A stretch of 64,000 nucleotides of DNA, from IMG/VR virus record IMGVR_UViG_3300015615_001160, positions 18,526 to 82,525 of that record; one strand, given 5' to 3'. Under the pieces are notes generated by a model. The model made no database searches. It was not told the origin of the DNA and saw only the letters and a list, made by a program, of their open reading frames with translations. Shown piece after piece: positions 1 through 64,000 of this stretch. Within the stretch, counting starts at the first letter, position 1, and every line of letters begins with the position of its first letter. Made by a program: the position numbers and the translations under genes. The stretch is from a virus. Its lineage: Duplodnaviria; Heunggongvirae; Uroviricota; Caudoviricetes.

Positions 1-3000
1 TCTCGGCCTTCCCCGGCCTGATCAATGGTCCGGTCGGCACCGGCACGCTCTCGATGGCCTCGGGCACGACGCTGCTCGTCGACAACGCCTCGCGCACGAT
101 TGCCAACACCGTCGTCTTCGCTGGCGACCCAATCTTCAAGAACATCGGCAACGCCGCCGTCAACCTCCTCCTCACCGGCGGACTCACCGTTCCGGACGCG
201 CTGGTGGTCAACGCGGTCACGCCGGGTCTCACCGTGGGTCTCAACGGCCAGATTTCGAATGCCGGCACCATCAGTTCCATCACGAAGAACGGTCTCGGCA
301 ACTTCTCGATCAACCTGACCGGCGTCGGCGCGAGTGTGCCGATCGACATCAACAACGGCGGCAACCTCACGCTGCTGCACGACGGCGACGGCACGGCCTC
401 GTTCGAGACCGTGAACCTCGGCGCGATCTCGTATGACGCCGCGCTCCCGACCGTCACGATCGACCGCGCCGGCACGACGCTTTACAACGCCACCGCGCGC
501 TTCAAGACCATCGCCCCGGCCAGCTTCAATGCGCCGGGTCTCGCAAACGGCCTCAACCTCACCAACAACAACGGTTACGGCCTGCTCCTCACGGACGATA
601 TCGCCTTCAACACCGTCACCGCCAATGTCGGCCCGACCTTCACGGTCTCGGGCGCGAGCGGTCCGCTCGTTCCGCATGGCTTGACCCTCGACGGTCAGCT
701 CACCGGTGGCCCGACTGGCGCGGGCAGCGTGGTGATGATCAAGGCGGGCGCGGGCACGCTCGTCCTCAACGATGCGACCAACAGCTTCGGCGGCGGCGGC
801 TCGGCCATCGACATCCAGGGCGGCTACCTCCAGGTCTCCGATCCGGGCGCCCTCGGCAATTCGGCCAACGTCATTCGCCTCTCCACGAACAGCCTCACGC
901 AGGGCTTCCGCGCGGATGGCACGTTCACGCTGAACAACACGGTCCTGCTCGACCGCGCGTCGAACACCATCGACGTCACCGGCGGCAACGAGATGACGCT
1001 CGGCAATCCGTTCATCTTCTCGAACGCGGCGAATAACCTCCAGAAGAACGACCGCGGCACCCTCGTCCTCGAGGACGCGCAGACGGGCTGGAACGGCAAC
1101 CTGATCGTCACCCAGGGTGTGCTCCGCGTGACCAACGGCGCGGCGCTCGGCACCACGACGGGCAACCTGCAACTCTCGAACCTCGGCAGCTCCCTCGAGC
1201 TCCCGGGCGGCGTCACCATCGCCGACGGCATCACCGTCAACGTCAGCAACAACGTCAACAACAACGGCGTCAACGGCGCCGGCGCGATCCGTAGCACCGG
1301 CGGCACAAACACCCTCTCGGGCCTCGTGCAGTTTGGTGTGACGGCCAACGACACCACCGCGCGTGCGGTCACCATCCTCGCGGATCTCGGCTCGACGCTG
1401 AACATCACCGGCGGCTTGACGGCCACGGTGGGTGGCGGCGGTTCGAACCGCGATGGCTGGTTTGGCATCGGCGGCGCGGGCACGGTCAACCTGACGACGA
1501 CTCCCTCGACCTTCGCGGGCGCTCTCGCCACGGGTGTTTATTGGCTGAACAAGATCGGCACGGGTACTCTGAACATCCAGGTGGCCAACGCGCACAACGG
1601 CCAGAACGTGGTCGTCAAGCAAGGCACGCTGTCGCTGAATGGTGCCGGCTCGCTCGGCGCTCCCGGCACCGGCGGTGGCACCGGTCAGGTCTCGGTCAAC
1701 CCAAGCGGCATCCTCACCCTCGACAACACGGGGACCGACGTCGACAACCGCCTCGGTAGCCGCAACCTGGTCTTCCATCAGGGCAATTTCAACATCCTCG
1801 GCGCCGCGACCGGCACGACGGAAACGACCACCGGCACGATGACCATCAACGCCGGCGCGACGACCTTCACGCTCGACGCCGACGCGGGTGGCGCGCTCGA
1901 CTTCACCACCGGCCAGGTCACGCGTAACGCGGGCAGCACCCTGCTCGTCCGCGCCGACAATCTCGGCAACGCTTCGGGCCCGGGTGTGGCCACCATCCAG
2001 GCTAATGGCGGTACCGCCTACACCTTCACTGCCGGCCAGCTCGGCGGCACGGACAGCACGTTCAAGTCGATCCTGCCGTGGGCGATCGGTGACACTTCGC
2101 TCAGCGGCAGCGGCATTGGCTTCCTCACCGCGAACTCGGCCCTCGCCGGCACGAACACGGGCACGAACCGCCTGCGCCTTCTCTCCGGCTCGGAACAGGT
2201 CACCGGCATCACCATGCCGGTCTCGCTCAACGCGTGGGAAAACCTGAACCTCTCCAGCACGCCGAGCAGCGTGAACCTGAACACGCCGTGGACGGTCAAC
2301 TCGCTCGTCCTTGGATCGAACGTGGACCTCGGCATCACCAACCACGTGCGTGCCTTTGCGATCGATACCGGCGGTTTGATCGCGTTCGGGAATAACGACA
2401 TCACCGGCAACGGCTATCTCTCGACGCTCGGCGGTCGTGAGTTGATCGTTCACGCCCTGGGCAACCTCACGCTCAACGTGCCGATTGCCGGCATCACTAG
2501 CGGTCTCACCAAGTCGGGCACAGGCACACTCGAACTCGCCGCCGGGAACACCTACACCGGCACGACCACCGTCAACAACGGCACCCTCAAGCTCAACGGC
2601 GACTTCAGCATCTTCCCGAACCAGGGCATGCAGTTGCTCGGGGGCATCCTCGACCTCAACGGCAGCTCGCAGCAGTTCAACACCCTGTCTGCGCAGAGCC
2701 AGACGTTCGCTCGTGGCGACCTGTTCCTCGAAGCCGGCGGCGGAAACGTCATCAATACCGCGGGTACGCAGGCGACGCTCGTGCTCGCGAATGCCAACGT
2801 GAGCTTTAATGGCCGTATCGGTAACGATACGCCCTCGGAGAGTAACATTGCCGTGGTGCGTGCGCAGGCCGCCGGCAGCACGAACGAATACAACCTCTAT
2901 TCAAACAACACCTACTCCGGTCCGACGCTCGTCGCTGGTGGCCGTATCCAGTTGATCGATAATGGCCGCCTTTCGGAGACTCCTTCCATCGAGCTGTCGC

Positions 3001-6000
3001 ATTCGACGCTGTTGCTCGGTTCGAACAACCTCTCCACGGAAACCTCGAATATCACTGATCGCGTCAACGACGATGCAACGATCACCCTGCGCGGTGGTAT
3101 GCTGCAAGTCCGCGGCCGTCCCGGCCTCTATGTCACCGAGACGTTCGGCGACGTCTACGTCTCCGAAGGCAACGGCGTTATCGACGTGTCCGAACCGGGC
3201 ACCGCGGTCAACCAGATCGACGTCACCATCGCCAGCCTCCAGCGCACCAATCCGGCTCTGCGCGGCACGCTGCGCATCGCGAATGTGGACGCCAGCATCC
3301 CGGGTCTCGCCCGAGTGTTCATCGACAACGCGCCGTCGCTCGACTCCACCGGCATCATCGGGCCGTGGGCGGTCTTTGATCGCGATTGGGCGACCTACAA
3401 TGACGGCCAGGGTCTCGGTGCCCTGAACACCGCGGGCTACACCGGCTATGCGCCGGCACTGCTCAACAACGCGGGCACCTTCGACAACGTCCGCATCCCG
3501 CTCCCAGTCGGGGGCCAGACCGTGACGCTGAACGGCGACCGGACCGTCTATACGCTGAACGTCGTCGCGGCGGGCGCCTCCACGGCCGGCAGCGCGCTGG
3601 ACCTCGGCGGCAACACCCTTACCCTCCTGGGTGGCGGTTTGATTCTCGCGCCGACCACGGACGGCTTCAATGTCACGCTCCAGAACGGTAATGTGACCGG
3701 CGGCGTCCTCGATTCCAACAGCGACCTCTACATCCACGCGCTGTCCTCCGCCGCGGCTGATGGTGACAACATCGGCAACCGCGATGTGATCATCTCCGCG
3801 AACATCGTGAACAACGGGACGGGCGAACTGACCACCGTCTTTAACAGCGGCCTCGGCCGCGGCACGCAGGTCGCGCTGAATGACACGTTCATCACCGGCA
3901 ACAACACCTACTCGGGCGGCACGTTCTTCAACAGCGGCCAGTTCATCCTGAACACCCCGGGCGCCGATGGCACGACGGTCCGCGCCACGGGCTCGGGTGA
4001 TGTGACCATCGTGGGTGGCACGAGCAACCAGAACGTCGCCTTCGAACATCGCCAGACGACGGTGACCCTGGGTTCGTCCAACCAGCTCGACAACACCGCC
4101 ACAGTCACGATCAAGGGCAGCGCCACGCTGAACCTGGCCAGCTTCAACCAGACGGTGGGTGAAGTGATCTTCGACAACACCGGCGGCAACACGCCGTTGC
4201 TGAATGCGAACAACGGCATCCTGACGCTCGGCGGCAACATCACGGCCAGCGGCCAGAATGTCGGCACCACCTCGACGCTCGGCAGCACGGCGATCGGTGC
4301 TGTGGACCTCGGCGGCAGCACGCGCACGGTCACGGTCAATCCTATCGAATGGAACGGCAAGCTTCTCAGCCCGATCCTGCCGAACCTGAACATCACCGCC
4401 CGCCTCATCGACCAGGCGGGTGAGGGGATCGTCAAGCAAGGCACCGGCATCCTGCAACTCAGCGCCACGACGAGCACCTTCGCGGGTGGCGTGGACCTGC
4501 AACAGGGCGGCCTCGCCATCGGCGGCAGCAGCACGCCGAACGTCCCTGGCAGCCCGGTTACTTCGGGCCCGCTGGGCACCGGCGTCCTGAACATCGGCAC
4601 CGGCACGTTCATCACCTCGAGCGCGTCGGCCAACATCGTCGCCAACGATTACATCATCAACGGCGACTTTTCGTTCCGCGGCAACCAGAACGTGACGCTG
4701 GCCGGCTCGAGCACCCTGCCGGCGGGCAACACCACCATCACGGTGGATCATCTGTTGATGACCGCCACGCTGGGCAGCACCACCGCACTCGGCAGCGTCC
4801 TCGCGGGCACGGACAACACGTCCGGCATCATCAAGCTCGGCCTCGGCACGCTGGCTATCGGCGGCACGAACACCTTCGAGGGCGGTATCACGATCAACGC
4901 GGGCAACCTCGCGCTCGTCGGTGTGAACGGGAACTCGACCTCGCCGGTCCTCGCGGGCACGGCGGTCACGATCAACGCCGAGAACAGCCTCCTGAGCTTC
5001 CTCAACAACGGTCTCGCGAGCAGCGGTGAAATCGCCTACGCCAACGACGTGGTCGTCCACTCCTCGCTCACCAGCGCGGGCATCCACGTGGGGAACAACG
5101 GCGCGAACACCGCCAACACCATCTCGGTGCCGAACCTCACGCTCAATGGCGGCCAGACCCTGAGCATCTCCAGCACGAACAACTACGTGCTGCGTCTCCA
5201 GAACGTCATCGGCGACACAGTCGGCGGCGATGTGCCGCAGATCAATGTGGCCTACGGCACGACCGCGCAGATCTTCAACTACTCGGGCGACAAGCCGGTG
5301 AACATCGGCCTCGGTACCCTGATCTTCCCGGATCTCATCAAGATCGGCCAGACCAACACGCTGCTCGGCGGCGACGCGACGTTCGACGGTAGCTTTACCA
5401 CCTTCCCGATCGTGGTGCAGCGGGCCAACCCGACCCCGGGTGTGGCGCCGGCCGGCTTCACGCAGGGTGGCCTCTCGTCGTCCTTCAGCAGCCTCGGCGC
5501 GGGCCAGGGCGTGGTGACCTCGAACGTGGGGGGCATCGGCCTCTCGGCTTCCGGGGTGACGACCAACCTCATCAGCGACCTCGGCTTCGCCAATCGTCCG
5601 TCTGCCACCAGCGCCGCCGCGGCGAACACCGTGGCGACGTTCAATGGCCTCATCGAGATCACCGCGGCCGGCGAATACTACTTCCGCACCGCGACGGACG
5701 ATCAGTCGGTCCTCTACATCGACGGCCAGCCGGTCGTGACGAACCTCACCGCCAACACGGATTCGACGATTGCCAAGATCGAACTGGAAGCCGGCTTCCA
5801 CACGATCACCTACAAGGCCTACAACGGCGGCGGTAGCGCGGCCTACCGTCTCCTGTATGCGGGCCCGGATACCCTCGGCAACAATCTGTCGGGCAGCCCC
5901 GACCCCGGCTTCGCCGGTGGTTTCCAGGCGATCCCGTCCGACCGGTTCTACTCGACCAGCCAGAACCCGACCGCGGCGAACGGCTACGGCTACGCGGCGC

Positions 6001-9000
6001 TCATCGACAACAACTTCACGGTCAATCCGGGCGTGGCGGGCGCGATCGATACCTTCACCTCGCAGTTCGGTGCGGTGATCAACACGGGCTTCACGCTCAC
6101 GCTGGGCAATAACTCCGTCTTCACCGTGGCCAACGGTCCGGCGGGCAGCCATGGCACCGGCTTCTTCGGCGCGGCGGGCGGCACGACGATCGGCAACGGC
6201 GTCATCATCAACGCCGGCTCGACGGCCACGCAGGGTCCGGGCACGCTGAACCTCATCGGTGCAGTCACCCAGACCGGCACCGGCGCGGACGCCCTCTTCA
6301 AGACGGGCATCGGCACCCTCGCCCTCGGCGCGGACAACTCCGCGACCTTCAGCGGCGAGCTCGTGGTCCAGGGCGGCACCGTGCTGCTCAACAACCCGTC
6401 GGCGCTGCCGACCGGTGGCACCACGATCCGCTTCGACAACTCGCAGGTGACCACCACGCCGACGAACACGCTCGGCACCAACGTCATCAACCTCGGCGGC
6501 ACGGACACCGCGACCTCGCTGCGTTTGCAGGTGGGTATGCAAATCGTGGGCGCCGGCATCCCGACGGGCTCCTTCGTCACCGCGATCAACAGCCCGACGC
6601 AGATCACCATCTCGCAGAACACGACCGCGGCGCTGAACGGGGTGTTGAACTACTTCTTCAATGCTTCCGGCATGCTCGACCTCAACGGGCAGGTGGGCGT
6701 GACGGGTAACATCACGATCAATGGCACCGGCTCGGCGATCCCGGGCACGACCATCGCCCCGACGGCGGTTCTCGCGGCCAATTCCAGTGGCGCGTTGTGG
6801 AACAGCAGCCCGAACCCGGCGAGCCTCGCCAGCCCGCTGACCCTCGGCTTCACCGGCAACAACTCCGTCGGCGGCTACGGCAACCTGACACTCAACGTCA
6901 TCAACTCCGCCTCCGGCCAGAACCTCGTCAAGACGGGCACCAACACGCTCATCCTGAACCAGGACAACGCGTCCACGTTCCAGAGCGGCCTCACGGTGAA
7001 CCTCGGCACCTTGAAGCCGGCTACCGGCATCACGGCCATCGGCAATACGGCTGCTGGGACGACGATCGCTGGCGGTGCGGTGTTCGATCTTAACGGCAAC
7101 GCCTACGGTGCCGAGCCGGTCACGATCTCGGGTGCCGGTTACGGCGGCGCGGGCACCATCACCGGTGTCGGCACCGTCAGTTCGCTCGGTTCGCTGATCA
7201 ATACCGCGAGCGGTGCGGCCAGCCTGGCTGGTCCGCTCACGCTCGGCGCGGCTTCGACCGTCGGCTCGAGCTACATCAACGCCACCAGCGGCGTCACCGA
7301 AGGCGGGGACATCACGCTCAGCGGCAACATCTCCGGCAACCAGACGCTGACCAAGACCGGCACCAACACGCTGTTGATCAACGGCGGCGCCAGCTACACC
7401 TACGACGGCACGACCCTCACCCTCGGCGACATCGTGGTGAGCGGCACCGGCCGCCTCGGTGATGCGGGCACGATCACCATCAACGCGGGCCCGTCCGCTG
7501 GTGGGGTGCCGCTGAATAAGATCACGCTCGACAACACCGGCGTGGCCGGCCTCTCGCGCATGCAGGGCCGTCCGCTGACCATGAACGGCGGCGAGCTCGC
7601 CATCATCAGCGGCACCTCGGCGACCACCGAGGCCACGACGGATCAGAACCTCTTGTTCAACAACGCGTTCAACATCGTTACGCTCAACAACAACTCGAGC
7701 CAGAACATCACGATCGCGCTGGGCGGCACGGGCACCATCGCCCGCGCCAGCCAGGCCACCGGCCTCGTCCGCGGCACCGGCCTCGGCACGGCTGCGGCGG
7801 GCCCCGGCACGACCAATGTGACGGCGGCTGGCACGTTGATCCCGATCGGCGGCGGCGCGGCGACCGACACCTTCGCGGGCGCGAGTGGCGCAACCTCAGC
7901 GGGCATTCTGCCGTGGTTGCTGGTCGACACGAACGCCACCGGCGAGGGCACCAGCTTCGCGACCTACAATGCCACGGGCGGCACGGCGAATACCTTCGGC
8001 CTCCAGGCGCTCTCGACGAGCAATTACGCCACGGCCCTGCCCACGGCGGGCACGGCGAATAACACCGGCGACGTCAACCTCCGCCCGAGCGCGGCCTTGA
8101 CGCAGACCAACACGGTCGGCGTTTACCAGAGCACGGGCATCAACTCGCTGACGCTCAATACCGCCATCGGCGGTTCGGCCCTCACGGTCAATTCCCTCGC
8201 GGCGATCTCGATCGACAGCGGCGGTCTCCTCGTCCTCGCCGACAACACGATCAGCGGCGGCGGTTCGCTCACCACGTTCAACAACCGTGAAGCGATCATC
8301 CACACTGTCGGCACGGGCACCGATCTCACGCTGAACGTCCCGCTCGGCGGCGCGGTGGCTCCGACCATCGGTGGCTTCACCAAGTCGGGCGCGGGCCGCG
8401 TGATCCTCGGCTCCACCACCGGCAACAACTACGCGGGCATCACCCGCATCAACAACGGCACGCTCGAAATCGCAGCCGGCGCGCCGGATACGAACGCGAT
8501 CCTCTACCGCTTCGGCGCCCCGGCGACGCTCACCGCCCTCACCACCACCAGCGGTGGCGATCCGCTCGTCGTGGCGGCGGGCGGCAAGCTCGACCTCAAT
8601 GGCAACTCGCAGATCTTCCAGCACATCCCGACGGCGGGTAGCCTGGCGGGCACGGGTGGCGAAATCACCTCCACACCGGCGGCGACGTTCACCACGAACA
8701 ACAGCACGGCCGCGACGTTTGCCGGCCGAATCACCGGCGGGTTGAACTTCGTCAAGGCGGGCACGGCCGCCCTCACGCTGGTGGATAACAACAGCTACAC
8801 CGGCACGACGACCGTGACGGGCAGCATCCTGTCCCTTGTGGATCAGGGCCGCCTCTCCGGCACCAGCAGCATCAGCATCCGCAATGCGGTCCTGCGCTGG
8901 GACGACTCCGGCATCCAGGCGATGGCCAATCGCCTCGGTGCGACCACTCCAGCGATCTCGCTCGATGGCGGTGCGTTTGAATTCATCAGCCGCAGCGGCA

Positions 9001-12000
9001 CGAATGGCGCCGTGACCCTCGATGATCTCTCCCTCACGGGTGGCGCGAACCTGCTGCGCATCAATGTCGGCGCCACCGGCCTCGGCACGGCCACGCTGAC
9101 AGTGGACGGCACCTTGAGCCGCAGCACCGGCTCGACCCTGAACTTCCAGGGCGTCGGCGGCACCGTCGGCGACAATCCGTTCGTCAAGTTCACCACCACG
9201 CCCACGCTCACCAACGGCATCATCGACGCTGCGTATACCGTCATCGGCCTCGACACGGCGGCGGCCTCGGCGGCCAATGCGGAGTTCGCCACCTACGACC
9301 CGGTCACGGGCGTGCGCGCGCTCTCGCTCTCGCACCTCACCAACTCGTTCCTGTCCTCGACAGCCACGAGCAACCTGCGCCTCGCCGGCGCGGCGAATAC
9401 CAACATCCCGAGTGGCGGCGCGACGGTCAACTCGCTCGCGTGGAACGGCCTCACCGCCGCGCGCACGCTGGTCTTCGACGCCCCGAACGACACGCTCACG
9501 CTGACCAGCGGCGGCTTTGTCGGTGGCCTCGACAACCAGATCCGCACGATCGGCACCCCGGCCGCGCGCGGCAAGATCACCACGCCGAACTCCGAGCTGT
9601 TCCTGCACAATGGCGGCAACACCCTCGTGGTGAACTCCGACATCACCGGCACGTTCAGCCTGGTGCTCGATTCGATGAGCCAGACGGCGAATGCGCCGAC
9701 GATCACGCTCGCCAATGCGAACACCTACGTCGGCACCACCTACGCCAACGCGGTCATCCTGAACCTGCGCAACAACACCGGCGCGGGCAACGCGATCACC
9801 GGCAACCTCATCATCACCGGCGGCAACAACGTCGGCACCGAATCGACGGCGATCACCAATGCGACCACCCGCAACCTCGGCGACCAGCAGATTGCCGATA
9901 CCGGCACGGTCACCGTGCGCGGTGGTGCTCAGTGGGAGCTCTTCGGCTTCGATGAAACCGTGGCGAACCTGAACTTCAACGGCCAGGGCGGCGGCACCGG
10001 CGGCAACGGCCCGACCGTCACCACCGGCTCCGGCGTGCTGAGCCTCACCGGCAACATCAACGCCACAAACCTCGACGACGTCCGCACCATCCCGGCGCTC
10101 CTCGGCCATCTCAGCCTGCCGGGCACCACGACCATCACGGTCGATCCAGTCGCTGGCGGTCTCACGGCGGTCAATGGCAACAGCCAGGTCGGCCTCGCGA
10201 TCAACTCGCACATCGTCAGCAGTGGCACGATCAACAAGGCCGGCAACGGCGTGCTCTCGCTCGGCGGCGTCAGCTACGGCACGAACACGATCAACGTGAG
10301 CGGCGGCGCGCTGGTCCTCGCGACCAACTCGAACTACGGTGACACCGCCGTCGATCTCGGGAACAACACGATCCTCGACCTCCGCGGCCAGACCAACCTG
10401 CAGATCGGCACGATCACCGGCAGCGCGAGCAGCACCGTCAAGAACTTCAGCCTCAACACCGTGGCGACGCTGGTGACCGGCGGCGACGACGGCAGCGGCA
10501 CCTTCGCGGGCACCCTGACCAGCGATTACACCACCGGCGCACTCAGCGTGAGCAAGATCGGCTCGGGCACGTGGACTTTGACCGGCGACAGCCGCAGCCA
10601 GATCCTCGGCGCCCTCACGGTCAACGCCGGCACGGTTTCCGTGGAAGGCGCGAACGGCACCATCGGCTTCGCGGTCCCGACCGTGAATACCGGCGGCAGC
10701 CTGATCCTCGACAACAGCACGAACGCGGTGACGCATCGCCTCGGCGGCAATCTCAACCTGACCAATGCCTTCTCCGGCGCGGCCCGCACCCTCACGGTGC
10801 GCGGCGGCACGTTCGGCATCATCGGCGGCGCCACGGCGGTGAGCGAAAGCGTCAACACCATCGACGTCAATAACGGCGGCGGCATCATCACGCTGAACGC
10901 CGCCGGCACCGGCGGCGTCAATCTCGCCATCTCGGCCGCCGCGACTCCGTTCTCGGCCCCGAACTCCACCGGCACGCTCCTCATCCGTGGCGACGGCCTT
11001 GGCAATGCGGCGGGCGCCAATGTGGCGACCGTCACCGCCAACGGCGCGCTCAACGTGGTCGGCACCCAGGGTGGTTTCACCTCGGGCACCGTCACGATGG
11101 GCATCCGCTCCGACATCCTCGCGGACGATTCCGCGACCGGCTTCGGCGACGGCTTCCTCACCCGCAATACCAATGGCACCCTGCGCGCACTGAACCAGAC
11201 GACGGAACTCGCGGGCGGCACGGCGACCAACTCGGTCCAACTCACCACCGGCACCACCACGACGAACGTCGGCCTCGGCGCGGTCACCTCGACGCTCCAG
11301 AGTAATCTCTACACGAACGTCGGCGTCAACTCGCTGACCCTGCTCTCCGGCAGCGGCTTCGCCAATTTCTTTGGCACGACCGGCGGCAGCTACGGCGCCG
11401 CGGGCTTCCTCACCACCACGGTGAACTCGGCCGGTATCCTCGACCTCGGCGGCGAAGTCGGCGACACCGCGTTGACCTCCGGCAGCACCTCGATGTTCCT
11501 GCACACGCCCGGTGCGAATACACTGACGCTGAACAAGCCGATCATCGGTAGCACCGGCGGCATCCTCAAGGCGGGCAATGGCACGCTGAACTTCGCGACC
11601 GCGCAGTATTACACCGGCGGCACCACGATGAACGGCGGCACGCTGAACCTGACTTCCGGCGCGAACGGCATCCTCGTCAATGCCGGCGCGGCCACACCGA
11701 CGCTCAACGACCTGCGCTTGAACGCGGGCACCGTGGACCTGAACGGCAACAACCAGGCCTTCGGCGCGCTCAGCAGCAGCAACCTCCTCCCCGGCCAGGC
11801 CGGCACGATCCAGAACAGCGGCGCTCTGGCCACCCTCACGGTGGCAGGTGCGGCGACGGACTTCGCGGGTTCGATCACGGGCAACATCAACTTCATCAAG
11901 ACCGGCACCAACACCCTGACCCTGCGCGGGGTGAGCGATTACTCCGGTTCGACCCTCCTGCGCGCGGGCCTGACCCTGCGCGACGACGGCGCCCTCACCG

Positions 12001-15000
12001 GCACCTCGGCCATCGCGGTTAATTACGCCGCCCTCACGCTCGACAACGCAGGCCTCACCGCCAGCACCAGCCGTATCCCGATCGGCGCGAACATCGCGAT
12101 GACCGGCGGCACGTTCTCGCTCCTCGCCCGCCAGGGCAATGAAGCGGTCAGCGTCGGCCCGGTGAGCATCGCCGCAGGCGCCAACGTCATCAACAACGGC
12201 CTGATCAATAGCAACGCCAGCGGCACGGGCGGCTCCGTCCTCACGCTCGCGAGCCTCACGCGCGCCGATAGCGCGGCGACACTGAACTTCACCAGCGCCG
12301 GCGGCACCCTCGGTGCGGCCACGGAAGGTGCGGATGGCAACTTCGCCACGAACGGCGGCGCCAACCCGCAGATCATCGTGGCTGGCGGTGTCACTCTCAC
12401 CGGCGACCTCGTCGGTCCTTGGGCGACGGTCAACGGCGCGGACTGGGCGACCTACACCAACCCGGTCGCCGGCCAGCCGAGCGGCGTGGCTGGCCTCGGC
12501 CAGACCATGCTCACCGCCATCGGCAGCGCGGTCACCACCTCGAACACCGTCACCCTGAACTCGGTCGATGGCCTCTCCGTCGGCATGGGCGTCGTCCTCG
12601 GGGGCGTCATCCAGCCGGGGGCGCGCATTACCGCCATCAACCCGACGCTGAACACGATCACGCTGAGCAGCACGGCCACGGCCACGAACACGCTGGCGAT
12701 GACCTTCACGGCCCGCGGTTATTCGACGAACAACCTCACCAACAGCGTCCTGGCCGACAACATCACGGAAAGCGGCGATCGTTTCGACGTCGTCACCCGC
12801 TCGATGAACACGCTGGCCATCCGCAATACTGGCGCGACCGCGTCGGCGACGATTGGCGCCCGTGCGCTCGACCAGATCCTCACGATCGGCAGCGGCGGTA
12901 TCCTCACGAACAACAACAGCCAGGCGATCAACTTCCAAGGCGGCCGCCTGACGGTCGGCGCGGGCAACCAGAACCTGTATGTGCACGCCAACAGCGGCAC
13001 GGTCACGTTCCAGAACCGCATCGAGAACAACGCCGGCGCGATCAACTTCGTGAAGTCCGGCGCCGCCACCGCGGCCCTCGCCGTTTCGCCGATCATCCGC
13101 CAGGCTTCCACGACGAGCGGCTCGGCCGTCGTCACCACGTCCGGCGCAAACAGCACGGCCGGCCTCGTGGTCGGCATGCGTCCCGGCACGGCGAACAGCA
13201 TTCCGGCGGGCGCGGTCATCACGCAGATCAACAGCGCCACGAGCTACACCATCAGCGTCCCGGTCACCACGAGCGACGCCACCGCGGCGCAGAACGCCAT
13301 GGGTGCCCCGACCACGGAAGTCCTCGGTTTCCAGACGCTGACCAGCGGCGCGAACACCGTCACCGTCCCGGTTGGCACGCGGGTCTATCCGGGCATGGTG
13401 GTGAGCACGGCCTCCGGTTCGACCGGCACGCTCGCGGCGAACACGACCGTCCTCAGCGTCTCCGGCACGACCGTCACGCTGTCCTCGAATGCGACCGCCG
13501 GCGGCACCGCCACGCTGCTCTTCGCCCCGGTGGCGAACCAGACCGGCATCTCCGGCACCACGACGCAGGGCAGCAACGTCCTGACCATCGCGCCGAACAC
13601 GATCGGCTTGAATGTCGGCCAGGTCATCGCGGGCAACGCGAACATCCCGGCGAACACGACCGTCACCGCTTACGACGTCACCACCGGCACCGTCACGCTG
13701 TCGGCCCCGGCGACAGCCTCGGCCACCACGAACACGACCTTCAACGGCGTGGCGGCGGCTTCGTTGATCGCCAGCACGACCAGCGGCAATGCGAACGTCA
13801 AGGTGCTCAGCACCACCGGCCTCTTCGTCGGCCAGCCGTTGCAAGGCGCGGGCATCCCGCGCGGCGCGACCATCCAGTCGATCATCGACGCGAACACCGT
13901 CCAGCTCTCGACCAACGCCACCGCGACGGGTGTGAGCAACGCCTACTTTGGCCCGGCGCCGTTCGGCATCACCGCCACCGGCGATGTCACCAGCGCCAGC
14001 AGCACCATCACCATGGTCAGCACCGCGGGCGTGGTGGCCGGCATGTCCGTCCAGGGCGCCGGCATCCCGCTCGGCGCGGTCGTCGGCAGCGTGGTCAGCC
14101 CGACGCAGATCATCCTCGCGAACTCCACGACGGGTGCGGCGCTCAATGCCACCGCGACCAACACGCAGGGTGAAGGGGTGAACCTCGTCTTCGGCGCGCC
14201 GATCGCGAACTACACGCCGAACCTCACGCAGAACTTCACCACCGGCACGGCAAATGCGACGCTCAGCGCCGGCACGACGACCGCCCTGGCGGTGGGCATG
14301 ACGGTGTCCGGCAACGGCATTCCGGCCGGCACGACGATCACCGCAGTCAACAGCGGCACGCAGATCACCCTTTCGAATACGCCGACCGTGGCCCAGACGG
14401 GCAACTCGCTCACCTTCGGCGCTCCGCTGCCGACGTATTCGAATACCTACACGGGCAACACGATCGTCAATCAGGGCACGCTCAATATCGGCGGCCCCAG
14501 CGGTGGCAGCACCGTGGGCGGCATCTACGTCCCGGGCAACCTGATCCTCAATAACGCCAACGCCACGCAGGTGAACCAGGGTGGCGGCTCGATCGCCTCG
14601 ACCAGCAACGTGACCATCAACGGCGCGGGCACCCTGACGATCCTGGCGGGCACGCAGCAAACGCTCAACACGCTGACCTACAATGGCACCGGTGGCGTCG
14701 GCGCGATCACGGTGACCGGCGGCACGGTCGCCCTTAGCGGCACGACCAACGCGATCACCGCAGTCAACGACAACCTCGGCACCACGCCGACGCTGGCCTC
14801 GCCGTGGGAACTCGCGGGTGCCAACCGCACCGTGACCACGTCCGGCCTCTCGCCGAACAGCTTGGTCATCAGCGGCGCGATCAGCAACACGATCGGCGGC
14901 ACCGCGGCTCCCGCGGGCGTCATCAAGGCCGGCCCCGGTTCGCTGGTGCTCTCCTCGACCGCCAGCAACTTCAATGGCGGCGTGCAACTCAATACCGGCA

Positions 15001-18000
15001 CGCTCATCGTCGGCGGCGGCAATAGCGCCGGCACCCCGGTGACGGCTGGTCCGCTTGGCACGGGCACTCTCACCATCGCGGGCGGCACCACCATCCTCTC
15101 GGATGCCAGCCGCTCGGTGGCGAACCTCGTGACGGTGAACGGCAACTTCTCCTTCGGCGGCCTCGTCGCGGGCAATGCCCTCACGCTGGCCGGCCCGATC
15201 AACTTCGGCAGCGCCACCCGCACGATCACCGTCCCGGCTCCGGCCGTGGTCGGCGTCCTCGGCGGTGCGATCACGGGCAGCGCGGGTGTGGGCCTGACGA
15301 AGGAAGGCAACGGCATCCTGCGCCTCTCCGGCGCCGGCTCGAACTACACGGGTGACACCACGGTCAATGGCGGTGTGCTGCAAGCCGGCATTAGCCTGCT
15401 GCTCACCAACTCCGCCCTCGTGGTCAATCCCGGCGCGGTGTTCGATCTCAACGGCGCCAACACGCCGGTCTTCGCCTCGCTCTCAGGCGACACGCCGACC
15501 ACCGGCGGTCTCGTCACCAACTCCGGCGCATCGGGCACCCTCACCGTCGGTGCGGACGACTCGAACAGCAGCTTCGGCGGCGCCTTCACGGCGGCCACGG
15601 GCACGGCGCAGGGCTTCAACCTGAACAAGATCGGCACCGGTACGCTGGTCCTCACCGGCAGCCGCAGCAATGCGACTGGCGGCACGGCTGGCCTGACTGT
15701 CTCTCGCGGTACGGTCGAGATCAGCGGGGAAGGCGCGACGGCGTTCACCAACAATGTCGTCCTCTCGGGCGGCACGCTGAACCTCGACAACACGACCTAC
15801 GCGATCGAAAGCGAGAACTTCGACACCACCAGCGGCAACGCGACGGTGACGACGGGCTCGACCACCGATCTTCGCGTGGGCATGTCGGTCAGCGGCGCAG
15901 GCATCCCGACCGGCGCCGTGGTCTCGAGCATCCCGAACGGCACGACCTTCGTGCTCTCGATCGCGGCCAACGCCACGAACGCCGCCAGCGCGCTCGACTT
16001 CACGACGAACCGCCTCGGCGGCAACACGAAGAACGTGAACCTCAACGGCGGCACGTTCACGATGAACGGCAACGGCTCGTCGCTCGTGAACGAGACGATC
16101 AACCAGCTCGTGCCGGTCAGCGGCGGCAGCTCGCTCGTCCTCAACGGCGGCGCCGGCGGCAGCACGCGCCTCTCGGTCCTCACGCTTCCGGCCCAGGTGA
16201 CGGGTGCGACCGCGGTTTACAGCGGCCTCAGCACGACGGTCGGCGCGGGCACCGCGAACCTGACGATCAACACGTTCAACCCGCTTGCGAACCAGGGCAA
16301 CGGCCCCGCCGGCACCACCACGATGAGCATTCGCTCCGACATCCTCGGCGATGCGACCGCGGGTGGCGCGGGCACCGGCTTCCTCGTGCGCGATCCGGCG
16401 ACCGGCTTCGTGCGTCCGCTCGATGTGGGCACCGAAGTGGACGCGGCGCTGCCGAATACTTCGTTCGGGATCCATTCCCAGACGAGCGGTAATGCGACGA
16501 TCACTGGCGCTTCGACAGCGGGCCTCGTCGTCGGCCAGGCCGTCAGCGGCGCCGGCATCCCGGCCGGGGCGCGCGTCGCCAGCATCGTCAACGGCAGCAC
16601 CTTCGTGCTCTCGGCGAACACGACCGCCACGAACGCGAACAATGCGCTGACCTTCACGGCCAACCCGCTGGCCAACTACGGCAACTTCAGCGCCGGGGAG
16701 ACCTACAACTCGAACGCCATCGTCAACAGCCTCACGCTGAACACGGCCAATGGCATCACGAGCAGCGGTGGAGGCCAGAGCGGCCAAAACTACGGCCCGA
16801 CCGGCCTGAACACGCTGAGCGTGAACACTGGCGGCATCCTCGCGCTGGCCAGCAGCACGCTCAACGTGGGCGCGCTGAGCACCATCGGCAATGCGCAGTT
16901 CATCTTCCACACGGTGGGCGCCGGCACCACGCTGAACGTCAACGGCTACCTCAATGGCACCACCGGCGGTCTTACCAAGACCGGCGCGGGCACGCTGAAC
17001 ATCAACACCCCGACGTTCCACACCGGCACGACGACCGTGAACAACGGCTCCCTGGTGCTGGCGGGTGGCAATAACACCCTCGTGGTCAGCCCGAGTGCTT
17101 CGGTCCCGACGGTGCAGGCCCTCGTGGTCAATGGCGGCACGCTGAACCTCGGCTCGAACAGCCAGGCGGTGGGCAACATCACCAGCAACAACGCTCTCGC
17201 CAACAGCGGCGGCACGATTACCGGCACCGGCGGCACGCTGACCACCAGCGGCACTGGTAACCCGGCGACCTTCGGCGGCGTCATTGGCGGCTCGCTGAAC
17301 TTCGTCAAGGCGAACACGTCCAACCAGATCCTGACCTCCGCGCAGACCTACAACGGTAGCACCACGGTCATGGGCGGCACCCTGACGCTGCGCGACAGCG
17401 CCACGCTGGCCAGCACGACGATCAACGTCAACGGCGGCACGCTGCTCCTCGATAACGCGCAACTCGGCAACATCGCCAATCGCCTCCCGGCGAATGCGCT
17501 GGTCTCCCTGCGCAACGGCACCCTGCAACTCACTGGCGCGAACGTCGCCACCACCTCGGCGACCGTGGGCGGCACCGGCAGTGTCGCTCTCGCGCAAGGC
17601 GCGAGCACGATCAACGTGACCTCGCCGGTGTTTGCGACCAACAACACCGCGGAGCTGACCATCGGCGACCTGACCCGCGTCGCGGGAACGGCGGTGAACT
17701 TCACCGGCACCAACCTCGGCCAGAACGTGGCGGGCACCGGCCAGATCTTCCTCTCGAAGGTCGGCGGCGCGGCGTTCAACAGCGGCAGCCTCACCAATGG
17801 CCTCATCGGCGGTTGGGCGACGGTCGGCGGCACGGACTTCGCCAGCTACGTCGACTCGAACGCGTTGCAGGGCGGCGTGGGCGCCATGGGCACCACCGGC
17901 TTCCCGGCCTACTCGCTCGTCGCGCTCGGCGCCGGCACGTCCACGGATAACATCAACGCCAGTGGCACCCTTTCGGGCATCACGTCGCGCACGATCAATT

Positions 18001-21000
18001 CGCTGCGCATCCCGGCGGCAGCGACCATCACGATGGCCAGCGGCACCGATCGCCTCACCATCGGCACCGGCGGCTTGCTCGCCAACGGCGCGGCCAGCGT
18101 CATCACCGGCGGTGAACTGACGGCCGGCACGGCCGCGGGCGCCGAACTGTTCGTCTTCGCGAACAACACGGTGACCATCGCCAGCGCGATCGTCGACAAT
18201 GTCGGCGGCGCGGTGACGCTCGTGAAGAACGGCACCAACGCCCTCACGATCACCGGCAACAACGCTCTCGGCTACAGCGGCGGCACCGTCGTCAATGCGG
18301 GCACGCTCACGCTGAATACCGCAAGCGCCGACGGCAGCACGATCACCGCGCTGCGTGGCGACCTCACGATCAACAGCGGCGGCACGGTGACCCTGAGCAC
18401 CGCCAACCAGCTCCAGCAGACGGCGAACGTCGTCATCAACGGCGGCGGCATCCTGAACCTCGTCGGCACGAACACGCTGAGCGGCGCCACCTTCAACGGC
18501 AACAGCAGCACGACGGCCCCGGCGATCAACGTCGGTGACAGCCTCGTGCTCACGGCGGCAGCGCTCACCTCGGTGAACGACAACTTCGCCACCACGCCGG
18601 CCATCGCGGGCCGTCGCCTCGAACTAACGAACGCGACGCCGAGCATCAATACCTCGGGCGCTTCGACCAACAACCTCAACATCACCGCGGGCATCCACGC
18701 CGCGGGCGGCAACGTCGAGAAGACGGGCGCCGGTTCGGTGGTGCTGGCTCCGGCCCTCGCCACCACGGGCAACGCCACGACCTCGGGCAACACCACGGTG
18801 ACCATGGGCTCGACCAACGGCTTCGCCGTCGGCCAGGCCGTCACCGGTGCGGGCATCCCGGCGGGCGCGACCATTGCGGCCATCGTCGACGGCACGCGGA
18901 TCCAGTTGAGCGCGGCGCCCACGGCTACGGCCACGGGGGTGACGCTCACGGTGGCGGGCAGCACGTTCAACACGGGCATGACGCTCAGCGACGGTTCGCT
19001 CATCATCGCCGGCAGCTCGACTTCGATCTCCGGCACGGTGGTTTCCGGTCCGGTCGGCACGGGCACGCTGACGATCAACAGCAGCACCGCCAGCCTCATC
19101 GGCGATGGCGGCGCGGTGCGCACGGTCGGCAACGCCGTGTCGCTGAATACGGACCTCACCTTCGGCGGCACGCTGGCCAACAGCATCAACCTGTCCGGCC
19201 CGGTGAACTTCAACGGTGTGGCGCGCAACATCGCCGTCACCAACCCGAACGTCGTCAGCACGATCAGCGGCCTCATCACCATCCAGCCGGCGCTGGGCGG
19301 TACGGGCCTGACTAAGACGGGCAAGGGCATCCTCGTCCTCAGCGGCGCGAACACCAACGCCAACTTCACGGCGGGCGACACCACGATCGTGGGCACCACG
19401 GTGGCGGACGGCATCCTGCGCCTCGGCGCGAGCAACGCGATCCCGAGCGGCAGCTTGCTGACGATCAATGCGGGCGCTGAGTTCGACATCGCGGGCTTCG
19501 CTCAGACCAGCCTGCAGATCGGCGGCACCGGTCTCGTGACCAACTCGGGCGCGGCGCAGACGCTCACGATCGGCGGCACCACCACCGGCGACGTCACCAC
19601 CGATGTGGACAGCACCTTCGGCGGTGTCCTCCTCAATGGCACGAACGCGCTGAACCTGGCGAAGGTCGGGGCGGGTGATCTCACCCTCACCGGTGCGAAC
19701 CTCTACACGGGCATCGCGACCATCCAATCCGGCAAACTGATCGTCGGCGCGACCAACACGTTGCCGGCAGCCAGCACGGTGCAGGTGGGTAATTCCCTCA
19801 CCACCGCTGGCGTCGTTGCGACGTTCGACGTGACCCAGTTCGACCAGACCATCGCCCGACTCACAGCCGGCGCGACGACCGCGACGGGCACAGCGGTGGT
19901 GGACATCGCCACGGGCCGCACGCTCACCACCACGGGCAACGTGGTGCTGGGTGCGGATGCCGCGGCCTCCTCGACCGTGGTGAACTTCACCGGCGACGGC
20001 TCGTATGTGGCCAATGGCGCCCTCTTCCAGGTTGGCGGCGGCACGGGTGGCACCAATGCCAACTCGGCCACGGTGAGCATGGCGAACCTAGCCAACTTCA
20101 CCGCGAACCTCGGCCCGGCCGGTATCTTCCGCGTCGGTGACAGCAGCACGACCACGACGGCCGGCAACTCGACCCTGACCCTGTCGCCGAACAGCTCCAT
20201 CACCGCGAACCTTATCGGCATCGGCGACAACGCCGGCGGCGACAACGGGGTGCATCGCCTGCGCCTCGGCAGCGGCACGAACGTGCTCAATGCGAACACG
20301 ATCAACGTGGGCTCCGCCGGCATCGGCGGCGCCGCCGCCCGCGCTGATGGGGTGCTCGACTTTGCCGGCGGGACTGGGTCGCTGACGATCCGCAGTCAGG
20401 CCGATCCGGTGAATGGGTATGCGACACTCAATGTCGCCGCGTCGGCTGCGGGCACCGCCGCCGACATCGCTGGGACGTTCGATACGACGGGTCACTTGGC
20501 GGACCTGAACTTCTCCCTGATGAGCATCGGTCAGCGCAGCAACCTTACCGGCACGGCCACGGGCGTATTCAGCTTCGGCAGCGCCGGGTCCACCTTAGTC
20601 GCGTTCAATGCTGTCGCGGGCTACAAGGCCACAGGTTCCACGACCACTGGGATCGTCGATGGCGTCATCAACCTGTCCAGCGGAACATCGACCTTCCACA
20701 ATACGAGCAACCCATTCGCTCTCGGCCAGAACGATACGACCACCGGAACGGGCCGCGGCACGCTGAACATCTCCGGCGATGCGGTGGTAAACGTTGCAGC
20801 AAACGGTGCCATCTCTCAGATCTCCTTTGAGCTGGGTCGCAAGAATAGCACCGGTGCGGCCGTTGGTGTGATCAACATCACCGGTGGTGTGCTGAACTCC
20901 GCAGGCAACATCTACACGTTCGGCAATGGCGATGGAACGGTGAACCTCAACGGCGGCACGCTCAACATGTCCGGCAAAGCGATTGGCCAAGGGGCGAGCC

Positions 21001-24000
21001 CGCTCACGGGCATCTTTGCCTCCGGCACGTTGCAGAACCTCGGTGAGTTCAACGGCGGCGCGACGCTCAGCAAGACCACGGCCGGCACACTCAATATCGG
21101 CGGCACGAACACCTACACTGGCACGACCAGCGTCGCCGGTGGCGTCCTCAACGTCATCAGCACCGCTGCGCTCGGCACGACTGGCGCCGGCACTTCGGTG
21201 ACCGCGGGTGCGACGCTGAACTTTGCTGGCGTCGCCTACGGCAACGAAGCGCTCACGCTTAACGGCAACGGCTTCGGCAGCAACGGCGCCCTCACCGGCA
21301 CCGGGACCGCTTCGCACTCCGGCACGATCAACCTGGCTACCACCAGCAGCATCGGCATTGGCGCAGGCGCGGATACGCTGACCCTCTCCGGCAGCATCAG
21401 CGGCGCGGGCGGCCTCACGAAGGTTGGCGCGGGCACGCTCGTCCTCTCCGGCACAAACAGCTACGCGGGCGCTACGACGATCGATCTCGGCACGCTGAAA
21501 CTCGGCGCGACCGACGTGATCCCGCATGGCGCGGGCACGGGCAATGTGGCCGTCAACGGCGGCACGCTCGACCTCGCCGGCTTCAATGAGGACATCAACG
21601 GCCTCAGCGGCGCGGGCACCATCGACAACTCCGGCGGCGGCACCTCGGTGCTCACCGTGGGCCTGAACGACGCGACCAGCACCTTCAGCGGCACGATCCA
21701 GAATACGACCGGTTCCGTGCAGGTGATCAAGAACGGCACCGGCTCGCTGACCCTCAGCGGCACCACGAGCACCTTCTCCGGCGGCATCACCGTCAACGAC
21801 GGCACGCTGGTGATCGGCGCGAACAGCGTTCCGACGAGCGGCACCGTGACGAGCGGCCCGCTGGGCACTGGCACGCTGACGCTGAACACGGGCGCTTCGA
21901 TCGCCGGCGCGGCCACCACCGTGGCCAACGCGGTGCAGATCGACGGCAGCTTCTCGGTCGTCGGTGCAGGCGCGGCGCAGAACCTCACGCTCAACGGCGT
22001 GACGACGCTGGCCAACGGCACCCACACCATCACGGTCAACGACACCGATGCGACCACGGCCTTCGACGCCGATCTAGTGGCGACGATCGGCGGCGCGGTG
22101 GGCGGCGCGGGCAACATCATCAAGGCCGGCCTCGGCACGCTCGTGCTCTCCGGCTCGAACAACTACGCTGGCTCGACCACGGTCAATGGCGGCATCCTGC
22201 GTGTCGGCTCGACCGGGGCGATCCCGAGCGGTTCGCAGCTCCAACTCGGCAACAGCGGTGTCTTCGACCTCAACGGCTTCAACACCACTGCTGGTTCGCT
22301 CAGCAGCACGACGCCGACCGCGAACACCGCGCAAGTCATCAATACCGGCTCGGCGGCGACGCTGACTGTCGGCGGCGATGGCAATAGCACGGCCTACGGT
22401 GGCACGATTACCGGCCTGACCGCGCTGGTGAAGGAGGGCGTGGGTGCCCTTACGCTGAACAACGGCACGAGCACCTTCACCAATGGCGTCACCGTCAACG
22501 GTGGCACACTCGTCATCGGCGCTAGCAGCGACGCGGGCCCGACACAAGGACCGCTGGGCACCGGCACCCTTACCCTCTCGGCCAACTCCTCGCTCCAAGG
22601 CGCCAACACCAGCGTGAGCAACCCGGTGACCGTCAATGGCGACTTCACCTTCGCCGGCGACGACGACGCGCACAACCTGACGCTCAGCGGCAACGTGCAG
22701 CTCGGCGGCGCGACGCGCACCATCACCGTCGAAGACGATGACAACAGCGGCAACGACCCGCACACCGCGACGCTCAGCGGCAGCATCGACGGCACGATGG
22801 GCTTCATCAAGGCGGGCGACGGTATCCTCGTCGTCTCCGGGGGCAACATCTACACCGGCGACACCACGGTCGATGCGGGCATCCTCCGCGTCGGCGCGGC
22901 GAACTCGCTGCCGACCGGCACGGCGCTCATCATCAACAGCAACGGCAACTTCGACCTCAACGGCTTCAGCCAGCAGGTCGCGTCGCTCGCCGGCTTCGGC
23001 ACGGTGACCAACACCCACGCGACGGCGAACGTCTCGCTCACCGTCGATGGCAGTGCGAACACCAGCTTCTTCGGCGCGATCACGAACGGCATGGGCAGCG
23101 GCAACGTGAGCCTCCTGAAGGCTGGCACCGGCACGCTCACCCTCGGCGGTGTGAACTCCTACAAGGGCGCCACGAGCATCACCGGCGGCATCCTGAGCAT
23201 CAGCAACAGCCTCGCCCTCGGCACGACCGACAACGGCACGAACGTCAACGGCGGCACGCTCGAGTTGCAGAACAACATCACCGTCTCCGGTGAGACGCTC
23301 CTCATCGCCGGCGCCAATAGCGGCAACGGCGCGCTGCGCAACCTGAGCGGTTCCAATACCTGGGCCGGCCCGGTCTTCCTGACCAACGACGCGACGGTGA
23401 ACACCGTGGCGGACGACCTCACCATCTCCGGTGCGATCGACGGCAGCTCGACCCTCACCAAGACGGGCGCGGGCACGCTGGTCCTCAGCGGCACGAACAC
23501 CACGTTCACCGGCCTCATCGAGATCAATGGCGGCACCCTCAGCGCCGGCGCGAGCAACAACCTCGGCGACGCCTCGGCGACCAACTCGCTGGTGATCAAT
23601 GGCGGTACGCTCGAGGCGACGGCGACGTTCGACCTCGGCGCGGACCGCGGCATCACGATCGGCACGAGCGGGGCGGGCATCAAGGTCACGGCCGGCAGCA
23701 ACCTCACGGTGCCCGGTTCGCTGACCAGCGCCACGCCGGGCTCCGGCACGCTGACCAAGACCGATGACGGCACGCTGACCCTCAGCGGCGACAACACGGC
23801 CTTCAGCGGCCCGATCGCCATCAACGGCGGCGTCCTGAGCATCGACGAGAGCATCAACCTCGGCGACGAGTCGGCCACGAATACACTGTCCTTCGCGGGC
23901 GGCACGCTCCGGGCGACCGACAGCATCGATCTCACGGCCTCGCGGACGATCGCCCTCGGCACCGGCGGCGGCACGCTCGACGTAACCGGCTCGAACAACC

Positions 24001-25841
24001 TCACGGTTTCGGGTGCGATCAGCGGTTCGACGGGCCTGACCAAGATCGGCACGGGCACGGCGACGCTGACGGCGAATAACAGCGTCGGCTTCAGCGGCCC
24101 GGTCGCGATCAATGGCGGCACCCTGAGCGTCGGCGCGAGCAACAACCTCGGCGATGCCAGCGCGACCAATACGCTCGCCCTCGCGGGTGGCGGTTCGTTG
24201 CAGGCGACCGCGGGCTTCGACCTCACGACGAACCGCACCGTGGCGATCGGCACCGGCGGCGGCACCTTCGACGTGACCGGCTCGAACAACCTCATCGTCT
24301 CGGGCGCAATCAGCGGCACCGACAGCCTCAGCAAGATCGGCACCGGCATCGCCACGCTCACCGCGGACAACAGCACGTTCAGCGGCTCGGTGGCGATCAA
24401 TGGCGGCACCCTGAGCATCGGCGCGAGCAACAACCTCGGCGACGCCAGCGCGACCAATACGTTGGCCATTGCCGGCGGCACGCTGCGCGCGACGAGCACC
24501 CTCGACCTCACGAGCACTCGCTCGGTCGCGGTCGGCACGGGGGGCGCGACGTTCGACGTGACCGGCTCGAACAACCTCACGGTTTCGGGCGCGATCAGCG
24601 GCACCGCGGGCCTCACGAAGATCGGCACCGGCACCGCGACCTTCTCCGCGGACAACAGCGGGTTCAGTGGCTCGGTGGCGATCAACGAAGGCACCCTGAG
24701 CGTCGGCGCGAGCAACAACCTCGGCGACGCCAGCGCGACCAATACGCTAGCCATCGCGGGCGGCACGCTGCGCGCCACGGCCAGCGTCGACCTCACCGGC
24801 AATCGCACCATCGCAGTCGGCACGGGCGGCGCCAACCTCCAGGTGACCAGCGGCAACACGCTGACCGCCTCCGGCGCGATCAGCGGCAGCGCGGGTCTCA
24901 CCAAGAGCGACGCCGGCACCCTCGTCCTGAGCGGCGACAACAGCGGCTTCTCCGGCGGCACCACCATCACCGGTGGCACGCTCTCGGTCGGCGCGGCGAA
25001 CCACCTCGGCAGCAGCAGCTCCGGCGTCACGTTCAACGGCACCGGCGTGAAGCTGGCGATCACCGAGTCCTTCACCTCGAACCACGGCCTCACCTTCACC
25101 AGCGTCGGCAGCATCGACGTGGCGACGGCCAGGACCCTCACCTACACCGGCACGATCGGTGCGGGTGGCGCGGGCCTGAACAAGACCGGCGCGGGCACGT
25201 TGCTCATCAACAGCAACAACAGCGCTTATACCGGCGCGGTCACGATCGAAGCCGGTACCTTCGGCGGCACCGGCTCGGTCGGTGGCGATGTCAATGTCGA
25301 CGGTGGTGCGTTCATCGCCCCCGGCGCCAGCATCGGCACCCTGAGCATGAGCACGCTGTCGCTCGACGATAGCGCGACCCTGAAGCTCGAGCTCGACCTG
25401 AGCCTGCCGAACACCATCGGCGGTTCCGATCTGCTCCAGCTCACCAGCGCCGGCCCCGGCGTGAAGCTCGACCTCACCGCGATCTCGTTCCTCGAGGTCA
25501 CGTCGCTCGGCACCCCGGGCAGCTACAGCATCGGCGACCACTGGACGATCGCGACCTACAGTGCCACTGGCACGTGGGATGGCGTCTTCCGGGCCCCGGG
25601 CTTCGGCTACGACCTCGTGGACTACACGGGCGATCTCGGCAGCGCGATCACCTTCCAGCTCCCGGGTGGGGGGCCGCTGGTGGCAGTCGACTACAACTAC
25701 GCCGACTCGAACTACCCGGGCGTCAACGCCGTGGCCCTTGTCGTGGTGCCCGAACCGGGCTCCATGGCCACGCTCGCCGGCGCCGCGGGTCTGCTCCTCG
25801 GTCTGCAGCGCTTCCGCCGCCGCAACACCAAGAAGGCGTAA
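1..25841 (+). CDS. Giant surface protein, 5'-partial (more than 8,595 aa). Autotransporter-associated beta-strand repeat protein with a PA14 domain and a C-terminal PEP-CTERM anchor
   Basis: The frame is open from nt 3 (SAFPGLINGPVGTGTL precedes the first Met), so the gene continues upstream of the window. There are hundreds of GTLTLSG.NTYTG.TTVNGGTL-type repeats. A PA14-like segment (GEYYFRTATDDQSVLYIDGQPV...HTITYKAYNGGG) lies at about nt 5600-5960. The C-terminus VPEPGSMATLAGAAGLLLGLQRFRRRNTKKA is a PEP-CTERM motif with a TM helix and a basic tail. Stop codon TAA at 25839-25841. Confidence 0.85.
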   Translation, partial: SAFPGLINGPVGTGTLSMASGTTLLVDNASRTIANTVVFAGDPIFKNIGNAAVNLLLTGGLTVPDALVVNAVTPGLTVGLNGQISNAGTISSITKNGLGNFSINLTGVGASVPIDINNGGNLTLLHDGDGTASFETVNLGAISYDAALPTVTIDRAGTTLYNATARFKTIAPASFNAPGLANGLNLTNNNGYGLLLTDDIAFNTVTANVGPTFTVSGASGPLVPHGLTLDGQLTGGPTGAGSVVMIKAGAGTLVLNDATNSFGGGGSAIDIQGGYLQVSDPGALGNSANVIRLSTNSLTQGFRADGTFTLNNTVLLDRASNTIDVTGGNEMTLGNPFIFSNAANNLQKNDRGTLVLEDAQTGWNGNLIVTQGVLRVTNGAALGTTTGNLQLSNLGSSLELPGGVTIADGITVNVSNNVNNNGVNGAGAIRSTGGTNTLSGLVQFGVTANDTTARAVTILADLGSTLNITGGLTATVGGGGSNRDGWFGIGGAGTVNLTTTPSTFAGALATGVYWLNKIGTGTLNIQVANAHNGQNVVVKQGTLSLNGAGSLGAPGTGGGTGQVSVNPSGILTLDNTGTDVDNRLGSRNLVFHQGNFNILGAATGTTETTTGTMTINAGATTFTLDADAGGALDFTTGQVTRNAGSTLLVRADNLGNASGPGVATIQANGGTAYTFTAGQLGGTDSTFKSILPWAIGDTSLSGSGIGFLTANSALAGTNTGTNRLRLLSGSEQVTGITMPVSLNAWENLNLSSTPSSVNLNTPWTVNSLVLGSNVDLGITNHVRAFAIDTGGLIAFGNNDITGNGYLSTLGGRELIVHALGNLTLNVPIAGITSGLTKSGTGTLELAAGNTYTGTTTVNNGTLKLNGDFSIFPNQGMQLLGGILDLNGSSQQFNTLSAQSQTFARGDLFLEAGGGNVINTAGTQATLVLANANVSFNGRIGNDTPSESNIAVVRAQAAGSTNEYNLYSNNTYSGPTLVAGGRIQLIDNGRLSETPSIELSHSTLLLGSNNLSTETSNITDRVNDDATITLRGGMLQVRGRPGLYVTETFGDVYVSEGNGVIDVSEPGTAVNQIDVTIASLQRTNPALRGTLRIANVDASIPGLARVFIDNAPSLDSTGIIGPWAVFDRDWATYNDGQGLGALNTAGYTGYAPALLNNAGTFDNVRIPLPVGGQTVTLNGDRTVYTLNVVAAGASTAGSALDLGGNTLTLLGGGLILAPTTDGFNVTLQNGNVTGGVLDSNSDLYIHALSSAAADGDNIGNRDVIISANIVNNGTGELTTVFNSGLGRGTQVALNDTFITGNNTYSGGTFFNSGQFILNTPGADGTTVRATGSGDVTIVGGTSNQNVAFEHRQTTVTLGSSNQLDNTATVTIKGSATLNLASFNQTVGEVIFDNTGGNTPLLNANNGILTLGGNITASGQNVGTTSTLGSTAIGAVDLGGSTRTVTVNPIEWNGKLLSPILPNLNITARLIDQAGEGIVKQGTGILQLSATTSTFAGGVDLQQGGLAIGGSSTPNVPGSPVTSGPLGTGVLNIGTGTFITSSASANIVANDYIINGDFSFRGNQNVTLAGSSTLPAGNTTITVDHLLMTATLGSTTALGSVLAGTDNTSGIIKLGLGTLAIGGTNTFEGGITINAGNLALVGVNGNSTSPVLAGTAVTINAENSLLSFLNNGLASSGEIAYANDVVVHSSLTSAGIHVGNNGANTANTISVPNLTLNGGQTLSISSTNNYVLRLQNVIGDTVGGDVPQINVAYGTTAQIFNYSGDKPVNIGLGTLIFPDLIKIGQTNTLLGGDATFDGSFTTFPIVVQRANPTPGVAPAGFTQGGLSSSFSSLGAGQGVVTSNVGGIGLSASGVTTNLISDLGFANRPSATSAAAANTVATFNGLIEITAAGEYYFRTATDDQSVLYIDGQPVVTNLTANTDSTIAKIELEAGFHTITYKAYNGGGSAAYRLLYAGPDTLGNNLSGSPDPGFAGGFQAIPSDRFYSTSQNPTAANGYGYAALIDNNFTVNPGVAGAIDTFTSQFGAVINTGFTLTLGNNSVFTVANGPAGSHGTGFFGAAGGTTIGNGVIINAGSTATQGPGTLNLIGAVTQTGTGADALFKTGIGTLALGADNSATFSGELVVQGGTVLLNNPSALPTGGTTIRFDNSQVTTTPTNTLGTNVINLGGTDTATSLRLQVGMQIVGAGIPTGSFVTAINSPTQITISQNTTAALNGVLNYFFNASGMLDLNGQVGVTGNITINGTGSAIPGTTIAPTAVLAANSSGALWNSSPNPASLASPLTLGFTGNNSVGGYGNLTLNVINSASGQNLVKTGTNTLILNQDNASTFQSGLTVNLGTLKPATGITAIGNTAAGTTIAGGAVFDLNGNAYGAEPVTISGAGYGGAGTITGVGTVSSLGSLINTASGAASLAGPLTLGAASTVGSSYINATSGVTEGGDITLSGNISGNQTLTKTGTNTLLINGGASYTYDGTTLTLGDIVVSGTGRLGDAGTITINAGPSAGGVPLNKITLDNTGVAGLSRMQGRPLTMNGGELAIISGTSATTEATTDQNLLFNNAFNIVTLNNNSSQNITIALGGTGTIARASQATGLVRGTGLGTAAAGPGTTNVTAAGTLIPIGGGAATDTFAGASGATSAGILPWLLVDTNATGEGTSFATYNATGGTANTFGLQALSTSNYATALPTAGTANNTGDVNLRPSAALTQTNTVGVYQSTGINSLTLNTAIGGSALTVNSLAAISIDSGGLLVLADNTISGGGSLTTFNNREAIIHTVGTGTDLTLNVPLGGAVAPTIGGFTKSGAGRVILGSTTGNNYAGITRINNGTLEIAAGAPDTNAILYRFGAPATLTALTTTSGGDPLVVAAGGKLDLNGNSQIFQHIPTAGSLAGTGGEITSTPAATFTTNNSTAATFAGRITGGLNFVKAGTAALTLVDNNSYTGTTTVTGSILSLVDQGRLSGTSSISIRNAVLRWDDSGIQAMANRLGATTPAISLDGGAFEFISRSGTNGAVTLDDLSLTGGANLLRINVGATGLGTATLTVDGTLSRSTGSTLNFQGVGGTVGDNPFVKFTTTPTLTNGIIDAAYTVIGLDTAAASAANAEFATYDPVTGVRALSLSHLTNSFLSSTATSNLRLAGAANTNIPSGGATVNSLAWNGLTAARTLVFDAPNDTLTLTSGGFVGGLDNQIRTIGTPAARGKITTPNSELFLHNGGNTLVVNSDITGTFSLVLDSMSQTANAPTITLANANTYVGTTYANAVILNLRNNTGAGNAITGNLIITGGNNVGTESTAITNATTRNLGDQQIADTGTVTVRGGAQWELFGFDETVANLNFNGQGGGTGGNGPTVTTGSGVLSLTGNINATNLDDVRTIPALLGHLSLPGTTTITVDPVAGGLTAVNGNSQVGLAINSHIVSSGTINKAGNGVLSLGGVSYGTNTINVSGGALVLATNSNYGDTAVDLGNNTILDLRGQTNLQIGTITGSASSTVKNFSLNTVATLVTGGDDGSGTFAGTLTSDYTTGALSVSKIGSGTWTLTGDSRSQILGALTVNAGTVSVEGANGTIGFAVPTVNTGGSLILDNSTNAVTHRLGGNLNLTNAFSGAARTLTVRGGTFGIIGGATAVSESVNTIDVNNGGGIITLNAAGTGGVNLAISAAATPFSAPNSTGTLLIRGDGLGNAAGANVATVTANGALNVVGTQGGFTSGTVTMGIRSDILADDSATGFGDGFLTRNTNGTLRALNQTTELAGGTATNSVQLTTGTTTTNVGLGAVTSTLQSNLYTNVGVNSLTLLSGSGFANFFGTTGGSYGAAGFLTTTVNSAGILDLGGEVGDTALTSGSTSMFLHTPGANTLTLNKPIIGSTGGILKAGNGTLNFATAQYYTGGTTMNGGTLNLTSGANGILVNAGAATPTLNDLRLNAGTVDLNGNNQAFGALSSSNLLPGQAGTIQNSGALATLTVAGAATDFAGSITGNINFIKTGTNTLTLRGVSDYSGSTLLRAGLTLRDDGALTGTSAIAVNYAALTLDNAGLTASTSRIPIGANIAMTGGTFSLLARQGNEAVSVGPVSIAAGANVINNGLINSNASGTGGSVLTLASLTRADSAATLNFTSAGGTLGAATEGADGNFATNGGANPQIIVAGGVTLTGDLVGPWATVNGADWATYTNPVAGQPSGVAGLGQTMLTAIGSAVTTSNTVTLNSVDGLSVGMGVVLGGVIQPGARITAINPTLNTITLSSTATATNTLAMTFTARGYSTNNLTNSVLADNITESGDRFDVVTRSMNTLAIRNTGATASATIGARALDQILTIGSGGILTNNNSQAINFQGGRLTVGAGNQNLYVHANSGTVTFQNRIENNAGAINFVKSGAATAALAVSPIIRQASTTSGSAVVTTSGANSTAGLVVGMRPGTANSIPAGAVITQINSATSYTISVPVTTSDATAAQNAMGAPTTEVLGFQTLTSGANTVTVPVGTRVYPGMVVSTASGSTGTLAANTTVLSVSGTTVTLSSNATAGGTATLLFAPVANQTGISGTTTQGSNVLTIAPNTIGLNVGQVIAGNANIPANTTVTAYDVTTGTVTLSAPATASATTNTTFNGVAAASLIASTTSGNANVKVLSTTGLFVGQPLQGAGIPRGATIQSIIDANTVQLSTNATATGVSNAYFGPAPFGITATGDVTSASSTITMVSTAGVVAGMSVQGAGIPLGAVVGSVVSPTQIILANSTTGAALNATATNTQGEGVNLVFGAPIANYTPNLTQNFTTGTANATLSAGTTTALAVGMTVSGNGIPAGTTITAVNSGTQITLSNTPTVAQTGNSLTFGAPLPTYSNTYTGNTIVNQGTLNIGGPSGGSTVGGIYVPGNLILNNANATQVNQGGGSIASTSNVTINGAGTLTILAGTQQTLNTLTYNGTGGVGAITVTGGTVALSGTTNAITAVNDNLGTTPTLASPWELAGANRTVTTSGLSPNSLVISGAISNTIGGTAAPAGVIKAGPGSLVLSSTASNFNGGVQLNTGTLIVGGGNSAGTPVTAGPLGTGTLTIAGGTTILSDASRSVANLVTVNGNFSFGGLVAGNALTLAGPINFGSATRTITVPAPAVVGVLGGAITGSAGVGLTKEGNGILRLSGAGSNYTGDTTVNGGVLQAGISLLLTNSALVVNPGAVFDLNGANTPVFASLSGDTPTTGGLVTNSGASGTLTVGADDSNSSFGGAFTAATGTAQGFNLNKIGTGTLVLTGSRSNATGGTAGLTVSRGTVEISGEGATAFTNNVVLSGGTLNLDNTTYAIESENFDTTSGNATVTTGSTTDLRVGMSVSGAGIPTGAVVSSIPNGTTFVLSIAANATNAASALDFTTNRLGGNTKNVNLNGGTFTMNGNGSSLVNETINQLVPVSGGSSLVLNGGAGGSTRLSVLTLPAQVTGATAVYSGLSTTVGAGTANLTINTFNPLANQGNGPAGTTTMSIRSDILGDATAGGAGTGFLVRDPATGFVRPLDVGTEVDAALPNTSFGIHSQTSGNATITGASTAGLVVGQAVSGAGIPAGARVASIVNGSTFVLSANTTATNANNALTFTANPLANYGNFSAGETYNSNAIVNSLTLNTANGITSSGGGQSGQNYGPTGLNTLSVNTGGILALASSTLNVGALSTIGNAQFIFHTVGAGTTLNVNGYLNGTTGGLTKTGAGTLNINTPTFHTGTTTVNNGSLVLAGGNNTLVVSPSASVPTVQALVVNGGTLNLGSNSQAVGNITSNNALANSGGTITGTGGTLTTSGTGNPATFGGVIGGSLNFVKANTSNQILTSAQTYNGSTTVMGGTLTLRDSATLASTTINVNGGTLLLDNAQLGNIANRLPANALVSLRNGTLQLTGANVATTSATVGGTGSVALAQGASTINVTSPVFATNNTAELTIGDLTRVAGTAVNFTGTNLGQNVAGTGQIFLSKVGGAAFNSGSLTNGLIGGWATVGGTDFASYVDSNALQGGVGAMGTTGFPAYSLVALGAGTSTDNINASGTLSGITSRTINSLRIPAAATITMASGTDRLTIGTGGLLANGAASVITGGELTAGTAAGAELFVFANNTVTIASAIVDNVGGAVTLVKNGTNALTITGNNALGYSGGTVVNAGTLTLNTASADGSTITALRGDLTINSGGTVTLSTANQLQQTANVVINGGGILNLVGTNTLSGATFNGNSSTTAPAINVGDSLVLTAAALTSVNDNFATTPAIAGRRLELTNATPSINTSGASTNNLNITAGIHAAGGNVEKTGAGSVVLAPALATTGNATTSGNTTVTMGSTNGFAVGQAVTGAGIPAGATIAAIVDGTRIQLSAAPTATATGVTLTVAGSTFNTGMTLSDGSLIIAGSSTSISGTVVSGPVGTGTLTINSSTASLIGDGGAVRTVGNAVSLNTDLTFGGTLANSINLSGPVNFNGVARNIAVTNPNVVSTISGLITIQPALGGTGLTKTGKGILVLSGANTNANFTAGDTTIVGTTVADGILRLGASNAIPSGSLLTINAGAEFDIAGFAQTSLQIGGTGLVTNSGAAQTLTIGGTTTGDVTTDVDSTFGGVLLNGTNALNLAKVGAGDLTLTGANLYTGIATIQSGKLIVGATNTLPAASTVQVGNSLTTAGVVATFDVTQFDQTIARLTAGATTATGTAVVDIATGRTLTTTGNVVLGADAAASSTVVNFTGDGSYVANGALFQVGGGTGGTNANSATVSMANLANFTANLGPAGIFRVGDSSTTTTAGNSTLTLSPNSSITANLIGIGDNAGGDNGVHRLRLGSGTNVLNANTINVGSAGIGGAAARADGVLDFAGGTGSLTIRSQADPVNGYATLNVAASAAGTAADIAGTFDTTGHLADLNFSLMSIGQRSNLTGTATGVFSFGSAGSTLVAFNAVAGYKATGSTTTGIVDGVINLSSGTSTFHNTSNPFALGQNDTTTGTGRGTLNISGDAVVNVAANGAISQISFELGRKNSTGAAVGVINITGGVLNSAGNIYTFGNGDGTVNLNGGTLNMSGKAIGQGASPLTGIFASGTLQNLGEFNGGATLSKTTAGTLNIGGTNTYTGTTSVAGGVLNVISTAALGTTGAGTSVTAGATLNFAGVAYGNEALTLNGNGFGSNGALTGTGTASHSGTINLATTSSIGIGAGADTLTLSGSISGAGGLTKVGAGTLVLSGTNSYAGATTIDLGTLKLGATDVIPHGAGTGNVAVNGGTLDLAGFNEDINGLSGAGTIDNSGGGTSVLTVGLNDATSTFSGTIQNTTGSVQVIKNGTGSLTLSGTTSTFSGGITVNDGTLVIGANSVPTSGTVTSGPLGTGTLTLNTGASIAGAATTVANAVQIDGSFSVVGAGAAQNLTLNGVTTLANGTHTITVNDTDATTAFDADLVATIGGAVGGAGNIIKAGLGTLVLSGSNNYAGSTTVNGGILRVGSTGAIPSGSQLQLGNSGVFDLNGFNTTAGSLSSTTPTANTAQVINTGSAATLTVGGDGNSTAYGGTITGLTALVKEGVGALTLNNGTSTFTNGVTVNGGTLVIGASSDAGPTQGPLGTGTLTLSANSSLQGANTSVSNPVTVNGDFTFAGDDDAHNLTLSGNVQLGGATRTITVEDDDNSGNDPHTATLSGSIDGTMGFIKAGDGILVVSGGNIYTGDTTVDAGILRVGAANSLPTGTALIINSNGNFDLNGFSQQVASLAGFGTVTNTHATANVSLTVDGSANTSFFGAITNGMGSGNVSLLKAGTGTLTLGGVNSYKGATSITGGILSISNSLALGTTDNGTNVNGGTLELQNNITVSGETLLIAGANSGNGALRNLSGSNTWAGPVFLTNDATVNTVADDLTISGAIDGSSTLTKTGAGTLVLSGTNTTFTGLIEINGGTLSAGASNNLGDASATNSLVINGGTLEATATFDLGADRGITIGTSGAGIKVTAGSNLTVPGSLTSATPGSGTLTKTDDGTLTLSGDNTAFSGPIAINGGVLSIDESINLGDESATNTLSFAGGTLRATDSIDLTASRTIALGTGGGTLDVTGSNNLTVSGAISGSTGLTKIGTGTATLTANNSVGFSGPVAINGGTLSVGASNNLGDASATNTLALAGGGSLQATAGFDLTTNRTVAIGTGGGTFDVTGSNNLIVSGAISGTDSLSKIGTGIATLTADNSTFSGSVAINGGTLSIGASNNLGDASATNTLAIAGGTLRATSTLDLTSTRSVAVGTGGATFDVTGSNNLTVSGAISGTAGLTKIGTGTATFSADNSGFSGSVAINEGTLSVGASNNLGDASATNTLAIAGGTLRATASVDLTGNRTIAVGTGGANLQVTSGNTLTASGAISGSAGLTKSDAGTLVLSGDNSGFSGGTTITGGTLSVGAANHLGSSSSGVTFNGTGVKLAITESFTSNHGLTFTSVGSIDVATARTLTYTGTIGAGGAGLNKTGAGTLLINSNNSAYTGAVTIEAGTFGGTGSVGGDVNVDGGAFIAPGASIGTLSMSTLSLDDSATLKLELDLSLPNTIGGSDLLQLTSAGPGVKLDLTAISFLEVTSLGTPGSYSIGDHWTIATYSATGTWDGVFRAPGFGYDLVDYTGDLGSAITFQLPGGGPLVAVDYNYADSNYPGVNAVALVVVPEPGSMATLAGAAGLLLGLQRFRRRNTKKA
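23455..25190 (+). repeat. Six tandem intragenic repeats of about 288 bp (about 96 aa) in the C-terminal part of the giant gene
   Basis: The peptide unit LTKIGTGTATL.ADNS.FSG.VAINGGTLS.GASNNLGDASATNTLA.AGGTLRAT...DLT..R..A.GTGG.TFDVTGSNNLTVSGAISG recurs six times. The repeats are near-identical at DNA level, e.g. gcgagcaacaacctcggcgacgccagcgcgaccaatacg. Confidence 0.7.
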
Positions 25842-25870
25842 GTCGAGAGGCCCTCGCCGAAACAATCACG

Positions 25871-25918
25871 ACCGGTGCCCGGGATCACGCGTCCCAGGCA
25901 CCGGTTTCGTTTTAGGGC
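25871..25918 (+). terminator. Rho-independent terminator of the giant gene
   Basis: Perfect 9-bp stem accggtgcc...ggcaccggt with a structured loop, followed by ttcgtttt. It lies 30 nt after the stop codon. Confidence 0.7.
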
Positions 25919-25966
25919 AGTCGCGGTTAGCGCCCTTCAAGAAGTGTGGTAGCCATCGCGAGCGCG

Positions 25967-26129
25967 CCTCCGCAGAGGCGAAAATGGTGGAACGGGCGCT
26001 CCGAGCCCGTTTGTGCAAGCCCTCTTCGCCGAAGGCGAACTGATCTGTGGGGAAGAGTGGCGGCTGCGCCGCCGGTGTGTTTCCAAACGGGCTCGGAGCG
26101 CCCGTTCCACCATCGTTTGACTGCGGAGG
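25967..26129. repeat. Long inverted repeat in the convergent intergenic region. A 30-bp perfect core plus a 9-bp outer match; the arms are separated by 71 nt
   Basis: Left arm 25967-26013: cctccgcag...atggtggaacgggcgctccgagcccgtttg. The right arm 26085-26129 is its reverse complement. Each arm also holds an internal acgggc/gcccgt palindrome. Confidence 0.7.
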
Positions 26130-26180
26130 CGGGATCGCCGCGGCTACGACTCTATTTCAACCGTTCTGGCGGTGCCAGCA

Positions 26181-26759
26181 TTAACCCAGGAAGTGCGCCC
26201 AGTCGGCTACGCCGTGCTGATTGCGGATGAACGCCGACGCGGGTTTCTCGCGCGGAGCGACCGGGTGCTGGTGCAGGCGCAGCCCGGCCTCGTGCGGCAG
26301 GCGGTCCGCTTTGGCGGAATTCACCTCGCGGTGCGCAAGCACGCAGTTCTCCCAGTTCGTCTTGCCGCCGCGGGAGCGGGGCACGACTTGGTCGATGTTG
26401 CCCTCCTTCGGCGAAAGCTTGCGGCCAGTGTATTGGCACACGCCGCCGTCGCGCTCCCAGATGCCGCGCATCCCAAAGCGCGGGCGGCGCATCGGCACGC
26501 GGGCGTAGTTCATCGCGATGACGACCGTCGGCACGCGCACTGGGCCGCGTGCGGTGTTTACTGCGTAGTCGCACTCCCGCACCGGCAGCGTGAGCCACGC
26601 ACTCCATTTCGTCGGCACAAACGCACCCTCGGAAATATCGAGCGCCGTGGCGGCGTCGGACGCCATCATGCAAAACGCCTCCGCGGGCGTCTTCACGTGG
26701 ATCGCCTGCCAATGCCGATTCAGCACCAGCACGGTCGTTTTGTTGAGGATGTTATTCAT
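26181..26759 (-). CDS. HNH endonuclease domain protein
   Basis: 192 aa. HNH core DQVVPRSRGGKTNWENCVLAHREVNSAKADR. It is the last gene of the minus-strand RtcB block and starts with MNN at 26757-26759. Confidence 0.7.
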   Translation of the reverse strand: MNNILNKTTVLVLNRHWQAIHVKTPAEAFCMMASDAATALDISEGAFVPTKWSAWLTLPVRECDYAVNTARGPVRVPTVVIAMNYARVPMRRPRFGMRGIWERDGGVCQYTGRKLSPKEGNIDQVVPRSRGGKTNWENCVLAHREVNSAKADRLPHEAGLRLHQHPVAPREKPASAFIRNQHGVADWAHFLG

Positions 26760-26870
26760 CGGAAAAAAGTTTAGCTAACAACTGATAGTCATAAGGTAGC
26801 GTGACCGCTTGGTGAATGGCAGCGCGCAGCGCTGCCATTCACCAATCACCGATCACACTTTACAAGTGTC

Positions 26871-28274
26871 TTAGTCTTCCGCGCGGTCACCCGCCGGACA
26901 CATCTTCACGAGTTTCGGGTCGAAGCGGCCGAGCACATCGACGAGGTCCGTCTGCGCCGACATCACTTGCGCGATGTCCTTGTAGACGCCCGGCACTTCG
27001 TCGAGGCCGGCGGAGAGCAGTTCCACGCCAGCGGCGGCGAGTTGTTTCTTCACCGCGCTCCACGTGAACGACTGCAATGCCTTGCTGCGGCTCATCACCC
27101 GGCCCGCGCCGTGCGACGCGCTGTGCAGCGACTCGGGCGAGCCCTTGCCGCGTACGACATAGCCCGGCGATGCCATGGAACCCGGGATAACACCCAGCAC
27201 TCCGGCGCCCGCCGGCGTCGCGCCCTTGCGGTGCACGACGACCTCGCGCTCTTCCCCATTCACGACATGCGTTTCTTTCCACGCGAAGTTGTGATGGTTT
27301 TCGATGTCGAGGATCACATGCCCACCGAGCTTTTTCGCGATGTGCCGGTGGATGAGTGCGTGGTTCGCCGCTGCGTAACGGCCCATCAAGTTCATCGCGG
27401 CCCAGTATTCCTGGCCGTCGGCGTCGTCGAGCGAGAGCCACGCGAGGTGCTTGAGTTCCTTCGGCAGGTGCTCGTGGCGGGCCATCGCGCGCTTGCTGTA
27501 GACTTCGCACACCTTCGCGCCGGTTCCGCGCGAGCCCGAGTGCGAGAGTAGCGCGAGATATTCTCCCGGCTCGAGGCCCAGGGTCTGTGCCTGCTCCGCA
27601 TCGACGGTGAACGCACCGAACTCGACGAAGTGGTTGCCACTTCCGCTCGTGCCGAGCTGCGACCACGCCTTGTCGCGCAGTTGCTTCGTCACGGGCGCCA
27701 CGGACCAGTCTTCGTCCATCACGTCGTGCTCGCGGCGCTGCTTGAACTGGCAGCCCATACCGAACCGCGTCTCGTCTTCGAGGATGTTCGCGAGCCGATC
27801 GCGCTGGCCGGCGAGGGTGCTCGCCTTGCGGTCATACACCGTCAGCTTCATGCGGCACGCGATGTCCACGCCGACGGCGTAAGGAATCACCGCGTTGTCG
27901 GTCGCGAGCACACCGCCGATCGGCAGGCCGTAGCCCACGTGCGCATCCGGCATCAACGCGCCCGCCACCGCGACCGGCAGCGCACACGCATTCGCCATTT
28001 GCTTCACCGCCTCGGCTTCGAGCCCTTCGCCCCACTGACGCCACGGCGCGAGTTCTGCGCGCGGCGTAAACGGCGGGCGATAGATCGCCCGCGCCAGCGG
28101 TGCCCGCAGCTCGTCGGCAAAGAAAGCCGTTGGATTGGCGACGATGTTGAAGATTTCGCCCTCCAGTAACGCGCCGTCATTTCCCCGCGCGATGAAGTTC
28201 TGGATGAACTCGTGCGCAACTTGGATCGGCCCGCCCATCGGCACGCCGAGGCGGATGAGGTCTTTGGTGTTCAT
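26871..28274 (-). CDS. rtcB: RtcB RNA ligase (joins 3'-phosphate/2',3'-cyclic phosphate to 5'-OH)
   Basis: RtcB family signatures MPDAHVGYGLPIGG, GSGNHF, SASHGAGR. Start chosen at MNTKDLIRLGVPMGG (ATG 28272-28274). An in-frame upstream ATG at 28307 would add 11 aa. Confidence 0.9.
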   Translation of the reverse strand: MNTKDLIRLGVPMGGPIQVAHEFIQNFIARGNDGALLEGEIFNIVANPTAFFADELRAPLARAIYRPPFTPRAELAPWRQWGEGLEAEAVKQMANACALPVAVAGALMPDAHVGYGLPIGGVLATDNAVIPYAVGVDIACRMKLTVYDRKASTLAGQRDRLANILEDETRFGMGCQFKQRREHDVMDEDWSVAPVTKQLRDKAWSQLGTSGSGNHFVEFGAFTVDAEQAQTLGLEPGEYLALLSHSGSRGTGAKVCEVYSKRAMARHEHLPKELKHLAWLSLDDADGQEYWAAMNLMGRYAAANHALIHRHIAKKLGGHVILDIENHHNFAWKETHVVNGEEREVVVHRKGATPAGAGVLGVIPGSMASPGYVVRGKGSPESLHSASHGAGRVMSRSKALQSFTWSAVKKQLAAAGVELLSAGLDEVPGVYKDIAQVMSAQTDLVDVLGRFDPKLVKMCPAGDRAED

Positions 28275-28408
28275 AGTGAGTTGGTTTGAAAATGTGCGTC
28301 GCCGCACGCGGACACAATGCGAGTGCGCAGCGGTGTTTGTTCTTTTTGTCGGAAAGTCTGCAGCCGGGAAGGGTTCATGCCCTCCCCGGCTGTACCACTA
28401 CTAGTTCC

Positions 28409-29218
28409 TCAATCGAGGAAGGCGACGTTCGCCATGGTGCGGGTGGTGTTCTCGGTGTTCATCCAGACTTGGTGCCAGCCATGCAGTGTGATGGTGGCGT
28501 GGTCCGGGTGCCGTATCGTGCCGCGCGCATAGACTTGCGCGTCACGTGTTCGGCGTTGCCAGCCCCAGTGGTTGGCTTCTGGCTGCTCCACGATGAGCTG
28601 CTTGTAGTGCTGGACTGTGATCCCATTCGGGAAACGCGCGCAGACATACACTTGCTCACCGCCAGTGCGGAACAGCTCTGCCACCCAGTGCGGCTTGCCA
28701 CCACCACCGCGGCTGATCGGCTCGTGACGATGCACGAGCTTCCCATCCACGTGCAGGCCTGGCACTGGCACGAAGAACCATTCACCCTGACGGATGAAGG
28801 CTCGGTTGTGACGCCGCACGCGTTGCCCGGGGTTCAAGCGAGCCTGATCCGCGGCTTCGCGAACCTTCGGCGGCAGCAGGGCGAGCTTCGCCTGCAATAC
28901 CGTCGAGGCACCGCCTGGCACCGCGGCCACGAACCATTCCCGCTCATCGTGACCACAGAGGAAGCGATCATTCGCTGCCGGTGTCTTGACGAGCAGAAGG
29001 AGGTGTCGGTCGTGTCGGTCGCACTGGAGCACATCCGCATCGAGGTGCGTTTCGCGCTGGGCGCTCAACTGCATCTCGAAAACCTGACCGCGTTTATCGG
29101 CGGCCAGGTCGATGGCATAGTCCGCACGTCGGCGGCTCCACGGTAGATTTTCTGGACGAACGATCCGGAACCGCGCGCCCATGTGGGCGAACTGGTTCGC
29201 GATCGATTTAGAGTTCAT
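28409..29218 (-). CDS. Hypothetical protein (about 270 aa) between rtcB and the nucleotidyltransferase gene
   Basis: Start chosen at MNSKSIANQF (29218). The longer ORF running to 29434 would overrun the tRNA-Lys-like gene and a hairpin. Confidence 0.5.
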   Translation of the reverse strand: MNSKSIANQFAHMGARFRIVRPENLPWSRRRADYAIDLAADKRGQVFEMQLSAQRETHLDADVLQCDRHDRHLLLLVKTPAANDRFLCGHDEREWFVAAVPGGASTVLQAKLALLPPKVREAADQARLNPGQRVRRHNRAFIRQGEWFFVPVPGLHVDGKLVHRHEPISRGGGGKPHWVAELFRTGGEQVYVCARFPNGITVQHYKQLIVEQPEANHWGWQRRTRDAQVYARGTIRHPDHATITLHGWHQVWMNTENTTRTMANVAFLD

Positions 29219-29230
29219 ATCTTGGAATTG

Positions 29231-29252
29231 GGTCGCGCGGCTTGGCGCGACC
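29231..29252. promoter_or_regulatory. Perfect 8-bp stem hairpin just upstream of the hypothetical gene start
   Basis: ggtcgcgc ggcttg gcgcgacc, followed on the plus strand by gattgcgttttctttcc. Confidence 0.3.
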
Positions 29253-29367
29253 GATTGCGTTTTCTTTCCGGGCCTTGCGAGCCCGAGACGACTTGATGCG
29301 GTAGTGGACAGACATTGGTTTTGATGGTGGTGGGTTGGTGAATTCGTGGCGTTGAAGACCACGATGT

Positions 29368-29439
29368 GAAAAAGTGAACCCGTAGGGACTTGCACCCTCC
29401 TCAGCCGCTTAAGAGGCGGCGGCTTCGCTCTCAAAGCTT
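29368..29439 (-). tRNA. tRNA-Lys(CTT)-like gene; non-canonical, no encoded CCA
   Basis: Minus-strand sense gaacccg aa gctt..aagc c gccgc ctcttaa gcggc .. gaggg tgcaagt cccta cgggttc a. Perfect 7-bp acceptor and 5-bp anticodon stem; loop cT-CTT-aa. T-loop is TGCAAGT (G55) and position 8 is A. A paralog with a TTT anticodon lies at 32518-32589. Confidence 0.55.
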
Positions 29440-29472
29440 CGGGTTCTTAAATTAAAGCAGTGGGGAGCGATG

Positions 29473-29513
29473 GCCCCGCCGGTGTTGCCCGATTGCAGTC
29501 ACCGGCGGGGCGT
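29473..29513 (-). terminator. Strong hairpin immediately after the nucleotidyltransferase stop codon (minus strand)
   Basis: 12-bp perfect GC-rich stem gccccgccggtg / caccggcggggc. It begins 8 nt past the TGA at 29521-29523. Confidence 0.5.
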
Positions 29514-29520
29514 CCTCCTC

Positions 29521-30297
29521 TCAAGCGGAGAGCGCGTAACGGCGGAAGAAGCTATTCAGCTCCTCGACGCTGCCTGCGGCGTCGTCGCGCTCGTTGAGCG
29601 CTTCGAGTCTTGGCAGTTCGGCCTCGATGAAGCGCGAGAGCACTTCGACCGGCGGCGCGACCGCCAGTTCGTCGCCGGCCTGTTTGCGCGCGATGAGTTC
29701 ATCGAGCGCGGCGCGCACGTCGGATTCTTCGAGTACACTCTCGACGAGTTGTGCGAAGAGCATGGGCACCTGGCCGAGTTGGCGCTCGATCCAGCGGCAC
29801 GCTAGCAGCGGTCGGAAGACGTAGAGATACTTCTTCAGGCTCACCATCTCGCGCCCGCGGAGGTAGTCGCGCCAGTTGCCGAAGGCCATGTGCAGGTAGT
29901 GGGCGAAGCAGCGCCGCTGCGAATAGAATTCCTCCGCGAGCGCGCCAAACTCGGCACTGAAGACCGGCTCGTGGCGATACACGATCGGTGACTTCAGCCA
30001 CTCGAGCAGCGGCGGGTTGCTCTTGCGGAGCAGGCGCAACGCCTTGCGCAGCTCCCAACCGCTGACGTCGAGATCGTCGGCGAGTGGGCGCTCGATCACG
30101 TCGCGCCGATCCTCGACCGAGAGATACCAGTCGCGCCGATGCACGTAGAGAAAGCGCACGTCGTAGTCGCTGTCGCGCGAGGCAAAGCCCCACGCACGGC
30201 TGCCGCTCTCGCACGCGAAGAGCACGCGGACGTTTCGCTCGGCCTCGACCTGAGCGAGCGCGTCGCGGACGCGCTGGAAAACTTCGTTCCCATTCAT
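29521..30297 (-). CDS. Predicted nucleotidyltransferase (Pol-beta/MNT superfamily) in the RtcB neighbourhood
   Basis: 258 aa. GS...D.D motif in VLFACESGSRAWGFASRDSDYDVRFLYV. A helical C-terminal domain follows. Confidence 0.65.
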   Translation of the reverse strand: MNGNEVFQRVRDALAQVEAERNVRVLFACESGSRAWGFASRDSDYDVRFLYVHRRDWYLSVEDRRDVIERPLADDLDVSGWELRKALRLLRKSNPPLLEWLKSPIVYRHEPVFSAEFGALAEEFYSQRRCFAHYLHMAFGNWRDYLRGREMVSLKKYLYVFRPLLACRWIERQLGQVPMLFAQLVESVLEESDVRAALDELIARKQAGDELAVAPPVEVLSRFIEAELPRLEALNERDDAAGSVEELNSFFRRYALSA

Positions 30298-30372
30298 GGG
30301 AACCTCCTTTCTGTTTGAGATGTGATTGGCGACGGGCGTCGCCGATGTTGTTGATCGCCTTGGCGTGCCTGC

Positions 30373-30900
30373 TTAGATGGGGAGCCGCACTTTTGCGTAG
30401 AGCAGGCCGTCGATGAATTCATCATCGCGGAAGTAGTATGCGCGCAATCGGCCTTCGTGCGTGTAGCCGGCCTTCTCCAGCACCCGAGCGGAAGCCGGGT
30501 TGCGTGCGAAGACATGGGCGTGCAACCGCACGAGGTTTAGCTCTCGGAAGGCCCATTCCGTCATCGCGTCGAGCGCTTCCGTGGCGATCCCGCGGCCCCA
30601 GAGTGTCTCGCCGAGCCAGTAGCCGATTTCCGCGGTATGCTGGCGCGCGGTTACACCGCTGGGGTTCACTTCGACGCCGATGCCACCGACGATCTGGTCG
30701 TCGATGGCGATGCCGAAGTTGGTTTCCGGATCCTGTTTAGTGGCAAAGTCGATCCACCATTCCGCATTCTGCAGCGAATAGGGATGGGGGATGTGTAACA
30801 TATTGCGCGCAACGCTGTAGCTGCCGATGTGCGTGGAAATCGACTCGGCGTCGCCGGGACGAAAGGAACGAATGGTGGATTTGGAGAGGGTGAGTTGCAT
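30373..30900 (-). CDS. GNAT family N-acetyltransferase (RimJ/RimL-like)
   Basis: 175 aa. IGYWLGETLWGRGIATEALDAMTEWAF ... ARNPASARVLEKAGYTHEGRLR matches Acetyltransf_3-type. Confidence 0.75.
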   Translation of the reverse strand: MQLTLSKSTIRSFRPGDAESISTHIGSYSVARNMLHIPHPYSLQNAEWWIDFATKQDPETNFGIAIDDQIVGGIGVEVNPSGVTARQHTAEIGYWLGETLWGRGIATEALDAMTEWAFRELNLVRLHAHVFARNPASARVLEKAGYTHEGRLRAYYFRDDEFIDGLLYAKVRLPI

Positions 30901-30930
30901 GGGGTGGATGGTGAAAGTTTCAGCCCGAAA

Positions 30931-30958
30931 CCCCGGTGGAGACAGAGATCCACCGGGG
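30931..30958. repeat. Palindromic (REP-like) element, copy 1
   Basis: ccccggtgga gacagaga tccaccgggg: a 10-bp perfect stem. It is near-identical in design to copy 2 at 31394. Confidence 0.5.
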
Positions 30959-31393
30959 TTGCGAGGTTACCGGATTGCAGCGCGAACCCGGTGTGCAAGT
31001 TCGGTCGGGCATGAAGTTCGGCGCCGGTGGAAGGGGTGATTTTTGGATTAGTACGATGGTTCGCGTGTTGATGGACGGATCATCAGCGTATCTCTCAGCA
31101 GGGCTCCGGGTCCGGCTCGCTCGCTCAGCAGAATCCGAAGCGGCACGCCCGCCAGCGATGTGCTGTGGGGCAACCGGTCGAACGGAGTTCCTTTGCGAGT
31201 ATGTCTCGCGATAGGCTGAGATCTCAGTCGAACAGCTCCGAGGAGGAAAACCCCGATGAGGATGACGCCATGACCCAGAATGGCTGGGTCGGGCATGGTG
31301 GGTGGGTGGGTTGGAAAATGAGCAAGCCCGCCCGATTGATCTCGGAAGGGATCGAGCGCGGAGAGCCGTGTGGGCGTTCGCGCGGAGGATCAC

Positions 31394-31458
31394 CCCGGCG
31401 GAGCGAGTTCTCCGCCGGGGCTTGTTCCTCCCTCGCAATTTTTTGTTTCACGTTTCGT
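31394..31458 (+). terminator. Palindromic element copy 2 plus a T-tract; a plus-strand rho-independent terminator-like structure
   Basis: ccccggcgga gcgagttc tccgccgggg followed by cttgttcctccctcgcaattttttgtttc. Confidence 0.4.
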
Positions 31459-32245
31459 CCGTCTCCGTTGCGGTTGGCTTGACGCCGCGCGTGTGGAGAG
31501 CGGGGAGCAGGGTCGACAGGTCGTTCATCACGAACGTCTGGCCTGCGGTGGACGCTTCGAGCGTTTGCAGGAAGCGGAGGGTGGCGAGTGCGGGCTGGCC
31601 TTCGATGAGGCGCGCGGCATTGGCGAGGTTGCGCAGCGCGGCGGATTCGGCGCGGGCGCGTTCGAGCGCGGCCTGGCCTTCCTGCTTCGCCTTGAGCACT
31701 TCGCTGAAGGCCTTGCGCAGTTCGCCCGGCAGCATCACATCGCGCACGTCGGCCGCGTGGACTTGCACGCCGACAGCTTCCGCTTGTGGCGCGATGAGTT
31801 CGCGGAGTTGCGCGCCGATGGCGACACGCTGCGTGAGCAGGGCTTCCATCGGCACTCCGGCAACGACGGTGCGAACGGCGGCCTGCGTGGCGTTGTAAAT
31901 GTGGGCCGCGTAGTTGTCCGCAGCCTGCACGCTCTTCGCCGCATCCACGATCTGCGTGGTGAGCACGACGCTGAGCTTCACGCCGACGTTGTCGGCGCTG
32001 AGCACTTCCTGGCCCGCGACCTGGAGGAGCGTCTTGCGGATGTCCACGGCGACGAGGCGGTAGTTGCGGCCCCAGCGGATGTGACGGCCCGCTGGCAGCG
32101 TGCTCACGAGCTGGCCTTCGTGGAAGAGCAGGCCCGCGTAGCCTTCGGTGACGATGAACTCGTGGTGGTAGCGAGTGCACGCAATATTAGTCACGAGCAA
32201 ACCGGCGCCAAGGAGAGCGACGATGAGAATATCTTGGGTGGTCAT
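31448..32245 (-). CDS. Band-7 / SPFH (stomatin-prohibitin) domain membrane protein
   Basis: 265 aa with an N-terminal TM segment (ILIVALLGAGLLVTNIA) followed by an SPFH domain. Band-7 proteins are recurrent partners of RtcB-type RNA repair operons. Confidence 0.8.
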   Translation of the reverse strand: MTTQDILIVALLGAGLLVTNIACTRYHHEFIVTEGYAGLLFHEGQLVSTLPAGRHIRWGRNYRLVAVDIRKTLLQVAGQEVLSADNVGVKLSVVLTTQIVDAAKSVQAADNYAAHIYNATQAAVRTVVAGVPMEALLTQRVAIGAQLRELIAPQAEAVGVQVHAADVRDVMLPGELRKAFSEVLKAKQEGQAALERARAESAALRNLANAARLIEGQPALATLRFLQTLEASTAGQTFVMNDLSTLLPALHTRGVKPTATETDET

Positions 32246-32278
32246 AGTGTGTGTTGGTTGGTGGTGGAAAGATTGCGA

Positions 32279-32292
32279 TCCGTGGCGGTGGC
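32279..32292. promoter_or_regulatory. Perfect 14-bp palindrome gcggtggccaccgc upstream of the band-7 start; a candidate operator
   Basis: Seen directly. It lies about 35-47 nt upstream of the minus-strand start at 32245. Confidence 0.3.
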
Positions 32293-32391
32293 CACCGCTT
32301 GTTCGCGGGCAGCGTGGCGTGAGCCGGCTGCGCAGGACGAAGTCGCGACTGCCTCTCGAGCAAGCTCGGGGCGGGTCACCGTCACGGATCG

Positions 32392-32420
32392 GTGGATGGA
32401 TGGGATTCGAACCCAGTCGG
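32392..32420 (-). other. tRNA 3'-end-like fragment with a canonical T-arm (GGGTTCGAATCCC) and no matching 5' acceptor strand
   Basis: Minus sense ...gactgggttcgaatcccatccatcca. No complementary acceptor strand was found within 120 nt. It may be an att-type remnant or a decayed unit. Confidence 0.3.
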
Positions 32421-32517
32421 CGGTGAGCCGATGACCAGCCGCCGGATGGTCGATGTGCAGGACCAGTCGCGGCGATGCCGCCTGGCTGCGGGTGTATTTT
32501 TCCGGCGGAAGAGGAAA

Positions 32518-32589
32518 TGAACCCGTAGGGACTTGCACCCTCCTCAGCCGCTTAAAAGGCGGCGGCTTCGCTCTCAAAGCTTCGGGTTC
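32518..32589 (-). tRNA. tRNA-Lys(TTT)-like; paralog of the 29368 unit
   Basis: Identical to the 29368 unit except the anticodon loop is cT-TTT-aa. Confidence 0.55.
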
Positions 32590-32594
32590 GGAAA

Positions 32595-32672
32595 TGGATA
32601 GTCGCGGCAGGATTTGCACCCGCACTGGCTGCGTTCTCGACGCAGTGCCTCTTCTCGTTGGGCTACGCGACC
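32595..32672 (-). tRNA. tRNA-like, Leu anticodon GAG, class-I architecture
   Basis: Acceptor ggtcgcg/cgcgact; anticodon stem ctgcg/cgcag with loop tcGAGaa (C33); T-arm gcggg TGCAAAT cctgc. Confidence 0.45.
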
Positions 32673-32753
32673 GTCGGTGATTTTGGAAATAGTCCTCCGG
32701 CATTGGGTGGCCGAAGGCCTGGAGCAAGTCTCGCGAAGCGAGACGCGTGGAAA

Positions 32754-32828
32754 GGCTCCCGTGGTGGGACTCGCACCCACTAGGACTCGTGTGAAAGACG
32801 AGACGCTCGGCTCTTTGCATTCACGGGC
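32754..32828 (-). tRNA. tRNA-Glu(TTC)-like
   Basis: Anticodon stem ctcgt/acgag with loop cT-TTC-ac; T-arm gtggg TGCGAGT cccac. Confidence 0.45.
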
Positions 32829-32840
32829 ATTTGCTGAAAG

Positions 32841-32931
32841 TGGCGGAACGCGGAGGGCATGCTCCCCAACCCGCAACGCGGATCGATCTCCTTAGCACGG
32901 AGTCCCGGCACGCTCGTCCGGTTCACGTTCC
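32841..32931 (-). tRNA. tRNA-Ser(GCT)-like, class II with a long variable arm
   Basis: Acceptor ggaacgt/gcgttcc + G + CCA; anticodon loop gT-GCT-aa; variable arm ccgc gtt gcgg; T-loop AGCATGC. Confidence 0.5.
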
Positions 32932-32937
32932 ACATCG

Positions 32938-33011
32938 TGCCCGCGGCGAGATTTGCACTCGCACTGTCCGAGGTTTGAGCTCGGTGGCTCTGCTCGTTGG
33001 CCTACGCGGGC
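32938..33011 (-). tRNA. tRNA-like, Leu anticodon CAA, class I
   Basis: Acceptor gcccgcg/cgcgggc perfect; anticodon stem ccgag/ctcgg with loop cT-CAA-ac; T-arm gcgag TGCAAAT ctcgc. Confidence 0.5.
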
Positions 33012-33022
33012 GTGGAAAAAAA

Positions 33023-33094
33023 TGCTCCCGGTCGGAGTCGCACCGACACTGCGCGGGGTTTAAGTCCGCTGCCTCTGCGTTGGGCTACGGGAGC
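33023..33094 (-). tRNA. tRNA-like, Leu anticodon TAA, class I
   Basis: Acceptor gctcccg/cgggagc perfect; loop cT-TAA-ac; T-arm gtcgg TGCGACT ccgac. Confidence 0.45.
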
Positions 33095-33103
33095 TTTGAA
33101 AAA

Positions 33104-33990
33104 TGGGACTGCGGGTTGAGACTAAACCCACAGGCATCATCTCCTTCGCGCGGATTATTCGAGGCTTGCGGCCTCTATTCCCGGCTTGTCCTCGGCGACT
33201 GACCCGAAAGTCACATCGACGAGCGATGACACGATTGCCTTTGTTAACGAGGTGGCATTTCCCCGTAGATGGTCAGCTACTCTACCTCCGTCCTACCGCC
33301 AGCCTTGCGGGCTGTGAGAGGCGCGACCCTCGACGTGCGGACTCGGGTAAACTTCGCGGGCCTTGCGGGCCGTGGAAGTCTCCATTGCCTTGCGGCTGAA
33401 GAATTAAATCGTTTTCGCTGACGACCGGCGGCGTCTTTGCATTTTTTTGGCGATGCAGGATTTCTCCTGCGACCTCCGGCTTTCGAAGCCGACGCTCTGT
33501 TCTGAGCTAATCGATAACCCACCACGATGTGCGCCGCCTGTCGTGCCGAATCCTTTTGGGACTCGATATGCGACACACCGTGTGACTTTCCCTTGCGGGT
33601 ACTCATCGTGTCCTGGCGATCGCGTCCGCCTCCTTGCCTTTTGGGCTCGGCAGCGTCCGCTTCCGCGCGACATGCAGCAGGCGCCTCGTTTGCGGCTTGG
33701 CGTCTACTGCTCCCCTTGTTCCCTCAACACTGGACGTTTTGCTGGAAAGGCACGCCTTGCGAAGGGGCGTTCCTGCTCCTACGGAGTTACCCTCGGAACA
33801 GTTTCCCTTTCCCGTCGTCATGTATACCTCGGCCGCATTTGACTGCGACAAGGCTATGGGACCTGGGTTTGCTTGAATGTCCTCGAGTGAACGAGGCGCG
33901 GGCGTGTGGGCCGTTTCCGCTTTTGGCCGTCTCGCGACGGTTTATCTTTCATCCCTTGCGGGACCTGGAGATCAAGCTCCCCAGTTTTTA
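33104..33990 (-). ncRNA. About 880-bp non-coding segment inside the array with a recurring CCTTGCGGG motif; candidate large structured RNA and/or decayed tRNA units
   Basis: No convincing ORF and no regular spacers. CCTTGCGG(G) occurs at 33304, 33361, 33385, 33590, 33764 and 33953. At least one tRNA-like unit (33448-33516) is embedded. Confidence 0.3.
33448..33516 (-). tRNA. tRNA-like unit with a good D-arm (gctc/gagc) and a T-loop-like anticodon loop ttCGAaa
   Basis: The acceptor is imperfect and the assignment is uncertain. Confidence 0.25.
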
Positions 33991-34018
33991 AATAGTGAAA
34001 TGGGTGATAGTAAGAAAG

Positions 34019-34095
34019 TGGTCCCGGCGGCAGGAGTTGCACCCGCACTGGCTCCGGTCTGAGCGGAGTGTCTCTGCTTGTTGGACTACGCCGGG
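34019..34095 (-). tRNA. tRNA-like, Leu anticodon CAG, class I
   Basis: Acceptor cccggcg/cgccggg perfect + A + CCA; anticodon stem ctccg/cggag with loop cT-CAG-ac; T-arm gcggg TGCAACT cctgc. Confidence 0.5.
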
Positions 34096-34104
34096 AAAAA
34101 GGAG

Positions 34105-34180
34105 TGGTGCTCTCGGCAGGAGTTTCGCCCGCAACCTCCGCGTTCGAAGCGCGGCACTCTAGACATTGAGCTACGAGAGC
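34105..34180 (-). tRNA. tRNA-Arg(TCG)-like
   Basis: Acceptor gctctcg/cgagagc; D-stem gctc/gagt; anticodon stem ccgcg/cgcgg with loop cT-TCG-aa; CCA encoded. Confidence 0.5.
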
Positions 34181-34191
34181 ATGGATGGAAA

Positions 34192-34268
34192 TGGCTGCCC
34201 CGGATGGATTCGCGCCATCAACCTCCCGGTTCAGAGCCGGGCGCTCTCGCTGTTTGAGCTACAGGGCA
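34192..34268 (-). tRNA. tRNA-Gln(CTG)-like
   Basis: D-stem gctc/gagc; anticodon stem cccgg/ccggg with loop cT-CTG-aa; T-arm gatgg CGCGAAT ccatc; disc G + CCA. Confidence 0.55.
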
Positions 34269-34273
34269 ACATG

Positions 34274-34345
34274 ATCCGCCAACCGGAGTTGCACCGGTCT
34301 CTCGCCGATACCAGCGGCGTGCGTCGCTCACAACGCTTTGGCGGA
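34274..34345 (-). tRNA. tRNA-Thr(GGT)-like
   Basis: Acceptor tccgcca/tggcgga perfect; D-stem gcgt/acgc; anticodon stem cgccg/cggcg with loop cT-GGT-at; T-arm accgg TGCAACT ccggt. Confidence 0.5.
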
Positions 34346-34355
34346 GTTTGAAATG

Positions 34356-34429
34356 ATCAGGCACCTCGGTGCTGCCCCGAGTATCTCGCCGATCCGAACG
34401 GCGCGGATTGCTGTCTTCCTCGTGCCTGA
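34356..34429 (-). tRNA. tRNA-Pro(CGG)-like
   Basis: Acceptor tcaggca/tgcctga perfect; anticodon stem cgccg/cggcg with loop tT-CGG-at; T-arm ctcgg GGCAGCA ccgag. Confidence 0.5.
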
Positions 34430-34431
34430 AT

Positions 34432-34572
34432 GAAATAACTGGAGCCACGGGGAATGCTCGCGCGGCAGCGCTTCGACACGAGTCGTGGAGCGCTGGCTGC
34501 ATAGCGGCAGGAGCCGCAATCGCACCCCGATCTGCGCAATGCCAATGCGTCGTCTGGCTATTGGACTATGGC
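34432..34572 (-). ncRNA. About 140-nt structured repeat. It has a nested-hairpin 5' half and a tRNA-like 3' half (possible Ala GGC loop). It is a paralog of the element at 35940-36080
   Basis: The ggagcgctggctgcat and caatcgcacc blocks are shared with the 35940 copy. There is a nested hairpin cagcgct...cgac acga gtcg...agcgctg. Confidence 0.3.
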
Positions 34573-34579
34573 CCCGACA

Positions 34580-34655
34580 TGGACGCGCGCCCCGGACTCG
34601 CACCGGGTAATTCGGTTTTGCAGACCGATGGTTCGACGGCTTTGCCTTGCGCGCG
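34580..34655 (-). tRNA. tRNA-Cys(GCA)-like
   Basis: Acceptor cgcgcgc/gcgcgcg; anticodon stem tcggt/accga with loop cT-GCA-aa; T-arm cccgg TGCGAGT ccggg; T + CCA. Confidence 0.5.
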
Positions 34656-34667
34656 TTTTTTTGTGAT

Positions 34668-34743
34668 GGGGGTGACCGTCGGGATTCGCACCCGAATCTT
34701 CTGGTTCACGGCCAGAAACTCTGACTCTTGAGCTACGGCCACA
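34668..34743 (-). tRNA. tRNA-His(GTG)-like
   Basis: Acceptor gtggccg/cggtcac (one G.U); anticodon stem tctgg/ccaga with loop cc-GTG-aa (C33); T-arm tcggg TGCGAAT cccga. Confidence 0.4.
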
Positions 34744-34766
34744 GCTTCTTCCTGTGTTGTGGAAAG

Positions 34767-34843
34767 TGGATCCTCCGGCCGGCGCTGCCCCGGCATGGTC
34801 TTCTTTACGAGAGAAGTGCATTGCTGGCCTCTGCCACGGAGGA
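34767..34843 (-). tRNA. tRNA-Thr(CGT)-like
   Basis: Acceptor tcctccg/cggagga perfect; anticodon stem cttct/agaag with loop cT-CGT-aa; T-arm gccgg GGCAGCG ccggc; T + CCA. Confidence 0.5.
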
Positions 34844-34853
34844 ACGGGATGAA

Positions 34854-34930
34854 TGGTGCTCCCGCGAGGACTTGCACCTCGAGCTTCCGCCTTCGCAGGG
34901 CAGCGTGCAGGACTCTTACACTTCGGGAGC
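34854..34930 (-). tRNA. tRNA-Arg(GCG)-like
   Basis: Acceptor gctcccg/cgggagc; anticodon stem ctgcc/ggcgg with loop cT-GCG-aa; T-arm cgagg TGCAAGT cctcg; A + CCA. Confidence 0.5.
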
Positions 34931-34939
34931 TAATGAAAA

Positions 34940-35014
34940 TGGTGCGCCATGCCGGTGCCGCCCCGGCGCTGTGTCTTTGGAAGAGACGCGTGCTCGCTGT
35001 TACACCAATGACGC
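34940..35014 (-). tRNA. tRNA-Gly(TCC)-like
   Basis: Acceptor gcgtcat/atggcgc; anticodon stem cgtct/agaca with loop cT-TCC-aa; T-arm gccgg GGCGGCA ccggc; A + CCA. Confidence 0.5.
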
Positions 35015-35024
35015 TTTGGAAAAA

Positions 35025-35099
35025 TGGTGGCTGCTTCCGGTATCGCGCCGGACTCCCCTCGGCTTCAGCGAGGTGCTAATCTATCTCAGCTACACAGCC
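35025..35099 (-). tRNA. tRNA-Phe(GAA)-like
   Basis: D-stem gctg/tagc; anticodon stem cctcg/cgagg with loop cT-GAA-gc; T-arm tccgg CGCGATA ccgga; A + CCA. Confidence 0.5.
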
Positions 35100-35153
35100 G
35101 TTCGACAGGCTCACGGCCTGCGGCCCTTCGACGAAGTTTCGTCTTTGGGCAAA
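35100..35153. other. Short non-tRNA spacer with two small hairpins (ggcc tgc ggcc; gacga agtt tcgtc followed by tttggg)
   Basis: It does not fold as a cloverleaf. It may be an intra-array processing or terminator-like element. Confidence 0.3.
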
Positions 35154-35154
35154 G

Positions 35155-35228
35155 TGGTCCCTCCGCGCGGTATCGCGCCGCGGTCTCTCGCTTATCGGGC
35201 GAGGGCTCTGCTTTTGAGCTACGGAGGG
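35155..35228 (-). tRNA. tRNA-Ile(GAT)-like
   Basis: Acceptor ccctccg/cggaggg perfect; D-arm gctc aaaagca gagc; anticodon stem ctcgc/gcgag with loop cc-GAT-aa (C33); T-arm cgcgg CGCGATA ccgcg; A + CCA. Confidence 0.5.
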
Positions 35229-35237
35229 TTTTGGAAA

Positions 35238-35311
35238 TGGTCGCTCGAGGTGGTAACGCTCCACCGTTTGTCGGATGTCGGCCGGCCGTTCTGCTTTTGA
35301 ACTATCGAGCG
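35238..35311 (-). tRNA. tRNA-Val(GAC)-like
   Basis: Acceptor cgctcga/tcgagcg + A + CCA; D-arm gttc aaaagca gaac; loop cc-GAC-at; T-arm ggtgg AGCGTTA ccacc. Paralog of the next unit, with compensatory stem changes. Confidence 0.5.
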
Positions 35312-35322
35312 ATGCGAAAGAA

Positions 35323-35396
35323 TGGTCGCCCGACGTGGTAACGCTCCACGGTCTTCCGGATGTGAGCCGGCCGTTCTCCTTTTGAACTATCAGGCG
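35323..35396 (-). tRNA. tRNA-Val(CAC)-like
   Basis: Acceptor cgcctga/tcgggcg; T-stem cgtgg/ccacg (compensatory relative to ggtgg/ccacc in the previous unit); loop cT-CAC-at. Confidence 0.5.
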
Positions 35397-35409
35397 AAAA
35401 TGAAAATGA

Positions 35410-35481
35410 TACCCGCGCCCGGTAATGCTCCGGGGTTTTCTGATGAAGAATCAGCCGTGCTGACGATTGCACCATGCGGGT
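35410..35481 (-). tRNA. tRNA-like unit, anticodon region ambiguous (possibly CTT)
   Basis: D-stem gtgc/gcac perfect; T-arm cccgg AGCATTA ccggg. The anticodon stem and loop can be drawn two ways (ttCTTca with a 4-bp stem, or a 5-nt loop). Confidence 0.3.
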
Positions 35482-35489
35482 TTTTGAAA

Positions 35490-35564
35490 TGGCTCCTCCC
35501 CTTGGCATCGCACCAAGCTCACACCGCTTAACAGGCGGGCCGCACACTCTGTGCGTTGAGAGGA
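35490..35564 (-). tRNA. tRNA-Asn(GTT)-like
   Basis: Acceptor tcctctc/gggagga; D-stem cgca/tgcg; loop cT-GTT-aa; T-arm cttgg TGCGATG ccaag; G + CCA. Confidence 0.45.
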
Positions 35565-35575
35565 ATGTGTCGTTT

Positions 35576-35650
35576 TACTCCCGGCAGGAGTTGCACCTGC
35601 GTAGTTCCATTTAGAAGATGGATGCCTATGTACTGCTCGGCCACGGGAGC
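35576..35650 (-). tRNA. tRNA-Arg(TCT)-like
   Basis: Anticodon stem tccat/atgga perfect with loop cT-TCT-aa; T-arm gcagg TGCAACT cctgc; no CCA. Confidence 0.45.
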
Positions 35651-35661
35651 GTGGATAGAAA

Positions 35662-35736
35662 GGGTCGCGCGCCTCGGTGCTGCCCCGAGTGTCTCCTCGT
35701 CCCAAGCGAGGCGGGTTGCTGTCTCCCTCGCGCGCG
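35662..35736 (-). tRNA. tRNA-Pro(TGG)-like
   Basis: Acceptor cgcgcgc/gcgcgcg; anticodon stem cctcg/cgagg with loop cT-TGG-ga; T-arm ctcgg GGCAGCA ccgag. Confidence 0.45.
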
Positions 35737-35759
35737 TCACGGTGTCGTGTCGTGTGAAA

Positions 35760-35836
35760 TGGCGGCCTGTGCGGGCTTTGCTCCCGCGCCCTTCCGCTCG
35801 ACAGGCGGCTGCTCTTCGTGGCTGAGCTAACAGGCC
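35760..35836 (-). tRNA. tRNA-Asp(GTC)-like
   Basis: Acceptor ggcctgt/acaggcc perfect; D-stem gctc/gagc; loop cT-GTC-ga; T-arm gcggg AGCAAAG cccgc; G + CCA. Confidence 0.5.
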
Positions 35837-35846
35837 ATGGTGAAAT

Positions 35847-35935
35847 TGGTGGGTTGTGTCGGTAATGCTCCGACGCTGGTCCGGCTGGACATCCGCTTTA
35901 CAGGCGGCTCGCGATCTTTACGTGACTAACAACCC
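35847..35935 (-). tRNA. tRNA-Tyr(GTA)-like, class II
   Basis: Acceptor gggttgt/acaaccc perfect + A + CCA; loop cT-GTA-aa; variable-arm hairpin gtcc agcc ggac; T-arm gtcgg AGCATTA ccgac. Confidence 0.5.
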
Positions 35936-35939
35936 GAAA

Positions 35940-36160
35940 TGGTTGCGGGACGTGGAATGCGTGGCGCGGTAGCGCCGTTGCTGGACGACGCGGAGCGCTG
36001 GCTGCATGGACGCCGGAGCGTCAATCGCACCACGATACGAGGGCGTATGAAACTCTCTTGGTTTTGCCGCTCCGGCGGCTATGCGAAGTGCGCTCCGCGT
36101 CCATGGTGTGAACGTGCTTGCGCGCGAGTGCATTCAACCTTCCCGCGATTGAATGGTGAA
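35940..36160 (-). ncRNA. Structured repeat(s) not resolved as tRNA; includes the paralog of the 34432 element
   Basis: Shares ggagcgctggctgcat...caatcgcacc with 34432-34572. Contains hairpins ggcgc ggta gcgcc and gcgctccg/cggagcgc. Confidence 0.3.
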
Positions 36161-36161
36161 A

Positions 36162-36236
36162 TGGTGGACCGCCACGGCTTTGCACCGTGCTCTTCCGCTT
36201 GCGAGGCGAATGACCTCCTGAATGATCGAGCGGCCC
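36162..36236 (-). tRNA. tRNA-Ala(CGC)-like
   Basis: Acceptor gggccgc/gcggtcc; anticodon stem ttcgc/gcgga with loop cT-CGC-aa; T-arm cacgg TGCAAAG ccgtg; A + CCA. Confidence 0.45.
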
Positions 36237-36244
36237 AGGAAAAT

Positions 36245-36321
36245 TGGTAGCGGGGGCCGGATTTGAACCGGCGAATTGACGGCTTATGAGGCCGTTGCCT
36301 TAACCACTTGGCGACCCCGCA
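36245..36321 (-). tRNA. tRNA-Met(CAT); the most canonical unit (GG in the D-loop, TTCAAAT T-loop), with a 1:72 mismatch (initiator-like)
   Basis: gcggggtcgccaaGTGGTTAAggca acggc cT-CAT-aa gccgt ... gccgg TTCAAAT ccggc ccccgct A CCA. Confidence 0.6.
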
Positions 36322-36333
36322 GTCTGTGGAAAG

Positions 36334-36408
36334 TGGCACAGCGTCTCGGTGCTGCCCCGAGCCCGCGGAGTTTTGGAGACTCTGCTGCGCGAGCTGGCGC
36401 CCGCTGTG
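36334..36408 (-). tRNA. tRNA-like unit (acceptor and T-arm clear; body unresolved)
   Basis: Acceptor cacagcg/cgctgtg; T-arm ctcgg GGCAGCA ccgag. Confidence 0.3.
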
Positions 36409-36426
36409 TTTCACGATTGGAAAAAT

Positions 36427-36500
36427 TGGTGCGGTCAGCCGGACTTGCACCGGCATCCTCTGATTGGCACTCAGACATCCTTCTCTTGAACGATGACCGC
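36427..36500 (-). tRNA. tRNA-Gly(GCC)-like
   Basis: Acceptor gcggtca/tgaccgc perfect + A + CCA; anticodon stem tctga/tcaga with loop gT-GCC-aa; T-arm gccgg TGCAAGT ccggc. Confidence 0.5.
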
Positions 36501-36502
36501 AT

Positions 36503-36544
36503 AGGAGCGGCGCGGGCTGCGATTCTGTGCGCACCCGCGCCGCT
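36503..36544. promoter_or_regulatory. 12-bp perfect-stem hairpin at the upstream (right) end of the array
   Basis: gagcggcgcggg ...17 nt... cccgcgccgctc. Confidence 0.3.
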
Positions 36545-37621
36545 CTTCTGACAAAAAAGAACAAACACCGCTGCCTCCCTTCCGACATAGTCGGGGACGC
36601 ACCCGCAGGATTGTTTCACGGCGGATCTTTCGGTGTTTCAGGCACACCTCCCGGTGCACGGATATGATAGTTATCCATGCGAAGCCTCTGGACTGGAAAA
36701 GCCAGGGGCGAGAAATCAGACAATGCAGACCTGCGAACGAGTGATAGCTATCGACTCGCTTGACAGTTTCACCATGAGCTGCCACCATTCGGTGGTTACT
36801 AACTCACGATCGTCTCGGCTAGGGACTTATCTGGATTGGTGACCGATTTCACCCCGTCGTCAGTTGCCGCTGGCGGCGGGGTTTTTATCGCCCACGTGGT
36901 GGTTTGAAATGTGGTGTTCGTTCGGTGGGGTTTTGTTGTGGGGTTAGGAGGCGGCAAGGCCGCGGCTGGAGAAAGTGGGAAAAACCCTCGGAAAATGAGA
37001 AACCCTGCTGGGCTTTTCGGCCGAGCAGGGTTCTCGAAATCTACGGATCTGGATGAGATCGTGAGTTACCTGCTGGCCTCCTTGGTAATGTTTTCTTCGG
37101 CGAAACTCGGTCGCGAATTGGTTGCCTGGGCATCGGACGTATAGCCGACCCAACCGTTGCCACGGAGCATACCCGAGCAACGCAACCTGTCGGTCGCCTG
37201 CGTATGTATGGGTGATGTTCTTAGTGGCTTCATTGGTAGTGAATGTGACGTTTGATAGACCCGTAAAATGAATGGGTCAATAGCAATTTTTAAAAAAGTT
37301 TAAGGGGAGATATGTTAGTGATGGATAACAAATGTGGAAATGCTCCGGCGCTGGAGAGCGTGAGGATATGAATTTTCATGGCCCAAGACGAGTGCAGTCT
37401 GCGGTGTGTCTTATGCGACTTAATTCGGCGGGATATTTGCGGGAATGGATGATAGTTCGAGATCGAACTTTAATCTGTCTGGGCGGCGAGAATCGAGTGT
37501 CTGTCGCAGGCGCGCGAGTGGCCTGGCTCTGGCAGCCGGATATGCGGCGACCGCTGGGCGTGTCGATGGCCACTACAGTTTCGTGGTTTGAGCACACGGA
37601 TGAAGCCTCCGTGTGTATCCC

Positions 37622-38434
37622 TTACTGCGGTTCTGGAAGTTCGGCCTCCGGCTCGATCGATGGTTGTGGGAGCGGCAGCTCGGGCGGGGGCACCTCGTCC
37701 GGGTCGAAGATCCCGCCAAACCAATTTTCGAGCCAGTTCGCGGCGGCGACACCCCCGACGAAGATGAAGCCGAAAAACATGAGCGTGAGGATGAACATGA
37801 CGATTCCGGCGATGACAAAGTAGCCGTCGCGCTCCATGAGGGCGGCGGCGAGGCAGATGATGGTCAAACCGGGCAGGAGATTGCTGAATGGAATCGGCAA
37901 CGGAAGCAGCAGGAGCATGCCGCTGATGAAGATCATCGCGCCGTATAGATGATGGAGGAGCACCCAATCGACGAGGACGCACCATCGCGGCTTGAGCAGC
38001 ACCTCGAGCCCGCGGGCCACGCCACGCGACGCGCGCAGAATGCGTGCGACGGTTGAGCCGGAAAGCGGTGCATCGAGCACTCGTGCGGGAAGCCACGGGT
38101 CGAGGCGCAAACTCAAGCGCAGCCCGATGATGGCGACGACAAAGCCGAGAGCTGTGGATAGGCCGGGTAACGGGAGCGGCAGGCAGAACGGCAGCGAAAG
38201 CAGGATCAACAACAGCGTGTAAGCCCGCCCATGGACGACGCGGATGATTTCGCGCAGGGTCACCACTCGTTCGCCGACCGCCTCGAGCAAGCCTTCAATT
38301 TCCTGCGACAGACGCCGAGGCCGCTGGGCCGATGGAGGGCCTGCGGTTTCGGTGGGTGTTTCGGTCGGCGTTTCAATCACTGGGCACCATTCTGCACGCA
38401 TCGAGCGAACTCGCCAACTCGCCCCGTCTGTCAC
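37622..38434 (-). CDS. ExoD-like exopolysaccharide synthesis membrane protein
   Basis: Pattern typical of ExoD: LLLILLSLPFCLPLPLPG ... LKPRW ... LLLLPLPIPFSNLLPG ... MERDG. Confidence 0.55.
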   Translation of the reverse strand: MTDGASWRVRSMRAEWCPVIETPTETPTETAGPPSAQRPRRLSQEIEGLLEAVGERVVTLREIIRVVHGRAYTLLLILLSLPFCLPLPLPGLSTALGFVVAIIGLRLSLRLDPWLPARVLDAPLSGSTVARILRASRGVARGLEVLLKPRWCVLVDWVLLHHLYGAMIFISGMLLLLPLPIPFSNLLPGLTIICLAAALMERDGYFVIAGIVMFILTLMFFGFIFVGGVAAANWLENWFGGIFDPDEVPPPELPLPQPSIEPEAELPEPQ

Positions 38435-38838
38435 CAGTCAAATTCCGCCGGGACGCCCTCGTGAAAAATCGCGCGATGAAGCCGGGTGCGCCGAGGGGTC
38501 GAGATGCCGTTGCTGCGTTGACGCAGTCTCGCCGTGGGTCTTTGCAAACGGGACACGGCTCAGTTCGCAGCGTTTGGCTGGAGGGGAGGTCGCAGACGCG
38601 ACTGGCGATGGCTCCTGAGGTAGGGATCGGTCGTAGTTCCTTCTGTAAGAGGCATTAACATACCACACCCAACAGAAGTAATCAAGCATACTCGGGAACT
38701 GCTTACGCTGGCACTTTCACCCCTCGGCACTGACAGTTTCACTGACACTTTAGTCGAGTCTCTCAGCCTTAACGGTCAGCGGCAGATTACCCGAAAAAAG
38801 AGGCCGGTCCAGCCTCGCAACTTTGTTCTTCGGAAAGC

Positions 38839-40083
38839 ATGCGAAGATCATGCTCCTGTTCGACCAACTCGAAACCCAGACGCCGTGTTGATGGTGGCCT
38901 GCCCGCGCGCGTCGTCGATAAGTTGACCAAAGACTCACTGCGCACTGCGGGTGTGGACCTGCGACAGTTGCGCAAGGAGCGAGTAAGGGGTGTGGGAGTA
39001 GTGCTAAGGCCGGGCACGATGACCGCCATCAAGAACGGAACTCGGGAGGAGCGTCATTGGGAGGAATACAAGAGGGTGTGGGCTTTGATAGGGGGCGAAA
39101 GACGGTTGCTCAAACGCCTCCGTGACCCGCTCCGTCACTTCGTCCGCAGCCATGACCGTGTATGGACTGGAGTGGCCACATTGAAGCAGCGGTCTGGGCG
39201 CACATGCCGGATAGCGGACGTGGGCAAGGTAAGGCGGCAACTTGTGCGAGCCGTCCGGCAGTTTTTCGAGGAGGTTGAGCGTCGGCGGCCCAAATCCTCA
39301 AGGACCGCTCCGGGTGAGAAGCGATACCCCGTCGAGCACTTTTTCTCGGTCGTGGAGGAAACCTTCAAGAAGCGAAAGGGTGAGGTCCAGCACCACGTCC
39401 ATGTCCACTTTCTGTTCTTGGTTGAGGATGCCGAGCACGACCCGCTTACCTCACGCTGGTATCGCAGCTTCTTACAGCGCTTCGGACAGGGCAGCGGGGT
39501 CCAGAAGGTCAAATCCAAGCAGCGGTTCGTCAGCTATCTCTTCAAGCGGCAGGAACGGAAATTCTTGGTGGATCACGGCTTGTTCGCCAACTGGTGCGAA
39601 CAGGTCAAAGGCACTCAGCGCGTGGCCGCCTACGGTTCCTTCGTCGAGCAGATGCGGGAACACGCCAAGAAAAAGGTAGCGCCCGTCATGTGCAGGCACC
39701 AGCGGAAGCTCCGTGTGCTTCCAGTGGTGAAGAAAAAGAAGAGGCCGGGGCCGGTCTTCGGCTCGTGCCGGTCACACACTCCCGGCGTGACCGCGCCAGA
39801 TACCTACCTTGGTAAACGGCGCACGACAAACCCTGATGGGAGCTGGAGCTACTGGGATTTCTTCCGAAACAAACAGAGCGCCACGGCGGCACTGTATCGA
39901 CGGCTCGGTATCAAGGAGCTTGCGGACGAGGCGACGGGACTGCGCGGATACTTGTCCTCAAACTACCACACCGCTGTGCCGCAAAAAGCATCCCGTCCGA
40001 CGATCACCTGCCAGCGGGCGACGATGAAAATCCCCATCGCTCCGACCGACCCCACCGAGCCCGACTTGGCCCGCGCAGCTTGA
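38839..40083 (+). CDS. HUH-motif protein; candidate rolling-circle replication initiator or relaxase-like
   Basis: VQHHVHVHFLFLVE fits an HUH motif, and there are downstream Tyr candidates (YLFKRQ). The start is uncertain; an alternative start is MTAIKNG at 39019. Confidence 0.35.
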   Translation: MRRSCSCSTNSKPRRRVDGGLPARVVDKLTKDSLRTAGVDLRQLRKERVRGVGVVLRPGTMTAIKNGTREERHWEEYKRVWALIGGERRLLKRLRDPLRHFVRSHDRVWTGVATLKQRSGRTCRIADVGKVRRQLVRAVRQFFEEVERRRPKSSRTAPGEKRYPVEHFFSVVEETFKKRKGEVQHHVHVHFLFLVEDAEHDPLTSRWYRSFLQRFGQGSGVQKVKSKQRFVSYLFKRQERKFLVDHGLFANWCEQVKGTQRVAAYGSFVEQMREHAKKKVAPVMCRHQRKLRVLPVVKKKKRPGPVFGSCRSHTPGVTAPDTYLGKRRTTNPDGSWSYWDFFRNKQSATAALYRRLGIKELADEATGLRGYLSSNYHTAVPQKASRPTITCQRATMKIPIAPTDPTEPDLARAA

Positions 40084-40233
40084 ACACAATGTCCTTATTG
40101 CCTGCTGTCGTCGTGACGGGGAAAGCTTGCCAACGGGGAGGGGTGCAGGGGAGTCGTCAGAAACCCCTTTCCAAAGGGATTTGCCGCGCTCTGCGCGGCA
40201 CTTTTCGTTGCCCGTATGCCCAGTGCAATTCCC

Positions 40234-40734
40234 TCAAGCCCCCTCGACGAGACGCGGCTTCGTAGAGTCGATGCACTCGACCCAGACGGGAGACCGTAGG
40301 GTTAGCTGCTGAACAATCAATGCAATGTCATCGTCTTGGACAGACGCTTCTCTCGCCCAGAATGAAATGACGGCTGCGAGGCCGAGGCCATCTAGCTGCA
40401 CGCCGCTCCAGAGCCGTGCCGACCGAGTTCTCTCCCGCAGTTCGCCCATGTCGCCGACGACGTTTGCGCAAAACCAGCGCAGGTCTTCCGCGTCGGGCAG
40501 GCGGGGGCGGAACTCGATGCCGTAGTCGGAATAGACAGTCTCGGGATCACCGCCTGAGACGACGCGCCGTAAGGCGTTGAAAATATAAGGATGCGTCCGT
40601 CTCGTGGTAGCAAGCACCTTTCCGATTACGGCTAAGGTTACAGCGTTTGGGTGCTGATGTTCGCCCACCACTCCTCCGGCCAGCCGAATCTCCTCTGGGC
40701 TTCGGGTAATCCGAGCGGTTGTGGGATTACTCAT
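40234..40734 (-). CDS. Hypothetical protein
   Basis: ORF with internal start MSNPTTARITRSPEE. Confidence 0.35.
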   Translation of the reverse strand: MSNPTTARITRSPEEIRLAGGVVGEHQHPNAVTLAVIGKVLATTRRTHPYIFNALRRVVSGGDPETVYSDYGIEFRPRLPDAEDLRWFCANVVGDMGELRERTRSARLWSGVQLDGLGLAAVISFWAREASVQDDDIALIVQQLTLRSPVWVECIDSTKPRLVEGA

Positions 40735-41062
40735 CGTTGGGTGTGGGCTGGCAGGTGTTGGGCGAAGAGCCAAGGGTGAGCAGGTTCCCCGCCGTATCGA
40801 AGCGGACAGCCTCACCCGAGACAGTCCGAAAGCGGTAGCTGACCACGCGGCCAAACGGAGTGACGATCTGCGGATCGTAATGCCGCTCGATGGTCGCCCG
40901 GATAACTTCCACCTGTTCAGGCCACGGGCGGCTCATCAAGTCGGCGGGCAATACCACTTGCCTAGCGATGCTGTAGGCCATGAGCAACGGCGTAGCCATT
41001 CGCTCTGGGCGCTGATGTTCGTATTCGATGCTAAGGTGAGGTCGCCGCGTGTCAGGACTCAT
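40727..41062 (-). CDS. Hypothetical protein
   Basis: ORF co-oriented and overlapping its neighbours by a few nt, which suggests an operon. Confidence 0.3.
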   Translation of the reverse strand: MSPDTRRPHLSIEYEHQRPERMATPLLMAYSIARQVVLPADLMSRPWPEQVEVIRATIERHYDPQIVTPFGRVVSYRFRTVSGEAVRFDTAGNLLTLGSSPNTCQPTPNDE

Positions 41063-41372
41063 TGCGCTCGATGGTCACGGTGAGCTTGTAGCCTTCGAGC
41101 CGCTGCTGTATCAGCTCCGCCCGCTCCAACGTAGTGAGGGCGATCACGCCTTTGCCTCGCCGATGAATCAAAGCGGTAAGGTGGAAGGCCCGGTGCCGTG
41201 GCAAGCCAAGGACAGCCTGCAACGCCATAACGGGCGTCTCGAAATGGATGCGGTCGTCGTTCCACAGCAGCACCCGGCGCATGGGCGAAAAGGCAGCGCG
41301 AATGGCGTCCTCGATTTCAACATCCGGCACGGCGACGGAGCTAGTGAAGGCTAGGCGGGGCTTCATTGGTTC
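41052..41372 (-). CDS. clpS: ClpS-like Clp protease adaptor
   Basis: RRVLLWNDDRIHFETPVMALQAVLGL...AFHLTALIHRRGKGVIALTTLERAELIQQRL matches the ClpS core. Start taken at MKPRL. Confidence 0.55.
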   Translation of the reverse strand, partial: EPMKPRLAFTSSVAVPDVEIEDAIRAAFSPMRRVLLWNDDRIHFETPVMALQAVLGLPRHRAFHLTALIHRRGKGVIALTTLERAELIQQRLEGYKLTVTIERNES

Positions 41373-41896
41373 GGCTGCCAGCACTGCACGAGACGAACTT
41401 GGGACCGAGTCTCTGGAGAAGGCCGAGTAAGACCATACCGCAAGCGCAGCACCGCAAGTGCTTGGATGGCCGCCTCTCCTTGAGCGATACCATGCCGGGC
41501 CAACCAGCTTCCGACCGCCACCCCAGACCTGCCGCGAGCACCAATGCAATGCAAAAACACGCGCTCGTCAGCAGCGAGAGCAACGTCGATAACATTGAGG
41601 ATGCCCGCTACACGCTCGGCATGGGGTGTCGCCCCGTTGCGCCACAGGAACATGTGCTGGCGTTTCAATCGCGGTGCCTCCTCCCACAACCACGGCTCAA
41701 GCATCTCATTCATGCCGGGACACAGATGCAGCTCTTCTCTAGCGATCAGGCTGACCACGACCTGCACACCGGCGGCCAGTAATGCTTCGACGCGATCGTA
41801 GGTGGTCTCCGGGTCGAGACTGAATGGCGTCGGTCCCACCAAAAACTGTTCGTTCACCCGGTAACAACCGTCATACGGCACCGGGGGCCACGTCAC
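41363..41896 (-). CDS. Cys-based protein phosphatase (dual-specificity/PTP-like, CX5R P-loop)
   Basis: VFLHCIGARGRSGVAVGSW contains HCxxGxxRS. Confidence 0.6.
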   Translation of the reverse strand: MTWPPVPYDGCYRVNEQFLVGPTPFSLDPETTYDRVEALLAAGVQVVVSLIAREELHLCPGMNEMLEPWLWEEAPRLKRQHMFLWRNGATPHAERVAGILNVIDVALAADERVFLHCIGARGRSGVAVGSWLARHGIAQGEAAIQALAVLRLRYGLTRPSPETRSQVRLVQCWQPNQ

Positions 41897-42219
41897 CCCG
41901 CCTCCTCCTCATCATCCGGGTGAATCAGAACCTCTTGAAGAGATTCTTTGCCACCCTCCTCGATGATCTCGAAGACCCGAAGATTACGCGCCCACGCCGT
42001 TTCAAAGGCCAACTCCGCGTCGGCAAAGCGTAAGGCGTCACTGATATTTTGGTCATCCGCACACGGCGCACCTTCAATCGGCACGAGTGTGCAAAATCCA
42101 TCACCGGCGGAGCCAATGACGAACGCGCGAGACTGTGCTCGCGCTGCGGTGCGAAGCACCTTGTCTTTTGCTCTCTGACGGATGGCTTCGTTGATCGAGT
42201 TGGGTGTCTCGCGGTTCAT
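41893..42219 (-). CDS. Hypothetical protein
   Basis: ORF with start MNRETPNSINEAIRQRAK. Confidence 0.3.
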   Translation of the reverse strand: MNRETPNSINEAIRQRAKDKVLRTAARAQSRAFVIGSAGDGFCTLVPIEGAPCADDQNISDALRFADAELAFETAWARNLRVFEIIEEGGKESLQEVLIHPDDEEEAG

Positions 42220-42265
42220 GTGGGTGGCTTCGACTGCGAAAAAGAGGTGGCCTGAGCACAACCTC

Positions 42266-42520
42266 TCACATTAGGTAACGAGCTTGGTCGGGATGAAATG
42301 GTAGTCGCTGATAAGACTTCACTGCCGTCCCCTTCGGGTCAGGCGGGAAGTCATTTTGGCTCTGAGTTGTCTCGGCGGGTATATCCTCCGCTGAGTTAGC
42401 CGGTCCCGTTGTGCCGCCGCCGGACTTCGTATCAGTTTCGGGTGCGTCCTCGGCGGGCACGCCCGCAACTATAGCAGAATGGCTAACAAAAGTCAATGGA
42501 GCGCTCTGCCCGGTCTTCAT
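42266..42520 (-). CDS. Small hypothetical protein
   Basis: 84-aa ORF in the operon. Confidence 0.25.
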   Translation of the reverse strand: MKTGQSAPLTFVSHSAIVAGVPAEDAPETDTKSGGGTTGPANSAEDIPAETTQSQNDFPPDPKGTAVKSYQRLPFHPDQARYLM

Positions 42521-42714
42521 CGGGTGAGAAGGGTGCCGAGAAGATTTCCCTGCCCGATTATGTTGAACCGGGCATCCTTGGTCTGGTTGCTGCGCGGATC
42601 GTAGTATCCTCGAATGTTGTAGTGGGCATCCTTCAACACCAGTGTGCCGTTGGGCTGCGTCTCGATATAGCCGATGATGTTGTAGTTCTTATCTTTGAGG
42701 ACTTGTTTACTCAT
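42517..42714 (-). CDS. Small protein with three YNIIGY-type beta-strand repeats
   Basis: KNYNIIGYIE / AHYNIRGYYD / ARFNIIGQGN. Confidence 0.3.
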   Translation of the reverse strand: MSKQVLKDKNYNIIGYIETQPNGTLVLKDAHYNIRGYYDPRSNQTKDARFNIIGQGNLLGTLLTR

Positions 42715-42748
42715 CTTCGTGGTCAGTTCGTTGCGGGCATTGCGGCAG

Positions 42749-43414
42749 CTAAGTGGCCCACTCGCGCAACGGCACTGGATCGGTTTGCGATCCGTCTGGG
42801 GCGACGTGAATGATCTCTTCTATCCCGAGCACCCTGACGTTGGCCGGTCGCAAAGAGAATTCGCCAAGGAGTTCCCGCTTCAAAGTCTCGCCGTATGCCG
42901 GGGATGGCGTCTGCGAACCGAAAATTGCCCTTGGGCCGTCCTTAATGACGTAGCTCCAGCCGTTGGTAAGAGCGCTTCGCCGAAGACTCTCCAGAGCGTG
43001 ACGTTGTGCGCAAGCGCGTGAAGGGTCCATGGTGTCGAAGATGTCCTCTCCGTGGGTTTCCACGATCAGCTTGAGCACCTTCGGAATCCAAGGAAAGTGC
43101 CGGGCCAGCATTTCGATGTTGGCGACGATGGCCCATGCCGGTTCCGAGTCCCCTTGAGCGGTAAAGGCCCCACCGCCGCGTGCCAGCAGGATGGTGTAGT
43201 GGCGCAGAAGCTTTAGTTTGAAATAAAAGGACTCATCGCCACCACCGTCGAACTCGACCGTGGGAAGCACCCAGTATCCTGCCGCCTCTGCGGACGCCGC
43301 CGAGGTGTTCGGGGAGAGAGGCTTCGGTGTTGGGGAGAGGCTTTGTCCGCCGTCGCTACTCACGACTGCGACCACGACGACGAGGCCGACAATAATCGCA
43401 ACGATCAGGAGCAT
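42749..43414 (-). CDS. Membrane-anchored hypothetical protein
   Basis: N-terminal TM segment LLIVAIIVGLVVVVAVV. It is the first gene of the minus-strand operon. Confidence 0.4.
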   Translation of the reverse strand: MLLIVAIIVGLVVVVAVVSSDGGQSLSPTPKPLSPNTSAASAEAAGYWVLPTVEFDGGGDESFYFKLKLLRHYTILLARGGGAFTAQGDSEPAWAIVANIEMLARHFPWIPKVLKLIVETHGEDIFDTMDPSRACAQRHALESLRRSALTNGWSYVIKDGPRAIFGSQTPSPAYGETLKRELLGEFSLRPANVRVLGIEEIIHVAPDGSQTDPVPLREWAT

Positions 43415-43565
43415 GTGGTTATGCGGTTGGAGAAAATGGAGGTTGCGAGGAAGAGGGCTGTCCTCCGCGACGACCTGCGCTTTTAGCAGGTGAGGTCGGG
43501 GAACGTCAATGCTCCCTTAAGGGCGCACCAAGACAGCGAGCGACTCTTACGGTCCCGCTCCGCTG

Positions 43566-43871
43566 ATGGAGCAACGCCCGCCAATCAACATCGTTGGCCC
43601 GCAGATAAAATATCTGCGCGAACAGGCTGGTCTGACGCAGGATATGCTCGCCGCGCGCTTGCAGGTCGTGGGTTGCGATCTTACGCGAGGAACGATTGCG
43701 AAGATTGAAGGTCGAATCCGGGGCGTCTCGGATCACGAGTTGCCATTCATTGCGGCTGCCCTCCGAGTCCCGATAGCCTCCCTTTTTCCTCCGAAGCCGG
43801 TTTCAGTTTACCGCAAGCCGAGGAATCCGGGCAGCACCCGTCGAACGCGACCCTCTCGGAAGGGTCGATAA
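43566..43871 (+). CDS. XRE-family helix-turn-helix transcriptional regulator
   Basis: IKYLREQAGLTQDMLAARLQV...TIAKIEGRIRGVSDHEL. It is divergent from the upstream operon. Confidence 0.65.
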   Translation: MEQRPPINIVGPQIKYLREQAGLTQDMLAARLQVVGCDLTRGTIAKIEGRIRGVSDHELPFIAAALRVPIASLFPPKPVSVYRKPRNPGSTRRTRPSRKGR

Positions 43872-44310
43872 GCAGCTCGGTTTAGACCAAAAACCGAGCG
43901 TCAAACTGTCAATCTGGAAGAGCCTACCCCCTCAGGCGCGCACGAGGGGACGGGTGGGCGAGGCCCCGAGGTCACGCACGACAAATAAAGCCTGCAATCT
44001 CAATGAATTTTGGCAGTCGTGTCGGTGTCTCCAAGCCCTTATACAAAGTGCTTAATTGCCGGGCAGATCGTCGCAGCACAGAGGAACGCCAGCGGGGCGC
44101 TGCCCGTTTTCAAAATTTTGTCCAGCTTCCGGGCCGTCTGACGCCCACCCTGTTATCCTTGGTCAGCGAATGAGACGGGGTGTGCTCAAAAAATCATTCG
44201 CTGAATTCCACCGACCGGCACACAGGGAGGAGACGGCCATTGTCGGGGGGTGTGGCGTATTCACAAAACCAGTTGATTATTTGAATACAGCGTGGTAGCT
44301 TTGTCGCTTA

Positions 44311-44961
44311 ATGAGCAGCTCGAAAACGCCTGTCGTCCTCCTAGTCAGAGTATCCACAGTTCGGCAAGAGACCTCACGCCAGATTTCGGAGTTGGAGGCT
44401 TACGCTGCCAGCAAGGGCTACGAGGTCGTCGAACTGTGCAAGGAGACGATCTCGGGCCGGGCTGACGAGGACGACCGCCACGGGTTGAAGCGAGCCGAAG
44501 CACTCGCCCGCGCTGGAGCGATCAAGAAAGTCCTCGTCCACGAGGTTTCCCGTTTGGCCCGGCGGAACAGCATCACACATCGGTTCGTTGAGGTGTTGGA
44601 GGAATGCGGAGTTTCGCTCTACTGGCACGCGCAGGGGATTGAAACCCTCCTGCCGAGCGGCAAGCGAAACCCAGCAGCGGGCATCATGCTCGCGCTGCTC
44701 GCCGAAATGGCGCGCGGGGAGGTTGAGACGCTGCGGGAGCGGATCAAGTCCGGGTTGGCCGAAGCTCGGCGCAAAGGGGTGAGGCTGGGCAGGCCGGAGG
44801 GCACATCGCTCGACCGGGACATCTTCCTTCAAAAGCACAAGGACATCGCACGATGGCTCAAGGCTGGTCAGTCGATCCGCAACGCTGCCAAGATCACGGG
44901 GAAGGGTATCTCGACGGTGCAGCGCGTGAAGACGGCGCTCGCCGAGCATGCATGCGCATAG
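44311..44961 (+). CDS. Small serine recombinase (resolvase/invertase family)
   Basis: N-terminal VVLLVRVSTVRQ with the catalytic Ser, and a C-terminal HTH. Confidence 0.8.
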   Translation: MSSSKTPVVLLVRVSTVRQETSRQISELEAYAASKGYEVVELCKETISGRADEDDRHGLKRAEALARAGAIKKVLVHEVSRLARRNSITHRFVEVLEECGVSLYWHAQGIETLLPSGKRNPAAGIMLALLAEMARGEVETLRERIKSGLAEARRKGVRLGRPEGTSLDRDIFLQKHKDIARWLKAGQSIRNAAKITGKGISTVQRVKTALAEHACA

Positions 44962-45455
44962 CGATGGGAACAAACCTTGAACTACCTAACTGGACAGCGG
45001 ATGCAGGCGGAAGAGAGCGATGGCTGGCTTGGATCGAGTCTCAGACCAAGCGGTGCTATCGTCGAGCAAAGGAGTGGGTAGCTCGATGCGACTCGAATAG
45101 ATCGTTACCCACGCGCTCCGAGTGGAGAGCAGCAATTACCAAGGCAGTGCGTGAGTCGGATGGGGTGGCATTTTTTTCTCGGCTACCGCTCTCGCTCGGG
45201 ACGGAACGAACCAACACTCATGCGCTCTGGCCGTCGGTCGATCACTGCGAGCACCCTACTGTGGCAGCCGTCGTGATCGAAACGCGGCTCATAAACGACA
45301 TGAAGACGATCCTGTCGCAGACGGAATTCCGTGAGGTGATTGCTCACCTCGCCGTGACTCTTCAAATCCAGCCGCAGCAACTACCGTCCGACTGGAAGAG
45401 CAACAGAAGCTTTGCGAGAGAACAGATCACTGACGAGCCACCGCTCCCTGCCTGA
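44952..45455 (+). CDS. Hypothetical protein
   Basis: ORF starting MRIAMGTNLELPNWT, overlapping the recombinase stop. Confidence 0.35.
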   Translation: MRIAMGTNLELPNWTADAGGRERWLAWIESQTKRCYRRAKEWVARCDSNRSLPTRSEWRAAITKAVRESDGVAFFSRLPLSLGTERTNTHALWPSVDHCEHPTVAAVVIETRLINDMKTILSQTEFREVIAHLAVTLQIQPQQLPSDWKSNRSFAREQITDEPPLPA

Positions 45456-45466
45456 GTCTCTGGAGG

Positions 45467-46240
45467 TCAATTCAGCACCGCGACTCCCAGCCGGGCCGCC
45501 ATTTCGGCGACGAATGCTGCCATTTCGGCGGGAACGCTCGACCGCCATGCAGACAAATGTTCCGACAAGGTTTGCCCGGTAGTTCGCTTGCCGAGGCGTA
45601 GAAAAGCGAGAGACTTCCACCCGGAGGGTTTTTCCTCGAAGAGGGGGAGCAGTTCCATCGCGACGATGAAGTTTCTGTCCCGAAGGATCGAATCCAGCCG
45701 CATCGCTGGTTCGTTATCTGACAGCCAATCCCCGAAGACCTTTCCATTTCTGCTGTGCTCGGGCTTCGCGATGAGGTTCGCCACGTATGCCCACATTCGG
45801 GGAGCGATGCCCACACACTCCTCCCATGGCGGCTCTTCCCTCCATGATGTGGCCAATTTTCGCATGGCGAAAAGAGCTGCGAGTTCGCAGAGACTCTCTT
45901 CCAGCCACATGTTGGGGTGCTTCCCGCGCGGCTTAGAGGCCGAATCATCCGTGTGGGTTGTGAGGACGTGGCAGAACTCGTGACCGAATTGGTAGGCAAG
46001 TTGCAGCCAGTCGGAATCTCGGCTTTTGATTAGGACTTGAGCATGACCTGCCCCGCTGTGTGCGTCCACACAGCGGGGGCCGTAGTCGCTGCGGATCACG
46101 TCAATCGGCAGCACCCCTATCCCTGCGCAGTGCTTCCAGATTTCAAAAGCGGTTGACTGGCAGGTCAAATGCACCCGTTCGGACGGGGACGTGCCCCAAT
46201 CGCCGGGCAGGACGTTGAAGTTTAGTGTTGGCGCGGTCAT
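45467..46240 (-). CDS. HExxH-motif protein; putative zinc metallopeptidase
   Basis: AYQFGHEFCHVL. Confidence 0.4.
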   Translation of the reverse strand: MTAPTLNFNVLPGDWGTSPSERVHLTCQSTAFEIWKHCAGIGVLPIDVIRSDYGPRCVDAHSGAGHAQVLIKSRDSDWLQLAYQFGHEFCHVLTTHTDDSASKPRGKHPNMWLEESLCELAALFAMRKLATSWREEPPWEECVGIAPRMWAYVANLIAKPEHSRNGKVFGDWLSDNEPAMRLDSILRDRNFIVAMELLPLFEEKPSGWKSLAFLRLGKRTTGQTLSEHLSAWRSSVPAEMAAFVAEMAARLGVAVLN

Positions 46241-46372
46241 GAGATTGCGAGGCTGGATCGGGTGGCGGAGCTGGCATCCGATTCTAGCCCCTCGGACTGA
46301 TGTGTATTTGTTCCCTTATCAGAACAAAACCTTGTCGTTTCGCTCAGTGGTAGATATTACGCGCTGAGTCCT

Positions 46373-47632
46373 ATGAAAGCCAATCGGATAACCCTCAGTG
46401 CGGCCATCATTGCAGTGGTGACATTGCCTTCTAGTGGTGCCAGTGAGCGCGAAACAATGGAAGAGGGGGCGAAGGCAGGAAGCGCTCACGCTCAAGCGTG
46501 GCTCGCGCGGCGCTACTTTTATGGTGATGTGCTGGGTCTTGATCTCAACCGCGCACGCCAGTGGGCCAAGGCCGCTGCGGCTCAGGGAGACCCTCTCGGC
46601 ATCTTCATGTCCGCGCAGTTTGCGGGGAGCAATGACGTGCAAGCCAGTCTCAATGCGAGTGCGGCCTACACTCGGTGCTTGCCCGGATTGAAAGCACTTG
46701 CTGACGAAGGTGATGCCGACGGTCAAGCCGCTCTCGGGTTCCTCTACCTGATGGGGCTCGCGGTTCCGCAGGACGCGAAGGAGGCGTTGAGACTGTTTCG
46801 GGCCGCCGCCGAACAAGGGGATGCCGTAGGCGAAACCTCATTGGCCATGATGTATAGCGATGGTTTAGGCGTCGCAAAAGACTCAGCGGAGTCTTTGAGG
46901 TGGTGGAGAAGAGCTGCTGAGCGAGGGCACGCTTTCGCTCAGACGGCGCTGGGTGTAAGTTATGTGCGCGGCGAAGGCACGCCGCGCAACGTCGAAGAAG
47001 GCGCGCGTTGGCTACGCATGAGTGCAGAGCAGGGCGTCGCGGACGGACAATACGAGCTAGCCTGTTTGTATGATCGAGGATTGCTCCGGTCCAACAACGC
47101 ATTCGCGGTCACCGTTCAACTGCTCGGGATGGCCGCGCGCCAAGGACACGCCAATGCCAAAACGAGGCTTTCACAAATGCTTTCCGCACGGGATGTGGAC
47201 CAACTTATCAGTGGAAACAAAAGTGCGCGAAGTGCCAATGCCACGACCACAGTGCCGAGAGTCAACGTAGGCAAGTCCACGAGCGCGGCTTCGTCGCAAA
47301 CTCGACCTTCGGCACCTACGCCGCAGCCGCTACGACCAGCCAACCCGGACAGCAGTATTCCCCGCGCCGAACCGCGCGCTGATGCCGCCGAGGGACCAAG
47401 CGACGAGGCTGTGCGAAAGAAGCTATCGCTGTTGTTCGGCTCGGGAGCGAGCGAGTTCACAAGTTTCAAACGCGGCACCGTGGTCCAAGGTGCTGGTGGT
47501 CTCATACCCAAGGGAGTGCCAGTCTATCCGATTCGGATCGAAAAGCAGGGACATCCGTTCGACATCTACTTTTTCCAAGACGAGTTCGGCGACTGGAAGT
47601 GCAACCTCAAGGGGACGCGGCTTGTTCAGTGA
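46373..47632 (+). CDS. Sel1-repeat (TPR-like) protein with a signal peptide
   Basis: Multiple Sel1 units (AQ..LG..Y..G.GV..D...A..W...AA.QG) and an N-terminal signal MKANRITLSAAIIAVVTLPSSGA. Confidence 0.75.
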   Translation: MKANRITLSAAIIAVVTLPSSGASERETMEEGAKAGSAHAQAWLARRYFYGDVLGLDLNRARQWAKAAAAQGDPLGIFMSAQFAGSNDVQASLNASAAYTRCLPGLKALADEGDADGQAALGFLYLMGLAVPQDAKEALRLFRAAAEQGDAVGETSLAMMYSDGLGVAKDSAESLRWWRRAAERGHAFAQTALGVSYVRGEGTPRNVEEGARWLRMSAEQGVADGQYELACLYDRGLLRSNNAFAVTVQLLGMAARQGHANAKTRLSQMLSARDVDQLISGNKSARSANATTTVPRVNVGKSTSAASSQTRPSAPTPQPLRPANPDSSIPRAEPRADAAEGPSDEAVRKKLSLLFGSGASEFTSFKRGTVVQGAGGLIPKGVPVYPIRIEKQGHPFDIYFFQDEFGDWKCNLKGTRLVQ

Positions 47633-47690
47633 ACGCCGCGCGAGACTGGCTGTTTTGCTGCCGCTTCTTGATTCGCCTCCCCGATGTAAG

Positions 47691-48578
47691 CTACAAGCTC
47701 TGGAGCATGGGCGGGATTTCGCCGTCACGTTCCACCACGACGCCTTTTTCGATGAAGAAGTCGTCGAGAGCACGACCGAGGTCCGAACGAATCGCCTCAC
47801 GGCTGCGTTCCTGCGAGGTTTCGACGAGCGCATCCGGCAGCATTGCCTTAATGGTTTCTTCTACCGCAATAGCTTCGGTTTCGACCAAGTGGGGCGAGAT
47901 GAGGACTTCTTTGATAAGTGCCCCAGCATCTACTGGTAGGATGACTCCGCTCCGTCCGCTGTCGTCCGCGAACGCGAAGCGCACCTCCTTTTCGTGCTGG
48001 TAGCAACGCTGCTTGAAAAAGTATGGTCGCCACAAAAGTGCCTCGTGGTGAAAGAGTGAGTGAGGCCGTATGCGGTCCACATACTCAACTCGTCCGCAGA
48101 GAGCCTCAATGTCGCACTTGGAGAACGCAGCCTCAATCGACTGGATGTCGCTGCGGACGGCGACACCCTGATGTGCGTAGATGTGCCAAAGAGCCATCGA
48201 CTCGATGTCAGCAGCGTGCCAGCACCAAACGCATCGACGGGCGGCCAGTTCACGGAGCCAGATTTGCAGGATGATTCTTTGCCAAGCGTTGGAGTCCCCG
48301 TTGTTCTTGATGAAGGAGGTTTCCCACCTTTCGGCGCGTCCCAAAAACCATTCCGAATGGTCTGTCAGGTCGGCCAGCCGAGGCACCATCGTAAAATCGG
48401 CGTCGGCGGGAATGCAGGCCTCATTCGGATCGTCCTTCTGTAGCTGACGAACCGTGGGAATGAAGATTCGACCTTGGAGCAGCAACAGCAAAGTGCTCAA
48501 ACGCATGTAACGCCAGAGTGGCTCTGTATCTCTGACGCTTCGCTCTGGATGCTCGGGGAAAACTTGATGGATTTTCAT
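47691..48578 (-). CDS. DUF2971-like hypothetical protein
   Basis: The N-terminus MKIHQVF...LWRYMRLSTLLLLLQGRIFIP...DDPNE resembles the DUF2971 signature. Start at ATG 48576-48578. Confidence 0.4.
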   Translation of the reverse strand: MKIHQVFPEHPERSVRDTEPLWRYMRLSTLLLLLQGRIFIPTVRQLQKDDPNEACIPADADFTMVPRLADLTDHSEWFLGRAERWETSFIKNNGDSNAWQRIILQIWLRELAARRCVWCWHAADIESMALWHIYAHQGVAVRSDIQSIEAAFSKCDIEALCGRVEYVDRIRPHSLFHHEALLWRPYFFKQRCYQHEKEVRFAFADDSGRSGVILPVDAGALIKEVLISPHLVETEAIAVEETIKAMLPDALVETSQERSREAIRSDLGRALDDFFIEKGVVVERDGEIPPMLQSL

Positions 48579-48658
48579 GAACTGGTCGAGTGAGTGCGTC
48601 GTCGAACCGTCGCAGCGTGGCCGCAGCGTGCCCTTGAATCGTTTTGCATCGTCACGCG

Positions 48659-49660
48659 CTATAGCAAATGCACTCGGGCTTCGACCTTTTTGGCCGGGAA
48701 TAGCTTCGAGAGCAATTCGATGGCCACTTCCACGTCGTCCTGACCGGTATGTCTGAGGCTTGCGTGCGCCCCTACGATATGGTTGACGGTTCCCAGCAGA
48801 TGCTGCGTAGCGGTTACGAGGTTTGCAGGATTGGAGACTGCATCCGCCAACCAAGCAGCAAATTGCTCCCCGATTTTGGCGAGGCGGTTGATGGCACGTT
48901 GCGGGTCGGTGGCGACCAGTTGACGCGGCTCAGAACCCTCGTTCTGCGCGACGGCAGGTGCTGGAGATGCGATTTCGGCCTCACGCTGCGGCGGGAACAT
49001 TGAGGTCACGGAAGCCTTGACGATTTTTGCGGTCACGGGTCCGGGAGCAGAAGCGCAGGCATGCTGCCACGCCGCAACTTGGTTTGCGGGACTTAATCCT
49101 ACGAGCGGCCTGATCTGGGACTCATGCGTCGGCAGTGGCATGTCGCCAATTGGCAACAGATTCGCCGCGACCTCCGCCGCCTGCATCCACCGATATGCTT
49201 GGGAGCGGTGAACCTCGAACCTGTCGCGGACATACTCCTCGAACGTCTCATGGGTCCGCAGGAAGAGCCGCTGGTCGCGGATTTGTTTTAAGGCTTCCCC
49301 GGCTTCCCACGCACACTTGAAGCCGCGTTCGACGACCTCCTCATATTGCGCCAAGGTCATGCTGCGTTCGTCTGCCTCGGCTGTGCTCGGCTCTGGCGCT
49401 GATGTCGACGAGTCGACCATAGGCTGCATGATCTCGGCTTCATTTCGCCACGTCCGCCACGCGGTCAAAACCTCGACTGCACGTTGATGCCCCCTTAGTC
49501 TGAGGGGCCGGACGAGGGCGCTTGGCGTGATCGCGACGCCCTGTGCTTGCAGGGCTTCAATCGCACCGAAATGCTTCTCCATTTCAGCAGATGGGTGCCG
49601 AGAGACCTCGTGTCGCACGGTGGCTTGGGCACTTTGGATTTCGTGTAAGGGTGTAGTCAT
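48659..49660 (-). CDS. Hypothetical protein
   Basis: ORF with start MTTPLHEIQSA. Confidence 0.4.
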   Translation of the reverse strand: MTTPLHEIQSAQATVRHEVSRHPSAEMEKHFGAIEALQAQGVAITPSALVRPLRLRGHQRAVEVLTAWRTWRNEAEIMQPMVDSSTSAPEPSTAEADERSMTLAQYEEVVERGFKCAWEAGEALKQIRDQRLFLRTHETFEEYVRDRFEVHRSQAYRWMQAAEVAANLLPIGDMPLPTHESQIRPLVGLSPANQVAAWQHACASAPGPVTAKIVKASVTSMFPPQREAEIASPAPAVAQNEGSEPRQLVATDPQRAINRLAKIGEQFAAWLADAVSNPANLVTATQHLLGTVNHIVGAHASLRHTGQDDVEVAIELLSKLFPAKKVEARVHLL

Positions 49661-49701
49661 TCCATGTAAGAACAAGAAATGCGGAGCAAGAATGTGACGA
49701 T

Positions 49702-50061
49702 TTAAGCCGCCGCTGCGCTCTCGGTCAGACAAGGACGCAGCGCTGGCTTCCGGGTGGCAGGAGCGTTCTTTTCTGCCCAGTGCTTCGTGATTGCTTTGGT
49801 TGCTTTGGAAAGCCACTCGGCGCTTTGGGCTATTCCTTCCACGTGGACCGCCGCGAAATACTTGGGCGCGTTGGCGGCTGGGCTACCTAAGGGTTTGAGC
49901 AGTCCTGCCCGGTTCAGGATTGGAATGTCGTGCGGCAGGAAGCCGAGCAAGAAGGCTGTCTGCTCTACGTTGAGACGCGCTGGCAACCTCGTGGCGTTCA
50001 ACACGAATTGCGGAGGCAGGGACTGCGCGGATGGCGAATGCGCAGGTGGATTGAGATTCAT
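49702..50061 (-). CDS. Excisionase/AlpA-like helix-turn-helix DNA-binding protein
   Basis: A small HTH protein immediately downstream of the integrase on the same strand. Confidence 0.45.
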   Translation of the reverse strand: MNLNPPAHSPSAQSLPPQFVLNATRLPARLNVEQTAFLLGFLPHDIPILNRAGLLKPLGSPAANAPKYFAAVHVEGIAQSAEWLSKATKAITKHWAEKNAPATRKPALRPCLTESAAAA

Positions 50062-50261
50062 TGGTCACTTCTGACGATGCGAACACCCGCAACGGCCTCA
50101 AGCTCTCGCCCAGTTTCCGAGAAAGAGGCTACGCGCATGTCCAAATTCGGTTGTTAAACTGAACTGGGCGTCAGAAGGCTCCCGCGCAGCCTCCGGCTGC
50201 TTGCTACCTTTAGCTATGCTTTGGGAAGAGGCGCTTGCGGCTTGGCGGCGTGGCCCCTGTT

Positions 50262-51470
50262 CTAGCTGGCTTGTGACGCCGGGTCATTCACGTCGGTCGC
50301 GGTTCCTGTCAAATTGTTTCCCGCTGGAGCTTCAAAAGGCACGATTTTCGACGTGTTTGGCTCCCACGTTTCAAGAGGTGGGCATTCCACTTTGGCGCTG
50401 CGGGCGTAGGCGCGATGGACGGCTTTGCTGGCGTGTCCGAGGGCTGCTTGGGCGAACCTTTCCGGGTATCCGTTCGCGTAGGCGCGTTCCGCCCACCCGT
50501 ATCGAAAACTGTGGAGGCTGATGCCAGTGATTCGGAGGACCCTGCACCTCCGCCGAAATTCAGAAGAACGGCGGCCAGCGTCTTCGCGAGTGATGATCGG
50601 AAACAGTGCCCCAGTTCTCGGGAGAGTGTGAAGTAACGCTTCGAGGGTTGGACCGATCTTGAGGCGGCATGGCGCGCTGTCGTTCCTCAGTTTTTTTCGG
50701 GAGTAGATCAGCACGCGGTTCGCCCAGTCGATGTTCTCCGCCGTCAGCATAGCGGCGTCGGTCTGGGCGGCCCCAGTCTCCCAAAGCAGTCGGTAATAGG
50801 CGCATCGTTCGGCGTTCTTCTCCGCCGCTACAATCGCCTCGAATTGCTCTCGCGTGATCCCTTTTCTTCTGGTTGCGGGCAATGACGGCCACGCCTTTGG
50901 TGGGAGAATCGGCCCGAGAAGCCATCCGAGATTCAGCGCGAGATTGTGGAAGCGTCGCAGGTAGTTATTCGTGGCGGCTCCGCCGCCTTTGAGGACCGCC
51001 AATAAATCTTCCGCCTCCGTTTCAATGATGACCTTGTCGCGGATCGAATCGAAGCTTCGGCTGGCGGCTGCCCGGCGACTGCGTTCCTGCGATGATTCAC
51101 GCCCATGGCTGGCGAACATCGCGAATGCCTCACTCCATGTCCGTTTCAGCATCTTCGGGTCTTGCGCGGCTAGAAACGCCTTTGCCATCGCTCGGTTCAA
51201 GATTGGCTGCTGGGCCGCCATGTTTTTGGCCACCAAGATGGTTACGCGCACGCGTTCGCCCTTCGCGTTGATCATCGTGAATCGCTTCGACGCCTTCTGC
51301 GCGGCTTCGAGGCCGGCGAAGAACGCCGCTTCCAGCGCGGCCTCGACGAGCCAGACGGCGTGCTCGTGAAAATCGAGGCTGTCGCTCTTGCGGGCATCGA
51401 GCGTTTCGAGTCCGAGGACGTTCTTGGCGATGTCCTCGATGGTCTTGCGGTGGTGCTTGGGCAGGCTCAT
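50262..51470 (-). CDS. Tyrosine site-specific recombinase (phage integrase family)
   Basis: C-terminal catalytic region LHSFRYGWAERAY...LGHASKAVHRAYARS, which supplies the R/H/R/Y residues. Confidence 0.85.
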   Translation of the reverse strand: MSLPKHHRKTIEDIAKNVLGLETLDARKSDSLDFHEHAVWLVEAALEAAFFAGLEAAQKASKRFTMINAKGERVRVTILVAKNMAAQQPILNRAMAKAFLAAQDPKMLKRTWSEAFAMFASHGRESSQERSRRAAASRSFDSIRDKVIIETEAEDLLAVLKGGGAATNNYLRRFHNLALNLGWLLGPILPPKAWPSLPATRRKGITREQFEAIVAAEKNAERCAYYRLLWETGAAQTDAAMLTAENIDWANRVLIYSRKKLRNDSAPCRLKIGPTLEALLHTLPRTGALFPIITREDAGRRSSEFRRRCRVLRITGISLHSFRYGWAERAYANGYPERFAQAALGHASKAVHRAYARSAKVECPPLETWEPNTSKIVPFEAPAGNNLTGTATDVNDPASQAS

Positions 51471-51844
51471 TTCGTGGCTCCTTTCTTCGCGAGCTTCGCG
51501 GCGGCGATTTGCCGCGCTTTGTCAAAGCCGACCCACTTCGCGCTCTCGTCCTGCCCGCGCGCTGCCAGCTCGATGATCGCGAGCGCGTTGAGGTCGAGTT
51601 CGCCGCGGGCGACCGCGGCGAGCGCCGCGCTGCCCATGCATTGAAGCTGCCCGCTCGCTTCGTTTTCGGCGTCAAAATACCCGCCCGCGAGGAACGCTTC
51701 GACGTGGTCTTGGGTCTTGAGGCCGGGCTTCGCGCTCGGCGCTTTTGGCTGGCGTGGAGTGGTTTTCATCGTGGCGACGTGTTCGCTCCACGCCCGAAAA
51801 CCAGCAAGGTAATCACCCCGATTTATCTCCCATTTTGGGTGCAT
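51467..51844 (-). CDS. Hypothetical protein overlapping the integrase start
   Basis: The 4-nt overlap suggests translational coupling with int. An alternative start is MKTTPRQ at 51769. Confidence 0.35.
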   Translation of the reverse strand: MHPKWEINRGDYLAGFRAWSEHVATMKTTPRQPKAPSAKPGLKTQDHVEAFLAGGYFDAENEASGQLQCMGSAALAAVARGELDLNALAIIELAARGQDESAKWVGFDKARQIAAAKLAKKGATK

Positions 51845-51910
51845 TGATGCGCGAAGTGGCGCAGATGTTGATTAGTTGGCCGACCAGATCGCCCGGACTT
51901 TCTTTCCCGA

Positions 51911-54900
51911 TTGAAGCAGGCGTCTGTATGGTTCTCGCCCGTATGGCCACTTCCGATGGAAATAATCGACAACATCAACCACCTGCTCGGCGATAGCCTG
52001 AAGCAGACGATCACGCCGGGGGCGAAGCTCAAGATCGCCGCGTCGTGTTTTTCGATTTACGCGTTTGAAGCGCTCAAGGCCGAGCTGGAGAAAATCGAGT
52101 CGCTCCATTTCATTTTCACCTCGCCGACGTTCGTGCCCGGCGATGTCACCGACAAGGTCAAGAAGGAGCACCGCGAATTTCATATTCCGAAGCTCGAACG
52201 CGAGCGGAGTCTTTACGGCAGCGAGTTCGAGGTTCGGCTCCGCAATGAACTGACGCAAAAGGCTATCGCCAAAGAGTGCGCGACGTGGATGCGAGACAAG
52301 GCGGTTTTTCGCTCGAATCGCGGGTGCGCCCCGATGCAGCAGTTCGCGGGTGTCAGCGCGGACGGCAAAGAGTCCGTCTATCTCCCGCTTCACGGATTCA
52401 CGGCCGTCGATCTCGGCTACGAGAAGGGCAACGCCATCTCGAACTTCGTGAATCGAATGGACGAGCAGCCGCTCACCACGACCTACCTCTCGCTGTTCGA
52501 TCAAATCTGGAACGACCCGGAGAAGCTGGAGGACGTGACCGCGAAGCTCTGCGAGCACATCGCGTCCGTGTATCAGGAGAACTCGCCGGAGCGCATCTAC
52601 TTCCTGATGCTCTACAACATCTTCAGCGAGTTTCTGGAGGACATCAGCGCGGACGTGCTGCCGAACGACCGCACCGGCTACCAGGACAGCCTCGTTTGGA
52701 AGAAGCTCTACAACTTCCAGCGCGACGCGGCGACGGGCGTGATCAACAAGCTGGAGACTTACAACGGCTGCATCCTTGCCGACAGCGTGGGCCTCGGGAA
52801 GACGTTCACCGCGCTGGCCGTGGTGAAATACTACGAGCTGCGAAACAAGTCGGTGCTCGTCCTCTGCCCGAAGAAGCTGGCCGACAACTGGCTCACTTAC
52901 AAAGGCAACCTCGTCACGAACATCTTCGCCAAAGACCGCTTCGGCTACGACGTGCTCTGCCACACCGATCTCCTCCGCGAGAGCGGTTACTCGTTCGGCA
53001 TGGCGCTCAATCGCGTGAACTGGGGCAACTACGACCTCGTCGTCATCGATGAGTCGCACAATTTCCGCAACAACACGGCGTTCGAGGATCGCGAGACGCG
53101 GTATCAGCGCCTGCTGAACCAAGTAGTCCGGCAGGGCGTGAAAACGAAAGTGCTCATGCTCTCGGCGACCCCGGTGAATAATCGCTTCACCGACCTGCGG
53201 AATCAGCTTGCGCTCGCCTACGAGGGCGACCCGGAAAACCTGAGCGCGAAGCTGAAATCGAAGAAGACGATTGATGAAATCTTCCGGCGCGCACAGACGG
53301 CGTTCAACGCATGGTCGCTGCTCCCCGCCGAGCAGCGCACCGCCGCAGCCATCCTCGATGCGCTCGACTTCGATTTCTTCGAGGTGCTCGACAGCGTGAC
53401 GATTGCGCGCTCGCGCCGACACATCCAGACCTACTACGACACGAAGGACATCGGCACCTTCCCTGAGCGATTGAAGCCGCTGTCCTTCCACTGCCAGCTC
53501 ACTCACCGCAAGGACGTCATCGGCTTCAACGAAATCTTCGCGCGCCTGAGTATGCTCACGCTCGCAGTGTATGCGCCGTTGAGCTACGTGCAGCCGAGCC
53601 GGTTGCGGAAATACGAAGAGCTTTACGATCCGGGCGATGAGATCGGTCACGGCAACCTCGGGCAGTCAGGACGCGAGAAGGGCATCCAGGCCCTGATGAC
53701 CGTGAACCTGCTCAAGCGCCTCGAAAGCTCCGTGCATTCGTTCCGCCTCACGCTCCAGAGTCTTGCGGACAATCACGAGCGCACGCTGGCGAAAATCGCC
53801 GCGTTCAAGAAGACCGGTCGCGACGCCACGTTTGCCGATGTCTCGCCTGCTTTCGCCGACGTGGAGCCGGAGGACGACGACGAAATTCCCGATCCGGACG
53901 ACGCGCAGATTGGGAGCAACGTGCAGATCAATCTCTCCGACATGGATCTCCCGCGCTGGGAGCACGAACTGCGCGCCGACCTCGCCATCATCGAAGCATT
54001 GCTCGCCGAGATGCGGAAGATTACGCCCTCTGACGACGCGAAGCTCCAGCACATCAAGACGACGATCCTCAGCAAACTGGCGTCGCCCATCAATTTGGCG
54101 AACAAGAAAGTCCTGGTGTTCACCGCCTTCGCCGACACTGCGGATTACCTCTATGAGCATCTCGCGCCGTTCTTCCTCGAAAAGGCAGGGCTTCAATCCG
54201 GCAAGGTCACGGGTGCGGGCAGCCCGAAGAGCACGCTGAAAAAGAGCTACGACTTCCAGTCGTTGCTCACGCTGTTTTCTCCACGCTCAAAGGAGAAAGC
54301 GGCCATTCTGCCCAAAGAGCCCGGCGAGATTGATCTACTCATCGGCACCGACTGCATTTCCGAGGGGCAGAACCTCCAGGACTGCGACTACCTCATCAAC
54401 TACGACATCCACTGGAACCCCGTCCGCATCATCCAGCGCTTCGGGCGCATCGACCGCATCGGCTCGCAGAACCGCTGCATCCAGCTCGTGAACTACTGGC
54501 CGGACATCACGCTCGACGAATACATCAACCTCAAGGAGCGCGTCGAAAGCCGCATGGTCATCGCCGACGTCACTGCCACGGGCGACGACAATCCCCTCGA
54601 CGCCAAGGCCAATGATGTCGCCTACCGTCGCGAGCAGCTTCGCCGTCTTCAGGAGGAAGTCATCGAACTGGAAGACCTCAAGACCGGCATCTCCATCACC
54701 GATCTCGGCTTGAACGATTTCCGCATGGACTTGGTGAACTACGTGAAAACGCACAGCGACCTCGCCAGCCTGCCAAACGGAATGCACGCCGTTGTCCCTG
54801 CGGCTCCCGAACGCGGCCTCGTCCCCGGCGTCATCTTCGCCCTGCGGAATCGCAACGACGGCGTGAACATCAACCAGCAGAACCGCCTGCACCCCTACTA

Positions 54901-55240
54901 CCTCGTCTATGTCGCGCAGGACGGTAGCGTCGTCGTCAACCACACTGACGCCAAGCGCCTCCTCGATCTTGCCCGCGCCGCTTGCAAAGACCGCAGCGAA
55001 CCAATCACGGAGGTCTATCAGCCGTTCAATCTCGCCACGAAGGACGGACGCCGCATGGACGCATATTCCGCGCTGTTGCAAAAGGGCATCCAGTCCATGA
55101 TCGCGCTGAAGGAGGAGAAGGACATTGATAGTCTCTTCAGCGGCGGCCCCGGCGGCAAGACCACCGCGTTGTTGAACACGATCACCGGCCTTGGCGACTT
55201 CGAGTTGATCGCCTTCCTCGTGGTGCAGCCCCGCGCATGA
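51911..55240 (+). CDS. SNF2/RAD54-family helicase
   Basis: DSVGLGKTFTALAV (motif I), VVIDESHNFRN (motif II), LMLSATPVNNRF, LIGTDCISEGQNLQDCDYLINYDIHWNPVRIIQRFGRIDRIGS (motifs V-VI). Confidence 0.85.
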   Translation: MKQASVWFSPVWPLPMEIIDNINHLLGDSLKQTITPGAKLKIAASCFSIYAFEALKAELEKIESLHFIFTSPTFVPGDVTDKVKKEHREFHIPKLERERSLYGSEFEVRLRNELTQKAIAKECATWMRDKAVFRSNRGCAPMQQFAGVSADGKESVYLPLHGFTAVDLGYEKGNAISNFVNRMDEQPLTTTYLSLFDQIWNDPEKLEDVTAKLCEHIASVYQENSPERIYFLMLYNIFSEFLEDISADVLPNDRTGYQDSLVWKKLYNFQRDAATGVINKLETYNGCILADSVGLGKTFTALAVVKYYELRNKSVLVLCPKKLADNWLTYKGNLVTNIFAKDRFGYDVLCHTDLLRESGYSFGMALNRVNWGNYDLVVIDESHNFRNNTAFEDRETRYQRLLNQVVRQGVKTKVLMLSATPVNNRFTDLRNQLALAYEGDPENLSAKLKSKKTIDEIFRRAQTAFNAWSLLPAEQRTAAAILDALDFDFFEVLDSVTIARSRRHIQTYYDTKDIGTFPERLKPLSFHCQLTHRKDVIGFNEIFARLSMLTLAVYAPLSYVQPSRLRKYEELYDPGDEIGHGNLGQSGREKGIQALMTVNLLKRLESSVHSFRLTLQSLADNHERTLAKIAAFKKTGRDATFADVSPAFADVEPEDDDEIPDPDDAQIGSNVQINLSDMDLPRWEHELRADLAIIEALLAEMRKITPSDDAKLQHIKTTILSKLASPINLANKKVLVFTAFADTADYLYEHLAPFFLEKAGLQSGKVTGAGSPKSTLKKSYDFQSLLTLFSPRSKEKAAILPKEPGEIDLLIGTDCISEGQNLQDCDYLINYDIHWNPVRIIQRFGRIDRIGSQNRCIQLVNYWPDITLDEYINLKERVESRMVIADVTATGDDNPLDAKANDVAYRREQLRRLQEEVIELEDLKTGISITDLGLNDFRMDLVNYVKTHSDLASLPNGMHAVVPAAPERGLVPGVIFALRNRNDGVNINQQNRLHPYYLVYVAQDGSVVVNHTDAKRLLDLARAACKDRSEPITEVYQPFNLATKDGRRMDAYSALLQKGIQSMIALKEEKDIDSLFSGGPGGKTTALLNTITGLGDFELIAFLVVQPRA

Positions 55241-55246
55241 TTCCCC

Positions 55247-55903
55247 ATGTTCGCTTACCCGAAACAAGCCGAATTCAATCGCGTGGTTCCGAAGAACAAG
55301 ATCTACGCGCACGCAAAAGCGTCGAAGCGCGTCCGGGAATTGTTTGTGGCCGAGGTCGGAGAGATTCTCTGGAAATACAAACTCTCCCCGGAAACGATCA
55401 ACCTCCCGGCGCGCCACGGCATCACCGAGATTCAGGTTTTTGAAATTGCCCTCAAAACTCCCGCACTCGACGAGGTGGTGATTCAGGCGATGGACAAGGC
55501 TATTCCGTTTCCGCTGCTCTTCCACTTCATCCACGGTGGTCAGGTTCGCTTCGCCGCCTCCTACAAGCGGCCCAGCGATGCGGATTCGTCGAAGTGGGTC
55601 ATCGAGGCGAGCTTTCAGACCGAGCCACAGCCGCTCGCAGCCGAGCGCCCGCCGCTGCCTGTCGCGCTCGATCTCGCCAGTCTCTACGAACAGATTGTCC
55701 GCTGCCACATCCCGCTCTCTCCGCGCACGGGCGAAAGCCTCGGGGAGCAGGTCACCCGCTACCGCGCGATTCAGTCGAAGCAGCACGAGCAGCGGCAGCT
55801 TGAGGCGCGGCTCGAAAAAGAAATTCAATTCAACCGCAAGGTGGAACTAAATGCGATTTTGCGTTCGGTCTCGAATGATCTCCGGACTTTGAACAAGATT
55901 TAA
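55247..55903 (+). CDS. DUF4391-like protein
   Basis: A 218-aa protein immediately downstream of the SNF2 gene, with gene order typical of SNF2-DUF4391 defence modules. Confidence 0.45.
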   Translation: MFAYPKQAEFNRVVPKNKIYAHAKASKRVRELFVAEVGEILWKYKLSPETINLPARHGITEIQVFEIALKTPALDEVVIQAMDKAIPFPLLFHFIHGGQVRFAASYKRPSDADSSKWVIEASFQTEPQPLAAERPPLPVALDLASLYEQIVRCHIPLSPRTGESLGEQVTRYRAIQSKQHEQRQLEARLEKEIQFNRKVELNAILRSVSNDLRTLNKI

Positions 55904-55912
55904 GACGACTCG

Positions 55913-56974
55913 ATGAACATCACAATTCACACGCAACTTCCCGCCTGTCCGAAGGCGGATACACTCGACCAGACAATCTCCATTCTATCATCGAGCCAGC
56001 AGTGGGAGCAGTTGTCTGTGGCGGTCGCTTATTCGTCGTTGGCGGGGGTCGCTCGGCTCCACGAGGTTGTGTATACGGCTCACCCCGACGCATCATTTCG
56101 TTGGCTGCTTGGTCTCGACGACTATGTGACCCAGCCGGGTGCAATCGACTTCTGTTGTTCGATCAAGAACGCAGATGTGCGGGTGTATTCGTCCAAGCGT
56201 CCGAATACACGCTTTCATCCAAAAGTGCTGCTTTTTGATGCTCCCAAAAAGGGGGCGGTATCATCGATGCTAATCGGTTCAGCCAACTTGACCTTTGCAG
56301 CACTGAACCGAAACTGCGAGGCAGTCGCGGTCATCGAAGCGCAGCGCCGAGCGGAGCGAATGGTGATGCGCGCCCGCTTCGAATCACTCTGGTCTTTGGG
56401 CGCCGCGCCCACTGGAAAGACCTTGTCAGATTACAAGCAGCAATTTGAAAAGCTCCGAAAATCGCGGTCGTTTCTCTTGGACGTGGAGTCTGAGCCACCT
56501 GCAACGCCAAAAACTATACTGCATTCTGACTCGGCTCAGATCAATCCGGGAACCGCCACTGTATGCTGGATTGAAGTCGGCAAGAACACTGCGATGGGCA
56601 GAGAGCTTGAAGTAAAAGGAGAGCAAGCGTGGTTCTTTGGACTTGAACCCACTGGTGGCACTGCCGCTTTCCGTGATTTCCTTGTCTCCAGCGGAGACAC
56701 AGTGCCATTGCGCTTAAAGTATCAGGGCAATGCGATGTGGCGCTTACAACTGCGCGCAGGAGTTCCAGAGGTCGATGCAGGGCTTCGACCGGTAATCAAC
56801 GGAAAACTTGGCAGAAGTCCATATGTGGCTGTTTTTAAGCGGACGCAAACCAAAGGCCTGTTCACGCTTTCGTTCCCGCGGCGAGATTCAAGAGCATTTG
56901 AAGCTATCCGTAAACAGTCAGAGAAAACCGGGACGATTGGGAGCACCGCTGCCCGCGAATATGGCTGGTATTGA
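55913..56974 (+). CDS. PLD-family (HKD) nuclease, NgoFVII/Nuc-like
   Basis: RFHPKVLLFD........MLIGSANLT is a single HxK(x4)D(x6)GSxN motif. Confidence 0.7.
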   Translation: MNITIHTQLPACPKADTLDQTISILSSSQQWEQLSVAVAYSSLAGVARLHEVVYTAHPDASFRWLLGLDDYVTQPGAIDFCCSIKNADVRVYSSKRPNTRFHPKVLLFDAPKKGAVSSMLIGSANLTFAALNRNCEAVAVIEAQRRAERMVMRARFESLWSLGAAPTGKTLSDYKQQFEKLRKSRSFLLDVESEPPATPKTILHSDSAQINPGTATVCWIEVGKNTAMGRELEVKGEQAWFFGLEPTGGTAAFRDFLVSSGDTVPLRLKYQGNAMWRLQLRAGVPEVDAGLRPVINGKLGRSPYVAVFKRTQTKGLFTLSFPRRDSRAFEAIRKQSEKTGTIGSTAAREYGWY

Positions 56975-58853
56975 ACTGATTGGCATGACTAAACTCAAAC
57001 TCCACACCACTGACGGCATCAAGGAGCAGGCAAGCAGGCTTGCCGCTCTATTCCCCCAATGCATCACCGAGGCAAAAAATGCGGATGGTGAAATTGTCGC
57101 GGCACTAGATTTCGACCTGCTTCGCCAAGAACTATCATCTGTCATCGTTGATGGCCCGTCCGAACGATATGGCTTAAATTGGCCGGGGAAGCGGGAATCG
57201 CTGATTACCGCAAATCTACCTGTGGCAAAGACCCTGCGACCGTCTCGGGCAGAAAGCATTGATTTTGAGACTACGCGCAACCTCTTTATCGAAGGTGACA
57301 ATCTCGATGGACTCAAGCTCCTCCAAGAGACTTTCCTCAATCGAATCAAAGTCATCTGCATCGATCCTCCCTACAACACAGGCCACGATTTTCTCTATGA
57401 GGACGACTTCGCTGAGGATGTCGCAAGTTACTTGGAAAAGAGCAATCAGAAGGACGAGGCTGGCAGTCGGCTTGTTACGAACGCCGAATCAAACGGACGT
57501 TTTCATTCGGACTGGCTTTCGATGATCTATCCGCGACTCCGATTGGCGCGTAACCTACTACGAGATGATGGTGTCATCTTTATTACGATCTCTGACGTAG
57601 AGGTGGGGAACCTTAGGAAGGTGTGCGACGAGGTCTTCGGAGAAGGAAATTTTGTTGCGAACATTGTTTGGCAAAAAAAATATACGCGCGCGAATGACGC
57701 GAAATGGTTTTCCGACAACCATGACCACGTCCTTTGTTTTGCGAGAGACAAAGCCAGTCTTCGACTGAACAGCCTTCCGCGGAACGAGGAACAACTTAGT
57801 GCCTATTCAAACCCGGATAATCATCCCAAGGGCCGATGGAAAGCCACTCCACTCCACGCGAAGAGCGGAACAAACACTAATGCCTACATATTCCGCAATG
57901 GCGTTACGTGGACGCCGCCCGCTGGGACTTTCCGTCGTTTTAATGACGAGTCGATGCGGACAATGGATGAGGGCAACGAGATTTGGTTCGGTTCGGACGG
58001 GAAGCAAATCCCAAGCAGGAAGAGCTTTCTTAGTGAAATCAAAGATGGGGTCGTGCCAGTAACCATCTGGCCCTACGAGGAAGTCGGACACAATCACGAA
58101 GCTAACAACGAACTTAAGGAGTTGGGGCTAAACGGCGTGTTTGATAATCCCAAGCCATCGCGATTGTTCAAACGAGCCATTTATTTGGCGAGTTCAGCGG
58201 AGAAGGATGATATCATTCTCGATTTCTTTGCAGGCTCATCCACAACGGCGAGTGCGGTGATGTCGCTGAACGCAGAGGATGGTGGAACACGGCGCTTTAT
58301 CATGATGCAATTGCCGGAACCGTGCGATCAGGCTTCGGAGGCATTTAAGGCGGGATTCACTTCAATCGTTGAGGTTAGCAAGGAGCGCATTCGTCGTGCA
58401 GGGGCAAAAGTCAAAGCGGCCAACGCCACCACTGCACCGCGTCTTGATACTGGTTTCCGTGTCCTGAAGATCGACACATCAAACATGGCGGACGTATATT
58501 ACGCGCCGGACGCGGTTAAGCAGGCCGACCTCGTGGCGCACACGGACAACATCAAACCGGATCGCACGCCGGAAGACCTGCTCTTTCAAGTGCTGGTGGA
58601 TTGGGGCGTGGACTTGTCCTTGCCCATCACGCAGGAGACCATCGCCGGAAAGATGGTCTTCTTCGTGGATGGGAACGCCCTTGCCGCCTGCTTCGACCCG
58701 AAGGTGAGCGAAGACCTTGTGAAGGAACTAGCGAAGCGCAAGCCGTTGCGTGCCGTCTTCCGCGACAGCAGCTACGACAGCGACAGTGTGAAGATCAACG
58801 TGGAGCAAATCTTCAAGCTCCTCAGCCCCGAGACCGAAGTGAAGTCGCTGTAG
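56961..58853 (+). CDS. mod: Type III-like adenine-specific DNA methyltransferase (Mod)
   Basis: VICIDPPYNTGHDF (DPPY motif IV) and ILDFFAGSSTTASAV (motif I). The start overlaps the PLD stop; an alternative start is at 56988. Confidence 0.8.
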   Translation: MAGIELIGMTKLKLHTTDGIKEQASRLAALFPQCITEAKNADGEIVAALDFDLLRQELSSVIVDGPSERYGLNWPGKRESLITANLPVAKTLRPSRAESIDFETTRNLFIEGDNLDGLKLLQETFLNRIKVICIDPPYNTGHDFLYEDDFAEDVASYLEKSNQKDEAGSRLVTNAESNGRFHSDWLSMIYPRLRLARNLLRDDGVIFITISDVEVGNLRKVCDEVFGEGNFVANIVWQKKYTRANDAKWFSDNHDHVLCFARDKASLRLNSLPRNEEQLSAYSNPDNHPKGRWKATPLHAKSGTNTNAYIFRNGVTWTPPAGTFRRFNDESMRTMDEGNEIWFGSDGKQIPSRKSFLSEIKDGVVPVTIWPYEEVGHNHEANNELKELGLNGVFDNPKPSRLFKRAIYLASSAEKDDIILDFFAGSSTTASAVMSLNAEDGGTRRFIMMQLPEPCDQASEAFKAGFTSIVEVSKERIRRAGAKVKAANATTAPRLDTGFRVLKIDTSNMADVYYAPDAVKQADLVAHTDNIKPDRTPEDLLFQVLVDWGVDLSLPITQETIAGKMVFFVDGNALAACFDPKVSEDLVKELAKRKPLRAVFRDSSYDSDSVKINVEQIFKLLSPETEVKSL

Positions 58854-58856
58854 CCC

Positions 58857-61800
58857 ATGAAGCTGAAATTCAAACAGCAGGCATTCCAGACAGACGCCGT
58901 GAAGGCGGTGGTGGATTGCTTCGCCGGACAGCCGAAGAGCACCGGCTCCAAGTATGCGATTGACCGTGGACACGAGGACGCTGGGGGCCAGCAGATGCTC
59001 CGCAGCGTGGACGCGGACGGTTTTGCCAATGCAAACCTCGGGATCGCGCCCAAGCAGCTTTTGGAGAATGTGCAGACGGTGCAGCGACGGCAGGGACTGC
59101 CCGTTGCTCCCGAGCTGGTGGTCTCGTCCGTAAGCAAGGTGAACCTCGACATCGAGATGGAGACGGGGACGGGCAAGACCTACTGCTACATCAAAACGAT
59201 GTTCGAGCTGAACCGTGACTACGGATGGAGCAAGTTCATCGTGGTGGTGCCGAGCATCGCCATCCGCGAAGGGGTGCTGAAGTCCTTCGAGATCATGGCG
59301 GAACACTTCCACGAGGAATACAAAAAGAAGGCGCGGTATTTCGTCTATAACTCGAAGCAGCTTCACAATCTGGAGAGCTTCTCGTCGGACGCTGGGATCA
59401 ACGTGATGATTATCAACGTGCAGGCATTCAACGCGCGCGGCGAGGACGCGCGACGCATCTACCTGGAGTTGGATGATTTTCAGTCACGCCGACCGATTGA
59501 CGTCATCAAGAAGAACCGGCCCATCCTCGTCCTCGACGAGCCGCAGAAGATGGAGGGCAAGGCCACGACGGAGAAGCTGACGGAGTTCGACCCGCTGATG
59601 ATCCTGCGCTACTCCGCCACGCACAAGACAGAGCACAACAAGGTGTATCGGCTCGATGCGATTGACGCCTACAACCAGAAGCTCGTGAAGAAGATCGCCG
59701 TGCGCGGCATCACGGTGCGCGGGTTGGCTGGGACGAACGCCTACCTTTACCTCGAAGGCATCCGCATCGCGACGACCAAGCCGCCGGAAGCCCGCGCGGA
59801 ACTGGAAATCCAGCAGAAGAGCGGCATCAAGCGCGTGCTGCGTATGCTGCGGAAGAACGACAATCTGCACGACCTGTCCGACGGGCTGGAGCAGTATCGC
59901 GGCTTCGTGGTGTCGGACATCAACGCCATCGAGAACACGATCAGCTTCACTAACGGCGTGGTGCTCGGCGCTGGCGAGGCTACGGGGGATGTGAACGAAT
60001 CCGCCCTGCGGCGCATCCAGATCCGCGAGGCAATCAAAGCGCACTTCGAAAAGGAGAAGGCGCTCTTTGCCCAAGGAGTGAAGGTGCTCTCACTGTTCTT
60101 TATTGATGAGGTCGCGAAGTATCGCAGCTACGACGAGGCCGGTGAAGTCGCGGGCGAATACGCGCAGATGTTCGAGGAGGAATACAACAGCCAGCTTAAT
60201 GAGGTGCTGACGCTGGAGGACACGCCCTACAACCGCTACCTGCGCGGCATCACTGCCACCAAGACGCACAACGGCTACTTCTCCATTGATAAGAAAACGA
60301 AGCGACTGGTGAACCCGGACGTGAAGACTCGTGGCGAATCCGCCGGGGAGGCCGACGACGTGGACGCCTACGATCTCATTTTGAAAGACAAGGAACGGCT
60401 GCTGACCTTCGCCGAGCCGGTGCGGTTCCTATTTTCCCACTCGGCGCTGCGCGAAGGCTGGGACAACTCGAATGTCTTCGTGATCTGCACGCTCAAGCAC
60501 AGCGACAACACGATTTCGCGCAGGCAGGAAGTCGGGCGCGGGATGCGCTTGGCGCGCAACCAGAGCGGAGATCGGATCGACGACCCTGCCATCGTGCATC
60601 AGGTGAACGTGCTCACGGTCGTGGCCAACGAGAGCTACAAGGACTTCGTGGCCGGACTGCAAAAGGACATCAGCGCCTCGCTCTCCGCACGCCCGAAGCA
60701 GGCCAACGCTGAGTATTTCCAAGACAAGGTGCTCAAGACGCCAACCGGCGACGTGAAGGTGACGCCACAGTTGGCGAAGCTGATCGAGCGATACCTCGTG
60801 AAGAACGACTACTCGGACACGGACGAGCGGATCACTGAGGAGTATCACGCTGCAAAGAAGGAAGGCACGCTCGCGGCTTTGCCTGCCGAACTGGAGCCGT
60901 TAAAAGAGCAGGTCTTCCAACTGATCGACAGCGTCTTCAGCACCGCCCAGCTTCCTGAGATCGAGGACGACCGAAAGGGCAAGGTGAACCCGCTCAATGC
61001 GAACTTCGAGAAGCGGGAGTTCCAAGAGCTATGGAGCCGGATCAACCGCAAGGCCATCTACGCGGTGGATTTTCAAACCAGTGAGCTGATCGAGAAGTGC
61101 ATCGCGGCGCTCGACAAGGAACTCAAGGTGACGCCGCTCCAATACACGGTGACCGCTGGCGAGCAGACCGAGGAAGCAACCTACGATGCGGTGAAGAAAG
61201 GCGAGGCGTTTGTGGTGAAAGAAAACGAAACGGATCATCTGACGAGTTCAGCGCGTTCCGCTGTGAAGTATGACCTCATCGGCAAACTGGCGGAGGACAC
61301 TCAACTCACGCGCCATACCGTCGCGACCATCCTGCAAGGCATCAACGTCGCTGTCTTTGCCCAATACAAAACGAATCCCGAGGACTTCATCCTCAAAGCG
61401 GGCACGCTGATCAACGAGCAGAAGGCCACTGTGATCGTCGAGCACCTCGCCTACAACCCGGTGGAGGACACGCACAGCACCGACATTTTCACCCAGCAGA
61501 AGAAGGAAGACCTCAGCCGGGGTTTCCGTGCGACTCGACACATCTACGACTACGTCTTCACCGATTCGACGAACGAGCGAACCTTCGTCGGCGAACTGGA
61601 TGCCAGCAGCGAAGTGGTCGTCTATGCGAAGCTGCCCAAGAGCTTTCACATCCCAACGCCTGTCGGAAACTACAACCCCGATTGGGCCATCGCCTTCGAA
61701 GCCGGCAAGGTGAAGCACGTCTATTTCATCGCGGAGACGAAAGGCTCAATGTCCTCGATGGACTTGCGGAAGATCGAGGAATCCAAGATCGAATGCGCCC

Positions 61801-61886
61801 GGAAGTTCTTCAGCAAAATCACGTCCGACAAAGTGAAATATGAGGTGGTGAACAGTTACGGGAAGCTGATGGAACTGGTGAAATAG
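58857..61886 (+). CDS. res: Type III restriction enzyme Res subunit (SF2 helicase-nuclease)
   Basis: [17 protein letters not shown] (Walker A) and LVLDEPQKM (DExx). About 1,009 aa, located 3 nt after the Mod stop. Confidence 0.85.
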
Positions 61887-61981
61887 GCAGCGCGCGCAAG
61901 CCATTGCAGCAGGTCGGTGAAACCGGGAATCGCCCCGGAAGTCCTCGCCTGACTGCGGCCTTAGAGCTACGTCTCGCGCGG

Positions 61982-62557
61982 ATGCCACGACGCAAGAAAC
62001 CTGCACCCAAAACGCTCGACGCTCTCGTCGCCTGCGCCCGCGATTACGCGGAGTTCGCCATGCGAAACATCGGGCGCGTTCCGCCGACGATGTTCGCCGC
62101 CACGCCCGGAGGACTGCTCAACTTTCTGCCCGAAAGTTTGGAGAACGAACGCGCCAAGACGGACTTCGCCAATACGGGCCGGATGATCTGCGTGGCGTTC
62201 GGCGCGGAGGCGGTCGTGATGGTGCTAGAGTCGTGGGTGACGTTCGCCAAGCCGGGCGAATCGCTCGACATGACGCCACCGTCCGAGTCGTTCGAGCGAA
62301 AGGAATTCGTGGTGCTGATGGCCGAGGAGCGCGGCGCGCAGCAGCAGCAGCTACTGCCGATCCTCCGCACCGACGCGGGCGGTTTCTTCGGTTTCGGCGA
62401 GTTCGACGCATCGAAGTTCGACGGCTTCCAAGGCCGCTTCGCTGGAATGCTGCCGCCAAAAGCTCCGACCGACGAGATGCGCGCCGTCGCGCAGGCCGTC
62501 CTCGCTGTAATGGGTGTCACCCGCGATTCGCTGACGCCGAAACTCGGAAACAACTGA
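61982..62557 (+). CDS. Hypothetical protein
   Basis: ORF starting MPRRKKPAPKTL, downstream of res. Confidence 0.35.
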   Translation: MPRRKKPAPKTLDALVACARDYAEFAMRNIGRVPPTMFAATPGGLLNFLPESLENERAKTDFANTGRMICVAFGAEAVVMVLESWVTFAKPGESLDMTPPSESFERKEFVVLMAEERGAQQQQLLPILRTDAGGFFGFGEFDASKFDGFQGRFAGMLPPKAPTDEMRAVAQAVLAVMGVTRDSLTPKLGNN

Positions 62558-62563
62558 GCCGCG

Positions 62564-62854
62564 TCACCTCTTCAGCCGCTCCTTGAGTTGCTCCATCACC
62601 ACCGAGTTGTGGGCGATGATCTCGCTGCTCTTCGTGAGCGCGGCGACCATCTCGGCGTTCGCGGTTTTCAGGTGCTCCTCAAACTCGCTACGCGTAGCGA
62701 CAATTTCCCGCTGCAAGGCCTCGATCTGCCGCATGAAGTAGCGGGCGAGCACGAAGACCGTAATCAGCCCGATCACGAGCAGCGCGACGAACATCCAGCG
62801 GTCGTCCATGCTGGCGGCGTGATCGATGGTCTTGATGGCTTCGTTGACGTCCAT
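62564..62854 (-). CDS. Small membrane protein (one TM segment)
   Basis: WMFVALLVIGLITVFVLA. Confidence 0.35.
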   Translation of the reverse strand: MDVNEAIKTIDHAASMDDRWMFVALLVIGLITVFVLARYFMRQIEALQREIVATRSEFEEHLKTANAEMVAALTKSSEIIAHNSVVMEQLKERLKR

Positions 62855-62887
62855 GCCCGATGCCGGGTGTCAAACTGCAAGCGCCGG

Positions 62888-63625
62888 TCAGACGCAGTCC
62901 TCGAAACGAATCCGCCCGTGCTGCTGCCAGTAGGCGAGGAATCGCTCCGACTCGTGACCCCACTGGTAGGCGGTGCGCTCCCGCAGCGCGAGGCGCTCGG
63001 CGAGATGGTCGAGCACGATGGCGTTCCACTTGTAGTGCAAGACTCGGCCGCTGCGCGGGAACAGTCGCTCGTCCGGCATGCTGTGGTGACCGCGTGCGAC
63101 GGATTGGAAACCGCGAGTGAGGATCAGCTTCCGGTCGCAGCCGCCGAGGATGCGCTTGGTGATGCGCGTCTCGACGGGGAACTGCTCGCGGATCGGAACG
63201 TCGTCACGGATCAGCGGCAGCGAACCGTCGGCGGCAATGCGATCCACGAACCAGCCTTGGACGCAGTTCGCTTCGCCAGCAGTCGCCGCGAGGTCGGCCA
63301 GAGGCAGCGGGTTTTCGTAAAACTCGTCGAGATCAGCCTGCGCCGACCATTCGTGGCGATCCTCGACGTAGCGCGCCCGCAGCCCGTTCAGGACGGCGGT
63401 GTCGCGACCATTGTCGAAGACGCCGCTGTAGAGCGGCTCGACGTGAACCGTGGCATCGCCTGCGGCTTCGCGGATCATCGCCCACGGAATGTCCCGGCAC
63501 AGATCGCCCGCCGCGAGCACCACATCGGTGAACCCCAGCGCAGCGTAGTGCCGGACGAAGTGCGCGAGCAGCGGCGTCGGGCGATAGATGACGGTGAATA
63601 CTTTCCAGCGGGTCTGCGTGTTCAT
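62888..63625 (-). CDS. Hypothetical protein (possible glycosyltransferase-like)
   Basis: Start MNTQTRWKVFTVIYRPTPLL. There is an ATGA start/stop overlap with the upstream gene. Confidence 0.35.
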   Translation of the reverse strand: MNTQTRWKVFTVIYRPTPLLAHFVRHYAALGFTDVVLAAGDLCRDIPWAMIREAAGDATVHVEPLYSGVFDNGRDTAVLNGLRARYVEDRHEWSAQADLDEFYENPLPLADLAATAGEANCVQGWFVDRIAADGSLPLIRDDVPIREQFPVETRITKRILGGCDRKLILTRGFQSVARGHHSMPDERLFPRSGRVLHYKWNAIVLDHLAERLALRERTAYQWGHESERFLAYWQQHGRIRFEDCV

Positions 63626-64000
63626 GATTTGAGATGCCTCACCACTTCCGTGCAGTGCTTCTGCCGCCCCTCGACGTCGTAGTTGCTGTAACGATGCCGG
63701 GCGATGTCGGAGTCGCCGAGCGCCTGCCAGATGAGATTCGGGAACGCGGCGTAAGTCGGGAGCTTTTCGTGGAGCGAGGTCAGCAGCACATCCGTGCATT
63801 GGCCGCGTGCAGTCGTGCGCCCTCGCATGACCTTTCGCACTTCGCGGTAAGCACTGCGCCGAAACGCCACCGCGTGCGTGTCGAGAGCGCGGGCGACGCG
63901 CACGACGCCTTCATTCACGCGCTTCGGCGGCGCGAGGTGCTGACAGCCGAAATAGAAAATCTCCCAGTCGTCCGGCAGTTCGAGCGCGGCCACGCGTTCG
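63622..64000 (-). CDS. 3' part of a gene that continues beyond the window (glycosyltransferase family 25-like C-terminus)
   Basis: The ORF is open to the window's right edge on the minus strand. Confidence 0.3.
   Translation of the reverse strand, partial: ERVAALELPDDWEIFYFGCQHLAPPKRVNEGVVRVARALDTHAVAFRRSAYREVRKVMRGRTTARGQCTDVLLTSLHEKLPTYAAFPNLIWQALGDSDIARHRYSNYDVEGRQKHCTEVVRHLKS

What the first reader, a model, noticed from the sequence alone, without database searches (positions are those of the whole stretch)
26181..32245. RNA-repair gene block (HNH, RtcB, nucleotidyltransferase, GNAT, Band-7) co-oriented with and immediately downstream of the tRNA-like array
RtcB seals broken tRNA and mRNA ends. 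Band-7 proteins and Pol-beta-type nucleotidyltransferases are recurrent RtcB-neighbourhood genes in comparative-genomic surveys of RNA repair, and an HNH nuclease could act as the processing or counter-attack partner. Here the whole set lies on one strand, directly 3' of a private tRNA pool. This suggests a self-contained module that supplies and repairs tRNAs, for example against anticodon nucleases or tRNA-targeting toxins, possibly carried on a mobile element.
Basis: partly seen in the sequence, partly recalled or inferred. Interest (0 to 1): 0.75.

Follow-up and report, generated by a model that had tools for sequence, protein, structure and literature searches.

The report
tRNA array with RNA-repair genes
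This soil-type bacterium (Verrucomicrobiota) carries about 25 spare, oddly shaped tRNA genes, a giant cage-forming RNA (GOLLD) and six co-oriented RNA-repair-type genes as one conserved block; the kind of block is already known, but GOLLD, a new protein family and the tRNA shape are new parts.

Summary
On the minus strand lie HNH (26181-26759), RtcB (26871-28274), RlaP nucleotidyltransferase (29521-30297), GNAT (30373-30900) and Band-7 (31448-32245), directly 3' of a co-oriented tRNA array (32518-36500).

- A conserved 269-aa protein, "X" (28409-29218), between RlaP and RtcB. It has no family match and no known fold.
- A tRNA-Lys(CUU) inside the protein block.
- A full-length GOLLD RNA (33113-33583, probably to about 33993) inside the array.

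In 61 related PVC loci (Planctomycetes-Verrucomicrobia-Chlamydiae group) with enough flank, 35 carry co-oriented tRNA arrays around X. HNH, RtcB, RlaP, Band-7 and Ro60 recur with them, and GOLLD recurs in at least eight.

The type is known:
- Band-7 / b7a-tRNA / RtcB systems (Burroughs & Aravind 2016).
- Horizontally transferred "L-arrays" linked to HNH and rtcB.
- The Anabaena TrcR regulon (tRNA array, rtcB, HNH, GNAT, slipin), induced by translational stress.

The likely function is a stress-induced unit that replaces and re-ligates damaged tRNAs.

New here are GOLLD within an Rtc-type repair gene string, family X, and array tRNAs with G55 T-loops and no G18G19. I rate it a new variant of a known kind, of moderate to high interest.

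The parts
32518..36500 (-). Long co-oriented tRNA array (L-array type) with 24 tRNA genes. In order of transcription: Gly-GCC, Met-CAU, Ala-CGC, Tyr-GUA, Asp-GUC, Arg-UCU, Asn-GUU, Lys-CUU, Val-CAC, Val-GAC, Ile-GAU, Phe-GAA, Gly-UCC, Arg-GCG, His-GUG, Cys-GCA, Thr-GGU, Gln-CUG, Arg-UCG, Leu-CAG, [GOLLD], Leu-UAA, Leu-CAA, Leu-GAG, Lys-UUU. Most have T-loops of the form N-G55-C-R-A, D-loops without GG, and class-I-length Leu.
   Evidence: ARAGORN; Rfam tRNA hits; the Cys and Arg-UCG anticodons were read from folds of Rfam-only hits; loop analysis.
33113..33583 (-). GOLLD RNA, the conserved 3' domain matched by Rfam RF02032. Conservation with locus L003 extends upstream to about 33993, so the full RNA is about 880 nt. 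A terminator-like hairpin lies at its 3' end (33133-33109).
   Evidence: Rfam 165.4 bits against a gathering score of 150, E 2.5e-45, model 1-416 of 416 including the pseudoknot. nhmmer against L003 aligns query positions 27-906. 84% identity over 883 nt. 40 of 103 predicted pairs show compensatory changes among 4 copies. Hairpin.
33447..33516 (-). tRNA-like element embedded in the GOLLD linker region.
   Evidence: Rfam tRNA 38.7 bits, inside the GOLLD hit. An embedded tRNA is a known GOLLD feature (PMC6582537; PMC12990946).
32518..32589 (-). tRNA-Lys(UUU) directly upstream of Band-7. [quoted passage not shown]
   Evidence: ARAGORN and Rfam. The same tRNA precedes Band-7 in Chthoniobacter flavus, L007 1613-1684. 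The b7a-tRNA concept is cited.
31448..32245 (-). SPFH/Band-7 (slipin/HflK-like) protein, 265 aa.
   Evidence: Pfam Band_7 E 2.2e-30; NCBIfam weak HflK match; homologues in related modules.
31393..31420 (.). GC-rich 11-bp hairpin immediately after the Band-7 stop codon. No T-run follows it on the minus strand.
30373..30900 (-). GNAT acetyltransferase of the RimJ/RimL-like Acetyltransf_3 type, 175 aa.
   Evidence: Pfam E 5.8e-29; NCBIfam weak RimL/RimJ-type hits; a GNAT follows RtcA in L003 and L005.
29521..30297 (-). RlaP (RNA-ligase-associated Pol-beta nucleotidyltransferase), 258 aa. The GS...DxD motif is visible (ESGSRAWGFASRDSDYD).
   Evidence: Pfam PF10127 E 5.7e-92, positions 3-249 of 249; sequence; PHROG nucleotidyltransferase.
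29374..29446 (-). tRNA-Lys(CUU), a one-base (anticodon) variant of the Lys(UUU) gene, lying between RlaP and X.
   Evidence: ARAGORN; 81-nt repeat at 95% identity (family D6).
28409..29218 (-). Protein X, 269 aa: an uncharacterised conserved family with a confident predicted fold that matches no solved structure. In close relatives it is encoded immediately upstream of RtcB.
26871..28274 (-). RtcB 3'-phosphate/5'-OH RNA ligase, 467 aa, with all catalytic residues conserved.
   Evidence: Pfam E 3.5e-87. The alignment to P. horikoshii RtcB (4dwr) keeps the D95, C98, H203, H234, H329 and H404 equivalents.
26181..26759 (-). HNH nuclease, 192 aa, of the tRNA-array-associated family: an N-terminal beta-rich domain followed by a Cas9/IscB-like HNH domain.
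   Evidence: Pfam HNH_4/HNH; NCBIfam Cas9d/Cas9/IscB HNH region; tblastn hits to the HNH next to the Anabaena trn array, to mycobacterial array plasmids and to tRNA-rich phages; 57-81% identity in verrucomicrobial loci; 4562 homologues.
25871..25905 (-). Strong terminator-like hairpin (14-bp stem, 10 GC pairs, T-rich tail) 276 nt after the HNH stop codon. It is the only strong minus-strand terminator candidate downstream of the block.

Best explanation
The region is one conserved accessory unit of Verrucomicrobiota. It is a long, horizontally spreading tRNA operon (an "L-array") of about 25 structurally atypical but apparently chargeable tRNAs. The array contains a GOLLD RNA and is interleaved with, and followed by, an RNA-repair cassette: Band-7, GNAT, RlaP, tRNA-Lys(CUU), X, RtcB, HNH.

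Shown:
- The families, the gene order and the common strand.
- Recurrence of the same parts in many genomes.
- An intact RtcB active site.
- Purifying selection on GOLLD.

Inferred mechanism:
- The unit is transcribed as one or a few long precursors. These are cut by tRNA-processing enzymes into tRNAs, GOLLD and mRNAs.
- By analogy with Anabaena, it is silent in normal growth and induced when translation or tRNAs are damaged.
- The array then supplies replacement or decoy tRNAs.
- RtcB re-seals tRNA halves that carry 2',3'-cyclic-phosphate or 3'-phosphate and 5'-OH ends.
- RlaP restores nucleotides trimmed from 3' ends.
- X, always placed next to RtcB, is proposed to be an enzyme or cofactor of the same pathway. 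It could make RlaP products ligatable by RtcB.
- Band-7, with its adjacent tRNA, GNAT and HNH are accessory or regulatory parts whose chemistry is unknown.
For: Families and integrity:
- Pfam assignments.
- RtcB catalytic residues are conserved.
- The RlaP match is full length.

No strong minus-strand terminator lies between Band-7 and HNH. A strong one follows HNH.

Conservation of the arrangement:
- X-RtcB(-HNH) or RlaP-X-RtcB occurs in Luteolibacter, Phragmitibacter, Chthoniobacter and metagenomic contigs.
- 35 of 61 loci with at least 4 kb on both sides of X have 3 or more co-oriented tRNAs. There are 367 co-oriented against 5 opposite-strand tRNAs.
- HNH is present in 21 of 35 array loci against 1 of 26 without an array. 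RtcB is present in 24 of 35 against 7 of 26.
- Ro60 homologues lie inside many modules.
- tRNA order is shared with the Chthoniobacter MAG L008.

The array looks accessory. C. flavus (78% identity in X) has the cassette with a single tRNA, while the sister MAG has 20. Unlinked tRNAs in the same loci are canonical, whereas module tRNAs are the G55 type.

The tRNAs look functional. Acceptor and T stems are intact, A73 (Leu), G3:U70 (Ala) and G-1 (His) are kept, and CCA is encoded in 478 of 533.

Literature:
- L-arrays spread by horizontal transfer, are aminoacylated, are induced by translational stress, and are linked to and co-regulated with HNH and rtcB (PMC8421152).
- The TrcR regulon holds the trn array, rtcB, HNH, GNATs and a slipin (PMC10272220).
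- RlaP adds 1-2 nucleotides to damaged RNA 3' ends and lacks a known step that makes its products RtcB-compatible (PMC12776372).
- Band-7 / b7a-tRNA / RtcB systems are described.
Against: - There are no expression data, so co-transcription and inducibility are inferred only.
- No promoter was found by the sigma-70 scan, and there is no sigma-54 motif or RtcR in the window.
- A 547-nt gap and a GC-rich hairpin separate Band-7 from GNAT. There could be two or more transcription units.
- GNAT's position varies between loci.
- In Planctomycetota, X mostly occurs without these partners.
- X has no recognisable catalytic fold, so its proposed role is guesswork.
- HNH tracks arrays rather than RtcB, which also fits a selfish homing role.
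- The whole genome is not visible, so "supernumerary" is not proven for this organism.
Confidence: 0.65

Rival explanations
1. This is a selfish mobile cargo with no integrated function. The tRNA array (with GOLLD) is a horizontally moving, largely cryptic element spread by its HNH homing endonuclease. It has repeatedly landed beside, or carried along, RNA-repair genes, and the adjacency has no functional meaning.
For: - The array is present or absent among close relatives (L007 against L008).
- HNH correlates with arrays (21 of 35) and not with array-less loci (1 of 26).
- Tandem HNH duplicates occur.
- HNH relatives are found in phage and plasmid arrays.
- A resolvase, an integrase and restriction-type genes lie 8-22 kb beyond the array, in a lower-GC stretch.
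- The literature treats the HNH as a homing endonuclease.
Against: - Protein genes are interleaved with tRNAs (Lys-CUU between RlaP and X; X lies inside arrays in many loci) and are strictly co-oriented.
- The HNH is 57-92% identical across orders, as conserved as RtcB. That is unusual for a decaying homing gene.
- In Anabaena the unlinked homologous gene kinds are co-regulated with the array.
- The tRNAs keep their identity elements.
Confidence: 0.2
2. This is a prophage or phage remnant. GOLLD and tRNA islands are typical of phages, so the block would be the auxiliary tRNA/RNA-repair region of a degraded prophage that counters host anticodon nucleases.
For: - GOLLD is described as phage- or prophage-encoded near tRNA islands (PMC12286853).
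- RtcB, RlaP and HNH match PHROG families.
- Phage Mx1 has the HNH homologue among tRNAs, together with TROVE and Pth genes.
- An integrase lies at 50262-51470.
Against: - No phage structural or replication genes were identified among the ORFs tested in the window.
- X is absent from 50,697 phage and 72,556 plasmid records.
- Related modules are flanked by housekeeping genes: ileS and suf in L001, rpmH-rnpA-yidC in L002, fusA in L003.
- G55-type tRNAs were not seen in the phage and plasmid arrays examined.
Confidence: 0.07
3. This is an ordinary housekeeping tRNA operon that happens to lie upstream of unrelated genes.
For: Bacterial tRNA genes are often clustered, and the array covers 16 amino acids.
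Against: - The tRNAs are non-canonical (G55, no G18G19, short Leu). Unlinked tRNAs in related loci are canonical, including a canonical and a module-type tRNA-Phe(GAA) in the same locus, L076.
- The array is absent from C. flavus at the same locus.
- Gene partners recur.
Confidence: 0.03

Closest known systems
Band-7 / b7a-tRNA / RtcB RNA-repair systems, with RlaP as a ligase-associated nucleotidyltransferase (Burroughs & Aravind, NAR 2016). Known to me and cited in bioRxiv 10.1101/312249, PMC7824862 and PMC12776372; the original paper was not held.
   Same: A Band-7 protein with a tRNA-like gene immediately upstream, RtcB nearby, and RlaP in the same string. Ro60/YrlA can substitute or co-occur (L003, L005).
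   Different: Instead of one tRNA-like gene there is a 24-gene array plus GOLLD. There is an extra conserved protein X next to RtcB, and an HNH and a GNAT are part of the string. Whether the original description noted the G55 elbow could not be checked.
L-arrays: long, horizontally transferred tRNA operons, e.g. the Anabaena sp. PCC 7120 trn operon with its TrcR regulon (PMC8421152; PMC10272220).
   Same: - A long co-oriented array of supernumerary tRNAs.
- The same HNH family next to it: tblastn 41% identity to the HNH gene directly upstream of the trn array on pCC7120delta.
- rtcB linked or co-regulated.
- GNAT and slipin/Band-7 genes in the same regulon.
- Short (class-I-length) tRNA-Leu genes also occur in the Anabaena array.
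- L-arrays are reported in Verrucomicrobia and Planctomycetes.
   Different: - Here the regulon is physically fused into one string.
- No TrcR-type regulation is known.
- The tRNAs have G55 and GG-less elbows, whereas the Anabaena array is canonical.
- GOLLD, RlaP and X are present.
GOLLD RNA (Rfam RF02032) in phage, prophage and Mycobacterium tRNA arrays (PMC12286853; PMC6582537; PMC12990946).
   Same: The match is full length and above the gathering score. It lies inside a tRNA array, has an embedded tRNA-like element, and has an HNH gene in the same cluster.
   Different: The context is chromosomal Verrucomicrobiota, with no phage genes identified among the ORFs tested. GOLLD lies in the same co-oriented string as RtcB, RlaP, Band-7 (and Ro60), and in L003 it sits inside an Rtc-type gene string with no array at all. 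No paper in the searchable library mentions GOLLD together with RtcB, Ro60 or RNA repair.
Classical rtcR / rsr-yrlBA-rtcBA operon (Salmonella, E. coli; PMC7790460, listed).
   Same: RtcB ligase as the core enzyme. In the sister loci L003 and L005 the Band-7-RlaP-X-RtcB2 string directly follows RtcR | Ro60-YrlA-YrlA-RtcB1-RtcA.
   Different: The window has no RtcR, RtcA, Ro60 or sigma-54 promoter motif. Its RtcB is only about 28% identical to the RtcR-linked RtcB1 paralogue.

Membership tests
RtcB RNA ligase (PF01139) | Sequence match above the curated threshold | tested here: met
   293.8 bits against a cut-off of 27, E 3.5e-87.
RtcB RNA ligase (PF01139) | Metal-binding Asp/Cys/His residues and the GMP-accepting His | tested here: met
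   Equivalents of P. horikoshii D95, C98, H203, H234, H329 and H404 are conserved in the phmmer alignment to 4dwr.
RtcB RNA ligase (PF01139) | GTP/Mn-dependent sealing of 3'-P or 2',3'>P ends to 5'-OH ends | not testable with these tools
   A biochemical assay is needed.
RlaP (PF10127) | Full-length family match and the Pol-beta GS...DxD motif | tested here: met
   308.3 bits, profile positions 3-249 of 249. ESGSRAWGFASRDSDYD is visible in the translation.
RlaP (PF10127) | Encoded next to an RNA ligase gene | tested here: met
   Same strand, 1.2 kb upstream of RtcB, with a tRNA and X in between. RlaP-X-RtcB is also found in L002, L003, L005 and L007-L010.
Band-7 / b7a-tRNA / RtcB system | Band-7 domain protein adjacent to a tRNA-like gene | tested here: met
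   Band_7 E 2.2e-30. tRNA-Lys(UUU) lies 272 nt upstream and is co-oriented. The same pairing occurs in C. flavus L007.
Band-7 / b7a-tRNA / RtcB system | RtcB in the same gene neighbourhood | tested here: met
   RtcB lies 3.2 kb downstream on the same strand.
L-array (long horizontally transferred tRNA operon) | Long run of closely spaced, co-oriented tRNA genes | tested here: met
   24 tRNAs in 4 kb, all on the minus strand.
L-array (long horizontally transferred tRNA operon) | Supernumerary genes with patchy distribution (horizontal transfer) | tested here: inconclusive
   The array is absent at the homologous locus of C. flavus and present in a sister MAG. Module tRNAs differ from unlinked canonical ones. 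The full genome of this organism could not be read.
L-array (long horizontally transferred tRNA operon) | Associated HNH endonuclease of the array-linked family | tested here: met
   tblastn hit to the HNH gene directly upstream of the Anabaena trn array (NC_003273, 41% identity, E 2e-13) and to array plasmids and phages.
L-array (long horizontally transferred tRNA operon) | Silent in normal growth, induced by translational stress; tRNAs aminoacylated | not testable with these tools
   Known only for Anabaena.
GOLLD RNA (RF02032) | Covariance-model score at or above the gathering threshold over the full model | tested here: met
   165.4 bits against 150, model 1-416 of 416, pseudoknot aligned.
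GOLLD RNA (RF02032) | Structure maintained by compensatory changes among relatives | tested here: met
   40 of 103 predicted pairs show a double change that keeps the pair among 4 verrucomicrobial copies. This is a small sample.
GOLLD RNA (RF02032) | Phage or prophage location | tested here: not met
   No phage structural genes were identified among the ORFs tested in the window. Related modules are flanked by housekeeping genes. This feature describes the family but does not define it.
GOLLD RNA (RF02032) | Assembly into a multimeric nanocage | not testable with these tools
   Cryo-EM is needed (PMC12286853).
RtcR-regulated rtcBA operon | RtcR activator, RtcA cyclase and a sigma-54 promoter | tested here: not met
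   No RtcR, RtcA or Ro60 homologue in the window. No TGGCAC-N5-TTGCW site with up to 1 mismatch.
Canonical elongator tRNA | U54-U55-C56 T-loop pairing with G18-G19, and class II shape for tRNA-Leu | tested here: not met
   Window array T-loops are mostly TGCRA, the D-loops lack GG, and Leu genes are 72-77 nt. Across loci, 533 of 657 tRNAs are the G55 type and 422 of those lack GG; Fisher p = 4e-29 against the U55 class.

The most novel reading that the evidence does not exclude
The GOLLD nanocage RNA, the elbow-altered (G55, GG-less) tRNAs and protein X may be working parts of a dedicated tRNA reserve-and-repair apparatus. GOLLD would store, shield or scaffold the special tRNAs or their broken halves for Ro60, Band-7, RlaP and RtcB. 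X would be the missing enzyme that converts RlaP-extended 3'-OH ends into ends RtcB can seal. This would give GOLLD its first function and define a new enzyme fold in RNA repair.
Probability: 0.12. Interest if true: 0.9.

Novelty: new variant of a known kind. Interest (0 to 1): 0.6.

Why it matters
The general idea, an accessory tRNA operon coupled to RtcB-centred RNA repair, is already in the literature. This locus adds three concrete, testable things.

1. GOLLD has had no known function since 2009, despite the 2025 cryo-EM nanocage structures. Here it is placed in the same co-oriented string as RtcB, RlaP, Band-7 and, in sister loci, Ro60/Y-RNA. One sister locus (L003) has no tRNA array at all. 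This points GOLLD research towards RNA damage and repair, not only phage biology.

2. Protein X is a large family (about 1,500 clusters at 50% identity). It has a confident predicted structure that matches no solved fold, and it is fixed next to RtcB. It is a candidate for the step that reconciles RlaP chemistry with RtcB chemistry.

3. Hundreds of array tRNAs share a coordinated change of the tRNA elbow (G55 with loss of G18G19) while keeping their identity elements. This may be a natural, orthogonal-looking tRNA pool.

Chthoniobacter flavus Ellin428 is culturable and carries the cassette, which makes experiments feasible.

Tried and rejected
Searches for X that found nothing:
- The exact-sequence look-up of the window's RlaP and of the 100%-identical X homologue P0001 found no record, so the source contig could not be read beyond the window.
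- X had no hit in Pfam, NCBIfam, PADLOC, PHROGs or a PDB sequence profile.
- Foldseek against BFVD gave one unnamed viral protein with a low TM-score of 0.37.
- The afdb50 library was unavailable.
- X is absent from the phage and plasmid collections.

Other dead ends:
- A link between X and Pnkp/Hen1 repair was seen in Limnoglobus roseus but in no other fetched locus. It is treated as an anecdote.
- The sigma-70 promoter scan found nothing. The sigma-54 motif search found nothing.
- A defence-system assignment was rejected: PADLOC gave only weak HNH-domain hits.
- Burroughs & Aravind 2016 and Morgado et al. 2020 were not available to read.
- I considered whether the G55 elbow is a general L-array trait. 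This was rejected for the two comparators examined, Anabaena and Mycolicibacterium, and for phage Mx1.

Full report
**What is in the sequence**

The minus strand between 26181 and 36500 carries an uninterrupted co-oriented series.
- HNH, 26181-26759: HNH_4 27.3 bits, HNH 24.2 bits, both above their cut-offs.
- RtcB, ORF 26871-28307: E 3.5e-87. The ATG at 28274 gives 467 aa, matching the 464-473 aa homologues.
- RlaP PF10127, 29521-30297: E 5.7e-92 over the whole profile.
- An Acetyltransf_3 GNAT, 30373-30900: E 5.8e-29.
- A Band_7/SPFH protein, 31448-32245: E 2.2e-30.

The RtcB keeps the equivalents of all catalytic residues of the P. horikoshii enzyme. RlaP shows the GS...DxD Pol-beta motif.

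- A sixth gene, "X" (28409-29218, 269 aa), lies between RlaP and RtcB.
- A tRNA-Lys(CUU) lies between RlaP and X at 29374-29446. It differs only in the anticodon from the tRNA-Lys(UUU) that ends the array at 32518-32589. Protein genes and tRNA genes are therefore interleaved.
- Rfam finds a full-length GOLLD RNA inside the array at 33113-33583. It scores 165.4 bits against a gathering score of 150, E 2.5e-45, covers model positions 1-416 including the pseudoknot, and has an embedded tRNA-like element at 33447-33516.
- Conservation with a related locus extends about 400 nt further upstream, so the RNA is about 880 nt.

With a permissive ARAGORN threshold and the Rfam hits, the array holds 24 tRNA genes for 16 amino acids.

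**Transcription signals**

The scans find no strong minus-strand terminator between Band-7 and HNH. A strong hairpin with a T-rich tail follows HNH at 25905-25871, and a terminator-like hairpin marks the GOLLD 3' end. A GC-rich hairpin and a 547-nt gap follow Band-7, so more than one transcription unit is possible. No sigma-70 or sigma-54 promoter consensus was found. Co-transcription is plausible but not shown.

**Organism and surroundings**

- X has a 100%-identical database entry on a 260-kb JGI metagenome contig.
- Its nearest named relative is Chthoniobacter flavus Ellin428, at 78% identity.
- The neighbouring 8595-aa repetitive ORF ends in a PEP-CTERM-like tail (my reading of the sequence). 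This fits Verrucomicrobiota.
- Beyond the array lie ExoD and then a lower-GC stretch with a resolvase, a tyrosine integrase, an SNF2 helicase and a DNA methylase. The module borders a variable island.
- No phage structural genes were identified among the ORFs tested.

**Comparative evidence**

I fetched 166 loci encoding X from genomes and metagenomes.
- In Verrucomicrobiota, X is typically followed by RtcB, often then by the same HNH family (57-81% identity), and is preceded by RlaP and Band-7.
- Of 61 loci with at least 4 kb on both sides of X, 35 have three or more co-oriented tRNAs within 8 kb, and 23 have eight or more.
- 367 nearby tRNAs share X's strand against 5 on the other strand. 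137 of 138 homologues of the five proteins are co-oriented.
- HNH is found in 21 of 35 array loci but only 1 of 26 array-less loci. RtcB is found in 24 of 35 against 7 of 26.
- Ro60 homologues sit inside many modules.
- tRNA order is partly conserved. The Chthoniobacter MAG L008 ends ...Leu-CAG, Leu-UAA, Leu-CAA, Leu-GAG, Lys-UUU as the window does, but without GOLLD.
- C. flavus itself has Band-7...RlaP-X-RtcB-HNH with a single tRNA-Lys(UUU) in front of Band-7. The array is accessory, while the cassette is more stable.
- In L003 and L005 the string Band-7-RlaP-X-RtcB2 directly follows a classical RtcR | Ro60-YrlA-YrlA-RtcB1-RtcA-GNAT operon.
- In Planctomycetota, X usually lacks these partners. 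In Limnoglobus roseus it is divergent from Hen1/R2K/Pnkp-like repair genes, but this was a single case.

**GOLLD**

- Rfam-threshold GOLLD copies also occur in L003 (176 bits), L078 (164 bits) and L061 (152.7 bits).
- A profile built from these finds further copies in L060, L158, L038 and L085.
- All copies are co-oriented, and in every locus except L003 they lie within the arrays near X.
- In L003 there is no tRNA array. GOLLD lies between GNAT and Band-7 in the Rtc-type string.
- The L003 and window copies are 84% identical over 883 nt. The flanking protein genes are 71-81% identical at the nucleotide level, and the adjacent spacer about 50%.
- 40 of 103 predicted pairs show compensatory changes among four copies.

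GOLLD is therefore maintained by selection in this setting. In the literature GOLLD is a 10- to 14-mer nanocage of unknown function, found near tRNA islands in phages, prophages and mycobacterial arrays that also carry an HNH. No paper in the searchable library mentions it together with RtcB, Ro60 or RNA repair.

**The tRNAs are atypical**

- In the window and the verrucomicrobial loci, T-loops read N-G55-C56-R57-A58 instead of U-U-C-R-A.
- D-loops lack the G18-G19 pair.
- tRNA-Leu genes are 72-77 nt, with no long variable arm.
- Among 657 well-paired tRNAs, 533 are the G55 type and 422 of those lack GG. 51 of 53 U55 tRNAs have GG. Fisher p = 4e-29.
- Identity elements are kept: A73 in Leu, G3:U70 in Ala, G-1/C73 in His. 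CCA is encoded in 478 of 533.
- Unlinked or opposite-strand tRNAs in the same loci are canonical. Locus L076 has both a canonical and a module-type tRNA-Phe(GAA).
- The Anabaena L-array, a Mycolicibacterium GOLLD-bearing array and phage Mx1 tRNAs are canonical at these positions. The Anabaena and Mx1 arrays do share short Leu tRNAs.
- I found no description of this elbow variant. Its meaning is unexplained.

**Protein X**

- It has 5412 homologues and 1491 representatives of 50%-identity clusters.
- It has no match in Pfam, NCBIfam, PADLOC, PHROGs or PDB sequences.
- It is absent from the phage and plasmid collections.
- AlphaFold gives a confident two-lobed beta-rich model (pLDDT 89.7, pTM 0.83).
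- The many invariant His/Asp/Glu/Lys residues and a Gly-rich RGGGGKPH loop suggest an enzyme. That is inference.

**The HNH**

**Comparison with what is known**

- Burroughs & Aravind (2016, as cited) described RtcB next to a Band-7 protein and a "band 7-associated tRNA". They also named RlaP. The window meets those features.
- Santamaria-Gomez et al. (PMC8421152) defined L-arrays, including in Verrucomicrobia and Planctomycetes. They showed horizontal transfer, in vivo aminoacylation, induction by translational stress, and linkage and co-regulation with an HNH gene and rtcB.
- The TrcR regulon of Anabaena contains the trn array, rtcB, two HNH genes, GNATs and a slipin (Band-7) gene (PMC10272220). 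These are the same gene kinds that are physically fused here.
- RlaP adds one or two nucleotides to damaged RNA 3' ends. Its authors note that a further, unknown step is needed before RtcB can ligate such ends (PMC12776372).

**Conclusion**

The block is best read as a consolidated verrucomicrobial version of a known stress module that both replaces and repairs tRNAs (confidence about 0.65). The main rival is a largely selfish mobile array whose HNH is a homing enzyme (about 0.2). A prophage remnant (about 0.07) and an ordinary tRNA operon (about 0.03) are unlikely.

The finding is a new variant of a known kind. The additions are GOLLD within an RNA-repair gene string, family X next to RtcB, and the coordinated G55/GG-less tRNA elbow. 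These make several open questions directly testable.

Noticed in passing
window 32518-36500 and 29374-29446; loci L001-L168: Array tRNAs have T-loops N-G55-C-R-A, lack G18G19 and have class-I-length tRNA-Leu, yet keep identity elements and an encoded CCA. 533 of 657 tRNAs are the G55 type, and G55 covaries with loss of GG (p = 4e-29). Unlinked tRNAs in the same loci, and the arrays of Anabaena, Mycolicibacterium and phage Mx1, are canonical at these positions.
   Followed up: partly
[not shown]
   Followed up: partly
window 54-25841 (+): A single 8595-aa ORF fills 40% of the window. It is highly repetitive (autotransporter-type beta-strand repeats, by eye) and has a PEP-CTERM-like C-terminal tail (VPEPGS..., a hydrophobic stretch, then RRR). 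GC is 66-68%.
   Followed up: no
window 38800-59000: A lower-GC stretch with a serine resolvase (44311-44961), a tyrosine integrase with DUF6900 (50262-51470), an SNF2-type helicase (51911-55240), a DNA methylase (56808-58853) and several ORFs without a family. It is probably a mobile or defence island adjoining the array.
   Followed up: partly
window 25985-26110 and 25871-25905: A long inverted repeat (arms of about 30 nt) and then a strong hairpin with a T-rich tail lie between the HNH stop codon and the converging end of the giant ORF. They could be a bidirectional terminator or a structured element.
   Followed up: no
L003 (= L097) 1-12361; L005: Sister metagenomic loci carry RtcR | Ro60 - two YrlA-like RNAs (55-64 bits, just under the gathering score of 69) - RtcB1 - RtcA - GNAT - (GOLLD in L003) - Band-7 - RlaP - X - RtcB2. 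That is two RtcB paralogues (about 28% identical) in one string.
   Followed up: partly
L068 4751-10807 (Limnoglobus roseus): X is divergently adjacent to Hen1 (PF12623), an R2K ATP-grasp protein and a Pnkp-sized ORF. This is a second kind of RNA-repair system, seen in only this one locus.
   Followed up: yes
L087 (Anabaena pCC7120delta) 3251-5416; L170 (phage Mx1) 11911-12886: tRNA-Leu genes in the Anabaena L-array and next to the HNH of Myxococcus phage Mx1 are also short (74-78 nt), with D-arms similar to the verrucomicrobial ones. This hints at common ancestry of these arrays.
   Followed up: no
window 34341-34425, 35649-35733, 34758-34792, 36325-36359: Repeated spacer segments with T-arm-like motifs (repeat families D5 and D7) suggest further degenerate tRNA-like units between the called tRNAs.
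   Followed up: no
window 34175-34250 (+): ARAGORN's plus-strand tRNA-Arg(TCG) overlaps the minus-strand tRNA-Gln(CUG). It is most likely an antisense artefact.
   Followed up: yes
L050, L060, L061, L074: The array-associated HNH gene is tandemly duplicated in several Verrucomicrobiaceae/Prosthecobacter-type loci, with the copies about 60% identical to the window protein.
   Followed up: no

Follow-up and report, generated by a model that had tools for sequence, protein, structure and literature searches.

A tRNA-Lys(CUU) gene within the RNA-repair operon beside a long tRNA array of a Chthoniobacter-like verrucomicrobium

Introduction

How does a tRNA gene come to lie among the genes of an RNA-repair operon, and what could it do there? 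The question is raised by a 64,000-nt stretch of DNA (the window, to which all coordinates refer unless a contig is named), in which the original prediction, made from the sequence alone, had placed a tRNA-Lys(CTT)-like gene between a nucleotidyltransferase gene and rtcB, with a TTT twin at the edge of a tRNA array, and had connected both with the anticodon nucleases that target tRNA-Lys. The general logic of setting tRNA supply and RtcB/RlaP against such nucleases is supported by the literature (PMC7824862, PMC10264068, PMC12776372, PMC8421152). Phage tRNAs together with RtcB/RlaP are regarded as counter-measures to anticodon nucleases (PMC7824862, PMC10264068, PMC11464382), and phage tRNAs rescue translation from tRNA-targeting defence, of which tRNA-Lys is a repeated target (PMC10264068, PMC11464382, PMC12409363). 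RlaP adds one to two nucleotides to damaged RNA 3' ends (PMC12776372), and it has been proposed to restore the wobble nucleotide taken out by RloC-type nucleases (PMC12776372, PMC7824862). Moreover, long tRNA arrays spread horizontally, have a patchy distribution and HNH and rtcB genes as neighbours, and are normally silent and induced together with rtcB when translation is stressed; in Anabaena, 23 of the 26 array tRNAs are aminoacylated in vivo (PMC8421152).

The tRNA-Lys(CTT) gene and its family

The tRNA-Lys(CTT) gene is genuine (Table 1). When the whole window was searched with ARAGORN, it was called at 29374/29375-29446 on the minus strand as one of 15 tRNA genes, and the Rfam tRNA model RF00005 gave it 37.1 bits (E 2.5e-6) when the interval 29150-29600 was scanned with permissive filters, the gathering score of the model being 29 bits. 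It is not among the 15 tRNAs of the default Rfam scan of the whole window, which is a filter effect in view of this score. The gene foreseen in the original prediction therefore exists on the minus strand, but the interval given for it (29368-29439) lies about 7 nt off and covers 65 of its 72 nt. The minimum-free-energy fold is a cloverleaf (-31.2 kcal/mol, z = -2.4) with the 7/4/5/5-bp stems of RF00005, and sensitive Rfam scans found no RNA family other than tRNA at the locus.

The bases are less regular than the fold. Judged by U8, G18-G19 and U54-U55-C56, it is not a canonical bacterial elongator tRNA, since it has A8, A18 and G55; the D-loop is UGAGAGCG (A18-G19), the T-loop is UGCAAGU, and the T stem contains a G49.A65 mismatch. 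The anticodon loop is CUCUUAA, the discriminator is A73, and CCA is not encoded. LysRS recognises an identity set made up of an NUU anticodon with U35 and U36, A37 and the discriminator A73. All of these bases are present in Lys(CTT), and they are invariant in the family described below, in which position 34 of the anticodon varies.

A covariance model built from three copies of the Lys tRNA detected orthologues above 80 bits in 20 genome loci, all of them upstream of and co-oriented with the gene for a 269-aa protein, and more distant ones in L030, L077, L036 and L006; every orthologue at a genome locus has the anticodon TTT. Pairing of the cloverleaf reaches 96.9% in 23 family members, with compensatory changes at 14 of the 21 pairs; none of 500 shuffles attained this covariation, and slid controls had at most 4 of 21. 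Lys(CTT) is therefore not a chance match, and comparison within the family points clearly to purifying selection on the cloverleaf. A8, A9, A18-G19, the anticodon loop apart from base 34, G55-C56 and A73 are invariant in the 23 members.

Gene order of the repair operon

Read along the minus strand, the order is an array of about 20 tRNA genes ending with Lys(TTT), an RNA of about 240 nt, SPFH, orfX, GNAT, RlaP, a hairpin, Lys(CTT), the 269-aa gene, RtcB and HNH (Table 1). Of the neighbours of Lys(CTT) named in the original prediction, the nucleotidyltransferase is RlaP, and rtcB is preceded by the 269-aa gene. The two Lys genes had also been thought to flank the RtcB operon, but both are upstream of rtcB, where they bracket SPFH-orfX-GNAT-RlaP. 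According to DNA comparison, the block homologous to that of relatives covers about 26.18-37.25 kb on the minus strand and is found in diverse genomic contexts; GC falls from 0.67 to about 0.60 at the cassette. In relatives the hairpin after RlaP is followed by a U-tract and is terminator-like, and in the window it is followed by the tRNA instead. No sigma-70-like promoter was found in 26.0-37.5 kb, and hence none near Lys(CTT), with a scan that may not suit the phylum.

Table 1. Coordinates of the array, the repair operon and their RNA features in the window
Feature	Position	Strand	Basis
HNH endonuclease	26181..26759	-	family match; usual neighbour of long tRNA arrays (PMC8421152)
RtcB RNA ligase	26871..28307	-	E 3.5e-87
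Orphan 269-aa protein (hyp)	28409..29218	-	true extent of a 341-aa ORF; homologue alignment
Structured leader of hyp	29219..29345	-	invariant CCAATG block and two hairpins with compensatory changes
81-nt direct repeat	29372..29452 and 32515..32595	.	repeat comparison
tRNA-Lys(CUU) gene	29375..29446	-	ARAGORN; RF00005, 37.1 bits; cloverleaf MFE; family covariation
GC-rich hairpin just after the RlaP stop codon	29469..29517	-	conserved in relatives with compensatory changes
RlaP (PF10127), RNA-ligase-associated Pol-beta nucleotidyltransferase	29521..30297	-	E 5.7e-92
GNAT acetyltransferase	30373..30900	-	family match
orfX, 172-aa ORF, candidate gene	30920..31438	-	no family match
SPFH/Band-7 protein	31448..32245	-	E 2.2e-30
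Conserved structured ncRNA of about 240 nt upstream of SPFH	32262..32500	-	canonical T-arm GGGTTCGAATCCC; comparison with relatives
tRNA-Lys(UUU) twin, final gene of the tRNA array	32518..32589	-	ARAGORN; Rfam; alignment
Long array of about 20 co-oriented tRNA genes, most A18/G55	32518..36500	-	ARAGORN, Rfam, covariance model

The synteny of array, Lys-type tRNA, GNAT (in part of the loci), orphan protein, RtcB and HNH is kept in at least 20 verrucomicrobial loci, always co-oriented, which bears out the link between a Lys tRNA and the RtcB/RlaP repair genes that the original prediction had drawn. In most of the loci no other tRNA gene separates the Lys tRNA from the 269-aa gene: the two are 94-600 nt apart, or GNAT alone stands between them. 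This distance is 94-170 nt in L001, L013 and L038, and 156 nt for the CTT copy of the window. In the Chthoniobacter-like group (L003-L007), SPFH and/or RlaP are placed between the Lys tRNA and the 269-aa gene, and the spacer from RlaP to the latter measures 185-228 nt without a tRNA, compared with 302 nt in the window. The arrangement of array and repair operon is a variant of known cassettes.

The orphan protein and its leader

An ORF of 341 aa (28409-29434) overlaps tRNA-Lys(CTT). Its long form is an artefact, as judged from its homologues: the protein that starts at 29218 has 5,422 of them, nearly all of the best 120 are about 268 aa long, and in 44 aligned homologues the first residue is an invariant Met (MN..IA.QF..MGARF). 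One protein on record is 100% identical over 269 aa. The trimming of the ORF to a start at 29218, which the original prediction had advised, is thus confirmed. The best matches are in Chthoniobacter flavus Ellin428 (78%) and other Verrucomicrobiota, and the protein has no match in Pfam, NCBIfam, PADLOC or PHROG, nor does its structural model (pLDDT 86, confident) match a fold in the PDB. C88, H72, H177, H237, D239 and H240 are among its invariant residues. The family (window and L091-L130) adjoins or sits inside tRNA arrays in Verrucomicrobia, is a lone gene in Planctomycetes, and is found inside the tRNA arrays of huge IMG/VR phage contigs of up to 530 kb, this last occurrence being apparently unreported. 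As for the leader, a small ORF of 37 aa starting from the CCAATG block was considered and rejected, because a 31-nt insertion in relatives breaks its frame and the conservation fits the two hairpins.

A copy of the last tRNA of the array

The TTT twin lies at the array edge as originally predicted, at 32517/32518-32589 on the minus strand (38.7 bits in the default Rfam scan, and called by ARAGORN), and the aligned 72-nt tRNAs differ solely at anticodon position 34. The base after the discriminator differs as well, and the identity of the twins is given as 72/73. Each of the two genes is contained in one copy of the 81-nt repeat, and the repeats bracket the 3.1-kb SPFH-orfX-GNAT-RlaP segment. 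Lys(UUU) is the terminal member of a mobile array of about 20 tRNA genes, and this array context is the key one; Lys(CTT), at 3.07 kb past the array end and within a protein-coding operon, stands outside the array. Because a tRNA is lacking between RlaP and the 269-aa gene in the five closest relatives, the CTT copy is better described as a lineage-specific duplicate than as a conserved component of the operon, and the comparison of these sequences suggests that it most likely arose recently and locally from the terminal tRNA-Lys(UUU). The copy was inserted between RlaP and the orphan gene, with a change of the wobble base 34 from U to C, and it re-creates the adjacency of Lys tRNA and 269-aa gene that is common elsewhere.

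Among the loci compared, Lys(CTT) in this arrangement occurs in this genome only. Scanning of metagenomes for CTT versions of the Lys tRNA yielded three contigs (L083, L084 and L085), in which CTT is at the array position, and the U34/C34 switch is therefore recurrent. In L083, the match of the Lys(CTT)-type tRNA at 720-860 (minus strand) to the 73-position model spans 141 nt, which indicates an insertion of about 68 nt in the T-loop region. In addition, the nucleotide in which the twins differ is the one that RloC excises and RlaP would re-add, which is a coincidence and not evidence.

The tRNA array and its elbow

Like the L-arrays described in 2021, the array is a co-oriented run of tRNA genes that adjoins HNH and RNA-processing genes and is horizontally distributed; it shares with them the number of about 20 co-oriented tRNA genes, the HNH and rtcB neighbours, the patchy horizontal spread, and short tRNA-Leu genes without the long variable arm (PMC8421152). 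It differs from them in being directly fused at its end to the repair genes, and in that a copy of the Lys tRNA, its anticodon switched, has entered the operon. With the Anabaena array (L090, pCC7120delta 49.5-55.4 kb) it even shares the succession of Leu(gag) and Lys(ttt), across two phyla. Normal bacterial tRNA-Leu has a long variable arm. In the verrucomicrobial and Anabaena arrays the tRNA-Leu genes measure 72-78 nt and lack it.

To our knowledge, G18 and U55 or pseudouridine-55 are near-universal in tRNAs. About 80% of the array tRNAs, both Lys copies included, have A18/G55 instead of G18/U55, the typical loops being AACAGCA with UGCRANU as opposed to AACGGCA with UUCRANU. Among clustered tRNAs (a cluster being four or more tRNAs on one strand within 1 kb), 325 of 405 have G55. 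In the tRNAs parsed by ARAGORN from the window and L001-L088, G55 goes with a D-loop lacking GG in 391 cases and with GG in 29, while T55 goes with GG in 109 and without it in 5 (Fisher's p 6e-79, a value inflated by relatedness). Positions 54 and 58 appear to covary too (R1-model alignment, 150 best matches). The few flanking tRNAs of apparent housekeeping type, which are on the opposite strand or are Leu tRNAs of 82-85 nt, have TTC T-loops, as do all 27 tRNAs of an acidobacterial array and 23 of 24 tRNAs of the Anabaena array, which are likewise canonical; in phage arrays T55 outnumbers G55 by 414 to 13. A link between the orphan protein and the G55 elbow was rejected, since these canonical phage arrays carry the protein. 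A full-text literature search for the A18/G55 combination returned nothing relevant, and this elbow in array tRNAs is apparently unreported. It is conceivable, though we regard it as doubtful, that the array is a structurally 'orthogonal' backup set which would evade tRNA-targeting toxins or enzymes recognising the elbow or D-loop, the junction Lys tRNA being the one tied closest to the repair proteins.

Two further observations concern the array. A GOLLD RNA (RF02032, 165 bits, E 1e-44) is located at 33113-33583 on the minus strand between Leu(cag) and Leu(taa), with a tRNA embedded in it at 33447-33516. GOLLD was rejected as a regular partner of such arrays, for it is absent from nine related loci and is part of a 919-nt insertion (33095-34013) specific to this array. 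The tRNA-Arg(tcg) that ARAGORN called at 34175-34250 on the plus strand overlaps two minus-strand tRNAs and is probably a mirror-image false call.

What the Lys(CTT) tRNA may do

We consider it probable, with moderate confidence, that Lys(CTT) is an added isoacceptor in a backup-and-repair cassette, which would supply AAG decoding under stress or in the presence of ribotoxins. The tRNA would be co-transcribed with the orphan-protein/RtcB/HNH unit, excised by RNase P and RNase Z, provided with CCA by a host enzyme, and charged by LysRS, for which U35, U36 and A73 are present. It would then read AAG, the strongly preferred lysine codon of the genome (AAG outnumbers AAA by 278 to 86 across 13 window genes, and by 71 to 3 in the giant gene). 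With both lysine isoacceptors the cassette could serve as a backup when ribotoxins or translational stress deplete the housekeeping tRNAs, and RlaP and RtcB would mend the tRNAs that have been cleaved. PrrC-type nucleases prefer a modified U34, which a C34 anticodon does not have.

Several facts speak against a backup role. The score is low for a bacterial tRNA, U8, G18 and U55 are missing, the T stem has its G.A mismatch and CCA is not encoded; only this genome has the CTT copy in such an arrangement; and the window ORFs tested include no anticodon nuclease. In fact, 20 window ORFs were compared with PADLOC, where the matches were type III R-M, HKD+Snf2 and PDC-S31 only and none was to a PrrC/RloC-type nuclease, so that the anticodon-nuclease theme of the original prediction agrees with the logic of the literature and finds no nuclease among these ORFs. 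The contest of PrrC with Pnk/Rnl1 in phage T4 and the phage tRNAs that escape defence are similar in having tRNA-Lys as the target and variant tRNAs plus an RNA ligase as the counter-measure. However, no nuclease was found here, the ligase is RtcB and not Rnl1, the setting is a bacterial genomic island, and the variation lies at the wobble base and the elbow, unlike the anticodon loop or stem variation of the defence-escaping phage tRNAs.

One alternative is that Lys(CTT) is a neutral scar of a very recent duplication or recombination, without a function of its own and with the T-to-C change as a chance mutation; the 81-nt repeats would then be traces of a rearrangement by which the SPFH-orfX-GNAT-RlaP segment was moved or can be lost. 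The missing of the CTT copy from the five closest relatives and from the same position in all other loci agrees with this, as does the fact that the direct repeats bracket a four-gene block variably present among relatives, and insertions, duplications and deletions are common in long tRNA arrays (PMC8421152). However, the sole difference hits the wobble base exactly, and it turns the anticodon into the other one for Lys, which matches the preferred codon, and the same switch is seen in the three other contigs. Furthermore, the bracketed block contains no recombinase, and both repeats hold full-length tRNAs, unlike the partial 3' copy typical of attachment-site duplications. We therefore consider a mere scar unlikely.

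If Lys(CTT) does act as a backup isoacceptor, the locus would be a compact natural 'tRNA insurance' module, in which spare tRNAs are combined with a ligase, a nucleotidyltransferase that restores RNA ends, a Band-7 scaffold and its RNA, and an array-associated protein that is uncharacterised. Twins that differ in the wobble base only would offer a clean handle on whether array tRNAs are selected for decoding or for nuclease evasion. Of the features described here, the elbow variant of the array tRNAs and the orphan protein most deserve further study. The covariation of A18 and G55 over hundreds of tRNAs represents a natural experiment on an almost universal tertiary pair and could inform the engineering of orthogonal tRNAs, and an orphan family of 268 aa with more than 5,000 homologues gains a testable tie to tRNA biology.

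The RNA beside the Band-7 gene

Burroughs and Aravind reportedly predicted in 2016 repair systems made up of Band-7/SPFH, a 'b7a-tRNA', RtcB and RlaP. The RNA upstream of SPFH in the window (32262-32500) has a 16-bp long-range helix with compensatory changes, and in five sequences 19 of its 56 predicted pairs are compensatory; the relatives are at L003 1680-1990, L006 4340-4600, L007 5700-6000 and L087 1820-2170(-). In 10 of 16 SPFH loci it is present again, 137-230 nt upstream of SPFH, and the L029 copy is recognised as a tRNA of 41.5 bits whose acceptor stem is shortened. It belongs to no Rfam family. The link of Band-7, tRNA-like RNA and RtcB is published, and these systems are described in 10.1101/312249. 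The RNA at 32262-32500 is probably this published, unvalidated 'b7a-tRNA'. The same designation was rejected for Lys(CTT), since it adjoins RlaP and the orphan gene and a separate RNA sits beside SPFH. The window thus agrees with the Band-7/b7a-tRNA/RtcB/RlaP systems in its co-oriented Band-7, RlaP and RtcB genes and in the tRNA-like ncRNA beside the Band-7 gene, and differs from them in that Lys(CTT) is an anticodon-bearing array tRNA, while the Band-7-linked RNA is separate, about 240 nt long and provided with a canonical TTCGA T-arm.

It is against this background that Lys(CTT) RNA could be supposed not to decode but to serve the repair machinery, in the shape of a tRNA, as a cofactor, decoy or regulator, for example as an anticodon-nuclease bait, a primer for RlaP/RtcB or a punctuation of the operon mRNA for RNase P, with YrlA Y RNA and Ro60 or b7a-tRNA and Band-7 as analogues. 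The position of Lys(CTT) within the repair operon, directly upstream of the array-associated orphan protein, and its elbow with A8, A18 and G55 could be read in this way; tRNA-like RNAs beside RtcB are an established theme (10.1101/312249), and sponge and non-canonical roles of array tRNAs have been raised for L-arrays (PMC8421152). But we hold such a role to be rather improbable, because the anticodon loop is invariant and canonical throughout, the nucleotides of Lys identity are retained, the sole difference of the twins swaps one Lys anticodon for the other as selection for decoding would yield, and the RNA upstream of SPFH is the better Band-7-associated tRNA-like candidate. The Salmonella rsr-yrlBA-rtcBA operon, with Ro60 and the tRNA-mimicking Y RNA YrlA, also encodes a tRNA-shaped RNA beside rtcB; the cassette differs from it in having no Ro60/Rsr gene, and Lys(CTT) has a full anticodon arm. 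Rfam, at gathering or E-value thresholds, gave no match to a Y RNA, and there is no TROVE-domain protein among the cassette genes.

The wider window and phage-like relatives

The window is from a Chthoniobacter-like verrucomicrobium and itself looks chromosomal; no phage structural genes were found in it. That the cassette is the property of a phage or prophage, whose tRNA would serve the phage against tRNA-targeting defence of the host and not the bacterium, appears very improbable, for even though near-identical arrays with Lys(TTT), RlaP and RtcB occur in IMG/VR contigs, the array of one of them (L088) adjoins a terminase large subunit and an endolysin-like M15 peptidase, and homologues of the orphan protein lie inside huge-phage tRNA arrays, the cassette has no phage structural genes around it, it is flanked by a giant adhesin to one side and, to the other, by an invertase, an integrase, type III R-M and HKD+Snf2, the operon is located among housekeeping genes in complete bacterial chromosomes, and cassette, array and orphan protein have no match in 50,697 sequenced phages. 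In L088 (an IMG/VR contig) the same array, with an RlaP of 91% amino-acid identity, is at 7498-10150, and the terminase and peptidase beside it indicate that the cassette also travels in phage-like elements.

As for the flanks, the left one is a single ORF of 8,595 aa on the plus strand (54-25841, GC 0.67), which is giant adhesin-like with PATR autotransporter-passenger repeats and a PA14 domain. To the right, 44311-61886 is island-like and contains a serine invertase (44311-44961), a PADLOC PDC-S31-like gene (47691-48854), a tyrosine integrase (50262-51470), HKD+Snf2 (51911-55240), a PLD nuclease (55913-56974), and the type III genes Mod (56808-58853) and Res (58857-61886). Genes of no assigned family are also present on this side of the cassette, beside the invertase, the integrase, HKD+Snf2 and the type III R-M genes.

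Follow-up and report, generated by a model that had tools for sequence, protein, structure and literature searches.

Long mobile tRNA arrays with rtcB and HNH neighbours and with GOLLD RNA have already been described. Such L-arrays are present in Verrucomicrobia, are horizontally transferred and lie in rtcB/HNH neighbourhoods (PMC8421152), and the pCC7120delta trn operon of Anabaena PCC 7120 (Santamaria-Gomez et al. 2021, PMC8421152) produces tRNAs that are induced by translational stress and aminoacylated in vivo. Phage tRNAs accompanied by RtcB, RlaP and Thg1 are regarded as counter-defence (PMC7824862), and GOLLD occurs near tRNA islands, with a linker that can itself hold tRNAs (PMC12286853). 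Here we describe a tRNA array within a 64,000-nucleotide window, by which we mean the whole stretch of DNA analysed. We consider it likely that this block represents a long tRNA operon of the L-array type that spreads horizontally, belonging to a Verrucomicrobiota-specific family that passes between phages and chromosomes as one module and supplies spare, repairable tRNAs.

The dense minus-strand array of about 4 kb proposed by a sequence-only reading is present where it had been placed and is somewhat larger than claimed, with 32 units at 32.5-36.5 kb, 30 of them uninterrupted and two interrupted. ARAGORN detected 14 units in the block by default and 22 at a 90% threshold, while 17 array units plus a nested tRNA-like unit reached the gathering score of Rfam RF00005, and one further array unit scored 28.4 bits. 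A strict cloverleaf scanner returned 25 units on the minus strand and one on the plus strand, against a mean of 0.25 units per shuffle in 20 dinucleotide shuffles. A covariance model trained on units from other loci only (R1) matched 27 block units and an isolated tRNA-Lys(CTT), all at E ≤ 1.2e-6, as well as the 5' portion of Ala(GGC), one of the two interrupted units (E 3e-5), the nested unit (E 2e-4), Tyr (E 2.5e-3) and Trp (16.7 bits, E 0.11); across the rest of the 64 kb it gave just two matches at E~1, none of them credible. The near-complete anticodon repertoire read earlier was also extended, as the addition of Trp(CCA), a second Ala(GGC) and a second, initiator-like Met(CAT) means that all 20 amino acids are represented. 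GOLLD, the linkage to RlaP, RtcB, HNH and SPFH genes, the non-canonical elbow and the mild erosion of this copy had gone unnoticed in that reading.

All array units lie on the minus strand. The first is tRNA-Gly(GCC) (36427..36500; T-loop TGCAAGT; ARAGORN default, Rfam, scanner, R1), followed by the weakest unit, a tRNA-Trp(CCA)-like sequence recognised by folding and manual parsing (36334..36407; G73, CCA, T-loop GGCAGCA, aberrant D-arm), and by tRNA-Met(CAT) (36245..36321; ARAGORN default, Rfam), whose GG D-loop and TTCAAAT T-loop make it the sole canonical-elbow unit of the window array. Next come Ala(CGC) (36162..36236; G3:U70; ARAGORN 90%, scanner, R1), the interrupted initiator-like Met(CAT) (35940..36147; C1xA72, minimal D-arm), recognised against its uninterrupted orthologues from L006, L011 and L086, and Tyr(GTA), a class II unit with a long variable arm (35847..35935; ARAGORN 90%, R1). 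The series continues with Asp(GTC) (35760-35836), Pro(TGG) (35666-35736), Arg(TCT) (35576-35650), Asn(GTT) (35490-35564), Lys(CTT) (35410-35481), Val(CAC) (35323-35396), Val(GAC) (35238-35311), Ile(GAT) (35155-35228), Phe(GAA) (35025-35099), Gly(TCC) (34940-35014), Arg(GCG) (34854-34930), Thr(CGT) (34767-34843), His(GTG) (34669-34742), Cys(GCA) (34581-34655), the interrupted Ala(GGC) (34440..34575; G3:U70), Pro(CGG) (34358-34428), Thr(GGT) (34273-34345), Gln(CTG) (34192-34268), Arg(TCG) with T-loop CGAAACT and a GU-type D-loop (34105-34180) and the class I Leu(CAG) (34019-34095). Beyond GOLLD lie the class I units Leu(TAA) (33023-33094) and Leu(CAA) (32937-33011), the class II Ser(GCT) with an imperfect T-arm (about 32843-32933), Glu(TTC) (32757-32828), two non-tRNA hairpins (32690-32745), Leu(GAG) (32599-32672) and the terminal Lys(TTT) (32518-32589). 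The isolated minus-strand Lys(CTT) (29374..29446; ARAGORN default, R1) duplicates this terminal unit and differs from it solely at anticodon position 34.

Selection on RNA structure, as opposed to pseudogene decay, had been argued from paralog pairs and is borne out more broadly: among BLAST-only homologues, 338 of 369 changed stem pairs (92%) still pair, 222 of these through double compensatory changes. The Val and Leu pairs do show compensation, but the Lys CTT/TTT pair (29446 versus 32589) is uninformative because it differs at the anticodon only. Anticodon loops carry U33 and purine-37, and the parsed units retain the features by which bacterial synthetases recognise their tRNAs, namely Ala G3:U70, Pro C1:G72/A73, Gln U1:A72/G73, Cys U73, His C73, G73 in Asp, Asn, Glu, Trp and Ser units and long arms in Tyr and Ser. 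Judged by sequence, purifying selection acts on the array units, which are true L-shaped tRNAs.

Structurally, these units make up a lineage of their own, distinct from housekeeping tRNAs. G55 replaces U55 in 514 of 545 array tRNAs (94%), A18-G19 stands in place of G18-G19, and every 'Leu' unit lacks the long arm and is class I, whereas housekeeping tRNAs on array-bearing contigs have a canonical elbow. The D-loop and T-loop covary among unique sequences, GC occurring with AG (396/405), GA with GU (18/21) and UC with GG (20/21). We found no description in the literature of a remodelled elbow across an entire tRNA set, and both this covarying elbow and the class I 'Leu' units appear to be new. 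Because the altered elbow no longer offers a site for the near-universal Psi55, and often none for T54 and Gm18, handling by the ribosome, RNase P or EF-Tu could be impaired, and with the long arm absent the charging of the 'Leu' units is putative.

Upstream of the first tRNA lies a structured leader (36501..36768, minus strand; alignment A1, RNAalifold) composed of invariant blocks, a covarying hairpin and a long-range stem followed by a U-run, with a GC hairpin (36505-36545) adjoining tRNA-Gly. With nhmmer the leader is recovered at full length in Chthoniobacterales arrays, and Prosthecobacter-type arrays have its core at their 5' end; a search for a sigma-70-like promoter found none. Just upstream of rtcB, nhmmer and direct reading place the 24-nt leader core GCAGCGGTGTTTGTTCTTTTTGTC in inverted form (28308..28356, plus strand), an arrangement kept in about 25 loci. 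A second structured RNA (32246..32517, minus strand) separates the array from the SPFH gene and is present in all SPFH-bearing loci; it combines a long hairpin domain with a canonical T-arm-like hairpin, GGGTTCGAATCCC, at about 32400-32420, and the supposed array tRNA at 32460-32392 proved to be this hairpin. RNAalifold on seven sequences gave 68 pairs, 20 with compensatory changes. Neither the leader nor the SPFH-upstream RNA matched Rfam, and both the leader, with its core inverted upstream of rtcB, and the tRNA-like RNA preceding SPFH appear to be new.

About 930 nt of the block is GOLLD RNA and not tRNAs (33113..34010, minus strand, between Leu(CAG) and Leu(TAA)), matching the full RF02032 model (1-416) at 165.4 bits (E 1e-45; gathering score 150), with a fold z-score of -3.7. 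Its conserved 3' domain spans 33113-33583, and we infer 33584 to about 34010 as the extent of the variable 5' domain; nested in the linker is a tRNA-like unit with a weak acceptor stem and the anticodon loop TTCGAAA (33447-33516, minus strand). The element resembles the GOLLD of Mycobacterium and phage tRNA arrays (Weinberg 2009; Morgado 2020; Kretsch 2025, PMC12286853) in passing the Rfam threshold over the full model, in being about 900 nt long and variable in its 5' half, and in being embedded among tRNAs with a tRNA-like unit in its linker, but its host belongs to Verrucomicrobiota and the copy is chromosomal, outside any recognisable prophage. Related elements occur in L024 (160 bits), L034, L035, L039, L040 and L043. 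As its slot varies among arrays of the verrucomicrobial family and it is missing from most Chthoniobacterales arrays, GOLLD here looks like an optional, movable insert, which is a further difference from the known element.

Downstream of the array, on the same strand, follow an SPFH/Band-7 protein gene (31448..32245; PF01145, E 2e-30), which at least 12 loci carry between the array and RlaP, a 172-aa ORF (30920-31438), a GNAT acetyltransferase (30373-30900), the RNA-ligase-associated 3'-end nucleotidyltransferase RlaP (29521..30297; PF10127, E 6e-92), the isolated Lys(CTT), a conserved 269-aa ORF (28409..29218), the 3'-phosphate/5'-OH RNA ligase RtcB (26871..28307; PF01139, E 4e-87; NCBIfam) and an HNH endonuclease (26181..26759; Pfam, PHROG, synteny matrix), a conserved partner of RlaP-RtcB. 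RlaP homologues in Chthoniobacterales are 80-91% identical. RtcB-centred RNA repair systems with an SPFH/Band-7 scaffold and a cognate tRNA-like RNA were reportedly set out by Burroughs and Aravind in 2016; compared by description, they share RtcB, RlaP, SPFH and a structured RNA with a T-arm-like hairpin directly upstream of SPFH, whereas the window system is fused to a full tRNA operon.

About 40 loci in Verrucomicrobiota carry the array-RlaP-RtcB-HNH module, cultured Prosthecobacter fluviatilis among them, as do phage contigs. Read from sequence, the module opens with the leader and about 30 tRNAs, among which GOLLD may or may not be present, and continues with RlaP, RtcB and HNH; some loci add SPFH and its own RNA before RlaP, and some the 269-aa protein between RlaP and RtcB. 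The suspected affinity to phages and mobile elements holds, since the syntenic array lies in phage contigs, between terminase (TerL) and portal genes (L002/L004, L086), and in many chromosomal contexts with flanking genes that differ from locus to locus; the synteny is also seen in an IMG/VR contig. Like the Anabaena operon (PMC8421152), the family has tens of close, non-periodic same-strand tRNA genes, horizontal transfer, HNH and rtcB genes nearby and class I 'Leu' units. It differs in its elbow (canonical in 15/16 parsed Anabaena units, 94% G55 with A18 here), in its ~270-nt structured leader, fixed RlaP-RtcB-HNH synteny and frequent SPFH with its own RNA, and in sharing a 24-nt inverted core and not 9-nt direct repeats as regulatory sequence. 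With the phage clusters of T4 and jumbo phages (Iyer et al. 2021, PMC7824862; anticodon-nuclease evasion, PMC10264068) it shares tRNAs beside RtcB and RlaP, and its phage-borne versions include L002, which adds Thg1 and a kinase. However, most verrucomicrobial copies are chromosomal, the set is near-complete instead of a few targeted isoacceptors, and the deviation from host tRNAs lies at the elbow, not the anticodon loop; in the jumbo-phage cluster of Xanthomonas phage X1, 27/27 units are canonical.

A spare, repairable supply of tRNAs is the most likely function. In this model, transcription would begin upstream of the leader and yield a single precursor that includes GOLLD, from which RNase P and 3' processing enzymes of the host would release the tRNAs. 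The resulting pool would serve when housekeeping tRNAs have been cut or run short, for example through anticodon nucleases, toxins or translational stress. Damaged tRNAs would be mended by the enzymes encoded alongside, RtcB resealing 3'-P/5'-OH breaks and RlaP (activity: PMC12776372) restoring trimmed 3' nucleotides, while in the phage version the kinase and Thg1-like enzyme would restore 5' ends. HNH probably helps the module to spread by homing. No nuclease that targets tRNAs was recognised in the neighbourhood.

The copy in the window lies in a chromosome and not in a prophage, and it is mildly eroded. A mobile repeat of about 65 nt splits two units: in Ala(GGC) it sits exactly after the T-loop (65 nt, 34453-34517), and the 3' end reads GTT where the intact orthologue (L002 7368-7437) has CCA, while Met(CAT) carries a 67-nt copy in its T-loop (35956-36022) and an inverted copy within a D-loop insert of ~72 nt (about 36061-36133). 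Encoded CCA, earlier ascribed to most units, is found in only ~19-20/31, compared with roughly 85% in relatives, and at least six units have lost a CCA that orthologues keep; with two disrupted units in addition, this copy may be only partly functional. Together with a G1xA72 mismatch in Glu(TTC), an anticodon switch from the relatives' Glu(CTC) to Lys(CTT) at 35410-35481, the aberrant Trp D-arm and the absence of phage structural genes near the array, this damage could mark an inactive, decaying relic of a phage-borne cluster, its conserved structure reflecting selection in phages and not in this chromosome. We consider that unlikely: 27/32 units score E ≤ 1.2e-6 against a model from other genomes, the leader, the RNA ahead of SPFH, GOLLD and every module ORF remain intact, and a CCA-adding enzyme can supply the missing ends. 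Moreover, chromosomal copies without phage genes predominate, across two orders, and we therefore argue that the module is maintained in cells.

Slightly less probable still is that the units are tRNA-shaped decoys, or substrates or cofactors of the repair machinery, that soak up tRNA-targeting nucleases without decoding. The non-canonical elbow, the class I 'Leu' units and the tight linkage of repair enzymes and SPFH scaffold are consistent with such a role, and a sponge has been proposed for the Anabaena operonic tRNAs (PMC8421152). Yet a decoy has no need for anticodons for 20 amino acids, U33/purine-37 loops or synthetase identity elements, the Anabaena tRNAs are charged in the cell, and covariation at 19-56 retains the outer pair of the elbow, which the ribosome and RNase P use.

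It is very improbable that the ~65-nt inserts are introns that an endonuclease cuts out, the exons then being joined by RtcB in the manner of archaeal tRNA splicing. In favour of this reading, RtcB is adjacent, inserts lie in the T-loop, the D-loop and, for L012, the anticodon loop, L054 shares the T-loop insert of the Met unit, and within that unit the copies in D-loop and T-loop are complementary to each other. Against it, no bulge-helix-bulge motif or splicing endonuclease gene was found, orthologous tRNAs of most genomes have no insert, the repeat is found in either orientation and is not confined to tRNAs, since copies abut or truncate RlaP or lie near rtcB, and the insert-bearing units of the window show added damage in the form of lost CCA and an anticodon-stem mismatch.

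The dense minus-strand array of about 30 tRNA-like genes claimed in the sequence-only reading is real and comprises 32 units, a result on which ARAGORN, RF00005, a strict cloverleaf scanner and a dedicated covariance model (R1) all bear. With default settings ARAGORN returned 14 minus-strand tRNAs between 32.5 and 36.5 kb together with an isolated Lys(CTT) at 29374-29446, and at a 90% threshold it returned 22 in the block. RF00005 recovered the array in part: 17 of the 32 units and an additional nested unit reached its gathering threshold (29 bits), while the rest, one of them at 28.4 bits, fell below it, these being mainly units with GGCAGCA- or AGCATTA-type T-loops. Scanning for the canonical cloverleaf (acceptor stem of 7 bp, T and anticodon stems of 5 bp each, 7-nt anticodon loop, U33 and a purine at position 37) gave 25 minus-strand units in the block and one on the plus strand, against a chance expectation of 0.25 (mean over 20 dinucleotide shuffles). 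R1 was trained on 61 array units taken exclusively from other loci and searched across the whole window with filters off. At E <= 1.2e-6 it matched 27 units of the block as well as the isolated Lys(CTT), placing most units clear of background. One interrupted Ala(GGC) was matched over its 5' part (E 3e-5); weaker matches were obtained for the nested unit (E 2e-4), a class-II Tyr (E 2.5e-3) and a weak Trp (E 0.11). Outside the array units R1 gave two matches at E~1 and nothing more in 64 kb. The total of 32 also counts Ser(GCT), which is class II, and a Met that is heavily interrupted.

Read along the minus strand, the units are Gly GCC, Trp CCA, Met CAT, Ala CGC, Met CAT (interrupted), Tyr GTA, Asp GTC, Pro TGG, Arg TCT, Asn GTT, Lys CTT, Val CAC, Val GAC, Ile GAT, Phe GAA, Gly TCC, Arg GCG, Thr CGT, His GTG, Cys GCA, Ala GGC (interrupted), Pro CGG, Thr GGT, Gln CTG, Arg TCG, Leu CAG, then a GOLLD RNA, followed by Leu TAA, Leu CAA, Ser GCT, Glu TTC, Leu GAG and Lys TTT. 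All lie on one strand within 4 kb, separated by spacers of mostly 8-15 nt, with a non-repeating anticodon order that covers 20 of the 20 amino acids. A scan for a sigma-70 promoter found none.

The array is an L-array with GOLLD and rtcB/HNH neighbours, a kind that is already known, and L-arrays have been reported in the phylum Verrucomicrobia (Santamaria-Gomez 2021, PMC8421152). Downstream on the minus strand it is followed, in order, by genes for an SPFH/Band-7 protein, a 172-aa ORF, a GNAT acetyltransferase and RlaP (PF10127), the isolated Lys(CTT), a conserved 269-aa ORF, RtcB and HNH, an rtcB and HNH neighbourhood typical of L-arrays. An RNA ligase and a nucleotidyltransferase are both present (RtcB, E 4e-87; RlaP, E 6e-92), and no end-healing kinase/phosphatase or cyclase (RtcA, Pnkp) was found in the window. 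RtcB is a 3'-phosphate RNA ligase. RlaP adds 1-2 nt at damaged RNA 3' ends and is required to restore aminoacylation of over-trimmed, religated tRNA (PMC12776372).

The surroundings of this module, in a window of 60-68% G+C, are bacterial. An ORF at 54-25841 on the plus strand, whose end lies about 340 nt from the HNH gene in convergent orientation, encodes 8,595 aa of Gly/Thr/Asn-rich beta-strand repeats with a PEP-CTERM-like C-terminus, and its product looks like a giant surface adhesin of the type seen in Verrucomicrobia; the coding of such a cell-surface protein indicates that the window is bacterial chromosome. On the opposite side of the array lie ExoD and then resolvase, integrase and restriction-like genes, with a probable mobile or defence island at 44311-61886 (a serine resolvase, a Sel1-repeat protein, a tyrosine integrase with N-terminal DUF6900, a 1,109-aa SNF2/DEAD helicase, a PLD-family nuclease and a 1,009-aa Type III restriction-like helicase-endonuclease). 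Pfam and PHROG scans place host or defence-island genes on the array flanks, and homologues of TerL, portal and protease were absent from the window. We therefore reject the view of the window copy as a prophage, since it has no phage structural or packaging genes.

Comparison with related loci bears out the affinity with phages and mobile elements that had been proposed from sequence. Metagenomes labelled Chthoniobacterales are rich in RlaP homologues of 80-91% identity, and a scan restricted to one genome per species yielded 80 loci. In about 40 Chthoniobacterales and Verrucomicrobiales loci, including that of the cultured Prosthecobacter fluviatilis KACC 12649 (L043), a same-strand array lies directly upstream of RlaP with gene order conserved, whereas the non-verrucomicrobial RlaP loci (Burkholderia, Xanthomonas and others) have no array. 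A tblastn matrix identified RlaP-RtcB-HNH as the constant core, with SPFH in at least 12 loci and phage genes in L002, L004 and L086 only. In the metagenomic contigs L002 and L004 the module has a lambda-type large terminase gene on one side and a portal gene on the other, and it also includes genes for an AAA_33 kinase and a Thg1-like enzyme, both limited to the phage version; in L086, an IMG/VR contig, it adjoins the same terminase. Elsewhere the host genes flanking the module vary from locus to locus. This combination of phage and varied chromosomal contexts argues that the module is mobile and mostly chromosomal, and the array may be a horizontally transferred addition to the housekeeping tRNA set. 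Megablast and sensitive blastn searches of 50,697 phage records found no match to the array or to GOLLD, save one 80-nt similarity to a tRNA-Ile. As a separate observation, ARAGORN flagged in the Burkholderia/Paraburkholderia RlaP loci an unusual tRNA-like element whose 'anticodon' has 2 nt and whose position, about 2.9 kb upstream of RlaP, is constant (about 7115-7165 in L057-L060, L064, L066, L071, L073, L074 and L081), which may be a Y-RNA-like or tRNA-like cofactor RNA.

The array units have been maintained as structured RNAs, and the proposal that they are selected rather than decaying pseudogenes is upheld. Homologues of 23 window units, gathered by BLAST alone, differ from the window at 369 stem pairs, of which 338 still pair (222 double and 116 single changes) and 31 are broken. 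The related claim of compensatory change within paralogue pairs holds for Val CAC/GAC and Leu GAG/CAA, where the changes are truly compensatory, but not for Lys CTT/TTT. Here the isolated Lys(CTT) at 29374-29446 is a duplicate of the Lys(TTT) at 32518-32589, and the two differ at position 34 only, which indicates a recent duplication followed by an anticodon change. In addition, the 'Lys(CTT)' of the window at 35410-35481 is the orthologue of a Glu(CTC) in relatives (for example at 6092-6161 of L002), and anticodon switching has evidently taken place within the array family. The bacterial rules of synthetase identity are well established, and the marks they rely on are kept: G3:U70 in Ala, C1:G72 with A73 in Pro, U1:A72 with G73 in Gln, U73 in Cys, C73 in His and G73 in Asp, Asn, Glu, Trp and Ser, along with long variable arms in the Tyr and Ser units. 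These marks point indirectly to units that may be charged and decode.

What is not kept is the canonical elbow. Psi55 is the most universally conserved tRNA modification, and G18-U55 and G19-C56 are the key contacts of the D-loop/T-loop corner (PMC7912444); the known exceptions are tRNAPyl and mitochondrial tRNAs (PMC7609411). In a survey of 545 array units (458 unique) from verrucomicrobial loci, the elbow nucleotides G18 G19 and U54 U55 C56 were not retained as a set: position 55 is G in 514 units (94%), position 56 is C in 94%, and the D-loop carries GG in just 54 (10%). Housekeeping tRNAs on the same contigs are canonical (TTC, GG). The Leu-anticodon units are also unusual, with a 5-nt variable region in 85 of 86.

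The two loops vary together. Of 405 units with GC at positions 55-56, 396 carry AG in the D-loop; of 21 with GA, 18 carry GU and none AG; and of 21 with UC, 20 carry GG. The D-loop AG occupies a fixed column block of the multiple alignment. This covariation of positions 18-19, and of 19 with 56, with the T-loop indicates that the elbow contact is retained in an altered form, in which the 19-56 pair is kept and alternates between G-C and U-A. The G18.Psi55 contact is, by all appearances, replaced, mostly by A18.G55. No account of such an elbow came to light in the searchable literature. It is not a general trait of L-arrays or of phage tRNA clusters, an idea that we rejected because the elbow is canonical in 15 of 16 parsed units of the Anabaena L-array on pCC7120delta (L088), the remaining one being of GGCAGTA type, and in all 27 units of the jumbo-phage cluster of Xanthomonas phage X1, unlike the mostly G55 verrucomicrobial arrays. 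The Anabaena and verrucomicrobial arrays do have class-I Leu units in common. In L088, which spans 49.8-52.4 kb of pCC7120delta from Nostoc PCC 7120, we noted class-I Leu(TAG) and Leu(TAA) and an Ile(GAT) with a GGCAGTA T-loop and a D-loop without GG; this Ile(GAT), in the verrucomicrobial elbow style, hints at a shared ancestry of L-array tRNAs.

A tRNA-free stretch of 928 nt separates Leu(CAG) from Leu(TAA) in the window and folds better than its shuffles as a whole (z = -3.7). Its 3' 471 nt are GOLLD (RF02032), matching model positions 1-416 of 416 at 165.4 bits (gathering threshold 150; E 1e-45), with the hallmarks of large size, a variable 5' domain, adjacency to tRNAs and a tRNA in the linker, here a tRNA-like unit with a weak acceptor stem nested at 33447-33516. 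The sequence-only reading had overlooked this RNA inside the block. Association with tRNA islands, tRNAs in the linker and presence in Mycobacterium tRNA arrays have been published for GOLLD, and another member forms a homo-oligomeric 14-mer nanocage by cryo-EM (PMC12286853; Morgado 2020 cited therein for the former). GOLLD also occurs at gathering score in L024, and five Prosthecobacter-type arrays hold GOLLD-related sequence in another slot, between Glu TTC and Leu GAG; the remaining Chthoniobacterales arrays sampled have none. An insert of about 740 nt in the phage arrays L002 and L086 was considered as a second large RNA and rejected, as it contains a plausible ORF of about 235 aa, has no more structure than expected (z -1.9) and matches nothing in Rfam. 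That ORF, rich in Trp, Arg and Tyr, is embedded in the Arg(TCG)-Leu(CAG) interval (L002 7909-8624; L086 about 8600-9335). The L002 array is also broken by an IS110 transposase at 4794-6029.

Two further structured RNAs, neither with a match in Rfam 15, accompany the array. The first is a leader of about 270 nt at its head (window 36501-36768, minus strand; L002 3387-3653; L006 6102-6367; L086 5519-5786), which is conserved in phage and chromosomal arrays and whose core also heads the Prosthecobacter-type arrays (L024-L043). It combines blocks of invariant sequence with a covarying hairpin, a long-range stem that is itself invariant and leads into a U-run, and a GC hairpin directly adjoining tRNA-Gly; the stem and U-run resemble a terminator or attenuator, and the leader may represent a new cis-regulatory RNA. 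The 24-nt core of the leader, GCAGCGGTGTTTGTTCTTTTTGTC, is found again in reverse complement some 75 nt upstream of rtcB, in about 25 loci, and in the window the core lies at 28308-28356 (plus strand) and 36535-36575 (minus strand). This core could be a shared operator, which would parallel the repeats that the Anabaena trn operon has in common with its HNH gene and with rtcB, or it could be a site of pairing between leader RNA and rtcB mRNA. The second RNA, upstream of SPFH, occupies 270 nt after Lys(TTT) (window 32246-32517, minus strand; L013 7609-7872; L053 925-1192; L019 8493-8750). It is kept wherever SPFH occurs; its fold includes a canonical T-arm-like hairpin and is backed by 20 compensatory pairs. 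Burroughs and Aravind in 2016 reportedly described an SPFH/Band-7-associated tRNA-like RNA in RNA-repair systems, and the RNA of the window is probably the same. A T-arm fragment at 32392-32460 belongs to this conserved RNA, and its interpretation as the att-site remnant of a host tRNA was accordingly dropped.

The most likely function of the module would be the supply of spare tRNAs, coupled to tRNA repair, when housekeeping tRNAs are damaged or translation is under stress. What takes this array beyond an ordinary L-array is the family-wide remodelling of the elbow, supported by covariation, as are the pair of structured RNAs that lack annotation and the sequence link between leader and rtcB. 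Spare tRNA sets are emerging as a major route by which phages and cells survive tRNA-cutting immunity and toxins. To our knowledge, the escape changes recognised so far map to the anticodon loop, whereas the present set of some 30 tRNAs, kept across two Verrucomicrobiota orders and their phages, deviates as a whole from host tRNAs at the elbow. A more speculative model, which we consider rather unlikely as a whole, is that the array would form a structurally 'private' tRNA pool. Its rebuilt elbow, with A18.G55 for G18.Psi55 and without the T54, Psi55 and Gm18 sites, would leave it unseen by, or resistant to, a tRNA nuclease that reads the elbow or T-loop, or a modification-dependent checkpoint, that disables housekeeping tRNAs. 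Under the same model the leader would be coupled to rtcB expression through the complementary 24-nt core, making the module a translation-rescue cassette, complete in itself and self-regulating, that moves back and forth between phages and cells.

The divergent elbow raises elbow-directed tRNA attack as a concrete hypothesis. Loss of the Psi55 site alongside a D-loop/T-loop contact that still covaries also amounts to a natural experiment on the need for the elbow in translation, and the array tRNAs are a candidate orthogonal tRNA scaffold. Because P. fluviatilis KACC 12649 is in culture, the array, GOLLD, the two unannotated RNAs and the RlaP/RtcB link are all open to experiment. The long-standing question of what GOLLD does might also be approached through a module that is genetically defined and a host that can be cultured.

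The window copy itself shows signs of erosion when compared with its relatives. An encoded CCA is kept in about 19-20 of 31 window units, as opposed to roughly 85% elsewhere, and at least six units lack a CCA that all close relatives retain. Ala(GGC) carries a 65-nt insert directly 3' of the T-loop where the L002 orthologue is intact, and the initiator-like Met, a unit with C1xA72 and a minimal D-arm, has a copy of the same repeat in its T-loop and an inverted copy inside a D-loop insert. Intact Met orthologues (L006 6702-6775, L011 3534-3607, L086 6225-6298; C1xA72 in L006 and L011) have a minimal D-arm with a 4-bp stem and a 3-nt loop, leaving no D-loop to reach the T-loop. We considered the inserts as archaeal-type tRNA introns and discarded this reading, because the repeat occurs in either orientation and outside tRNAs; the folds contained no bulge-helix-bulge motif, and no EndA-like splicing endonuclease gene was present. 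Copies of this 65-70-nt repeat lie at 34453-34517, 35956-36022 and about 36061-36133 in the window, and in other loci at L054 4759-4826, L026 about 1345-1410, L012 2978-3048 and L069/L078 about 10210-10295. They occupy the T-loop, D-loop or, in L012, the anticodon loop of tRNAs, and also sites beside or inside RlaP and rtcB. With two subterminal hairpins and forward copies preceded by ...ATT or ...GTT, the repeat reads as a miniature mobile element of Chthoniobacterales.
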